DNA of 32,000 nt from Candidatus Saccharimonadota bacterium (lineage in GTDB: Bacteria > Patescibacteriota > Saccharimonadia > Saccharimonadales > Saccharimonadaceae): positions 150,001 to 182,000 of the forward strand of contig CP064995.1 of assembly GCA_016700015.1 (NCBI GenBank), in the 5' to 3' direction. The translations under genes were made by a program, and so were the position numbers. Positions 1 to 32,000 of this stretch are shown here, one piece after another (the first letter of the stretch is position 1; every line of letters begins with the position of its first letter). The notes under the pieces were generated by a model. The model was not told where the DNA came from. It made no database searches and saw only the letters and a program-made list of their open reading frames with translations.

Positions 1-606
1 CTACTCGGTACCGATGCCAATAGTAATTTCACAGCGATTCTCGCCGATGTCGGTGGCGGAACAACCGATATTGCCGTCGTCAACGACGGCGGTGTTGAAG
101 GTACAAAAATGTTTGGTATCGGGGGACGGAGCTTTACTAATACTATCGCAAGTGAGATGAACATTTCCTATCAGTCGGCCGAGAAGCTTAAAGTCAACAT
201 TGATCATGATCAAGTAAAGCTAACAGTGAAAAAGGACGTTGAAGCAGCAGTTGATAAGACGCTCGAAGTGTGGCTCGCCGGCGTAGAATTAGCGCTTAGT
301 GAATTTGATTCTGTCGACCACCTACCACCTCGAATACTACTCTGTGGTGGCGGTGCCAGCCTCACGCAGTTAGTGCAGGCACTTGAAAAGCGCGAATGGT
401 ACAAGACGCTACCATTTACAAAACGACCAAGCGTAACGTACATTAAGCCTAGTGATGTTGTGGGTATTCATGATGCATCAGGTAAAGCCGACGATCACAC
501 CTATATCACTGCTATGGGCCTGCTAAGAGTGGGCTATGATACAATGATAGGTACGAGTGATAGCGATACAATTCGCGATAAATTAAACAGAATGCTACGG
601 ATATAA
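1..606 (+). CDS. ftsA: Cell division protein FtsA, C-terminal part (5' end lies outside the window)
   Basis: Frame 1 is open from base 1 (LLGTDANSNFTAILADVGGGTTDIAVV...). It has the actin/HSP70-fold phosphate motif DVGGGTTD and a short basic amphipathic C-terminal tail (IRDKLNRMLRI) like the FtsA membrane-targeting helix. PilM is not fully excluded. Confidence 0.75.
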   Translation, partial: LLGTDANSNFTAILADVGGGTTDIAVVNDGGVEGTKMFGIGGRSFTNTIASEMNISYQSAEKLKVNIDHDQVKLTVKKDVEAAVDKTLEVWLAGVELALSEFDSVDHLPPRILLCGGGASLTQLVQALEKREWYKTLPFTKRPSVTYIKPSDVVGIHDASGKADDHTYITAMGLLRVGYDTMIGTSDSDTIRDKLNRMLRI

Positions 607-607
607 C

Positions 608-2233
608 ATGCAAAAAGACGTTATATACATTGATGTAGATGACGACATCACGGCAATTATTGGCAAAGTAAAAGCTGCCAAAGCACATATTGTCGCACTG
701 GTTCCTCCAAAACGGATTGGGGCAATTCAGAGTGCTGTTAATCTGAAACTTGTTCATCGGGCAGCCGAGCAGGCCGACAAACGCCTTGTAATTATTAGTA
801 ATAATGTATCGCTAATGGCGCTGGCGGGATCTGCTGGTATACCAGTTGCCAGGAATCTTCAGAGCAAGCCTGAGCTTGCTGAAGTTCCGGTGCTCGAGGT
901 AGACGACGATGATGTGATCGACGGTGCTGACTTGCCGGTCGGTGATCACCAAGCGGTGGCCGAAAAAGTGGCCAATGACAGCGTCGTACCAGAAGTTGGT
1001 GCCGCAGCCGTGGCAGCAAGCGCTGATTCAGTTGCAGTGTCGCACCGCGATAAACCCGTAACGCGCGGCAGTAAAGTAGCGGTGCCAAATTTCGATGTAT
1101 TTCGTAAAAAACTACTACTCGGCATTGTTGGGGGGGTAACACTGATATCGCTTCTTGTGTGGGCATTCGTTTTTGCTCCGTCAGCACGGATTATCATAAC
1201 GGCACGCACGACTGACGCCGCGCTCAATAGCCGCGTTTCCTTGTCGCCCACAGCAACAACCGATCTCAAAGCAGGTACCATCGCCTCAGTACTTAAATCA
1301 ACAAAAAAAGATGTCTCTATTCCCTTTACAGCAACAGGCAAAAAAGATGTTGGCGACAAGGCTACCGGCGCCGTGAAACTTTATAATGACTCGTTTGACC
1401 CGGTAACAGTTTCGGGTAGTGTCACGGCTGGTGGGTTTACCTTTTATCTATCGTCAGCCGTTACAGTACCCAAAGGTTCATGTACGAGGCCTAGCAGCTG
1501 CTCATCCGGAACGGCAACTGGCACAATTGTGGCTGCTGCCCCAGGCAGTAACTACAACGGCATTAGCGGCGAACTAGGTGATTTGCCGGGAACTATTACC
1601 GGTGCGATCACGGGCGCTACCGCTAACGGTACTGATAAAACTGTCACGGTGGTATCACAAGAAGATGTCGATAAAGTCAGCGGTGATGCGAGTAAACAAG
1701 ACGTCGCAGAAGCCGCCAAAAAAGAACTGCTTGCGAGCCTTAGGGGCGATTACATAATTCTTGACAGTACCTTTAAAGCAGACACATCGGCTGTAAAGTC
1801 AGCGCCAGCCGTGGGTTCAGAAGCCACCGACAGCAAAGCGACCCTTGCTGGCAGCGTAACATACACCATCGTAGCCACCGTAAAGTCAGAAGTTTCCAAA
1901 TATCTCGATGCATATTTTGCTCAGCAGATTGATGGTAAAACAGACCAGAAAGTCTATAGTAATGGACTAACCGATGTGTCATTTACAAATATTTCTCAGG
2001 CCGATACTATCACCACCGTGAATATATCAACAAATGGTAAAATTGGACCAAAAGTCGACGAAAAAGCCCTCAAGGAATTTGCTAAAGGCAAACGCTATGG
2101 TGAAATTCAGGACTACGTGAAACAGGTGAGCGGTATAGATAATGTTGACGTAAAGTTCTCGCCGTTTTGGGTATCAAGTTCTCCAGGCGACCCTAATCGT
2201 ATAAAGGTAGAGTTTAAAGTTAATGGTGCATAA
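608..2233 (+). CDS. Hypothetical bitopic membrane protein (cytoplasmic N-domain, one TM helix, Ser/Thr/Gly/Val-rich external domain)
   Basis: 541-aa ORF starting 2 nt after the ftsA stop. One hydrophobic helix (LLLGIVGGVTLISLLVWAFVFA) at about aa 180-200. I recognise no family signature. Confidence 0.7.
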   Translation: MQKDVIYIDVDDDITAIIGKVKAAKAHIVALVPPKRIGAIQSAVNLKLVHRAAEQADKRLVIISNNVSLMALAGSAGIPVARNLQSKPELAEVPVLEVDDDDVIDGADLPVGDHQAVAEKVANDSVVPEVGAAAVAASADSVAVSHRDKPVTRGSKVAVPNFDVFRKKLLLGIVGGVTLISLLVWAFVFAPSARIIITARTTDAALNSRVSLSPTATTDLKAGTIASVLKSTKKDVSIPFTATGKKDVGDKATGAVKLYNDSFDPVTVSGSVTAGGFTFYLSSAVTVPKGSCTRPSSCSSGTATGTIVAAAPGSNYNGISGELGDLPGTITGAITGATANGTDKTVTVVSQEDVDKVSGDASKQDVAEAAKKELLASLRGDYIILDSTFKADTSAVKSAPAVGSEATDSKATLAGSVTYTIVATVKSEVSKYLDAYFAQQIDGKTDQKVYSNGLTDVSFTNISQADTITTVNISTNGKIGPKVDEKALKEFAKGKRYGEIQDYVKQVSGIDNVDVKFSPFWVSSSPGDPNRIKVEFKVNGA

Positions 2234-2627
2234 CGGTTCACTCCTCGCACTCGATGTGGGTGAGAAGCGTATTGGTGTCGCACTTGCAGACCCAAGTATC
2301 CGCATCGCGGTTGCCCATAGCACGATCAGTGTGGACGGCACCGAACACTCACGTATAAAAGAGTTGGTGGCTTCCGAGAAAGTGGAAACAATTGTTATTG
2401 GTTACCCGCGCAATCAGTCTGGTGAGCCGACGGCGCAAACGCACTACGTAGAAGTATTCGCTAATCAACTCCAAGATATACATGCGCACATCGTTTTTCA
2501 GGATGAATCGGTCACAAGCATACAGGCTGAAAAACTATTGCAAGCACAGAAGCGTCCCTACGCCAAAGCCGATATTGATGCACTTGCCGCAAGTTTAATT
2601 TTGCAAGACTATTTGGAGCGGCACTAA
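2223..2627 (+). CDS. ruvX: Putative pre-16S rRNA nuclease / Holliday junction resolvase-like protein RuvX (YqgF)
   Basis: N-terminal LLALDVGEKRIGVALAD motif typical of the YqgF family. 134 aa. The start overlaps the upstream stop by 11 nt. Confidence 0.85.
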   Translation: MVHNGSLLALDVGEKRIGVALADPSIRIAVAHSTISVDGTEHSRIKELVASEKVETIVIGYPRNQSGEPTAQTHYVEVFANQLQDIHAHIVFQDESVTSIQAEKLLQAQKRPYAKADIDALAASLILQDYLERH

Positions 2628-3904
2628 TGGATGGTTTTAAGCGCCCTCAAAAACGGCCAGTCCAAAAAACCATGCCACCAAAACCGACTAATATGTCAGT
2701 ATCGCCGTCGCTTCCTATTGTACTGCCACCATCGATAAAATCCCCCGAGCCACCAGTGGTTGCTGGCAGACTTCGCGATTTGGGTCGCCCGGCTAGTCGC
2801 CCTAAAAAATCAAAACGATGGCTAATTGTAGCATTCGTTGTTGGTATCGTTGTAGCTGTTGCCATTGCTATTGGAAGTTGGTATACCTCTCAGCTGAAAC
2901 CGGTTGCTATTGCCAACACTGAGACGCAGAGAGTTGTGATCGAAAAAAGTACTTCATTTGGCTATGTAGTGAAAAGGTTAAAAGAACGCGGCCTTATACG
3001 AAGCGAACTTGCAGCAACGGTGTATGGCCTGCTGTCTGGAACCAGAACCAAACTCAAAGAAGGAAGCTGTGATCTCGCTCCGTCACAATCTACGCAGCAG
3101 ATTCTCGAAAAATTAACCACTGGCTGCCACGACTTTAAGGTTATTACTTTTTTTCCTGGGGCGACCATCGAGCGTCCCCTCTATAAGCCTTCTCACGCTG
3201 AGCTCGATGATACAATGTATGTTAAATATCGTCTACAAAGTTTTGGATTTAGTGATGATCAGATCAGTGCCGCACTAACCAAACAGTACTCTGGGCCGTT
3301 ATTTGCCGATAAACCGGCGGGCACATCACTAGAGGGCTACATTTATGGTCAGACCTATTTCGTAGAACCGGGTGTATCGGCCGAGAAAGTACTTCAGACG
3401 ACATTTGATCAAATGTACAAAGAACTAAATGCCGAGGGACTGCCAGCAAAATTTCAATCCGAGGGTCTGTCGCTCTACCAGGCAATTACTCTCGCTTCGA
3501 TTGTGCAGCGCGAGCTTAATTGTGAGGGCAAACCGACCGAAGGCGGCCGTCAGGAACGCTGCTATACGTACCAGAGGACTATTGCTCAGATTTTTCTCAA
3601 ACGACTACGCGAGAATATATCGCTCGGGTCTGATGTTACATTTATTTATGCGGCGGATATAATGGGCGTAGCGCCGTCGGTAACAATCGACTCACCCTAC
3701 AATACCCGTATTCATACGGGGTTACCGCCCGGTCCTATTGGTGCGCCAGGTATCTTGGCACTCAGAGCTGTGGCTAATCCGACATCGACAGACTACCTGT
3801 TCTTTATTGCTGGTGATGACGGCCTCATTTATTTTGCCAGCGACCAAGCTGGACATGAGGCGAATATTGCCGCTCACTGCCAAAAACTCTGTAATGAATT
3901 ATAA
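2627..3904 (+). CDS. mltG: Endolytic murein transglycosylase MltG (YceG-like)
   Basis: TAATG stop/start overlap with ruvX. Pro-rich N-terminus, one TM helix (WLIVAFVVGIVVAVAIAIGSW), and a C-terminal YceG signature (SPYNTRIHTGLPPGPIGAPG...NPTSTDYLFFIA). Confidence 0.85.
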   Translation: MDGFKRPQKRPVQKTMPPKPTNMSVSPSLPIVLPPSIKSPEPPVVAGRLRDLGRPASRPKKSKRWLIVAFVVGIVVAVAIAIGSWYTSQLKPVAIANTETQRVVIEKSTSFGYVVKRLKERGLIRSELAATVYGLLSGTRTKLKEGSCDLAPSQSTQQILEKLTTGCHDFKVITFFPGATIERPLYKPSHAELDDTMYVKYRLQSFGFSDDQISAALTKQYSGPLFADKPAGTSLEGYIYGQTYFVEPGVSAEKVLQTTFDQMYKELNAEGLPAKFQSEGLSLYQAITLASIVQRELNCEGKPTEGGRQERCYTYQRTIAQIFLKRLRENISLGSDVTFIYAADIMGVAPSVTIDSPYNTRIHTGLPPGPIGAPGILALRAVANPTSTDYLFFIAGDDGLIYFASDQAGHEANIAAHCQKLCNEL

Positions 3905-3946
3905 GCTTTTGCCTCCGTTGGGCAAGCCAAAATATGTCTGAAACAG

Positions 3947-3975
3947 TTGCAAAATACAACTCTTTTTGCTATCAT
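3947..3975 (+). promoter_or_regulatory. Candidate sigma70-type promoter (TTGCAA - 17 nt - TATCAT)
   Basis: TTGCAA at 3947-3952, a 17-nt spacer, and TATCAT at 3970-3975. It sits in the 342-bp gap between mltG and the LysM-CHAP gene. Confidence 0.45.
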
Positions 3976-4246
3976 AGCAGGAGCACATTGACACGTGAAT
4001 CGACAATCGTGACAAGCGAAACGTCGATTTGGGTGGGAAATAAACGTATCAACAGTGCCTACCTTTAAATGTCGTACGAGCACCGAAATAAGCACTTTTT
4101 AGTAATATAAATTAATAAAATCGGTCGACACGCGTGCTCTTTCCGCAACCTATGGCGGAGTAAGACAAAGTGAGGTAGTGAGATGTCAGTAATGACACCT
4201 TAGGAGTACGATTATTCGTAATCAACCACTCGCTACTGATATATTT
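3976..4246 (+). promoter_or_regulatory. Long (~265 nt) putative structured 5' leader of the LysM-CHAP hydrolase gene
   Basis: Hairpins at AATCGAC 3998-4004 / GTCGATT 4023-4029 and at TGTCA-GTAA-TGACA 4184-4196. GAGCAC occurs twice (3981-3986 and 4078-4083), and both copies are complementary to GTGCTC 4134-4139, so alternative pairings are possible. AGGAG at 4202-4206. Confidence 0.3.
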
Positions 4247-5401
4247 GTGGCGAACCAACTTGAAACTTCATCTCATGCCCTCACTGGCAATGCTTCGCGT
4301 CCCAAAGCGACCCGCGGAGCAGTATCGGGCGCATCGATTGCGTCGTATTTTGGTATTTTTCTTCTTGTCGTATCTATGATTGCCATTGGCTACCATCCAC
4401 CTGTGAAAGCATCGCTTGCTAATGTCGGTAGTGGAGTAGCTGACGCATCGACGACCGCTCTTTCGACTGAAGCGACCGTGGATCAGCTTATGGCCACCAA
4501 TATCGCCGCGACACTTGCCGAAAGCACTGACCTCCCTGTCACCAACAACGTTGCCAACCTGTCGCAATCGCTTGCTATCGAAAGCACTTTGGCGCAAACT
4601 GACACCAATGTCATATCAAAACCGCAAATTGTTCAGCCCGCAGCCGATAGTCGTGTTACCCAGAAGTACGTAACGACTTCCGGTGACACGGTTCAGGCTG
4701 TTTCGCAGCGGTATGGTGTATCGACAACGACTATTAAATGGGCGAATAAGTTGACGTCTGACACCTTAGAGCCAGGACGTGAACTCACCATTCCGCCTGT
4801 CGACGGTATTATCTACACTGTGAAATCGGGTGACACAATCGCCAGTATTGCTGCTAAATATAAGGCTGATGCCAACATTATTCGTAGCTTCAATGACCTT
4901 GAGCTTTCGGGTGATCCTGCAGCGGGTGTTCAAGTCGTCATCCCTGGCGGCGCTTTGCCAACCGAAGAACAGCCGGGCTATGTAGCGCCACGCCGCGTGA
5001 CCATATCGTATTCTAATTATTCTGGTGGTTATGGTACGAGCTGGAACGGGGGCTGGTCTGCTGGTAATAAGTATGCGTGGGGCAACTGTACGTGGTATGC
5101 TTACGAACGACGCATGCAGTTAGGTAATCCTGTGGGTAGCTTCTGGGGCAATGCTAGCACTTGGGCATATAGTGCTGGTGTGGCCGGCTACCTTGTTGAT
5201 GGTAATCCAACTCCTGGCGCCGTGATGCAAAATGGCGGTGGCTGGGGGCATGTGGCAATTGTGGAAGCTATTAACCCAGGTATATCAGTCACAATTAGTG
5301 AAATGAATGGTTATAGATTTGGCGGTGGCTTTGGCCGCGTCGGGCACGGTGACATTTCGTGGGGTGAGGCCACAAGTGGCATGTTCCGATATATTCACTA
5401 A
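4247..5401 (+). CDS. Secreted/anchored peptidoglycan hydrolase: N-terminal TM anchor, 2x LysM, C-terminal CHAP domain
   Basis: Two LysM repeats (YVTTSGDTVQAVSQRYGVS...ELTIP; YTVKSGDTIASIAAKYKAD...VVIPG). CHAP catalytic context is GNCTWYAYERR ... GHVAIVE. The GTG start at 4247 has no nearby SD. An AGGAG at 4202-4206 sits 7 nt upstream of an in-frame ATT (4214), so the true start is uncertain. Confidence 0.85.
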   Translation: MANQLETSSHALTGNASRPKATRGAVSGASIASYFGIFLLVVSMIAIGYHPPVKASLANVGSGVADASTTALSTEATVDQLMATNIAATLAESTDLPVTNNVANLSQSLAIESTLAQTDTNVISKPQIVQPAADSRVTQKYVTTSGDTVQAVSQRYGVSTTTIKWANKLTSDTLEPGRELTIPPVDGIIYTVKSGDTIASIAAKYKADANIIRSFNDLELSGDPAAGVQVVIPGGALPTEEQPGYVAPRRVTISYSNYSGGYGTSWNGGWSAGNKYAWGNCTWYAYERRMQLGNPVGSFWGNASTWAYSAGVAGYLVDGNPTPGAVMQNGGGWGHVAIVEAINPGISVTISEMNGYRFGGGFGRVGHGDISWGEATSGMFRYIH

Positions 5402-5416
5402 ATGTTATAAACATAT

Positions 5417-5446
5417 AAACACCTCTGTAAAACAAGAGGTGTTTTT
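5417..5446 (+). terminator. Rho-independent terminator after the CHAP gene
   Basis: Perfect 10-bp stem AAACACCTCT (5417-5426) / AGAGGTGTTT (5435-5444), an 8-nt loop, and a T-run continuing to 5446. Confidence 0.8.
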
Positions 5447-5448
5447 GG

Positions 5449-5454
5449 TATACT
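5449..5454 (+). promoter_or_regulatory. -10 box TATACT, 9 nt upstream of the obg ATG (leaderless-type)
   Basis: TATACT at 5449-5454 and ATG at 5464. No SD in between. Confidence 0.4.
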
Positions 5455-5463
5455 AGACACGAG

Positions 5464-6753
5464 ATGTTTGTTGATACAGCCACTGTGACAGTTCGGGCGG
5501 GTAGGGGCGGCGATGGAGCCGTCAGTTTTCGTCATGAGATTTATGTCGATAAGGGCGGACCTGATGGTGGCGATGGCGGTAAGGGCGGCGATGTCGTATT
5601 TGTCGCTACCGAGAATCTTAATACACTTTTAGATTTTCGCTATAGGCCCGAACTAAAAGCTGAAGATGGGATAGCAGGTAGTAAGCGCAAGCGAGCTGGC
5701 CGTATGGGTCAGAGTTTATATGTGAAAGTCCCGGTTGGTACAGTTGTCAAACAGGACGGTAAGGTGATTACCGATCTCACGACACATGGTGAACAAGTCG
5801 TGATTGCGAAGGGTGGTGACGGCGGCTTTGGTAACGCACATTTTAAATCAAGCACACGCCAGACACCGCGCATGGCTGAGTTGGGTGAACCTGGTGACGC
5901 TTTTGAAGCTGAGCTCGAGCTTAAGTTGCTCGCAGATGTTGGACTTGTTGGTTTTCCTAACGCCGGTAAATCAACATTTCTCTCTGTTGTCTCAAATGCT
6001 AGGCCGGAAATTGCGGAGTATGCCTTTACGACACTTACTCCCAACCTTGGTGTGGCCGATATCGATAATGGTAGTTTGCTGATTGCGGATATCCCAGGTC
6101 TTATCGAGGGAGCCAGTGCGGGCAAGGGTCTTGGAGACGCGTTTTTACGTCACATTGAACGCACTGCAGTCCTGCTCCATCTTGTTGACGCCTATAGCAA
6201 CGATGTGGCAACAACATACCAAACGATCCGCAAAGAGCTCGCGAACTATAGTTCTGAACTCGTAGGGCGACCCGAGGTGGTTGTACTAAGTAAGTGTGAT
6301 GGTTTGGACCAAGATATTGTTGCTATGCAGATTGTCGAGCTGAAACATGTGGTTCCAGATGGTACGCCGGTCTATGCGATGTCATCGGCTGCCCATCAGG
6401 GCGTCAAAGAAGTACTGCGCGAACTGTACAAACAGGTTCAGGCTGCACGGGGACGAAGACCCGTTGTCGATGAACCCCAGGGCGAGCAGGTGGTTATTAC
6501 TCTTTCCCGCGGTGCGTTCGACAAGCACTGGCAGGTTGCCTATGATGAGTCAGATCAGCGCTACCACGTCCAGGGCGATAAAATCGAGAAGTTTGCGCGA
6601 CGCACTAACTACGATCAGTTTGAAAGTGTGAACCGTCTTCGTGATATCATGAAGCGCCTTGGCATTACACACGAACTAACTAGGCAAGGAGCAACAGGTG
6701 ATAGTATGGTGCAGATCGGTGACAGTCGACCATTCAGTGTTGTAGAGCAATAA
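5464..6753 (+). CDS. obg: GTPase Obg/CgtA
   Basis: Gly-rich Obg fold N-terminus (MFVDTATVTVRAGRGGDGAVSFRHE...). G motifs GFPNAGKST, DIPGLIEGA and SKCD. C-terminal OCT-like domain. Confidence 0.95.
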   Translation: MFVDTATVTVRAGRGGDGAVSFRHEIYVDKGGPDGGDGGKGGDVVFVATENLNTLLDFRYRPELKAEDGIAGSKRKRAGRMGQSLYVKVPVGTVVKQDGKVITDLTTHGEQVVIAKGGDGGFGNAHFKSSTRQTPRMAELGEPGDAFEAELELKLLADVGLVGFPNAGKSTFLSVVSNARPEIAEYAFTTLTPNLGVADIDNGSLLIADIPGLIEGASAGKGLGDAFLRHIERTAVLLHLVDAYSNDVATTYQTIRKELANYSSELVGRPEVVVLSKCDGLDQDIVAMQIVELKHVVPDGTPVYAMSSAAHQGVKEVLRELYKQVQAARGRRPVVDEPQGEQVVITLSRGAFDKHWQVAYDESDQRYHVQGDKIEKFARRTNYDQFESVNRLRDIMKRLGITHELTRQGATGDSMVQIGDSRPFSVVEQ

Positions 6754-8171
6754 TGCCGAAATCTTTTTTCTTCTATGACCTTGAAACAAGCGGTCTATCA
6801 CCACAAAACGACCGTATTATGCAGTTTGCTGGTCAAAGGACTGATCTGGAGCTTAACCCTATCGGAGATCCCTACAATGTACTAGTTGCACTCTCAGATG
6901 ACACGCTGCCGAGTCCTGATGCCCTCATGGTGACAGGCATTACTCCGCAGAAAACAGTCGAAGAAGGTTATAGCGAAGCCCAGTTCAGTCGCCTGCTGAT
7001 GGAAGGTGTGTTTACAGAAGATACGATCGCAGTTGGGTTTAACAATGTGCGATTTGATGACGAGTTTATTCGTCATCTTTTTTGGCGTAATTTTTACGAC
7101 CCCTATGAATGGAGCTGGAAAGATGGTCGCTCACGCTGGGATCTGCTCGATGTAGTGCGGATGACAAGGGCCCTTCGTCCAGGCGGTATTAATTGGCCAG
7201 TGTCTAGTGAAGGCAAGCCCGTCAATAAGCTTGAAGCTATCACCAAAGAAAATGGTATAGCACATGATAATGCTCACGATGCCTACGCCGATGTTGTAGC
7301 GCTCATTGAGGTTGCTAGTTTGATTAGGCAGAAGCAGCCGCAATTGTTCGATTACTTACTCAAACTCCGCGACAAGCGTGAAGTGCAACAGCTTGTAAAC
7401 CTTGATACGAAACAGGCTTTTGTGTATACGAGTGGTCGTTATGATGGTAAGTATGGTTGCACCACTGTCGCTTTCCCGCTGACATTGGGGCGCAATGGTA
7501 ATATTGTTGTCTACGATCTTCGGGTTGACCCGACGCCATTTATCGAGCTATCCACAGCTGAGCTCCAAGATCGATTATTTGCACCCTACGACACGCGTAG
7601 GAAAAGCGGTTTCGTACCTGTTCCAGTGAAAGAACTACAATATAATCGCGCTCCGGCGGTCGCACCCCTTAGTGTGCTTGGCATCGACAGTGGCTGGGAG
7701 AAGATTGGACTCGATCAACATACGGTCAAAAACCATACGCAATCATTGCTAGCAAACCCTGCATTTGCCGAACGTCTTAGAACTGCATATGAGACGAGGC
7801 CAACATTTGCGGCCGCAATCGATCCCGAAGCGCGGCTCTATGAGACATTTTTGTCTGATAGCGATAAGCTGAGGGTTGAAACGGTACGTAATGCCACAGA
7901 GCAATCGCTTGCTGACTATCATCCGGAATTTTATGACGATCGTTTGTCTCCGCTTCTACTCCACTATAAGGCTCGCAATTTCCCCCGCACGTTAAGTGAA
8001 CAGGAAGTGGTCAAATGGGAAGAATGGCGCACCGAACGACTACGCGCTGCGCTACCTAGATTTATGGGCGGCTTGGCACAATACGCCACTACTGCAACTA
8101 CTGAACAACAATTTGTTTTGCAAGAATTGCAGCTCTGGGCTGAGTCGATTTTGCCGGCCTATACCGACTAG
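6753..8171 (+). CDS. sbcB: Exodeoxyribonuclease I (DEDDh 3'-5' exonuclease)
   Basis: FFFYDLETSGLSPQNDRIMQFAG (ExoI motif), later HDAYADV, length 472 aa. TAATG overlap with obg. Confidence 0.88.
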   Translation: MPKSFFFYDLETSGLSPQNDRIMQFAGQRTDLELNPIGDPYNVLVALSDDTLPSPDALMVTGITPQKTVEEGYSEAQFSRLLMEGVFTEDTIAVGFNNVRFDDEFIRHLFWRNFYDPYEWSWKDGRSRWDLLDVVRMTRALRPGGINWPVSSEGKPVNKLEAITKENGIAHDNAHDAYADVVALIEVASLIRQKQPQLFDYLLKLRDKREVQQLVNLDTKQAFVYTSGRYDGKYGCTTVAFPLTLGRNGNIVVYDLRVDPTPFIELSTAELQDRLFAPYDTRRKSGFVPVPVKELQYNRAPAVAPLSVLGIDSGWEKIGLDQHTVKNHTQSLLANPAFAERLRTAYETRPTFAAAIDPEARLYETFLSDSDKLRVETVRNATEQSLADYHPEFYDDRLSPLLLHYKARNFPRTLSEQEVVKWEEWRTERLRAALPRFMGGLAQYATTATTEQQFVLQELQLWAESILPAYTD

Positions 8172-8446
8172 ATGTGGCTATAGCGCCGTTTCGGCATACG
8201 AGGTTTATGAGTTGCTAACTCGTGTCGACGTGCGTTGTGGTGAATGAGTGCGCGCTCAATATAATGTGCGATCACCAGAGCAATAACAGTACAGTAGACA
8301 GCCATCATAAGCCAGTAAGGAACGACGTAGTCAGTCCCGGGCACATGTCCTGCGATAATGAGATCGAGGATAGCTGACATACCATCGCCTTTCATAAAAG
8401 CGAGGAAGCTAAGACAAGCGATACTGATGATTAATACTTTTTTCAC
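8168..8446 (-). CDS. Small hypothetical membrane protein (92 aa)
   Basis: Hydrophobic N-terminal segment (MKKVLIISIACLSFLAF) plus one or two more hydrophobic segments and a basic C-terminus. Convergent 4-nt overlap with the sbcB end. No recognisable family. Confidence 0.5.
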   Translation of the reverse strand: MKKVLIISIACLSFLAFMKGDGMSAILDLIIAGHVPGTDYVVPYWLMMAVYCTVIALVIAHYIERALIHHNARRHELATHKPRMPKRRYSHI

Positions 8447-8559
8447 AAGGTGATTCCTTTAACGTTATTTCATTATATCACAAAATTGATAATAAAGCAA
8501 TAGTATTTCTCTCAATTTAATTTCTGTTCAAGAGACTGGAAAAACAAAGTAAATTTAGG

Positions 8560-8565
8560 TATAAT
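8560..8565 (+). promoter_or_regulatory. -10 box TATAAT, 8 nt upstream of the uvrA ATG (leaderless-type)
   Basis: TATAAT at 8560-8565 and ATG at 8574, in an AT-rich divergent intergenic region. Confidence 0.45.
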
Positions 8566-8573
8566 ACTAAGCC

Positions 8574-11384
8574 ATGTCTGAGATGATTCGTGTTAGAGGA
8601 GCGAGAGAGCATAATCTTAAGGATGTCAATGTCGATATTCCACGTGACAAATTCGTGGTCGTTACTGGACTAAGCGGTAGTGGCAAATCGAGTCTAGTGT
8701 TTGATACGATTTATGCTGAAGGCCAGCGCCGCTATGTCGAAAGTCTCAGTAGTTACGCTCGGCAATTTCTAGGGATTATGGACAAACCCGATGTCGACAG
8801 TATTGACGGCCTTAGCCCGGCGATCAGTATCGATCAAAAATCAACCAGTCGCAACCCACGCAGTACCGTCGCCACTGTCACTGAAATCTACGACTATCTT
8901 CGTTTGTTATTCGCGCGTATTGGCGTGCCTCATTGTCCGGTTTGTGGTAAGGCAGTCCACCGCCGCACACCTCAGGCAATTATTGATGAAATTATGAAAC
9001 TTCCCGCCGAGACAAAGGCGCTGATACTAGCACCAATTGTTTCTCAGAAGAAGGGTGAGTTCGCCCATATTCCCGAGCAGTACTCGCGTCTTGGGTTTGC
9101 GCGCGTGCGAGTTGACGGGGTGGTGTACGCTCTCGACGAGTTCCCCGAACTGCAAAAAAGTTTCAAGCATGACATCGAACTCGTCGTCGACCGTCTAGTC
9201 ATTAAGCCCGATGCCGTCAGCCGGATCACTCAGTCGGTGGAGCAGGCGCTGGAAATCGCTGGTGGAGTTGTCGAAGTGCTTAACGCAGACAACGGTGAAG
9301 CGCACGTATTCAGTCAACGGTATGCATGTGTCGATCACCCGAGTGAAGACATCCCCGAGCTCGAGCCGCGTCTTTTTAGCTTTAATGCGCCCCAAGGTGC
9401 ATGTCCGGTGTGCACTGGCCTTGGCAGCCGACTCGAAGTCGATCCTGACCTAGTATTTAATCCTAATCTAACAATTGCCGAAGGTGCAATCCGGCCCTAT
9501 AATCGCGTCAACAGTGACGCTTGGTATATGAAACGACTTGCAGTTGTGGCCGACGCACATGGATTTAGTATTCATGTGCCAGTAAAGAAGCTCAGCGACG
9601 AAGATTTACAAAAAGTTCTCTACGGTACTGGCGCACAGAAATACCGGGTACGCCTGAATGGTGGTCGGTTTTACGACTCCACCTACGAAGGTGTTATCCC
9701 AAACTTGGAGCGACGCCATAAAGAGACTGATAGTGAGTTTATGCGCAAAGACATAGAGCGATTTATGCGTGAACGCCGCTGCACCGCTTGCCAGGGCGCG
9801 CGGCTCAAGCCGGCAGTGCTTGCCGTTAAGGTGCACGGGCTGAATATTATGGAAATATGCAACCTCGGTGTAGATGAAGCAATTGAACTGATTGACGGAC
9901 TACACCTCAGCGAAGACGAGGAGTTTATTGCTAAGCCAATCAGGAAAGAAGTTCGAGCTCGTCTTGGGTTTATGAGCAATGTCGGCCTGAGTTACCTGGA
10001 ACTTTCGCGGGCTGCCAACACGCTTAGTGGTGGTGAAGCGCAGCGTATTCGACTCGCTACACAGATTGGTAGTGGGCTACAGGGTGTACTGTATGTGCTT
10101 GATGAGCCTAGTATTGGCCTCCATCAGCGCGATAACGATCGGCTCATAGCCACACTCAAGCACCTGCGCGATCTCGGTAACTCGGTGCTGGTTGTTGAGC
10201 ATGACGAGGACACTATCCAGCATGCAGACTACTTGATTGATGTTGGTCCCGGTGCCGGGGTGCATGGCGGTCAGATTGTGGCGTACGGTACGCCCGAGGA
10301 AGTAGCCGCTCACCCCAACAGTATCACCGGTAAGTACCTTGCGGGCGTCGAAAAAATCCCCGTACCGAAGCGTCGTCGTCCGATAGAATTTGATCGTAAA
10401 CTGACAGTGCTTGGTGCGCGCGAGAATAATCTAAAAGGCATCAATGTCGCCTTTCCGCTCGGTGTGCTGACCGTCGTGAGCGGTGTTAGTGGTAGCGGTA
10501 AATCAACGCTCGTCAACGATATTCTTGCCAAAGAACTTTCCGCTAGGCTACACCGCGCTCAGGAAGTGCCCGGTGCGCACGATAATATTGAAGGTATTGA
10601 CCAGCTCGACAAAGCGATTGTGATTGATCAGTCGGCAATCGGTCGCACACCACGCTCTAACCCAGCTACCTATACCGGCGTGTTCACACCAATTCGCGAA
10701 CTGTTTGCCGGTACTCCCGAAGCTAACATCCGTGGCTACAAAGCAGGGCGATTTAGTTTCAATGTCAAAGGTGGTCGCTGCGAAAATTGCCAAGGCGACG
10801 GCGTGATCAAAATTGAAATGCACTTCTTGCCCGATGTCTATGTGACCTGCGACGAATGTAAAGGCAAACGCTATAACCGAGAAGCATTGGAAATAAAGTA
10901 TAAAGACAAAACCATCAGCGATGTGCTCGACATGACGGTCGAACAGGCTTGTGAGTTTTTTGCTAACATCCCTAGTATTGCCCGCAAACTCGACACCCTG
11001 AATGAAGTTGGGCTCGGTTATATTAAGCTTGGCCAGCCGGCAACCACATTCAGCGGCGGTGAAGCACAGCGTATCAAACTCGCCACCGAACTAAGCCGGC
11101 GCAGTACTGGTAAAACTCTTTATATTCTCGACGAACCCACCACTGGCTTGCACACCGCAGACGTCAAAAAGTTACTCGAAATACTCGACAAACTAGTCGA
11201 TGGTGGCAATACTATGATTATCATCGAGCACAATCTCGAAGTCATCAAATGCGCCGACTATATTATCGACATGGGGCCCGAAGGTGGTCAGGGCGGCGGC
11301 ACCATTGTCGCCGAAGGTACGCCCGAAGCCATAACAAAAGTTCCCGTATCATTTACGGGGAAATACCTCAAAAGTCTATTGTAA
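8574..11384 (+). CDS. uvrA: Excinuclease ABC subunit A
   Basis: 936 aa with two ABC ATPase modules (GLSGSGKSSL, GVSGSGKSTL; LSGGEAQR twice). CxxC zinc modules (CPVCG, CPVCTG, CENCQG...CDEC). Confidence 0.97.
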   Translation: MSEMIRVRGAREHNLKDVNVDIPRDKFVVVTGLSGSGKSSLVFDTIYAEGQRRYVESLSSYARQFLGIMDKPDVDSIDGLSPAISIDQKSTSRNPRSTVATVTEIYDYLRLLFARIGVPHCPVCGKAVHRRTPQAIIDEIMKLPAETKALILAPIVSQKKGEFAHIPEQYSRLGFARVRVDGVVYALDEFPELQKSFKHDIELVVDRLVIKPDAVSRITQSVEQALEIAGGVVEVLNADNGEAHVFSQRYACVDHPSEDIPELEPRLFSFNAPQGACPVCTGLGSRLEVDPDLVFNPNLTIAEGAIRPYNRVNSDAWYMKRLAVVADAHGFSIHVPVKKLSDEDLQKVLYGTGAQKYRVRLNGGRFYDSTYEGVIPNLERRHKETDSEFMRKDIERFMRERRCTACQGARLKPAVLAVKVHGLNIMEICNLGVDEAIELIDGLHLSEDEEFIAKPIRKEVRARLGFMSNVGLSYLELSRAANTLSGGEAQRIRLATQIGSGLQGVLYVLDEPSIGLHQRDNDRLIATLKHLRDLGNSVLVVEHDEDTIQHADYLIDVGPGAGVHGGQIVAYGTPEEVAAHPNSITGKYLAGVEKIPVPKRRRPIEFDRKLTVLGARENNLKGINVAFPLGVLTVVSGVSGSGKSTLVNDILAKELSARLHRAQEVPGAHDNIEGIDQLDKAIVIDQSAIGRTPRSNPATYTGVFTPIRELFAGTPEANIRGYKAGRFSFNVKGGRCENCQGDGVIKIEMHFLPDVYVTCDECKGKRYNREALEIKYKDKTISDVLDMTVEQACEFFANIPSIARKLDTLNEVGLGYIKLGQPATTFSGGEAQRIKLATELSRRSTGKTLYILDEPTTGLHTADVKKLLEILDKLVDGGNTMIIIEHNLEVIKCADYIIDMGPEGGQGGGTIVAEGTPEAITKVPVSFTGKYLKSLL

Positions 11385-11506
11385 AACGTATGATAAATCC
11401 CCCTCGTATCGTTCGCGATATATGACGAAATTGAGGGGGGCTGAACGGGCAGGTCGCGAGGCTGCAATTGTATTGTAAAATAGATTGTTCTTTTTTGCAA
11501 TCAACC

Positions 11507-12172
11507 TTAACGTCTTTCTCTGCCAAAAACAATGCCTAGTTCACGTTTTGTGCCAGCCCATAAATTGGCGCGCTTTTCTCTGGTGTGCAGCGTATGCCAA
11601 AGCATCGGAGAAATACTAAGGAAAATAATGATAAGCGCGGCAACTTCGACATTGATTCCCATGTCATGCAGCACTTTGCCGGCGTAGTAGCCGAGGTAAG
11701 TAAAGCTATAGGTCCAAAGGAACGCTCCGATAATGTTATACGGCAAAAATTGACGATAGGTCATTTTGCTGACGCCAGCAACAATAGGCACGAAGGTGCG
11801 GATGATTGGCACGAAACAGGCAAGTACAATAGCGATGGGGCCATACTTTTCGTAGAATGCTTCAGTGCGTACTAAGTTTTCTTTGCGGAAAAAGCGGCTA
11901 TTAGGGCGGTCAAATAGCTTGCGTCCCACTTTTTTACCAAACAGATAGCCGGTTTGTTGGCCTAGAAGAGCGCACAAAAATAACAAAAAGGCGAAGAGGT
12001 GGATGCTGATAGCACCAAATGAACCGATGCTTTGCTGGACGAGAAAGCCAGCAGTAAATAGTAGGCTGTCGCCCGGGAACAAAAAGCCAATCAGCAGGCC
12101 TGATTCGGCATAGATTACGAACAAAACAGCGAGCACGCCGAGGCCAGTAATAAAATTGAGTAATACTTCCAT
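11507..12172 (-). CDS. DedA/SNARE-associated family membrane protein
   Basis: 221 aa, multi-TM, with DedA-type motifs (GFLFPGDSLLFTAGFL; FVPIIRTFVPIVAGVSKM). Confidence 0.88.
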   Translation of the reverse strand: MEVLLNFITGLGVLAVLFVIYAESGLLIGFLFPGDSLLFTAGFLVQQSIGSFGAISIHLFAFLLFLCALLGQQTGYLFGKKVGRKLFDRPNSRFFRKENLVRTEAFYEKYGPIAIVLACFVPIIRTFVPIVAGVSKMTYRQFLPYNIIGAFLWTYSFTYLGYYAGKVLHDMGINVEVAALIIIFLSISPMLWHTLHTREKRANLWAGTKRELGIVFGRERR

Positions 12173-12180
12173 TCCTCATT

Positions 12181-12186
12181 AGTGTA
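12181..12186 (-). promoter_or_regulatory. -10-like box TACACT, 8 nt upstream of the DedA-family ATG (leaderless-type)
   Basis: The minus strand reads TACACTaatgaggaATG. The GAGGA directly abuts the ATG, too close to act as an SD. Confidence 0.3.
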
Positions 12187-12219
12187 ACATATCTCACACC
12201 CTGAGTGGCCGTCGTGTGC

Positions 12220-12225
12220 TATAAT
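12220..12225 (+). promoter_or_regulatory. -10 box TATAAT for rplY (this gene has a ~50-nt leader with an SD)
   Basis: TATAAT at 12220-12225. A purine-rich SD (AAAGGAAGGGA, 12265-12275) lies just before the ATG at 12279. Confidence 0.4.
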
Positions 12226-12278
12226 AATAAGCACTATTATGTAACTCCGAAAAGGTACCAGACGAAAGGAAGGGAAGT

Positions 12279-13010
12279 ATGGGAGATAAGATTAGTCTTA
12301 AAATTGAGGCACGCGAACTGCGTGGTAAAAAAGTTGTCAAACTTCGCAAGCAAGGCATGACGCCTGCGGTGGTATACGGACAAGACACGGAGCCACAGGC
12401 CATTCAGGCGGACAGCAGTGAGCTTCGCAAGGTAGTGGTACGTGCTGGCATGCACACACCGATCAACTTAACGGGCAGTAAGCGGCGAATTGCCATGATC
12501 AAAAGTGTTGACTACGATCCAACAAAACGTGGCAGTATACGTCATGTCGCGTTTCATGCGGTCAATGCTAACGAGCCTGTCAATGCCGAAGTGCCAATTA
12601 GGTTGGTCGGCGAAGGGGAGTCTGTCGCTGAGCGGTCTGGCTTGATTGTCTTGCAGGCGCTAGAGAAGATTGAAGTTAAGGCACTGCCTATGGACCTACC
12701 AGAGGCACTTGAAGTGTCAATTTTGGCTCTCGCAGCCGAGGGTGATCGCGTGACGGTCGGTGATATTGTGTTGCCGGCTGGAGTGGAAATTGTCGAGCAT
12801 GATGACGGACGTGCCGATGAGGAAGATGAAGAAAAGCAAAGCGTCCTTGACCTTGTGGTCGCCAACGTCTACGAGCCAAGCTCGCTGGCAGCAGCTAACG
12901 AAGCCGCTGCAGGTGACGCAGAAGACGAAAGCCAAGTTGCAAGCGAAGGCGGCGAACAGCCTGTCGATCAACCCGCCGAGCCTGAAAGCGCTGAAACGAA
13001 GAGCGAGTAG
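12279..13010 (+). CDS. rplY: 50S ribosomal protein L25 / general stress protein Ctc form, with an acidic C-terminal extension
   Basis: N-terminal L25 signature (LKIEARELRGKKVVKLRKQGMTPAVVYG). Second beta-domain. The long D/E/A-rich tail is typical of Ctc-type L25. Confidence 0.9.
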   Translation: MGDKISLKIEARELRGKKVVKLRKQGMTPAVVYGQDTEPQAIQADSSELRKVVVRAGMHTPINLTGSKRRIAMIKSVDYDPTKRGSIRHVAFHAVNANEPVNAEVPIRLVGEGESVAERSGLIVLQALEKIEVKALPMDLPEALEVSILALAAEGDRVTVGDIVLPAGVEIVEHDDGRADEEDEEKQSVLDLVVANVYEPSSLAAANEAAAGDAEDESQVASEGGEQPVDQPAEPESAETKSE

Positions 13011-13025
13011 TAAGGAAGTTCCATC

Positions 13026-13054
13026 AATAACCGCGGCCAAAGGCCGCGGTTATT
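13026..13054. terminator. Bidirectional terminator hairpin between convergent rplY and the Nudix gene
   Basis: Perfect 13-bp stem AATAACCGCGGCC / GGCCGCGGTTATT with an AAA loop. A/T tracts flank it on both strands. It touches the Nudix stop codon (13054-13056). Confidence 0.8.
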
Positions 13055-13761
13055 TAATATTCAGTGTCATTGTAGAAAAAATCTTGAGCGTGATAGCTGA
13101 CACCATTGTCCATGTGCACCACAAAGTCATGTGCGCTGGTAAATATTTTTTCTTGCGCTGTGAATTCTTCTTCAGTCATCCAGAAGTTTTTGCCGCCTTC
13201 GAACTGGTCCACGAGCTCACCTGTCGCGCTATCTGTATGCATAACAATAAATAATTTGTCTTCAAGTAACGTGCGATCGGATTTTTTAAAATCTCGTTTA
13301 TGAAACAATAATTTGTAAGTAAACGATGCCGTAAGCCCAGCTTCTTCTTCCAGTTCACGTGCAGCTGCATCTTCAAACGACTCGCCCCAGCGCACCTTGC
13401 CGCCAAGTCGACCATAAAATCCGTAATAAGGGTGTTTGAGCCGTTGTTGAACCAAGAACTCGCGCCGATTGCCGACCCGGCGTTCTACCAGCAGAGCGAC
13501 CGATACTTTTGGTTGTTTTTCAATTTCATTTTGGTCAGTATCCATGCGATTGGCATATTCTTTGCCGCGCTGCGTGAGCGTGTAGCGGCCATCGTTTTTT
13601 GCAATTAGCCCAGCTTCGGAAAGCTTTTTGATATGAAAATTGAAGTGGTCACTACTAAGGCTTGTTGTTTTTTGCAGCTCGGCGAACCCAGCCTCTTTCG
13701 CAAACAACAGTGCGCGTAGAATGCTTGTTTGTGCTTCGTGAACTTCAGGTTCGTAACTCAT
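13054..13761 (-). CDS. Winged-helix (HTH) - Nudix hydrolase fusion protein
   Basis: N-terminal wHTH-like region (ILRALLFAKEAGFAELQKTTSLSSDHFNFHIKKLSEAGLI). Nudix box GGKVRWGESFEDAAARELEEEAGL. SD AAGGAGG at 13766-13772 (minus strand). Confidence 0.85.
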   Translation of the reverse strand: MSYEPEVHEAQTSILRALLFAKEAGFAELQKTTSLSSDHFNFHIKKLSEAGLIAKNDGRYTLTQRGKEYANRMDTDQNEIEKQPKVSVALLVERRVGNRREFLVQQRLKHPYYGFYGRLGGKVRWGESFEDAAARELEEEAGLTASFTYKLLFHKRDFKKSDRTLLEDKLFIVMHTDSATGELVDQFEGGKNFWMTEEEFTAQEKIFTSAHDFVVHMDNGVSYHAQDFFYNDTEY

Positions 13762-13832
13762 TATGCCTCCTTTATGTTATCACCGGCTACTCTAGCAGAC
13801 GAGCAAGGGCAATTCTAGTGAAGTCAACTTTA

Positions 13833-15599
13833 CTATTCCTCAATGAATCCGCCACTTTGGTGTGCCCACAACTTGGCATATATTCCCTTATGTGCGAGCA
13901 AATCGGCATGACTCCCATCTTCAACCACTCTGCCGTTGTCGAGGACGACAATTCTATCAAGTTTTGCGATTGTCGACAACCGGTGTGCGACAACCAGGCT
14001 CGTTCTGTTTTCCATCAATTTAGCTAATGAGCGTTGAATGAACTGCTCGCTTTTGCTATCAAGTGCACTGGTGGCTTCGTCTAGGACAAGAATTGGCGCG
14101 TTTTTTAGAATTGCCCGCGCGATCGCAATTCGCTGACGCTGTCCGCCCGATAATTTTACGCCTCGCTCACCAACAATCGTGTCAAATCCGTTTGGCAAAC
14201 GCTCAATAAATTCTAGGGCATTCGCTTCACTTGCAGCTTGCCTGATTTGCTGTATATCGGCATATGGGTGTGCATACGCAATGTTTTCTGCAAGTGATCG
14301 ATGGAAAAGAAGTGGCTCTTGGGCTACGTAAGCGATTGATTGTCGAAGACTGGCTTGTGTCACGTCTGCTATATTTTGACCGTCAATCAACACTGAGCCA
14401 TTATCTAGATCATCAAATCTGAGAAGCAGTTTGGTGACCGTTGTCTTTCCTGCGCCAGAACTACCGACTAGTCCGACTTTCTGACCGGCCTTAATATGGA
14501 GTGTAAAATCGTGGAGGACATCAATCGACTTTGTATCCTGGTAGGCGTAGTACACATTAGTAAAATCGATCGCACCAGCCGTTACATGAAGCTTTTTGTG
14601 GCTTCTGTCGCGCACTAGTGGAGGCTCTTGGAGTATTTCTGTCATAGGTGACGCTTGCAGTAAGATTTTGTCATACCCGTTGATTAGTTCGCCAAGTGAA
14701 AATAGAGTGGCCGCGAGTCGCTGCAAATACGCAATGGTAAAAATCGCAATCGAAAGTGGTATGGAATGGTTTAGTAGCATACTGCCAATCGCAATAATGG
14801 CAATAATTTGGAACGTCTGCATAAACAATATCCGTCCAGATCCTTCAAGCGACATAAGCGAGAAATCTTTACGATGCGCTTTTTCATATTCGGCACTAAC
14901 TTTCAGTACGCGGTTGACTTCTTCTTTTTCACCTGCAAATGTTTTGACGGTAAGATTATTCGTGATCGAGTCTGCAGCCGTACCGTTTACTTCTGATACC
15001 AGTCGTTTACGTTCGGCGCGAATCGCATCGCGCATTTGGCGAAACAACCGTATTTGCACGAGAAGCCCGACGATAAGAATTGCAATGATTCCAGCAAGAA
15101 GCGGCGTTTGTAGAAAAATAATCGTTAGCCCAACAACAAGATTAATGAGAAACGATAGTGTCCGAAGAACAAACAAATCCTGTATGCCAACATGACCGTT
15201 AATGAAATCAATAAATTTCCCAGTTAGGGCACCAATTTTTTGGTTTGCAAAGAAATCTTGCTCGCGGCGGAGCAGGTTGTCTAGGGAACTAACTACGAGC
15301 CGCGTGCGAACAGCAGCTTCATGCCGCACAGCTGTTTGAAAGCCTATGAGGTTGAGTACGACGCCAACTAGTACAAATACTCCGGCAGTAAATAAGTAGG
15401 TTTGCATTTGCTCCGTATCGTTGGTTGAAAAAGTGCCGATTGCCTTTGCGAGATAGTAGGGCACCGCAGTGTCAAGCATTAGTGCAGCGAGTGGTATAAA
15501 CAAAGTCATGACCCAAAACTTCAATTTATCGAGACGAATTTGCTCCCAGTACAGCTTGAGTGTACCTTTAACTAGAATAGTAGGCTTTTGTTTTTTCAT
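13833..15599 (-). CDS. ABC exporter, fused permease/ATPase (MsbA/multidrug-type)
   Basis: Six-TM N-terminal half. Walker A GSSGAGKTT, signature LSGGQRQR, Walker B ILVLDEATSALD, and H-loop VVAHRLS. I place the start at ATG 15599 (MKKQKPTILV...). The track's upstream start (15761) would run across the divergent trhO promoter and start. Confidence 0.88.
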   Translation of the reverse strand: MKKQKPTILVKGTLKLYWEQIRLDKLKFWVMTLFIPLAALMLDTAVPYYLAKAIGTFSTNDTEQMQTYLFTAGVFVLVGVVLNLIGFQTAVRHEAAVRTRLVVSSLDNLLRREQDFFANQKIGALTGKFIDFINGHVGIQDLFVLRTLSFLINLVVGLTIIFLQTPLLAGIIAILIVGLLVQIRLFRQMRDAIRAERKRLVSEVNGTAADSITNNLTVKTFAGEKEEVNRVLKVSAEYEKAHRKDFSLMSLEGSGRILFMQTFQIIAIIAIGSMLLNHSIPLSIAIFTIAYLQRLAATLFSLGELINGYDKILLQASPMTEILQEPPLVRDRSHKKLHVTAGAIDFTNVYYAYQDTKSIDVLHDFTLHIKAGQKVGLVGSSGAGKTTVTKLLLRFDDLDNGSVLIDGQNIADVTQASLRQSIAYVAQEPLLFHRSLAENIAYAHPYADIQQIRQAASEANALEFIERLPNGFDTIVGERGVKLSGGQRQRIAIARAILKNAPILVLDEATSALDSKSEQFIQRSLAKLMENRTSLVVAHRLSTIAKLDRIVVLDNGRVVEDGSHADLLAHKGIYAKLWAHQSGGFIEE

Positions 15600-15741
15600 C
15601 GAATATTTGCTCCGCGCGAAAACCAATTGATATCTCCTTTCATCATATATCGTTGGCGTGTATTTCGCTAGCGGTCGGTCGCGTCCTGACATTTGGGCGA
15701 GTAGAGGTCCGTTTTGCGGACATAGTTTTTTTCGTATACGG

Positions 15742-15747
15742 TATAAT
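15742..15747 (+). promoter_or_regulatory. -10 box TATAAT, 8 nt upstream of the trhO ATG (leaderless-type)
   Basis: TATAAT at 15742-15747 and ATG at 15756. Confidence 0.45.
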
Positions 15748-15755
15748 GAAGTTAT

Positions 15756-16661
15756 ATGCAAAAAATTCTGCTTTACTATAAATTCACTCCTATAGCCGAC
15801 CCAGAGCTATTAAAGCTATGGCAAAAAACGCTCTGCGATAGTCTCAATTTACATGGTCGGATACTGGTAAGTAAGCAAGGGATTAATGGAACGGTTGGCG
15901 GAGACATAGAAGACCTCAAGGCATACATAAAAGCCACCAAGCAACACCCGGGATTCAAAGATATACTGTGGAAATGGAGCGATGGCTCACGTGACAACTT
16001 CCCGCGTATGAGCGTAAAAGTAAAAAAAGAATTAGTTGCTTTTGAAACCTGGGACGAAATTGAAGTTGATGAGCAAGGTGTCGTTGGTACCGGCCCCCAC
16101 CTGAAGCCCGAAGAAGTGAATGCCATGGTCGAAAAATACGGTGACGACGTAGTGTTTTTTGACGGGCGCAACCAGTATGAGGCTAAAGTTGGTCGTTTTA
16201 AAAACGCTGTTGTGCCCGACACGCGGACTAGCCGTGACTTCAAACGCGAGCTCGATAGCGGTAAATACGACGAACTAAAAAACAAAAAAGTCATTAGCTA
16301 TTGTACGGGTGGTGTGCGCTGTGAACTGCTGAGTGCCATGATGAAGCAACGTGGCTTTAAAGACGTTTACCAAATTGACGGTGGCATTGTAAAATACGGA
16401 GAAACGTATGGTGATGATGGACTATGGGAGGGGCAACTTTACGTGTTCGATGGCCGTATGGGGATGGATTTTAGTGATCATGCAAAAGTGATTGGCGAGT
16501 GCATTCATTGTGGCGGCAGTACGAGTAACTACGAGAACTGTGCGCTGCCTAGCTGCAACGACCTAGTACTTATTTGTGAACACTGTAAGCTTGATGAAAA
16601 GAATTTGTATCATACAGAAATGTGTCGCACAGCGCGCCAGCAACAGCTGCAAAATGCGTAG
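15756..16661 (+). CDS. trhO: Rhodanese-domain protein, UPF0176/YceA family (tRNA uridine-34 hydroxylase TrhO-like)
   Basis: N-terminus (ILLYYKFTPIADPE...HGRILVSKQGINGTVGG). Rhodanese active-site loop CTGGVRCE. Cys-rich C-terminus. Confidence 0.82.
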   Translation: MQKILLYYKFTPIADPELLKLWQKTLCDSLNLHGRILVSKQGINGTVGGDIEDLKAYIKATKQHPGFKDILWKWSDGSRDNFPRMSVKVKKELVAFETWDEIEVDEQGVVGTGPHLKPEEVNAMVEKYGDDVVFFDGRNQYEAKVGRFKNAVVPDTRTSRDFKRELDSGKYDELKNKKVISYCTGGVRCELLSAMMKQRGFKDVYQIDGGIVKYGETYGDDGLWEGQLYVFDGRMGMDFSDHAKVIGECIHCGGSTSNYENCALPSCNDLVLICEHCKLDEKNLYHTEMCRTARQQQLQNA

Positions 16662-16675
16662 GTATTCAAAGAAAA

Positions 16676-16692
16676 CTTATTGAAATAATAAG
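16676..16692. promoter_or_regulatory. Candidate Fur-family operator (AT-rich palindrome CTTATT-N5-AATAAG, 7-1-7-like)
   Basis: CTTATTGAAATAATAAG lies 24 nt upstream of the Fur-family start and resembles the TTATAAT-N-ATTATAA class of Fur/PerR boxes. The region is AT-rich, so chance occurrence is possible. Confidence 0.25.
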
Positions 16693-16715
16693 GTAAATAA
16701 TTTACAGTAGTATCC

Positions 16716-17114
16716 ATGCAGCAAAGACGATCAACTAGGTATACCCGTGAAATCCAGGATATTTTACAGCGCATGGGACACGCAACCAATTCGCAAATAG
16801 CGAAAGAACTTCGTAAAAAATTTCCTACAGTCAGTGACACAACAGTTCATCGCGTAACGCAGCGCTTGTATAAAGACGGTGTGTTTGCTCTTGCGCCGCA
16901 GGCCCGTGACGGTTCGGTGCGCTATGACCATACCCTAAAACAGCACGATCACTTTGGCTGTTCGCGCTGTGATGGGCTGACAAATATGGATATCCCAGAA
17001 AAATATTACGAAGCATTACGCAGCAAACTCGGTGCCTGTAATATCACAGGCCCACTTACCGTTTATGGCGATTGCCAGAAATGTAGCGCCCATGCTACAT
17101 CTACATCACAATAA
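16716..17114 (+). CDS. Fur-family transcriptional regulator (Fur/PerR/Zur-like)
   Basis: N-terminal wHTH (TREIQDILQRMGHATNSQIAKELRKKFPTVSDTTVHRVTQRL). HDHFGCSRCDG ... CQKC metal-binding motifs. Confidence 0.85.
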   Translation: MQQRRSTRYTREIQDILQRMGHATNSQIAKELRKKFPTVSDTTVHRVTQRLYKDGVFALAPQARDGSVRYDHTLKQHDHFGCSRCDGLTNMDIPEKYYEALRSKLGACNITGPLTVYGDCQKCSAHATSTSQ

Positions 17115-17121
17115 GGAGTAT

Positions 17122-17466
17122 ATGATGAGCCTGTATAATACACTAACAAAAGAAGAATTCGATAAAAAAGTTCTTCACAACAACAAGGTAGTAGTCGTAG
17201 ATTTCTGGGCTGAGTGGTGTCCGCCATGCCGCGCGATGGCGCCAATTCTTGCCGCTATCGCTGAAAAAATGAGTGATGACGTGGAGGTCGTAAAAGTCGA
17301 CATAGAGGCATCGGGTGACAACAGTCAGCTTGCTACTACCTATGGCATCCAAAGTATCCCAAATCTTCACATTTTCAAGGCGGGTACACATGTGGGTCAG
17401 TTGGTTGGGCTCGTGCCCGAGGCCCATCTAAAAGATGAGCTCAAAAAGTATATCGACACCGACTAA
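17122..17466 (+). CDS. trxA: Thioredoxin
   Basis: VVVDFWAEWCPPCRAMAP active site. SD AAGGAG at 17113-17118 overlaps the Fur stop. The start is ATG 17122 or 17125. The track's longer ORF from 17032 overlaps fur and is rejected. Confidence 0.9.
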   Translation: MMSLYNTLTKEEFDKKVLHNNKVVVVDFWAEWCPPCRAMAPILAAIAEKMSDDVEVVKVDIEASGDNSQLATTYGIQSIPNLHIFKAGTHVGQLVGLVPEAHLKDELKKYIDTD

Positions 17467-17484
17467 TCGCTCATGATTTCGCGC

Positions 17485-17490
17485 TATACT
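17485..17490 (+). promoter_or_regulatory. -10 box TATACT, 7 nt upstream of the uvrC GTG (leaderless-type)
   Basis: TATACT at 17485-17490 and GTG at 17498. Confidence 0.4.
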
Positions 17491-17497
17491 AGGTAGT

Positions 17498-19060
17498 GTG
17501 AATAAAGCACTAGAAGATAAGCTACGCACGTTACCTGACTCTCCAGGGGTATACTTCCATCGCTCAAAACACGGCGAAGTGATTTATGTTGGTAAAGCTG
17601 CCGTTCTCAAAAATCGTGTACGCCACTATTTCCAAAACCAAAACGATAGGGACGCAAAAACCAAAGCGCTGATCGGTGAAATCTATGATACTGATTGGAT
17701 AGAAACCGAAAGCGAAATCGACGCACTATTTCTCGAAAGTGAAATGGTCAAGCGTTACATGCCAAGATATAATATTTTGCTGCGCGACGATAAATCTCAG
17801 CTCTATGTTAGAATCGACATGAAAAGCGAGTGGCCATTTGTAACAACAACACGCAATCCAGCAGACGATCGCGCAACCTATATCGGTCCGTTCTACAACG
17901 GCTTCGCAGTTAAGAAAGCACTCCGGTATTTGCGCAAAGTGTTTCCTTACTATACCAAGCCTCCAGCCGGTGGTCGACCCGACCTAGATGTTCACTTAGG
18001 GTTGAGTCCTAGCTCTGACACAACAAGTATTGAATACAAAACAAATCTTAAAAAACTTATTAAATATATTAAGGGTGGGCGAGTTGATATCGTAAAAGGT
18101 ATCGAACGTGACATGAAGCGCGCAGCGCGTGCGCATCAATTTGAAACGGCAGCCGATCTACGCAATAAGTTAGGCTACCTGAAAGAATTACAGCGCCGTA
18201 TTATGTTCGGCGACAAAGAGTTTCTCGATATCAGTAAAGACCAGGCGCTGACAAAACTGTCAGAGCTGTTGGGCCTGTCGCGCCAGCCGCGACGGATAGA
18301 GGCAATCGATGTGAGTCACATGAGCGGAGCAGATGTGGTGGCATCGCTCGTCGTATTTATCAACGGCGTCAGTAGTCGTCAGGACTACCGCAAATTCAAA
18401 ATGACTCAGCAACGTAACGATGATTATGAGCATATTTACGAAACCGTGTTTCGTCGCTTTAGTGAAAAAAACATAAAGTCTTGGGGTATGCCCGATTTGC
18501 TATTGATTGATGGCGGCAAGGGGCAGCTGGGCTCGGCACTCGATGCACTTGAAGCACGCCAGGTACAGGTACCCTGCATCGGTATCGCAAAGCGCGAGGA
18601 AGAGCTGGTGATTCATAAATCCCGATCACACATCGACGTATCCTATCTTGCTTGCTCGCGTATTAAACCGATACCAGGGCTATTCGTACAGGAAACAAAA
18701 TATCATTTCGAAGTAAATCTTCATCCGGAACAGCGCAACGCAGGCTCACATTCCCGCAATCTACGTGGCAACAGTGGTGTGACGCCCTATCGCGACATTA
18801 CTCTCTTGATTCAACGTATCCGTGACGAAGCTCACCGCTTTGCAGTTAGTTACCATACTGTATTGCGACGGAATGGTCACGCCAAAAGTCAGCTCGACGG
18901 CATAGCGGGTATTGGCCCGGTACTCAAAAAGCGACTGTTAACACGATTTGGTAGCGTGAGAGGTGTTCGCAGTGCATCGTTTGAGCAGCTAGCCGAAGTA
19001 GTTGGCGCGACACGTGCTCGACGCATTGCTAGCCATATTGCATCAACTACAATTAGCTAG
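17498..19060 (+). CDS. uvrC: Excinuclease ABC subunit C
   Basis: GIY-YIG N-terminus (GVYFHRSKHGEVIYVGKA...), UVR motif (AHQFETAADLRNKLGYL), and a C-terminal (HhH)2 (LDGIAGIGPVLKKRLLTRFGS). At 520 aa it is shorter than the typical ~600 aa. Confidence 0.93.
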   Translation: MNKALEDKLRTLPDSPGVYFHRSKHGEVIYVGKAAVLKNRVRHYFQNQNDRDAKTKALIGEIYDTDWIETESEIDALFLESEMVKRYMPRYNILLRDDKSQLYVRIDMKSEWPFVTTTRNPADDRATYIGPFYNGFAVKKALRYLRKVFPYYTKPPAGGRPDLDVHLGLSPSSDTTSIEYKTNLKKLIKYIKGGRVDIVKGIERDMKRAARAHQFETAADLRNKLGYLKELQRRIMFGDKEFLDISKDQALTKLSELLGLSRQPRRIEAIDVSHMSGADVVASLVVFINGVSSRQDYRKFKMTQQRNDDYEHIYETVFRRFSEKNIKSWGMPDLLLIDGGKGQLGSALDALEARQVQVPCIGIAKREEELVIHKSRSHIDVSYLACSRIKPIPGLFVQETKYHFEVNLHPEQRNAGSHSRNLRGNSGVTPYRDITLLIQRIRDEAHRFAVSYHTVLRRNGHAKSQLDGIAGIGPVLKKRLLTRFGSVRGVRSASFEQLAEVVGATRARRIASHIASTTIS

Positions 19061-19066
19061 TATCAT
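19061..19066 (+). promoter_or_regulatory. -10-like box TATCAT, 6 nt upstream of the pilin-like ATG
   Basis: TATCAT at 19061-19066, directly after the uvrC stop. ATG at 19073. Confidence 0.3.
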
Positions 19067-19072
19067 AAGGCC

Positions 19073-20665
19073 ATGAAGCATAAGTATCGTGGGTTTACAG
19101 TAGTAGAGCTTATTGTAGTTATCGTACTGCTTGTGATGTTGGCGACGATCACTATTTTTGCAATAGGTAGTTGGAGGACGCGTGTTGCTGAGAGCGAAGC
19201 AAAGAACGATGCTATTCAGGTTGCGTCAGCTATGAAGAATGCCAAAACTTGGGCAAATGGCTATCCCATATTCACAGAAGGTACTGTCTTTGATGGTGCC
19301 AATGCCACTAAGGCTGTATATGTGCCCGGTCAGGGCGTATTGGTGACGTATCAGTCTGGCGATGCGAACAACTACTGTATAGAGGTACGGAGCAAGATTA
19401 TTTCGAACGTGTACTACTATATCGACACGTCGACTGGCGGGACAAGTCCGCAAAAGGGCACCTGTGCCGGGGGGTTAAATAGTATTCCGGTGCCAACCGA
19501 TCCTGGCCAGACGTTGTTTGTGTTCGATACTAGGCTAAGCGGTTGTGTCGGAACGGTTCAGCTTCCGATTGCGTCGCCGGCCTCAGCTGCAGGGAGTACT
19601 ATCAACTGGGGTGATGGTACTACCGGTTCGCTGACATCTACATATCCAAGTCATACCTACACCAAGGCTGGGCGGTATGTTGTCTCTTATGACGGTGCAC
19701 TGGCTAGTATTTCTGGCTCTAGCGTGGCCGCCGGTAACCGTGGCTGTCTCACTGCTATACAGCAATGGTCGAACACTATTTCACCGACCAGTATTGATTT
19801 CAGATATTCTACCAATCTTAGCTATGTTGCAGAGCCGCCACATACGGTTACATCGATGGCATATATGTTTTACGGAGCCCCAACATTTAATCAGGACATA
19901 TCGGGGTGGGATGTTTCTAATGTCATCACCATGGGATATATGTTCAATAATGCAACTGCCTTTAACCAACCAATCGGCTCTTGGAATACTGCTAACGTGA
20001 CCAGTATGACCTATATGTTTGCAGGTGCAACTGCCTTTAACCAACCAATCGGCTCTTGGAATACAAGTAAAGTAAGTAGTATGTTTGCCATGTTCACAAA
20101 TGCAGATGCCTTTAACCAACCAATCGGCACCTGGAATACCGGCAACGTTCTTGATATGACCGCCATGTTTCAGGGTGCTGACGTTTTTAACCAACCAATC
20201 GGCACCTGGAACACTAGTAAAGTAACCAGTATGGCGACTTTATTTAATGGTGCCACAAACTTCAACCAGAACATATCTGGCTGGAATGTGGCGGCTGTAA
20301 CCAGTATGCACATGATGTTTGCAGGTGCAACCGCCTTTAATCAACCAATCGGCACCTGGAATACTAGCAATGTAACCAGTATGGCTTATATGTTCCAGAC
20401 CGCATACGCCTTTAATCAACCAATCGGCACCTGGAACACTAGTAAAGTAACCAATATGACATATATGTTCTACTATGCTACACAGTTTAACCAACCAATC
20501 AGTTCCTGGGATACCAGCAAAGTGACCAACATGGCCTATATGTTTGCTTTCTCTTCTCTTTTCAACCAGAACATATCTGGCTGGAACGTGGCGGCAGTGA
20601 CGAATCATACGAGCTTTCGCACTAATAGTGCGCTCACCGCCATCAATGCTCCTCCAGGCTGGTAG
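19073..20665 (+). CDS. Type IV prepilin-like N-terminus fused to a PKD-like segment and a DUF285/BspA-type leucine-rich repeat domain (candidate pilus-associated adhesin)
   Basis: Class III signal MKHKYRG|[22 protein letters not shown] (G-F-T-x-x-E with Glu at +5). Mid-region INWGDGTTG...[12 protein letters not shown] (PKD-like). About 10 repeats of FNQPIGxWNTSxVTxMxYMFxxAxx (the DUF285 pattern known from Mycoplasma surface proteins). Confidence 0.85.
19886..20635 (+). repeat. Ten in-frame tandem repeats with an exact 75-bp (25-aa) period inside the pilin-like gene
   Basis: The TTTAA(C/T)CA / TTCAACCA anchor recurs at 19886, 19961, 20036, 20111, 20186, 20261, 20336, 20411, 20486 and 20561, exactly +75 each time. 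Some units share a 38-nt identical stretch. Confidence 0.92.
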
Positions 20666-20700
20666 CTATATGGCTTTGTGTCGGTGGTAGCCATGAATGA

Positions 20701-20706
20701 TATAAT
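20701..20706 (+). promoter_or_regulatory. -10 box TATAAT, 6 nt upstream of the aminopeptidase ATG (leaderless-type)
   Basis: TATAAT at 20701-20706 and ATG at 20713. Confidence 0.45.
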
Positions 20707-20712
20707 CTTGGT

Positions 20713-21909
20713 ATGCGCCCCAGTCCTCTTCCACCGGATGTAGTACGACTCATCGAAGCACTTGATGGCGGCTTGGTGGTTGTCACTGCCTATGCTCAGC
20801 AGCAACTATCGGGTGATATGGCTGCACCTTTTGTGCAAGAAGCGAGTTTTTGGTGGTTGTCGCGTATCGAGCAGCCCGGATGGAAGCTAGTAATCGATGG
20901 CTCACGACGGAAAACCACCCTTATACGTCCCAGGTTGACGAAATCTCAGATAGTATTTGACGGTGGGCTAGATGACAGTCGGGCTCTTGAGCTTTCGGGT
21001 GCGCATGATGTAATAGGCGCAGACGAGTTTGAGGCTTTTTTGAGACAGGCGCGTCGTGCGCATAGCATGGTGTATACGATAAAGCCGAATATCGAGGAAT
21101 ATGACTTTGAAACTAACCCGGCGCAGCATGAGCTATGCGTAGTGCTCGAGCGCATATTTACCACGGTGCAGGACTGCACGCCTGCACTCGCACAGCTCCG
21201 CGCCATTAAGACACCATTCGAAATTATGTCAATGAAAAAGGCGATTAAGCTGACGACAACTGCTTTCGCAGAGGTTCGAGCCAGACTCGGTGATTACTCG
21301 TACGAATATGAAATTGAGGCAGATATTACACGCTGTTTTCGACGTCATAATGCCAAACATGCCTACGAGCCAATTGTTGCAAGTGGCAAAAACGCACTAA
21401 CACTTCACTATACTGCCAATCGGCATAAACTTGCTAAAAATCAGTTTGTGTTGATTGATGTCGGTGCACGGGCTGACGGGTACTGTGCCGACATTACGCG
21501 CACGTACTGCATAAATCCTACAAAACGTCAGCGTCAAGTCCATGAGGCAGTTGAACATGCACACCATGCCATTATTTCACTCATAAAGCCAGGCCTTCCT
21601 GTGGCTGAGTATCTGAGCCAAGTTGATGAGATCATGAAAGATGCGATGATACGCCTGGGCCTTTTAAAGGACCGGTCGGACGAAGTTCTCTACCATACGT
21701 ACTTTCCGCACGCGGTGAGCCACGGTCTTGGTGTCGACGTCCACGATAGCCTGGGTGCGCCACGCTACCTTGCTGAAGGTATGGTGCTTACCGTAGAGCC
21801 CGGCATCTATATACCAGAAGAAGGAATTGGTGTCCGCATTGAAGATGATGTCCTTGTGACAAAGACTGGCTATAAAAACTTGAGCGGTTCGCTGTCGACA
21901 AATCTCTAG
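20713..21909 (+). CDS. M24B family Xaa-Pro aminopeptidase/dipeptidase
   Basis: Pita-bread fold metal-ligand contexts: LIDVGARADGYCADITRT, HGLGVDVHD, LTVEPGIY, GVRIEDDVLVT. Confidence 0.9.
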   Translation: MRPSPLPPDVVRLIEALDGGLVVVTAYAQQQLSGDMAAPFVQEASFWWLSRIEQPGWKLVIDGSRRKTTLIRPRLTKSQIVFDGGLDDSRALELSGAHDVIGADEFEAFLRQARRAHSMVYTIKPNIEEYDFETNPAQHELCVVLERIFTTVQDCTPALAQLRAIKTPFEIMSMKKAIKLTTTAFAEVRARLGDYSYEYEIEADITRCFRRHNAKHAYEPIVASGKNALTLHYTANRHKLAKNQFVLIDVGARADGYCADITRTYCINPTKRQRQVHEAVEHAHHAIISLIKPGLPVAEYLSQVDEIMKDAMIRLGLLKDRSDEVLYHTYFPHAVSHGLGVDVHDSLGAPRYLAEGMVLTVEPGIYIPEEGIGVRIEDDVLVTKTGYKNLSGSLSTNL

Positions 21910-21917
21910 TAAGACGC

Positions 21918-21923
21918 TATACT
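21918..21923 (+). promoter_or_regulatory. -10 box TATACT, 10 nt upstream of the 21934 ATG
   Basis: TATACT at 21918-21923 and ATG at 21934. Confidence 0.35.
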
Positions 21924-21933
21924 GAAATCAATA

Positions 21934-22329
21934 ATGAAACGCCAGTTACTTACGTTTGTGATCCGATGGATGCTCAATTCATTTGGCCTATGGGTGGCGG
22001 TCAGGATTTTTGGGACTGGATACAGCAACGCGCAAATTGATCAAGGAGCAGCAGTCTTTTTGCTGGCAGGGCTTATTTTCTCAGTAGTTAACGCGGTATT
22101 AAAGCCAGCTGCCATTATATTGGCTTTGCCGGCAATTCTCGTCACGCTCGGGCTCTTCACGATTATTGTTAATGGTCTTATGGTGTATATTTCTCTCAAG
22201 CTTGCCCCGGGGCTAACGATGACATTTTGGCACTCGGTTCTTACTGGTTTGGTGCTAAGTTTGGTAAACTATATAGTTAGTAGCGCGCTTGAATTAGAGT
22301 ATGTGCGCGTGCGAGAGGAGAAATCGTGA
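21934..22329 (+). CDS. Four-TM membrane protein, phage holin family IV-like (YvlD type)
   Basis: 131 aa. The pattern RWMLNSFGLWVAVRIF...LLAGLIFSVVNAVLKPAAIILALPAILVTLGLFTIIVNGLMVY is typical of the PF04020-type family. Confidence 0.65.
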   Translation: MKRQLLTFVIRWMLNSFGLWVAVRIFGTGYSNAQIDQGAAVFLLAGLIFSVVNAVLKPAAIILALPAILVTLGLFTIIVNGLMVYISLKLAPGLTMTFWHSVLTGLVLSLVNYIVSSALELEYVRVREEKS

Positions 22330-22559
22330 ATATAGACAGTATACTTCAGACAATTACTGTTGGATCGGCTCTTTTGATGATAATTGCCATCCTGTTACAG
22401 CAACGTGGAGCAAGCCTTGGTGCTGGATTTGGTGGCTCAAGCGAGCTATACACCACACGGCGTGGACTCGATAAGAATTTATTTGAACTAACGATTTTTC
22501 TTGCGATTACGTTTGTGCTCTCTATTCTCGCCGGGCTAGTACTACCCAACTTAAAATAG
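22326..22559 (+). CDS. secG: Preprotein translocase subunit SecG
   Basis: 77 aa, two TM helices, and LLQQRGASLGAGFGGSSELYTTRRG (SecG signature). GTG start preceded by SD GAGGAG (22315-22320). 4-nt overlap with the upstream gene. Confidence 0.8.
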   Translation: MNIDSILQTITVGSALLMIIAILLQQRGASLGAGFGGSSELYTTRRGLDKNLFELTIFLAITFVLSILAGLVLPNLK

Positions 22560-22568
22560 GATACATGT

Positions 22569-24362
22569 GTGGAAGAAAAACGTGGGTGGAACCAATTTAG
22601 ACATATAAGGCTGAATCACAAACAGCTTGCGCGGCGTATGAAAAAAGCCGAAGGTGCCACACAGCGCCACGCACATCGTTTTATCGTGCGTCGTATCGAT
22701 AACATTCGGCTCGTCACAAGAGAGATTACAACATGGCTGCTAGTAGTCGGAGTAATTATTGCAACCACAGGTTTTCAGCTCATTTGGGGCCAGACTCATT
22801 TTATGCGCAGCACGCCTGTCGCGGGTGGTACGTATGTTGAAGGTGTTTTGGGGCAGATCGATACCATGAACCCCCTTTTTGTAAGTACACCTTCGGAAGC
22901 ATCAGTGGCGCGCCTTGTTTTTTCGTCGCTCTACAACTATGACGAAACTGGGAGTATTCACCAAGATCTCGCTAAGACTCTCACCGCTGATCAAAGCGGC
23001 AAAGTCTACACCATCACTCTCCGTGACGACGTAAAGTGGCATGATGGTGCAGCTTTGACGGCTAAGGACATTGTATTTACAATCAACCTTATAAAAAATC
23101 CGGCAACTCGCTCGCCGCTGCGGATCAATTGGCTTGACGTGTCTGTTACCGCGCCTACGAATACCACGGTCCAGTTTACGCTTCCCGCTACCTATGCGGC
23201 TTTTCCTCATGCGTTAACATTCCCAATATTACCCGAGCACATCTTGCGGGGCGTTGCCCCGGGTGCGCTACGAGAAAGCCCCTATAGTCGTTCACCAGTG
23301 GGGAGCGGTCCATTTAGTTTTCGGCTATTACAAGCTGCCGATGCGGTCAGTAAGCACAAAGTTGTCCACCTTGTGGCGAATGATCGATATTATGCTGGCA
23401 TACCGAAACTTGATCGATTTGAACTCCATGCTTACCCCACGGAAGATGCACTGCTGAGTGCGCTTAAGGCTGGAGAGCTAAGTGGCGCAAGCGGTGTTTC
23501 TGTTACGTCTCTTTCGCAGGTAGATACTGCACGCTATACAATGACTGCGCAAGCACTCTATAGCGGTGTATACATACTCTTTAATGTGAACAATCCCATA
23601 CTAAAAGATAGTAAGGTACGCAAAGCTTTACAGATTGGGACTGATACCATTTCATTGCGCAAGGTTATAGGTGGAGGTGTTCTCCCGCTTGACACGCCAG
23701 TTATTGAAAGTCAACTAACCGAAGGTGATTTCCCGAAACTGTCGTCGATTGACACGACGAAGGCGAAAGCTCTACTAGATGAAGCCGGCTGGGTTGTCAG
23801 TGGAAGCAACCGCGCAAAAGACGGTAAAATACTCGAATTCACTATTACCACTACGAAAAATCCCGAATACGAAAAATCGATTGATGTATTGACAAGGCAG
23901 TGGCAGACCTTGGGGGTAAAGGTAAATAAAAAGATTGTTGACGTATCGACAGTTACTTCGACATTTGTTCAGGATGTATTAAAAGCGCGAAACTTTGACA
24001 TGCTTCTTTATGAACTAGCGATTGGCGGCGACCCAGATGTCTATGCTTATTGGCATTCATCACAGGTGGGGCAGAGTGGCTATAACTTCTCTGGCTATGC
24101 GAGCAAGGCGGCAGATGCAAGTTTGGCAAGTGCCCGTTCTCGGCTCGAGCCAGAACTGCGCAGCGCCAAGTATAAACAGTTCGCCCGTCAATGGCAAGAA
24201 GATGCCCCTGCGCTAGGACTATATCAGCCTGTCTTAGAATATATTGCTAATCTGAATGTGAAAGCTGTCAACAAAGGCACCATACTCACTACAGAGTCTG
24301 ACCGTTATGCCAATGTCCAGTACTGGACTGTCAATGAAAAGAATTTATACAAAACGCCATAA
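22569..24362 (+). CDS. ABC-transporter family-5 (peptide/nickel, OppA/DppA-like) solute-binding protein, membrane-anchored, with no adjacent permease/ATPase genes
   Basis: The 597-aa ORF has a basic N-terminus and one TM helix (WLLVVGVIIATTGF). SBP_bac_5-like body (DDVKWHDGAALTAKDIVFT...). Start uncertain (GTG 22569 or a later ATG). Confidence 0.8.
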   Translation: MEEKRGWNQFRHIRLNHKQLARRMKKAEGATQRHAHRFIVRRIDNIRLVTREITTWLLVVGVIIATTGFQLIWGQTHFMRSTPVAGGTYVEGVLGQIDTMNPLFVSTPSEASVARLVFSSLYNYDETGSIHQDLAKTLTADQSGKVYTITLRDDVKWHDGAALTAKDIVFTINLIKNPATRSPLRINWLDVSVTAPTNTTVQFTLPATYAAFPHALTFPILPEHILRGVAPGALRESPYSRSPVGSGPFSFRLLQAADAVSKHKVVHLVANDRYYAGIPKLDRFELHAYPTEDALLSALKAGELSGASGVSVTSLSQVDTARYTMTAQALYSGVYILFNVNNPILKDSKVRKALQIGTDTISLRKVIGGGVLPLDTPVIESQLTEGDFPKLSSIDTTKAKALLDEAGWVVSGSNRAKDGKILEFTITTTKNPEYEKSIDVLTRQWQTLGVKVNKKIVDVSTVTSTFVQDVLKARNFDMLLYELAIGGDPDVYAYWHSSQVGQSGYNFSGYASKAADASLASARSRLEPELRSAKYKQFARQWQEDAPALGLYQPVLEYIANLNVKAVNKGTILTTESDRYANVQYWTVNEKNLYKTP

Positions 24363-24440
24363 TGAGATTTGTGTCTGGCTAGGGAATTCCTGAATTAGGT
24401 ATACAATTGGCAATTTGACCAACCGAAAGTTCTTACCAGG

Positions 24441-24508
24441 GCCTTAATCCAACCTAAAAGGATGAGCCGAAACTCATCTTTATAGCGTGGTGCACTGGAG
24501 AAGACTTG
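24441..24508 (+). repeat. Site 1: arm P + 9-bp core TGGTGCACT + 12 nt of the tRNA-Leu(GAG) 3' end (attB-like relic)
   Basis: TGGTGCACTGGAGAAGACTTG (24488-24508) is identical to 28070-28090, the reverse complement of the last 21 nt of tRNA-Leu(GAG). Arm P (24441-24487) recurs at 24624-24669. Confidence 0.85.
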
Positions 24509-24623
24509 GCGAAGCGCCGCTTGGTGAGAAAGAGCAAGCTCTTTTTCGCCAAGCCAGCGGAGGAGCGAAGCGATACATCCACAATTTTGCCGAAGGCAAA
24601 ACACGCTGGAAGTTCGTGCCAAA

Positions 24624-24678
24624 GCCTTAATAAACCTAAAAAGATGAGCCGAAACTCATCTTTATAGCGTGGTGCACT
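24624..24678 (+). repeat. Site 2 left part: second copy of arm P + core (left element junction, attR-like in tRNA orientation)
   Basis: GCCTTAATAAACCTAAAAAGATGAGCCGAAACTCATCTTTATAGCG + TGGTGCACT. About 90% identical to 24441-24496 (one indel and a few mismatches). On the minus strand it contains the hairpin AAAGATGAG/CTCATCTTT followed by a T-rich tract, which looks like the native tRNA-Leu terminator. Confidence 0.85.
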
Positions 24679-24851
24679 TTTACACGCAAGTCCGAACCTA
24701 TTTTGAGCAAAATGGCTGACAAATGCAAGCCCCGTCGCCTAGCACAGCAAAGCTGTGCTGCGCCCCGCTCAGAAAACCCTTTGCATATTTTTTTGAGATT
24801 TCCCCCGCCGAGATTTTTTTGGAAAAGGAAAAGGGTGTTTCTGGTCGGGTC
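24670..24851 (+). repeat. Inverted repeat R (left copy, 9-bp core + 173 bp)
   Basis: By eye, the reverse complement of 26012-26193 along its full length. Supported by identical 50-aa translations of the spurious ORFs 24703..24915(+) and 25975..26160(-). Confidence 0.9.
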
Positions 24852-24939
24852 GCGTCTGCCTTTGGCAGACAGGCGGCGTGGCTCGGTCGGCATAGCCGAC
24901 ACACTTCGCCAGTGAAGCGTAAAAGCAGATGAACAGTTG

Positions 24940-24945
24940 TATAAT
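24940..24945 (+). promoter_or_regulatory. -10 box TATAAT, 6 nt upstream of the cargo Nudix ATG (leaderless-type)
   Basis: TATAAT at 24940-24945, ggaggt, then ATG at 24952. The GGAGG is too close to the ATG to serve as an SD. Confidence 0.4.
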
Positions 24946-24951
24946 GGAGGT

Positions 24952-25374
24952 ATGATAGATTTTATCGGAGTGAAAATTGCCCTAATAAACAACGGCAAAC
25001 TACTAATGATACAGCGCGATGACAAACCTGGTTTACGCTATGCTGGCTTGTGGGATTTTCCCGGTGGCGCAAGAGAAGAAAACGAAACCCCAGCGGAATG
25101 TGTAATTCGCGAGGTTGATGAAGAACTGGGAATTACGCTTAAACCAGAACAAATAATCTGGGAAAGGGTTTTTCCAGCTATGCACGACGAGAGATTAAAC
25201 GCATATTTTATGGTTGCAGAAATATCGGACAACGATGTTGATAACATAGTTTTCGGCGATGAGGGACAGGGCTGGAAAATGTTTGCTATTGATGAATTCC
25301 TTAACTCAAACGAAGTAGTTGAACCACTAAAAGATAGGCTCAAGCCATATCTTGACACTAAAGTTCAGGTATAA
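24952..25374 (+). CDS. Nudix hydrolase (element cargo)
   Basis: Nudix box GGAREENETPAECVIREVDEELGI, 140 aa from ATG 24952. The track's TTG start at 24937 would overlap the TATAAT box. Confidence 0.85.
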   Translation: MIDFIGVKIALINNGKLLMIQRDDKPGLRYAGLWDFPGGAREENETPAECVIREVDEELGITLKPEQIIWERVFPAMHDERLNAYFMVAEISDNDVDNIVFGDEGQGWKMFAIDEFLNSNEVVEPLKDRLKPYLDTKVQV

Positions 25375-25966
25375 GTTCTTTTAATCTCTCTCTTAATTGG
25401 TCGGGGCTTGTAAAAGTTATACCGTGCATACCGACAGATGTGGCGGCTTGGGCGTTTTCGGGGTCATCATCAATAAATATAGTTTGATCGGCTTTCGCCC
25501 CAAGAGTTTCAAGGGCATACTCATAAATGTCTTTGTGGGGTTTGCGCAGGCCTATCTCGTGCGACAACAAGACGATACCAAAATCATCATACAAGCCTGC
25601 TTCTCGTAGTGCTTTTGCGTGTGGCTCAATGGTGTTAGACAACACTGCCGTCTTAATGCCGAGTTCGCCCAAGTCTTTGACAATAGTCCGAACCTCTGCG
25701 AACGGCACGAGCTGTTCTATAAATGCGCGCCCTAACAAGTTTTCATCTACTCCGACTTGCCTTAATCCGTGTTTCTCGCTGACTTGTTGCCAAAACTCTG
25801 TTTCGTCAATTTTACCTGAACCAAGTAAAGGAATTTGCTCTGCCCAAATTTGAGCAAGTGTTTCCTTGCTCAAACCAAGCTCATTAGCTAAATCCTCCGT
25901 AACTGCTGAGTTACTCTCGTGCAGAACGCCGCCCGCGTCGAAAATAACGGTTTCTATCTTACTCAT
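25358..25966 (-). CDS. HAD-superfamily hydrolase/phosphatase, subfamily IA-like (element cargo)
   Basis: HAD motifs I VIFDAGGVL, II VLSNT, III GLRKP, IV IFIDDDPEN. 202 aa. Convergent 17-nt overlap with the Nudix gene. Confidence 0.88.
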   Translation of the reverse strand: MSKIETVIFDAGGVLHESNSAVTEDLANELGLSKETLAQIWAEQIPLLGSGKIDETEFWQQVSEKHGLRQVGVDENLLGRAFIEQLVPFAEVRTIVKDLGELGIKTAVLSNTIEPHAKALREAGLYDDFGIVLLSHEIGLRKPHKDIYEYALETLGAKADQTIFIDDDPENAQAATSVGMHGITFTSPDQLRERLKELIPEL

Positions 25967-25973
25967 AGATGTA

Positions 25974-25979
25974 ATTATA
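25974..25979 (-). promoter_or_regulatory. -10 box TATAAT, 7 nt upstream of the HAD ATG (a second TATAAT at 25984-25989)
   Basis: The minus strand reads GGGGTTATAATATGTTATAATtacatctATG. Confidence 0.4.
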
Positions 25980-26011
25980 ACATATTATAACCCCTGTCGC
26001 ATAGCGACAGA

Positions 26012-26193
26012 GACCCGACCAGAAACACCCTTTTCCTTTTCCAAAAAAATCTCGGCGGGGGAAATCTCAAAAAAATATGCAAAGGGTTTTCTGAGCGGGG
26101 CGCAGCACAGCTTTGCTGTGCTAGGCGACGGGGCTTGCATTTGTCAGCCATTTTGCTCAAAATAGGTTCGGACTTGCGTGTAAAAGTGCACCA
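26012..26193 (-). repeat. Inverted repeat R (right copy, 173 bp + core AGTGCACCA)
   Basis: Reverse complement of 24670-24851. Confidence 0.9.
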
Positions 26194-26289
26194 AAAAGCG
26201 ATTTTTCGGGAAATTGTCGCCTACCAGGGCGATTTTTTCTTTGGTCGCGCGCAGCGCGAACCAAATGTTTTCTTGGGGGGAAATGGGAA
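26185..26289 (+). repeat. Inverted repeat S (left copy, core + 96 bp); with R' it forms the internal attP-like junction (site 3)
   Basis: Reverse complement of 27974-28078. Supported by 33 identical aa shared between ORF 26144..26383(-) and the recombinase C-terminus (ISPQENIWFALRATKEKIALVGDNFPKNRFLVH). Confidence 0.9.
26217..26238 (+). terminator. Hairpin TCGCC-TACCAG-GGCGA + T6 inside arm S (plus-strand copy)
   Basis: 5-bp GC-rich stem followed by TTTTTTCTTT. This is the same module as 28025-28046 on the minus strand. Confidence 0.45.
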
Positions 26290-26293
26290 GATG

Positions 26294-26323
26294 CCACGCC
26301 TGCGGCGTGGTTTTTTGTTTTTT
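26294..26323 (+). terminator. Strong rho-independent terminator upstream of the recombinase gene
   Basis: CCACGCC-TGC-GGCGTGG (7-bp GC stem) followed by TTTTTTGTTTTTT. Confidence 0.8.
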
Positions 26324-26481
26324 AGGTTGGCATAGCCGACACGCTCCGCGTTGTGCTACCATAGAAAGTGGAAAACAATTCAAGGCATATGCTGTTTTGT
26401 GCTTAAACGGCTACTTCGCAACTATTTGGCGTATGCTGAATTGTTTTCCAAGCGGAGTAGCCTTTTAAGTTGGGAGGGTAT

Positions 26482-28110
26482 ATGCAACTACAACAAATAG
26501 CGCAACGATTGGTGTATTTCATCTATGTGCGTAAGTCTACGGATACAGAGGACAAACAAATCTTATCTATCGCGGCGCAGATAGTGGAACTCAAGGAGTT
26601 TGCTAAGCGCATGGGCTTGTATATCGCTGATGTCATCATAGAAAAGCAAACGGCGAAAACGCCAGGTCGCCCCAAACTCAACAAAATGCTGGAGCGCATA
26701 GAAAACGGTGAGGCAAACGGTATTTTGGCATGGTTGCCCGACAGATTGTCGCGCAACTCAATAGATAGCGGACGGATTATTTACATGCTGGACGTAAACG
26801 TCCTGCAAGACCTAAAGTTTCCGCATTTTTGGTTTGAAAACACACCACAAGGCAAATATATGCTGGCTAACGAGTTCAACAGCTCTAAACAGTACGTGGA
26901 CAATTTGTCAGTAAACACAAAACGAGGTTTGCGGCAAAAAGTTCGTGATGGTCATTATCCAAGTATCGTACCATTCGGCTATTACAACGATGTGCGGACA
27001 AAGACGGTGGCTAGAAACAAAAAAACCGCGCCGCTGGTGCGCCGATGTTTTGAACTGTACGCTAAAGGCGACAAGACATGCGGAGACATCGCGGATTTTT
27101 TGTTTGCTAACGGTGTGGCGACCAAAGGTCGCCGCAAAACCAAAAATGACCCGAAGTCGGCGGGCGGTAAACGCTGGCACGAAACAAAAGTCAAACATAT
27201 GCTCTCGAATATCTTTTATTATGGGCATTTTCGCTACGCTGGCGAAGTATACGAGGGTAAGCATACCCTGATAGTGGACAAAGCATTGTTTGACCGCGTA
27301 CAGGCTGTGCTATTGCGCCGCTCGCGGGCGCAAAAACGCGCCACCAGTCCGCAACCGCTGACAATGCTTTTTCGCTGTGCGAACTGCGATTGTTTTGTTA
27401 CTGGCTCGCACAAGATAAAGCGACAGAAAAACGGCAATGTCCATGAGTACACCTATTACCGATGTACGCACAAAAGCAAAAAAGTCACGTGCCGCGAGCC
27501 GGAACTGCGCGAATACGCGCTGGCAAGCCAACTCGTACCAATTGCGCGGTCATTTGCTATGCCGAAAGATATGGGCGCGTTTATGCTCGCCAAACTGGAC
27601 CAGGACGCACAAGTCGTCCAAGCCGACAGCGCTAGATTAATTGCTACGCACCGCGCCCGACTGGACGAACTGGCCGGCAAGAGTCAGCGACTTTTTGACG
27701 TCTATATGGACGGCGATATTGAGCAGGATGAATACCGCGAAAGACGCGCCGAAATTATGTCTGAGAAAAAGTCGCTAGAAAGCAAAGTGGAACAAATCGC
27801 CGCTCGCGCTGACTTTTGGATTGAACCTATGCGCGAGTGGGTCAAAACAGCAATTTCACTCTGTAAAGTTGACGAAAACACCCCACACCAAGCCTTGCGC
27901 GAGAGTTTACGCAGAATCGACGGATTGAACCTGCTCTTAAAAAACAAAAAAGTCGTTGCCAGCAACGACCAATTTCCCATTTCCCCCCAAGAAAACATTT
28001 GGTTCGCGCTGCGCGCGACCAAAGAAAAAATCGCCCTGGTAGGCGACAATTTCCCGAAAAATCGCTTTTTGGTGCACTGGAGAAGACTTGAACTTCCACG
28101 ATCGCAATGA
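26482..28110 (+). CDS. Large serine recombinase (resolvase/invertase N-domain + recombinase domain + zinc ribbon + coiled coil)
   Basis: Catalytic N-terminus VYFIYVRKSTDTEDKQILSIAAQ and WLPDRLSRN. Zn-ribbon CANCDC...YYRCTHKSKKVTC. Coiled coil near aa 400-460. SD GGGAGG at 26472-26477 before ATG 26482. The last ~45 codons run through arm S', the core, and antisense into tRNA-Leu(GAG). Confidence 0.92.
   Translation: MQLQQIAQRLVYFIYVRKSTDTEDKQILSIAAQIVELKEFAKRMGLYIADVIIEKQTAKTPGRPKLNKMLERIENGEANGILAWLPDRLSRNSIDSGRIIYMLDVNVLQDLKFPHFWFENTPQGKYMLANEFNSSKQYVDNLSVNTKRGLRQKVRDGHYPSIVPFGYYNDVRTKTVARNKKTAPLVRRCFELYAKGDKTCGDIADFLFANGVATKGRRKTKNDPKSAGGKRWHETKVKHMLSNIFYYGHFRYAGEVYEGKHTLIVDKALFDRVQAVLLRRSRAQKRATSPQPLTMLFRCANCDCFVTGSHKIKRQKNGNVHEYTYYRCTHKSKKVTCREPELREYALASQLVPIARSFAMPKDMGAFMLAKLDQDAQVVQADSARLIATHRARLDELAGKSQRLFDVYMDGDIEQDEYRERRAEIMSEKKSLESKVEQIAARADFWIEPMREWVKTAISLCKVDENTPHQALRESLRRIDGLNLLLKNKKVVASNDQFPISPQENIWFALRATKEKIALVGDNFPKNRFLVHWRRLELPRSQ
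27974..28078 (-). repeat. Inverted repeat S (right copy, 96 bp + core); right element junction (site 4, attL-like in tRNA orientation)
   Basis: Reverse complement of 26185-26289. Lies within the recombinase 3' coding region and abuts the tRNA 3' end. Confidence 0.9.
28025..28046 (-). terminator. Element-borne terminator for tRNA-Leu(GAG), about 24 nt downstream of its CCA end
   Basis: The minus strand reads TCGCC-TACCAG-GGCGA-TTTTTTCTTT. It replaces the presumed native terminator now found in arm P. Confidence 0.5.
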
Positions 28111-28157
28111 TCACCAGCCCCTCAAGCTGACGCGTCTACCAATTTCGCCACCAGTGC
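28070..28157 (-). tRNA. tRNA-Leu (anticodon GAG), type II with long variable arm, CCA encoded
   Basis: Manual fold: acceptor GCACTGG/CCAGTGC, D arm GCG-AAATTGGTAGA-CGC, anticodon stem TCAGC/GCTGG with loop TTGAGGG, variable arm with GATC/GATC stem, T arm GGAAG-TTCAAGT-CTTCT, discriminator A, CCA. Confidence 0.9.
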
Positions 28158-28197
28158 ATATGAATTATGAGAACGTACCATCGGAGTTTTATGTCGT
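28146..28197. repeat. Direct repeat copy a: tRNA-Leu(GAG) 5' end (12 nt) + its upstream/promoter region
   Basis: CGCCACCAGTGCATATGAATTATGAGAACGTACCATCGGAGTTTTATGT. About 88% identical to 28266-28318 (offset 120 bp). Confidence 0.8.
28164..28169 (-). promoter_or_regulatory. -10-like box CATAAT, 6 nt upstream of the mature 5' end of tRNA-Leu(GAG)
   Basis: The minus strand reads CATAATtcatatGCACTGG. Confidence 0.35.
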
Positions 28198-28265
28198 CCT
28201 TGGACATATTGTCTTAGCGGCGGAATCGGTAGACGGGCGTCTACTACTATTTGCGTTTCACGCAG

Positions 28266-28318
28266 TCGCCACCAGTGTATATGAATTGTATGAACGTACC
28301 ATCGGAGTTTTGTGTACT
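28266..28318. repeat. Direct repeat copy b: orphan duplicate of the tRNA-Leu(GAG) 5' end + promoter region
   Basis: CGCCACCAGTGTATATGAATTGTATGAACGTACCATCGGAGTTTTGTGT. The rest of the tRNA is not duplicated. Adjacent hairpin GTAGAC-GGGC-GTCTAC at 28230-28245. Confidence 0.75.
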
Positions 28319-28373
28319 TGCAAGATTATAGTCGATAACACACTTTTTGTAAATAACAGATGAGCTAGCATGA

Positions 28374-28379
28374 TATAAT
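28374..28379 (+). promoter_or_regulatory. -10 box TATAAT, 9 nt upstream of tRNA-Cys
   Basis: TATAAT at 28374-28379. The tRNA 5' end is at 28389. Confidence 0.4.
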
Positions 28380-28388
28380 AAGGAGCAC

Positions 28389-28462
28389 GGCGCGTTGGCG
28401 GAGCAGTTACGCGGAGGTCTGCAAAACCTTTTAGATGGGTGCAACTCCCATACGTGCCTCCA
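28389..28462 (+). tRNA. tRNA-Cys (anticodon GCA), CCA encoded, U73 discriminator
   Basis: Manual fold: acceptor GGCGCGT/ACGTGCC (one G-U pair), D stem GCG(G)/(A)CGC, anticodon stem GAGGT/ACCTT with loop CTGCAAA, 4-nt variable loop, T arm ATGGG-TGCAACT-CCCAT, then T-CCA. The 5' and 3' ends resemble E. coli tRNA-Cys. The T-loop has G where U55 is expected. Confidence 0.8.
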
Positions 28463-28495
28463 AAATAATCTCAAACTTTGGGATTATTTTGTTTT
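28461..28495 (+). terminator. AT-rich hairpin + T-run after tRNA-Cys
   Basis: CAAAATAATC (28461-28470) / GATTATTTTG (28482-28491), an 11-nt loop, followed by TTTTA. Confidence 0.45.
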
Positions 28496-28562
28496 ATGAA
28501 TGTCAATATTTGGGTACCCAAATGCCATTGAAATGGTAAACGCAACCACATACAATAGATAC

Positions 28563-29054
28563 ATGCCAAAACGTAGGTCATGGGATGATAAAAAATAGTA
28601 AAAGCAGTGATGAAAATAAAAGTATTCGAGGGGTACTTATTGACTTGTCGTTAGTCCCGGCTGACGGTAACTATGCCCAAGTAAACAAGAGGATATCAGA
28701 ACTTGGCCTGTCGACATCGCATTTTACGGGCCAGGGCTGGAGCGCTGGTTTGCGTCTTGGGGCAAGAACATTAGACCATTTGCATGAACTTCTCGTTGAG
28801 AATAGTGACTATCAAAGCTTTAAGCTCAAGAGACTATTATTTCGGGAAGAGCTAAAAAACCAAAATGCGAGATTTGTGGCTGGGAAGAGCGGTCAATTGA
28901 TGGTAGAATTCCTGTAGAGCTAGACCATATAAACGGCATCCATTCTGATAATCGACTAGAGAATCTTCGGATTTTGTGCCCAAACTGTCACAGCTTGCAA
29001 CCAACCCATAGGGGGCGCAATAAAAAGCGACGATATGCGCAGATGTTGGAATAG
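28563..29054 (+). pseudogene. HNH endonuclease gene interrupted by two frameshifts at A6 tracts
   Basis: Frame 3: MPKRRSWDDKK* (28563-28598). Frame 1: ...NSKSSDENKSIRGVLIDLSLVPADGNYAQVNKRISELGLSTSHFTGQGW...KRLLFREELKN... (to 28917). Frame 3 again: KCEICGWEERSIDGRIPVELDHINGIHSDNRLENLRILCPNCHS...* (28863-29054). The last segment carries the HNH/Zn-finger core. The shifts occur at A6 28590-28595 and A6 28854-28859. Confidence 0.8.
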
Positions 29055-29122
29055 GTAGACAAGCGACACTTAAAATGTCGTGCCCAAAAGGCGTGCGGGT
29101 TCGATCCCCGCTCTGCGCACCA
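29037..29122 (+). tRNA. tRNA-Leu (anticodon UAA), type II, CCA encoded
   Basis: Manual fold: acceptor GCGCAGA/TCTGCGC, D arm TTG-GAATAGGTAGA-CAA, anticodon stem CGACA/TGTCG with loop CTTAAAA, variable arm with GCC/GGC stem, T arm GCGGG-TTCGATC-CCCGC, A-CCA. Confidence 0.92.
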
Positions 29123-29157
29123 ACTAAAAAACGAGGCCTAGCCCTCGTTTTTTAGTT
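29122..29157. terminator. Bidirectional terminator after tRNA-Leu(UAA)
   Basis: Perfect 15-nt inverted repeat AACTAAAAAACGAGG / CCTCGTTTTTTAGTT with a 6-nt loop. The GC core is flanked by A6/T6. Confidence 0.85.
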
Positions 29158-29182
29158 GGTAGTGGCAAGCTAGGAGGTAGGT

Positions 29183-29188
29183 TATAAT
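29183..29188 (+). promoter_or_regulatory. -10 box TATAAT, 8 nt upstream of the 29197 ATG (leaderless-type)
   Basis: TATAAT at 29183-29188 and ATG at 29197. Confidence 0.45.
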
Positions 29189-29196
29189 AAACGGAG

Positions 29197-32000
<2,804 letters not shown>

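What the first reader, a model, noticed from the sequence alone, without database searches (positions are those of the whole stretch)
19073..20665. Type IV pilin-like protein carrying a PKD-like module and a BspA/DUF285 leucine-rich repeat domain: candidate pilus-displayed adhesin
The N-terminus is a canonical prepilin-peptidase substrate (MKHKYRG|FTVVELIVV..., Glu at +5). The remaining ~490 residues are not a small pilin globular head. They comprise a ~110-aa pilin-like region, a segment with the PKD-type WGDG...HTY...G.Y.V pattern, and ten 25-residue DUF285 repeats (FNQPIGxWNTSxVTxMxYMF). Repeats of this type are best known from Mycoplasma and oral-bacterial BspA-like surface adhesins. Fusing such a domain to a pilin N-terminus would place a protein-binding LRR solenoid on or at the tip of a type IV filament. 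If this genome is an episymbiotic Saccharibacterium, that is inference from gene content. Published work on cultivated members implicates type IV pili in host attachment, so this would be a plausible host-recognition determinant. The gene sits directly after uvrC, not in a pil operon.
Basis: partly seen in the sequence, partly recalled or inferred. Interest (0 to 1): 0.7.

Follow-up and report, generated by a model that had tools for sequence, protein, structure and literature searches.

The report
Pilin carrying a swappable adhesin-like domain
This Saccharibacteria gene encodes a small type IV pilin fused to a large repeat domain that probably sticks to other cells, and related genomes keep the same pilin at the same spot but with quite different sticky domains, which makes it a candidate for choosing the bacterial host.

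Summary
ORF 19073-20665 (+) encodes a 530-aa protein, identical to GenBank QQS22093.1 (Candidatus Saccharibacteria MAG). It has four parts: a canonical prepilin signal (MKHKYRG|FTVVE), a compact pilin module (res 1-131), a 15-residue linker, and a cargo. The cargo is a beta-sandwich cap plus ten exact 25-residue DUF285/PARCEL repeats. AlphaFold2 gives pLDDT 92.5, and the head matches solved type IV pilins. The "PKD-like" segment is only a sub-threshold PKD match. It is the usual N-terminal companion of DUF285 arrays, not an extra module. "BspA" is a naming convention: the true BspA repeat (LRR_5) does not match.

The new result is comparative. The order uvrC, pilin, pepP, holin-like, secG, SBP_5 is conserved in about 30 Saccharibacteria species genomes. 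The pilin module is orthologous (31-46% identity), but the cargo differs: none, fn3, LamG lectin, RCC1 or other propellers, fn3 plus phage tail-collar domains, or DUF285.

Best reading: a modular minor type IV pilin that displays a lineage-specific binding module. Pilus incorporation, the ligand and the genome's pilus machinery could not be tested. The N_methyl-DUF285 architecture was already catalogued in 2021 (22 proteins), so this is a new member of a known kind.

The parts
19073..20665 (+). Whole gene: modular pilin with DUF285/PARCEL cargo (530 aa plus stop). Identical to GenBank QQS22093.1.
19073..19093 (+). Class III (prepilin) leader peptide MKHKYRG, residues 1-7. Predicted cleavage is after Gly7.
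   Evidence: N_methyl PF07963 at 22.5 bits, above the 21.2 cut-off. The motif is conserved in 24 of 29 homologues by Pfam.
19094..19252 (+). Alpha-1 helix of the mature pilin (residues 8-60), with Phe+1 and Glu+5 (E12).
   Evidence: The AlphaFold2 model has a helix at 10-60. E12 is invariant. The only PDB sequence match is the Geopilin N-terminal helix.
19253..19465 (+). Globular beta-sheet head of the pilin module (residues 61-131), with the invariant pair Cys102 and Cys131.
   Evidence: Foldseek matches to PilA4 6xxd_A (TM 0.62), TTHA1221, TTHA1222, PilV and others. C102 and C131 are invariant. The cargo-less orthologues L018 and L024 end at the Cys131 equivalent.
19466..19510 (+). Linker [15 protein letters not shown] (residues 132-146) between carrier and cargo.
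   Evidence: In the alignment of slot pilins, sequences diverge completely after 'GTC(A)'.
19511..19849 (+). N-terminal beta-sandwich and cap of the cargo (residues 147-259). It holds WGDG...HTY...G.Y.V and the conserved Cys158 and Cys225.
   Evidence: PKD and PKD_4 are sub-threshold. The segment is shared with non-pilin DUF285 proteins directly after their signal peptide. It is present in 4-35 copies in giant proteins. No PKD fold hit was found.
19850..20599 (+). Ten 25-residue DUF285/PARCEL repeats (residues 260-509), consensus TSMxYMFxxAxxFNQPIGxWNTSxV. The model shows an LRR-like solenoid.
   Evidence: Foldseek gives LRR proteins (Nogo receptor, probability 1.0) and viral DUF285 proteins (E down to 2e-26).
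20600..20662 (+). C-terminal cap [21 protein letters not shown] (residues 510-530).
   Evidence: Conserved in the closest homologues. pLDDT is 95-98.
17498..19060 (+). uvrC, the conserved upstream neighbour. Its stop codon lies 12 nt before the pilin start.
19026..19053 (+). Promoter-like site TTGCTA-16-TACAAT inside the 3' end of uvrC. It is a weak consensus match only.
   Evidence: The number of such sites in the region is not above the shuffled expectation.
20713..24362 (+). Conserved downstream block: pepP-like M24 peptidase (20713-21909), PF04020 holin-like membrane protein (21934-22329), secG (22326-22559) and an SBP_5 solute-binding protein (22569-24362).
   Evidence: The same order occurs in related loci.

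Best explanation
The gene encodes a modular minor type IV pilin.

Inferred mechanism:
- A prepilin peptidase encoded elsewhere in the genome removes the 7-residue leader.
- The hydrophobic alpha-1 helix, with Glu at +5, lets the small pilin module (residues 8-131) join a type IV pilus built by machinery encoded elsewhere.
- The bulk of the cargo suggests low copy number, most probably at the tip.
- The 15-residue linker holds out a 384-residue cargo: a beta-sandwich cap plus a ten-turn DUF285/PARCEL solenoid.
- The variable repeat positions (4, 8, 9, 11 and 12 of each unit) would form a binding surface for a ligand on another cell, most plausibly the host bacterium of this episymbiont.

Shown here:
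- The pilin module is a conserved carrier at the uvrC-pepP locus of many Saccharibacteria.
- The cargo is the exchangeable part and differs between lineages.
- The architecture, the fold prediction, the synteny, the cargo exchange and purifying selection on the gene are all supported by tool results.

Not shown: peptidase processing, incorporation into a pilus, tip location, and the nature of the ligand.
For: Signal and fold:
- The class III signal passes Pfam's cut-off, and Glu+5 is invariant.
- AlphaFold2 gives pLDDT 92.5 and pTM 0.82, with a 50-residue N-terminal helix and a beta head.
- The N-terminal model best matches solved type IV pilins: PilA4 6xxd_A (probability 1.00, TM 0.62, rmsd 3.8 A), TTHA1221, TTHA1222, PilV, and the M. 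xanthus and C. difficile pilins.

Conservation and locus:
- Thirty-six full-length homologues share the whole architecture. About 21 clusters at 50% identity match the whole pilin-plus-cap profile.
- Seven of nine DUF285-pilins examined lie between uvrC and pepP.
- In about 30 species-representative Saccharibacteria genomes the same slot holds a pilin module 31-46% identical to this one (aligned columns), with other cargo or none. Examples: 122-123 aa plain pilins ending at the Cys131 equivalent; fn3; Laminin_G_3; DUF6242; RCC1; fn3+RCC1; fn3 plus three Collar/Gp10_C domains.
- Further relatives of the pilin module carry RCC1, NHL or BNR-like propellers.

Evolutionary rates against the closest orthologue:
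- pilin module dN 0.062
- neighbours uvrC, pepP and SBP_5 dN 0.157-0.168
- repeats dN 0.258
- dN/dS is far below 1, but dS is saturated.

Composition: Gly+Ala+Ser+Thr is 40%, against 25-27% for cytoplasmic neighbours. This is the criterion used for TM7x pilins.

Literature:
- Modular pilins present adhesive modules on pili (S. sanguinis PilB, PMC8179133).
- Saccharibacteria type IV pili, and the propeller-bearing minor pilin PilX2, mediate host binding (PMC11623550).
Against: - No pilus machinery and no prepilin peptidase lies in the window. The rest of the 1.01-Mb genome could not be read.
- The gene is not in a pilin cluster.
- DUF285 has no defined ligand or solved structure, so 'adhesin' rests on analogy.
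- The TIGR02532 prepilin domain model scores 16.2 bits, just under its 16.3 cut-off.
- In TM7x the orphan pilin PilK gave no host-binding phenotype. Orphan pilins therefore need not matter for attachment.
- The two trees showing cargo interspersed with phylogeny are neighbour-joining trees without support values.
Confidence: 0.6

Rival explanations
1. Surface anchor, not a pilus subunit. The class III signal and helix serve only to insert and hold the protein in the membrane, or in a short pseudopilus. The DUF285 domain is then displayed at the cell surface rather than on a long filament.
For: The gene is an orphan among housekeeping and secretion-related genes such as secG and an SBP_5 binding protein. 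The first PARCEL study found that DUF285 domains are attached to many kinds of membrane-targeting sequences. The cargo is about three times the size of the carrier, which would be awkward inside a filament.
Against: The pilin head, and not just the helix, is conserved and has a pilin fold with the Cys pair. The head evolves more slowly than UvrC, which is hard to explain for a mere anchor. Cargo-less 122-123 aa orthologues at the same locus are ordinary pilins.
Confidence: 0.2
2. Pilus-displayed, but not a host-recognition adhesin. The DUF285 array is a variable surface coat or decoy, as in the antigenic variation of mycoplasma lipoproteins. Alternatively it binds something other than the host, such as abiotic surfaces, matrix polymers or phage.
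For: PARCEL proteins are variable surface lipoproteins in mycoplasmas and spread by horizontal transfer. Repeat number varies among homologues of 460-626 aa. The repeats are the fastest-evolving part. DUF285 solenoids are common in giant viruses and jumbo phages.
Against: The alternative cargos at the same locus are mostly recognised ligand-binding folds: lectin, propellers and phage receptor-binding-type domains. The closest orthologue shows ordinary purifying selection rather than a phase-variable repeat tract. No simple-sequence switch was seen.
Confidence: 0.15
3. Major subunit of a dedicated thick filament decorated along its length with DUF285 domains.
For: The signal is canonical T4a-like with a short leader, and the composition is rich in Gly, Ala, Ser and Thr.
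Against: A 41-kDa cargo on every subunit is sterically implausible for the known pilus packing. In TM7x the major pilins are the small ones, and the large pilins are minor. The orthologous slot pilins vary from 122 to over 800 aa.
Confidence: 0.03

Closest known systems
Modular type IV pilins as defined by Raynaud et al. 2021 (S. sanguinis PilB with a vWA module, PilC with a lectin module; PMC8179133)
   Same: Both have a class III signal, a small pilin module, a short linker and a bulky non-pilus domain. In PilB that domain was shown to mediate adhesion. That paper's Dataset S1 already lists the architecture IPR012902-IPR005046 (N_methyl-DUF285) in 22 of 1219 modular pilins. IPR005046 is DUF285 according to PMC2996958.
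   Different: The DUF285 architecture was only counted there, not discussed or tested. The present protein is from Saccharibacteria and sits in a conserved non-pilus locus with exchangeable cargo.
PilX2 of Nanosynbacter lyticus TM7x (minor pilin with an RCC1 beta-propeller; PMC11623550 / PMC12206443)
   Same: It is a Saccharibacteria pilin with a large C-terminal binding-type module, and it is required for efficient host binding and competition. Relatives of the present pilin module also carry RCC1 propellers.
   Different: PilX2 lies in a pilin cluster (locus three) and has no predicted PilD signal. The present protein has a canonical signal, is an orphan after uvrC and carries DUF285. No orthology to PilX2 was tested.
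PARCEL / DUF285 surface proteins (mycoplasma lipoproteins such as LppQ and the Mbov_0838 family, Bacteroidota T9SS proteins, giant-virus and phage proteins)
   Same: They share the same 25-residue repeat (PF03382 E=3.7e-109; TIGR02167 ten times) and the same N-terminal WGDG/HTY cap module.
   Different: Those proteins are anchored by a lipobox, a Sec signal plus a T9SS C-terminal domain, or not at all. Here the anchor is a pilin module.
BspA of Tannerella forsythia and other BspA-type LRR proteins (Pfam LRR_5, PF13306)
   Same: Both are solenoid repeat surface proteins, and NCBI names both 'BspA family leucine-rich repeat surface protein'. The model resembles LRR proteins.
   Different: It is a different repeat family. 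PF13306 does not match this protein at E<=1, whereas true LRR_5 proteins occur elsewhere in Saccharibacteria (L069).
Tip-located large minor pilins of type IVb pili (CofB, TcpB), as discussed in PMC8179133
   Same: A pilin module is followed by extra beta-rich domains that are thought to sit at the pilus tip and mediate binding.
   Different: The extra domains are unrelated, the pilus class differs, and those genes are encoded in pilus operons.

Membership tests
Type IV pilin (class III signal peptide protein) | Short polar leader ending in Gly, then about 20 hydrophobic residues with Glu at +5 (N_methyl motif) | tested here: met
   MKHKYRG|FTVVELIVV... PF07963 scores 22.5 bits against a 21.2 cut-off. 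E12 is invariant in 36 homologues. TIGR02532 is marginal at 16.2 against 16.3.
Type IV pilin (class III signal peptide protein) | Lollipop fold: a long N-terminal alpha-helix packed on an antiparallel beta-sheet head | tested here: met
   AlphaFold2 shows a helix at 10-60 and strands at 71-130, with pLDDT about 85-93. Foldseek matches PilA4 6xxd_A (probability 1.00, TM 0.62) and five other solved pilins.
Type IV pilin (class III signal peptide protein) | C-terminal disulfide-bonded region of the head | tested here: inconclusive
   Cys102 and Cys131 are invariant, and Cys131 is the last residue of the cargo-less orthologues. Bond formation itself was not tested.
Type IV pilin (class III signal peptide protein) | Cleavage and N-methylation by a prepilin peptidase, and assembly by PilB/PilC machinery encoded in the same genome | not testable with these tools
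   There is no machinery in the window. The 1.01-Mb source contig could not be retrieved. PilB-like ATPases lie next to pilin genes in other Saccharibacteria loci (L075, L083, L087). The literature reports type IV pili as near-universal in the phylum.
Modular pilin (Raynaud et al. 2021) | N-terminal IPR012902 motif plus an additional domain not specific to pilus biology | tested here: met
   N_methyl plus DUF285. The same architecture is listed in that paper's Dataset S1.
DUF285 / PARCEL repeat protein (PF03382, TIGR02167) | Tandem 25-residue units matching the family HMM | tested here: met
   PF03382 E=3.7e-109. TIGR02167 matches ten stretches, E=2e-57. Ten units are in exact 25-residue register.
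DUF285 / PARCEL repeat protein (PF03382, TIGR02167) | Dyad symmetry of the coding DNA (the 'palindromic' in PARCEL) | tested here: inconclusive
   The repeat finder gave only one weak inverted pair (17 nt, 76%). However, long antisense ORFs run through the repeat tract (19781-20194 and 20240-20608, minus strand), a feature the PARCEL paper links to palindromic coding sequences. That paper's statistical motif method was not reproduced.
PKD domain (PF00801 / PF18911) | Score at or above Pfam's gathering threshold over the ~80-residue domain | tested here: not met
   PKD scores 17.9 bits (cut-off 23.5) and PKD_4 16.9-18.2 bits (cut-off 27), covering residues 178-205 only. Twelve of 29 homologues give a PKD_4 match at E<=0.01, none checked against the gathering score (best E=3.7e-5).
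PKD domain (PF00801 / PF18911) | Ig-like beta-sandwich fold matching solved PKD domains | tested here: inconclusive
BspA-type leucine-rich repeat (LRR_5, PF13306) | Match to the LRR_5 repeat HMM | tested here: not met
   PF13306 is not among the Pfam matches at E<=1. Genuine LRR_5 proteins score E=1e-89 in locus L069.

The most novel reading that the evidence does not exclude
The uvrC-pepP locus of Saccharimonadia may be a conserved cargo-exchange site. One orthologous carrier pilin has been re-equipped many times with unrelated binding modules: DUF285, RCC1, NHL and BNR propellers, LamG lectin, fn3 plus phage tail-collar domains, or none. The cargo would set which host bacterium a lineage can attach to. 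This would be a cellular counterpart of receptor-binding-protein swapping in phages. The DUF285 version in this window would be one allele of that host-range determinant.
Probability: 0.35. Interest if true: 0.75.

Novelty: new member of a known kind. Interest (0 to 1): 0.55.

Why it matters
How ultrasmall episymbiotic Saccharibacteria recognise their particular host bacteria is still open. Type IV pili and one propeller-bearing minor pilin have been implicated in a single cultivated strain. This gene, and the conserved locus it occupies, offers a concrete candidate specificity determinant that can be found in any genome by synteny. The carrier is more conserved than UvrC, and the cargo differs between lineages. 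If cargo type tracks host range, hosts of uncultivated lineages could be predicted, and cultivated strains could be re-targeted by swapping cargo. It would also give the widespread DUF285/PARCEL domain, which still has no known ligand, a defined presentation context in which to look for one.

Tried and rejected
1. Pilus machinery in the same genome. A look-up of the exact protein returned only a 5-kb ENA contig, not the 1,011,181-bp NCBI contig, so pilB, pilC and pilD could not be searched. I considered searching the protein database with a Saccharibacteria PilB from L083 and looking for a hit on a 1,011,181-bp contig. I dropped the idea because only the best 120 hits are listed and the lineage is distant from the query.
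2. The truncated ORF at 1-606 is an actin-fold ATPase. It scores FtsA > EutJ > PilM, all far below cut-offs, so it is not usable as evidence for pilus machinery.
Counts of loci are therefore lower bounds, and the mix of cargo types is not an unbiased census.
5. A PDB sequence search found no solved DUF285 relative. Only the N-terminal helix matched, to Geopilin.
6. dN/dS against the closest orthologue: dS is saturated (1.6-3.1, or undefined), so only the dN values are used.
7. The DNA-level palindromy of PARCELs was not reproduced with the repeat finder.
8. An artefactual fusion or pseudogene is rejected. Thirty-six homologues share the full architecture, and an independent ENA assembly carries the identical gene.
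Full report
**What is there.** The ORF 19073-20665 (+) exists as described and encodes 530 residues. It is identical to a GenBank protein, QQS22093.1, named [quoted passage not shown] on a 1,011,181-bp contig. The same gene with the same neighbours also occurs in an independent ENA assembly. A lysM-TM7 RNA motif at 4057-4206 agrees with a Saccharibacteria origin.

Pfam gives DUF285 at E=3.7e-109 and N_methyl at 22.5 bits (cut-off 21.2). PKD reaches only 17.9 bits (cut-off 23.5) and PKD_4 16.9 bits (cut-off 27). NCBIfam calls the repeat "PARCEL repeat" (TIGR02167, ten stretches) and gives weak N-terminal matches to GspG, PilA and ComGE. The FNQ motif recurs exactly every 25 residues, ten times, from residue 260 to 509. 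Positions M3, F7, F13, N14, Q15, I17, W20 and V25 of the unit are invariant. Positions 4, 8, 9, 11 and 12 are highly variable. The sequence-level observation is therefore confirmed.

**Structure.** An AlphaFold2 model built on 36 full-length homologues has mean pLDDT 92.5 and pTM 0.82. It shows a helix at 10-60, a beta head up to about residue 130, a second beta-rich region at 147-242 and then a regular solenoid.

- Foldseek of the whole model against PDB finds leucine-rich-repeat proteins (Nogo receptor, probability 1.0, TM 0.38) and several type IV pilins.
- A separate model of residues 1-262 (pLDDT 90) has as its best PDB match the cryo-EM structure of the Thermus thermophilus pilin PilA4 (6xxd_A, probability 1.00, TM 0.62, rmsd 3.8 A). 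Next come TTHA1221, TTHA1222, N. meningitidis PilV, and the M. xanthus and C. difficile pilins.
- Against viral models the solenoid matches many DUF285 proteins of giant viruses and jumbo phages, with E down to 2e-26. This fits the published view of this repeat as part of the mobilome.

**The 'PKD-like' segment.** The WGDG...HTY...G.Y.V pattern is a genuine but weak PKD resemblance. Twelve of 29 family members give sub-threshold PKD_4 hits, the best at 3.7e-5. The same roughly 115-residue segment follows the Sec signal peptide directly in many non-pilin DUF285 proteins of Bacteroidota and others. It also occurs in 4-35 copies in giant proteins. It is therefore the regular N-terminal companion of DUF285 arrays. 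The pilin acquired the whole cassette of cap plus repeats. The "BspA" label reflects NCBI's naming. The BspA-type repeat family LRR_5 does not match this protein, whereas it matches other Saccharibacteria proteins strongly.

**A family, and a conserved locus.** About 40 of the best 120 database hits carry the prepilin motif followed by WGDG at about residue 160-190. Thirty-six of them align over their full length, with invariant E12, C102, C131 and WGD.

Seven of nine members whose contigs I could read lie in the same gene order: uvrC, pilin, M24 peptidase (pepP-like), PF04020 membrane protein, secG, SBP_5. Two lie elsewhere.

A scan of species-representative genomes with the N-terminal 262 residues returned two full-length matches. 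It also returned about 30 Saccharibacteria loci in which only residues 1 to about 135 match (tblastn 27-40%; 31-46% over aligned columns). In these the match sits directly downstream of uvrC and usually upstream of pepP and SBP_5. Those genes encode the same pilin module with different C-terminal parts:

- none at all (122 and 123 residues, ending at the equivalent of Cys131)
- fn3
- Laminin_G_3 lectin
- a DUF6242 propeller-like domain
- RCC1 propeller, or fn3 plus RCC1
- fn3 plus three phage tail-collar/Gp10_C domains (about 13 loci)
- several domains with no Pfam match

The alignment shows all sequences diverging immediately after the conserved "GTC(A)". This fixes the boundaries: pilin module 1-131, linker 132-146, cargo 147-530. 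A profile search of 1.8 billion representatives found about 27 further pilin-module-only relatives among the top 150. Those checked carry RCC1, NHL or BNR-like propellers.

On neighbour-joining trees of UvrC and of the pilin module, cargo types are interspersed and the DUF285 type is not monophyletic. These trees have no support values and are only suggestive.

**Selection.** Against the closest orthologue (a wastewater MAG, 71-75% identity overall) the values are:

- pilin module: dN 0.062
- uvrC, pepP and SBP_5: dN 0.157-0.168
- cap: dN 0.130
- repeats: dN 0.258

dS is saturated, so dN/dS (0.04-0.08) shows only that the gene is under purifying selection. The carrier is thus more constrained than a DNA-repair enzyme, and the cargo repeats are the fastest-evolving part of the neighbourhood. 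Gly+Ala+Ser+Thr content is 40%, against 25-27% for cytoplasmic neighbours. That is in the range used to flag exposed pilins in TM7x.

**Mechanism.** The best-supported reading is a modular minor type IV pilin. The leader would be removed by a prepilin peptidase, the alpha-1 helix and head would insert into a pilus, and the linker would hold out the DUF285 solenoid as a binding module.

- The strong conservation of the head, and not only the helix, argues against a mere membrane anchor. So does the existence of ordinary cargo-less orthologues at the same locus.
- The alternative cargos are mostly recognised binding folds, which supports a ligand-binding role.
- The literature supplies the precedents. 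S. sanguinis PilB is a pilin with a grafted vWA adhesin module. In TM7x, type IV pili and the RCC1-propeller minor pilin PilX2 are needed for host binding and competition.
- Tip location, the identity of the ligand and which of the two Saccharibacteria pilus systems would carry it are all inference.
- The window contains no pilus machinery, and I could not read the rest of the genome.
- Transcription is probably shared with uvrC, given the 12-nt gap and a weak AAGG before the ATG. A weak promoter-like site inside uvrC is not significant.

**Novelty.** The concept of modular pilins is established. The exact architecture N_methyl-DUF285 is already counted in Dataset S1 of Raynaud et al. 2021, as 22 of 1219 proteins. 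IPR005046 is DUF285. No paper in the searchable library links DUF285 with pilins functionally, or with Saccharibacteria. The finding itself is therefore a new member of a known kind. The part I could not find described is the conserved uvrC-pepP locus in which one carrier pilin bears interchangeable cargo. If that cargo sets host specificity, the locus would be a useful handle on an open question in episymbiont biology.

Noticed in passing
window 24670-24851 and 26012-26193: A perfect 182-nt inverted repeat (100% complementary) flanks a 1160-nt segment holding a NUDIX gene (24937-25374 +) and a HAD hydrolase gene (25358-25966 -). A large serine recombinase gene (26470-28110) lies 280 nt further on. 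This may be an invertible segment or an assembly artefact. No Rfam match at E<=0.1.
   Followed up: partly
window 24451-24496 and 24633-24678: A 46-nt direct repeat (98% identical), each copy containing a hairpin (GATGAGCCGAAACTCATC), lies in the intergenic region after the SBP_5 gene.
   Followed up: no
window 26470-29122: The serine recombinase ORF (Resolvase+Recombinase+Zn_ribbon) overlaps tRNA-Leu(gag) at its 3' end (28070-28157, minus strand). It is followed by tRNA-Cys (28389-28462) and tRNA-Leu(taa) (29037-29122). This may be the edge of an integrated element.
   Followed up: no
window 4057-4206: A lysM-TM7 RNA (Rfam RF03005, 104.7 bits) lies upstream of a LysM/CHAP peptidoglycan hydrolase gene (4247-5401). 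It is a known cis-regulatory motif specific to TM7.
   Followed up: yes
window 19781-20194 (-) and 20240-20608 (-): Long antisense ORFs (137 and 122 aa, with repeated '[10 protein letters not shown]') run through the DUF285 repeat tract. The PARCEL paper links opposite-strand ORFs to palindromic coding repeats. They are probably not genes.
   Followed up: partly
window 1-2233: A truncated actin-fold ATPase (FtsA/EutJ/PilM-like, all below cut-offs) is followed by a 541-aa membrane protein with no family match, then ruvX and mltG. It is unclear whether this relates to cell division or to pilus alignment.
   Followed up: partly
L069:6001-11766 (Ca. Saccharibacteria UBA6209): Another orphan pilin (160 aa) lies directly after truB, next to two large true BspA-type LRR_5 proteins (E=3e-49 and 1e-89). 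The same MAG also has a DUF285-pilin at a different, non-uvrC locus between ftsK and the RNase J gene, near a 182-aa pilin.
   Followed up: partly
L007:6723-7778: In the locus of orthologue P0025, a second N_methyl pilin gene (351 aa) follows the SBP_5 gene. It has no counterpart in the window.
   Followed up: no
proteins P0049, P0060, P0107, P0114: These DUF285 proteins have the cap module at about residue 190, preceded by a different N-terminal hydrophobic anchor (for example ...HGINMVDLMMWLVIAAMLL). They may represent another pilin-like or membrane-anchor class fused to the same cassette.
   Followed up: no
L010:6001-7500 (Ca. Saccharibacteria UBA669): The closest species-representative orthologue (84% identical over the N-terminal 262 residues) reads through to an unrelated C-terminus (...RRIKFQSECIWMECDGRDKPYELPH). 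This suggests a frameshift within the repeat tract in that assembly.
   Followed up: no
proteins P0122-P0260: About 100 giant proteins (1,000-5,400 aa) contain 4-35 copies of the WGDG/HTY cap-like module. The module is thus a repeatable domain in its own right outside the pilin context.
   Followed up: no

Follow-up and report, generated by a model that had tools for sequence, protein, structure and literature searches.

The integrated element

Positions 24679-28078 of the window (the whole stretch of 32,000 nucleotides analysed here, from a Candidatus Saccharimonadota bacterium) make up one mobile element of 3,400 bp, integrated where tRNA-Leu(GAG) ends in CCA. On comparative sequence grounds, it is probably one member of a family that is found across the Saccharibacteria, is mobilized by a large serine recombinase (LSR), inserts at tRNA ends by crossover at a TG dinucleotide, and has its cassettes flipped only rarely, by the host's own recombination.

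A scan of the window places the 9-nt core TGGTGCACT, the complement of the tRNA-Leu(GAG) 3' end AGTGCACCA, at 24488, 24670 and 28070 on the + strand (sites 1, 2 and 4) and at 26185 on the − strand (site 3), as the first-pass annotation of this DNA had claimed; 0.30 matches are expected by chance, and four or more were obtained in 0 of 100 shuffles. Two perfect inverted repeats, which that annotation had also recognized, meet at the internal core and hold it in common: one of 182 nt flanks the cargo (24670-24851 and 26012-26193, 100% identity) and one of 105 nt flanks the recombinase gene (26185-26289 and 27974-28078, 100%). The core at attL (24670-24678, + strand), in which TGGTG (24670-24674) is the block common to the whole family, is followed by the R arm (24679-24851, +), an attP P'-type half-site with a conserved module of ~150 nt, by the unique part of cargo cassette A (24852-26011), and by R' (26012-26184, −), the perfect inverted copy of R. 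The internal core AGTGCACCA (26185-26193, −) is the centre of an inverted second attP that reads S'|core|R on the − strand. Beyond it lie the S arm (26194-26289, +), a mirror of the recombinase gene 3' end, and, 3' of the control region and most of the LSR gene, its perfect inverted repeat S' (27974-28069, +), an attP P-type half-site. The core at attR (28070-28078) is within tRNA-Leu(GAG) (28070-28157, −; ARAGORN, Rfam tRNA 48.6 bits), which is the right half of attB. Sites 2, 3 and 4 are formally attL, an inverted attP and attR, the kind of relation that had been proposed; site 1, counted by the same proposal as a fourth junction, is an older relic (see below).

attB has P2 (24606-24669, −) as its true left half, which in the empty-site contig L119 is joined directly to core and tRNA. 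The supposition that P was the tRNA's terminator agrees with terminator-like hairpins on the − strand of both P copies (24663-24640 and 24478-24461), and P2 holds the native tRNA-Leu(GAG) terminator, moved 3.4 kb away by the insertion.

The empty site that had been predicted is found in a strain 99.4-99.8% identical to the window: L119 consists of window 20727-24678 joined to 28070-29021 with an overlap of the 9-nt core, exactly 3,400 bp being missing, and L122 has the identical junction. The earlier identification of a tRNA-integrated serine-recombinase element is borne out. A 99.1% identical element, with both repeats perfect, occupies tRNA-Leu(TAG) in L126 (attL TGGTGC|ACT versus attR TGGTGC|GGA), and a 5.5-kb element is found with 99.6% identity at tRNA-Leu(TAA) in L021 and at tRNA-Glu(CTC) in L068, where homology stops at the outer cores. 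The entire two-cassette unit moves as one piece.

Genes and control signals

Cargo cassette A contains a Nudix hydrolase gene (24952-25374, +; Pfam NUDIX, 3.8e-16) and a HAD hydrolase gene (25358-25966, −; Pfam Hydrolase, 4.9e-22); both genes are called in L126 and L127, with products of 140 and 202 aa. The LSR gene (26482-28110, +) encodes 542 aa with the Pfam domains Resolvase, Recombinase and Zn_ribbon_recom; its last ~36 codons are within the S' arm and its stop codon is inside the tRNA gene. Residues R17 and S19 and four Cys are invariant, and the AlphaFold model has a coiled coil at 362-442 and a tail (493-542) with pLDDT <50.

The recombinase control region (26290-26481, +) comprises, in order, a second terminator at 26293-26321, the palindrome GGCATAGCCGAC together with promoter-like sequence at 26325-26362, and, at ~26366-26466, a structured leader in which 9 of the 16 predicted pairs have compensatory changes; this module is kept in ~50 loci. 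The S arm has a terminator-like site followed by a T run (26216-26233) reading towards the recombinase gene, and S and the second terminator would shield the recombinase promoter from cargo transcription. Terminator-like sites are also associated with S' on the − strand (28047-28030 and 27970-27951), and one is present in all 65 of the distinct S' arms of the family. The arms would be functional modules, with S' giving the tRNA a new terminator in place of its own.

A family of elements in Saccharibacteria

Cargo and recombinase cassettes, each between arms that come together at an inverted copy of attP, were found in about 77 loci in Saccharibacteria, distributed over 18 tRNA species. The recombinase-flanking repeat is present in 71 loci, both repeats are resolved in 35 distinct elements, and repeats that abut with a common core occur in at least 35. 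Every member of the family adjoins a convergent tRNA gene and is built in the order attL - R - cargo - R' - core' - S - LSR gene - S' - attR. In 24 of 35 elements the two copies of the cargo-flanking repeat have 100% identity, while the median R-arm identity between loci is 77%, and the layout of the R arm is kept in 23 loci with covarying stems.

The elements measure 2.9-7.9 kb. Their cargo is different in every member (restriction-modification systems, ATPases, Nudix/HAD), and what they have in common is the recombinase and the arms only; because the cargo is so variable, there is no conserved gene for a recombination directionality factor (RDF) among them. Nor did the elements contain phage, transfer, replication or partition genes, and no member was found among viral contigs; all 77 loci are chromosomal insertions. 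The nearest phage or plasmid relative has ≤27% identity. These comparisons point to a widespread and apparently undescribed Saccharibacteria family driven by a divergent LSR.

Recognition and crossover

In the R arm the TCCGAACC box stands 22 nt from TGG, with GC-rich hairpins after it, and at attR the T-loop box of the tRNA stands 18 nt from TGG; this difference between attP (+22) and attB (+18) was seen in 25 of 25 loci. A box lying 4 bp further out in attP is a hallmark of large serine recombinases, and such an offset rule for attP versus attB has been described for LI integrase (PMC3783163). The recombinase would thus read the tRNA T-loop box, which in attB is 4 bp nearer to the centre than in attP, and the left half of attB would be merely the variable tRNA terminator.

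Within the core, it had been suggested that the crossover falls in the palindrome GTGCAC and that polarity is lost, which is not what the relatives indicate, GTGCAC being no general property of the family. In 27 of 40 loci the block of identity between attP and attB is TGGTG (5 nt) only, and positions 4-5 (TG, AG, CT or TC) covary with N73/N72 (discriminator) of the tRNA. Relatives with 88%, 80% and 76% recombinase identity carry TGGTGGACT, and since their targets are tRNAs with C at position 6, this position cannot be in the crossover. The restriction of identity to TGGTG and the covariation of positions 4-5 make the asymmetric TG at 24673-24674 the most likely crossover dinucleotide. Strand exchange would occur within TGGTG, the complement of N72-N73-CCA, polarity would be kept, and many tRNAs with A73 would be usable as targets.

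The internal attP

It follows from the build of the family that the excised circle would carry two inverted copies of the ~280-bp attP region. The internal copy is most likely a functional spare, or an architectural copy kept by selection. A more active role is conceivable, with the inverted attP inside the element acting in cis to set directionality: a recombinase dimer bound to it would engage the attB-type subunits at attL and attR by their coiled coils, relieving their self-inhibition, and this three-site synapse would license excision without an RDF. Such a role would draw on the autoinhibition model of large serine integrases (PMC3783163) and is consistent with the lack of a conserved RDF candidate in elements that have only recombinase and arms in common, with the coiled coil in the LSR model, and with the presence of a complete internal site, including both half-site boxes, in essentially every member and in all recently mobile copies. 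The argument is purely inferential, however, and gene conversion from the outer sites could passively keep the internal copy intact. Some large serine recombinases (TnpX, Ccr) are bidirectional with no known RDF or internal site of this kind, which also counts against it. Overall we consider a directionality function possible but rather doubtful.

Inversion of the cassettes

The recombinase cassette is in the standard orientation in 73 of the 77 loci and flipped in 4. In L120 it is the recombinase cassette of this very element that is flipped, with a k=141 contig spanning the 105-nt arm, and L089, compared with L079 and L082, is also flipped, its exchange point being ≤35 nt from the core, which is as compatible with site-specific exchange as with homologous recombination. 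The cargo of L113 is flipped relative to L111 and L114. In all three of these loci the recombinase is a pseudogene with one and the same decay pattern; that cargo has flipped in a clade with a dead recombinase indicates that host recombination suffices. The recombinase may have flipped the cargo before decaying, though the decay pattern is common to L111, L113 and L114. Three SNPs that distinguish R in L021 and L068 are mirrored in R', and L113 has a 42-nt mini-inversion in both arms.

The expectation that each cassette could flip is met in nature by both (L120 and L113), but flipping is not free, 73 of 77 loci having one orientation. Inversion is real and rare; it would be a by-product of the host's homologous recombination acting on the long, identical arms, and the same recombination would keep the arms identical through gene conversion and let cargo modules swap. 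The orientation that persists would be the one in which recombinase gene and tRNA are convergent, and we infer selection against the flipped state.

A programmed flip-flop, in which crossover at the palindromic GC of GTGCAC would abolish polarity and allow free excision or inversion of either cassette, is in our judgement unlikely. GTGCAC is present in the core of the window, TGGTGC is common to both targets of this particular element, which keeps GC formally conceivable for it, each cassette has been seen inverted somewhere, and the exchange in L089 is within 35 nt of the core; opposed to these are the TGGTGGACT relatives with their position-6 C and the loci with TGGTG-only identity, a ratio of orientations of 73 to 4 instead of about 1 to 1, and the inversion of cargo where the recombinase is a pseudogene.

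One point tells against the reading preferred here: two equivalent attP copies on the excised circle would predict integration in both orientations equally, whereas one orientation is seen in 73 of 77 loci.

Other explanations of the layout

The two attP copies are perfectly complementary across 278 nt in most intact elements. This perfection, the lack of transfer or replication genes and the absence of members from viral contigs would suit an element transferred in single-stranded form, whether by natural transformation or through a type IV secretion system, its inverted copies pairing within that strand so that a duplex attP arises or the flanks are brought together. Against this, serine recombinases cleave both strands, so that integration of the dumbbell stem would give chromosome ends capped by hairpins and need extra steps, and a single-stranded element would not allow expression of the recombinase; we give this idea slightly less credence than the flip-flop. 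Still less probable is that the excised circle raises its copy number as the 2-micron plasmid does, the recombinase causing inversion while the circle replicates: the circle would have the right geometry (a pair of inverted repeats separating two unique regions, one of them with the recombinase gene), but replication and partition genes are absent, the cargo is unrelated between members, the isomers (73 versus 4) are far from equimolar and 77 of 77 loci are chromosomal insertions. A chimeric or collapsed assembly can practically be dismissed, for although perfect inverted repeats exceeding common k-mers break short-read assemblies, and contigs assembled with k=127 and k=141 stop exactly k nt into the R' arm, the junctions recur in independent assemblies (L001, L121, L127, L126; one contig at 32x coverage), and dozens of unrelated genomes have the same architecture with arms that have diverged from locus to locus and, being 83-99% identical in relatives, are distinguishable yet arranged alike.

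Comparison with known systems

The enzyme has the architecture of the A118/LI, phiC31 and Bxb1 integrases (catalytic domain, recombinase domain, zinc ribbon, coiled coil), and the element resembles theirs in its short common core, precise empty site and outward shift of the attP motif (PMC3783163). Unlike phage-type LSR elements, it belongs to a family that targets many tRNA genes at their CCA end, its arms (96 + 173 nt) are conserved far past a 25-bp half-site, and it has a second, inverted attP built in, no evident RDF gene and no phage genes.

Prochlorococcus tycheposons are also small, tRNA-adjoining cargo shuttles of streamlined genomes, with variable cargo and several target tRNAs; 910 of 937 have tyrosine recombinases, replication genes are often carried, and the twin inverted-repeat layout is not described for them (bioRxiv 10.1101/2020.12.28.424599). 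The likeness of layout to 2-micron FLP/FRT that had been noted does hold for the inferred circular form, in which the recombinase site is inside a repeat and of which orientation isomers exist; the differences are a serine instead of a tyrosine recombinase, a chromosomal location, and isomers at 73 to 4 rather than equimolar. TnpX of Tn4451, TndX of Tn5397 and CcrAB of SCCmec move small non-phage elements with LSRs and no known RDF; to our knowledge these elements have no long inverted arms, internal second site or tRNA-end targeting.

Segments bounded by inverted repeats and occurring in both orientations are likewise found in the Hin, Gin and Min systems and in shufflons. Those systems employ small invertases or the tyrosine recombinase Rci, ~26-bp sites, an enhancer and Fis, and inversion changes the gene expressed, whereas here inversion is rare and leaves junction sequences unchanged. 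As in engineered inverted attP pairs (MiMIC landing sites), inverted sites bracket a module that can be swapped or flipped; in the man-made system two attP are set against two attB, while the brackets here are attL and attP. Canonical large serine recombinases do not pair attL with attP.

Site 1 and the chromosomal surroundings

Site 1 (24424-24508) consists of P1 (24424-24487), the core (24488-24496) and 12 nt of tRNA 3' end (24497-24508). It had been read as P joined to the tRNA; P and core are there, but the match to the tRNA is just 21 nt (core + 12), and identity ends inside the T-loop box (TTG|GCG versus TTG|AAC). The two P copies are direct repeats with 98% identity across 46 nt and an extended match of 61 nt (88.5%), and site 1 is unchanged in L119. 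Since it is present in the empty-site strain too and is without the T-loop box of every real family attB, site 1 is an older chromosomal relic, a copy of sequence downstream of the tRNA, and was not produced by this element. The notion that substrates and products of one reaction coexist here does not hold, site 1 being such a relic and site 3 being built into every family member.

The spacer between the two P copies (24509-24605) contains an imperfect palindrome and is chromosomal, being present in L119 as well; no similarity to it was found among the fetched loci. On the other side, outside the element, a relic of the first 13 nt of the tRNA with 37 nt of upstream sequence (28266-28315, −) forms a chromosomal direct repeat, 90% identical to 28145-28194, that also occurs in L119 and other contigs.

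A mobile element at the tRNA-Leu(GAG) gene

The 9-nt core TGGTGCACT occurs four times in the window, at 24488-24496 (site 1), 24670-24678 (site 2, the attL core), 26185-26193 (site 3, an inverted internal attP) and 28070-28078 (site 4, the attR core), against a chance expectation of 0.30; four copies were reached in 0 of 100 shuffles. Repeat comparison recovers two perfect inverted repeats, one of 182 nt (24670-24851 and 26012-26193) around a cargo cassette that encodes a Nudix hydrolase and a HAD hydrolase, the other of 105 nt (26185-26289 and 27974-28078) around a recombinase cassette, with the 9-nt internal core common to both. The arrangement proposed in the first-pass annotation, four cores and perfect inverted repeats that meet at a central core, is thereby confirmed. 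The tRNA-Leu(GAG) gene lies on the minus strand at 28070-28157, and the complement of its 3' end is the core; the P arm to the left of sites 1 and 2 is a terminator-like hairpin, whose two copies are 88-98% identical.

The unoccupied site, which in that annotation would read P|core|tRNA end, was found in relatives as P2|core|tRNA, P2 being the left half of attB. Over 20727-24678 (99.4% identity) and 28070-29021 (99.8%) the window matches contig L119 of another metagenome; the overlap of these two stretches is exactly the 9-nt core, which is present once, and the 3,400 bp at 24679-28078 are missing. The same junction is present in L122. Conversely, contig L126 (32x coverage) carries the window element at 99.1% identity, with both repeats perfect, at tRNA-Leu(TAG) in a different genomic context. 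The junctions are reproduced in three independent assemblies (L001, L121, L127), with breaks exactly one k-mer length into the 182-nt arm. An assembly artefact is ruled out by the agreement of independent assemblies and by relatives that have the same layout with diverged arms. The segment 24679-28078 is a real mobile element.

Site 1 had been read as attB, or as a product of the same reaction. Since site 1, the adjacent spacer X (24509-24605) and P2 are all present in the empty-site contig L119, the true attB is P2|core|tRNA, with site 1 an older relic of the chromosome. Its common sequence with the tRNA is limited to the core plus 12 nt, and presence in the empty strain together with lack of the T-loop box described below eliminates it as a live attB or product of the window element. 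Spacer X has no similarity to any of the loci compared, and its origin as a remnant of another element was discarded.

Relic pieces of a tRNA-Leu gene lie on both sides of the live one: a 3' 21-nt piece with terminator lies downstream (24424-24508), and a 5' 13-nt piece with 37 nt of upstream sequence (28266-28315) lies 121 bp upstream. The empty-site strain has both pieces as well; an old duplication and an earlier island are possible origins. Just past the element, tRNA-Cys(GCA) (28389-28462) and tRNA-Leu(TAA) (29037-29122) are unoccupied in the window; this pair of genes is the insertion site of family members in L021, L028, L086 and L115.

The recombinase

A large serine recombinase (LSR) of 542 residues, with Pfam domains PF00239 (Resolvase), PF07508 (Recombinase) and PF13408 (zinc ribbon), is the product of the gene at 26482-28110. 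Residues R17, K18 and S19, as well as C299, C302, C328 and C337, are invariant in 30 homologues, and the structure model contains a coiled coil (helices 362-409 and 415-442, pLDDT 84-92), so that the catalytic serine domain, recombinase domain, zinc ribbon and coiled coil of the LSR architecture are all found in the window enzyme. The last ~36 residues are encoded by the S' arm (27974-28069) and modeled with pLDDT <50, and the reading frame ends within the tRNA.

A protein search returned more than 3,000 homologues, nearly all unnamed; the window's own protein is labelled Candidatus Saccharibacteria. In phage and plasmid collections no recombinase exceeds 27% identity, and no relatives were found among IMG/VR viral contigs, on which grounds a phage or satellite origin is ruled out. 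Frameshifted or internally deleted recombinase genes, often with less perfect arms, were seen in L007, L030, L039, L045, L051, L091, L098 and L111-L114: a sizeable part of the family is decaying in place.

A family of two-cassette elements

We detected repeats by self-comparison in 47 reference-genome loci and 65 metagenome loci. The ~105-nt repeat around the recombinase gene is present in 71 loci, and in 35 distinct elements a cargo-flanking repeat of ~180 nt abuts it. Where the cargo repeat seemed to be missing, it was found 5-6 kb away or at the contig edge; minimal elements consisting of the recombinase cassette alone are excluded by this partner R arm, 5-6 kb upstream or at the contig start. 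Two independent nested transposons are likewise excluded, as neither cassette stands alone in any locus. Family elements range from 2.9 to 7.9 kb. Mutually unrelated cargo in other members includes Type III, Type IIG and AlwI restriction-modification systems, AAA ATPases and an ABC-F protein, as well as a zeta-like kinase, a CAAX protease, sugar enzymes and a tRNA-synthetase-like gene.

A 5.5-kb element is found at tRNA-Leu(TAA) in L021 and at tRNA-Glu(CTC) in L068 with 99.6% identity; since homology stops at the outer cores, the moving unit is the whole two-cassette element. Overall, 18 tRNA species are targeted. As many as three copies occur in a genome of ~1 Mb (L006, L013 and L041, three contigs of one metagenome-assembled genome), and members co-resident in single genomes of this size have recombinases 45-80% identical to that of the window. 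Such diverged co-residents, at different tRNA genes, were seen in this genome, in L027/L049 (one 468-kb contig), in L015/L042 and in L022/L025.

Within 24 of the 35 elements the cargo-flanking arms do not differ at all (100% identity), but between loci their median identity is only 77%, a case of concerted evolution; three SNPs in R that distinguish L021 from L068, for instance, are mirrored in R'. In the same pair (4081-9563) no difference is seen over 1.9 kb of recombinase cassette (100% identity), all 17 falling in the cargo cassette and arms, which suggests that a cargo module including its arms was swapped as a unit between related elements. The R arms of L114 (4204-4449 and 7598-7845) are only 80% identical, the left arm differing from the core outward and its outer flank bearing a faint likeness to the end of an S' arm; this suggests that one end was replaced through recombination with a different element, and a second recombinase gene looked for upstream was not found. 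At the right junctions of L067 (~6864) and L033 (~9551) no recognisable tRNA follows TGGTG, in contrast to 73 other loci; these may be pseudo-site insertions or rearranged targets.

Att sites and crossover

In 27 of 40 loci the sequence common to attP and attB is TGGTG alone, the complement of N72-N73-CCA, and core positions 4-5 read TG, AG, CT or TC, varying in step with the target tRNA. LSRs exchange strands at a 2-bp crossover that both partners have in common. The covariation, with identity confined to TGGTG, would place the crossover at positions 4-5, and points to TG (predicted at 24673-24674) as the crossover dinucleotide of the window element. The first-pass annotation had instead put the crossover at the central GC of a GTGCAC palindrome, where polarity would be lost. 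That palindrome is peculiar to the window element: the core reads TGGTGGACT in relatives at 88%, 80% and 76% identity, whose targets are nevertheless tRNAs reading TGGTGC. A palindromic GC crossover is therefore rejected for the family, both by the cores of these relatives and by the limitation of attP/attB identity to TGGTG.

In 25 of 25 loci the distance between TGG and the T-loop complement (YYGAAYY) is 18 nt in the tRNA and 22 nt in the R arm (24679-24851; R', 26012-26184). With LI integrase, the zinc-ribbon (outer) motif is further out in attP than in attB half-sites, by 5 bp (PMC3783163); the outward attP shift of LSR elements is thus also seen here (+18 in the tRNA, +22 in R). The precise insertion, short common core and empty site of such elements are found in L119, in L021 compared with L068, and in the window compared with L126. 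The left half of attB would be just the variable terminator of the tRNA. Overall, we infer the workings of the att sites from these sequence comparisons.

Inversion of the cassettes

It had been proposed that each cassette can flip. Both were found inverted, and to this extent the proposal holds; the recombinase cassette has one orientation in 73 of 77 loci. In these 73 the tRNA converges on the 3' end of the recombinase gene, and the recombinase cassette is flipped in the other four (L120, L089, L088, L115). In L120, a k=141 contig whose k-mers span the 105-nt arm, the tRNA-Leu(GAG) end is joined to the promoter side of the window element's recombinase cassette at 100% identity. L089 has the opposite orientation to L079 and L082, which are 99% identical to it, and its tRNA-side arm carries both S-type variants, so that the exchange took place at most 35 nt from the core. 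The cargo cassette of L113 is inverted with respect to L111 and L114 (95-98% identical); since the recombinase of this clade is a shared pseudogene, host homologous recombination between the arms suffices for such a flip. Cassettes thus flip, but rarely, and the 73:4 bias argues against a free switch as well as against equal use of the two attP copies. Flipped copies may be short-lived, as tRNA read-through would then run in the sense direction into the recombinase gene.

On a smaller scale, a 42-nt segment of the R arm bounded by CCCTTTGC and GCAAAGGG is inverted in both L113 arms (4299-4542, 7689-7932) relative to L111 and L114, a mini-inversion later copied to the partner arm.

The internal attP and directionality

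A complete inverted attP is retained in every family member. No conserved recombination directionality factor (RDF) was found: only the recombinase gene and the arms are common between the elements compared, and a small or host-encoded RDF may exist. The likeliest candidate role for the internal attP is that of a spare site and insulator maintained by gene conversion. Another is a cis-acting directionality site in a three-site synapse. Carried further, the inverted attP and long arms might form a DNA-encoded control element of a three-site machine, in which the LSR integrates and excises via the outer sites and the internal site either licenses RDF-less excision or inverts the cassettes by pairing attP with attL or attR. 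We consider this proposal improbable. Canonical serine integrases refuse to pair attP with attL or attR; if it were true, this LSR would use such a pairing or excise without an RDF. The two inverted copies could also be a fold-back substrate for single-stranded transfer. The weakest candidate is amplification of the type of the yeast 2-micron plasmid, a circle that two inverted repeats with the recombinase target divide into two unique regions. The inferred circle of a family element has this geometry in formal terms, but the plasmid has a replication origin and partition genes, whereas the window element has only Nudix, HAD and recombinase genes and cargo elsewhere consists of restriction-modification systems, ATPases and enzymes. 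The isomers of the plasmid are also roughly equal, as opposed to 73 standard and 4 flipped loci.

Relationship to known systems

The window element shares its enzyme and site logic with large serine integrases, which have a separate RDF for excision; a conserved one is missing from the family elements compared. Serine invertase switches and shufflons employ a small invertase or Rci and short crossover sites, in contrast to a 542-residue LSR, and their inversions alter expression or coding sequence; here, the arms being identical, no junction sequence is altered by inversion, and the promoters are located within the cassettes. Tycheposons also bring variable adaptive cargo to tRNA genes, as the family does with diverse cargo at 18 tRNA species. 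The analogy is functional only: they have a tyrosine recombinase and a replication module, the family a serine recombinase and no replication genes. Searches of the open-access literature gave no account of serine-recombinase elements from Saccharibacteria or Patescibacteria. The enzyme type is known; an LSR integrative element that is directed to tRNA CCA ends and has a conserved twin-inverted-repeat, dual-attP layout is apparently undescribed.

The genomes of Saccharibacteria and of other ultra-small episymbionts are tiny, with few mobile elements recognised so far, and the family appears to be a main shuttle of defence and accessory genes in these bacteria. A natural LSR that reads the T-loop box, as site comparison suggests, could use many tRNA genes. 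Long conserved arms, an obligatory second inverted attP and no evident RDF offer a minimal system for testing directionality control, and the recombinase with its attP is a candidate tool for DNA insertion in Saccharibacteria at predictable tRNA sites.

Control regions in the arms and leader

All 65 distinct S' arms, when read from the tRNA end, contain a hairpin and then a T run, and many have a second one ~105 nt out; these predicted terminators would replace the tRNA terminator displaced by insertion. The S arm (26194-26289), with a further predicted terminator at 26293-26321, would protect the recombinase promoter against transcripts coming from the cargo. In the R arm, a layout of ~175 nt with covarying stems is conserved. 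Apart from two tRNAs, no match to Rfam families was found in the arms or leader.

This leader (26366-26466, ~115 nt), between a promoter-like TATAAT and the recombinase start codon, is conserved and structured in ~50 family loci. Two long interleaved stems (26369-82/26437-50 and 26408-18/26452-62), which may form a pseudoknot, are followed by a T run and a ribosome-binding site; RNAalifold gives 16 pairs, 9 with compensatory double changes. The whole may be a new leader of the attenuator type.

Upstream of the recombinase promoter, nearly all family loci have the palindrome GGCATAGCCGAC followed by ACRCTYCGC (26325-26349), which may be an operator. A second copy of the palindrome, with remnants of the neighbouring terminator, precedes the Nudix gene at the left cargo end (24885-24909), and the cargo promoter seems to have arisen from the recombinase control module. 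This second copy is found in the window and L061 only, which rules it out as a marker of cargo polarity.
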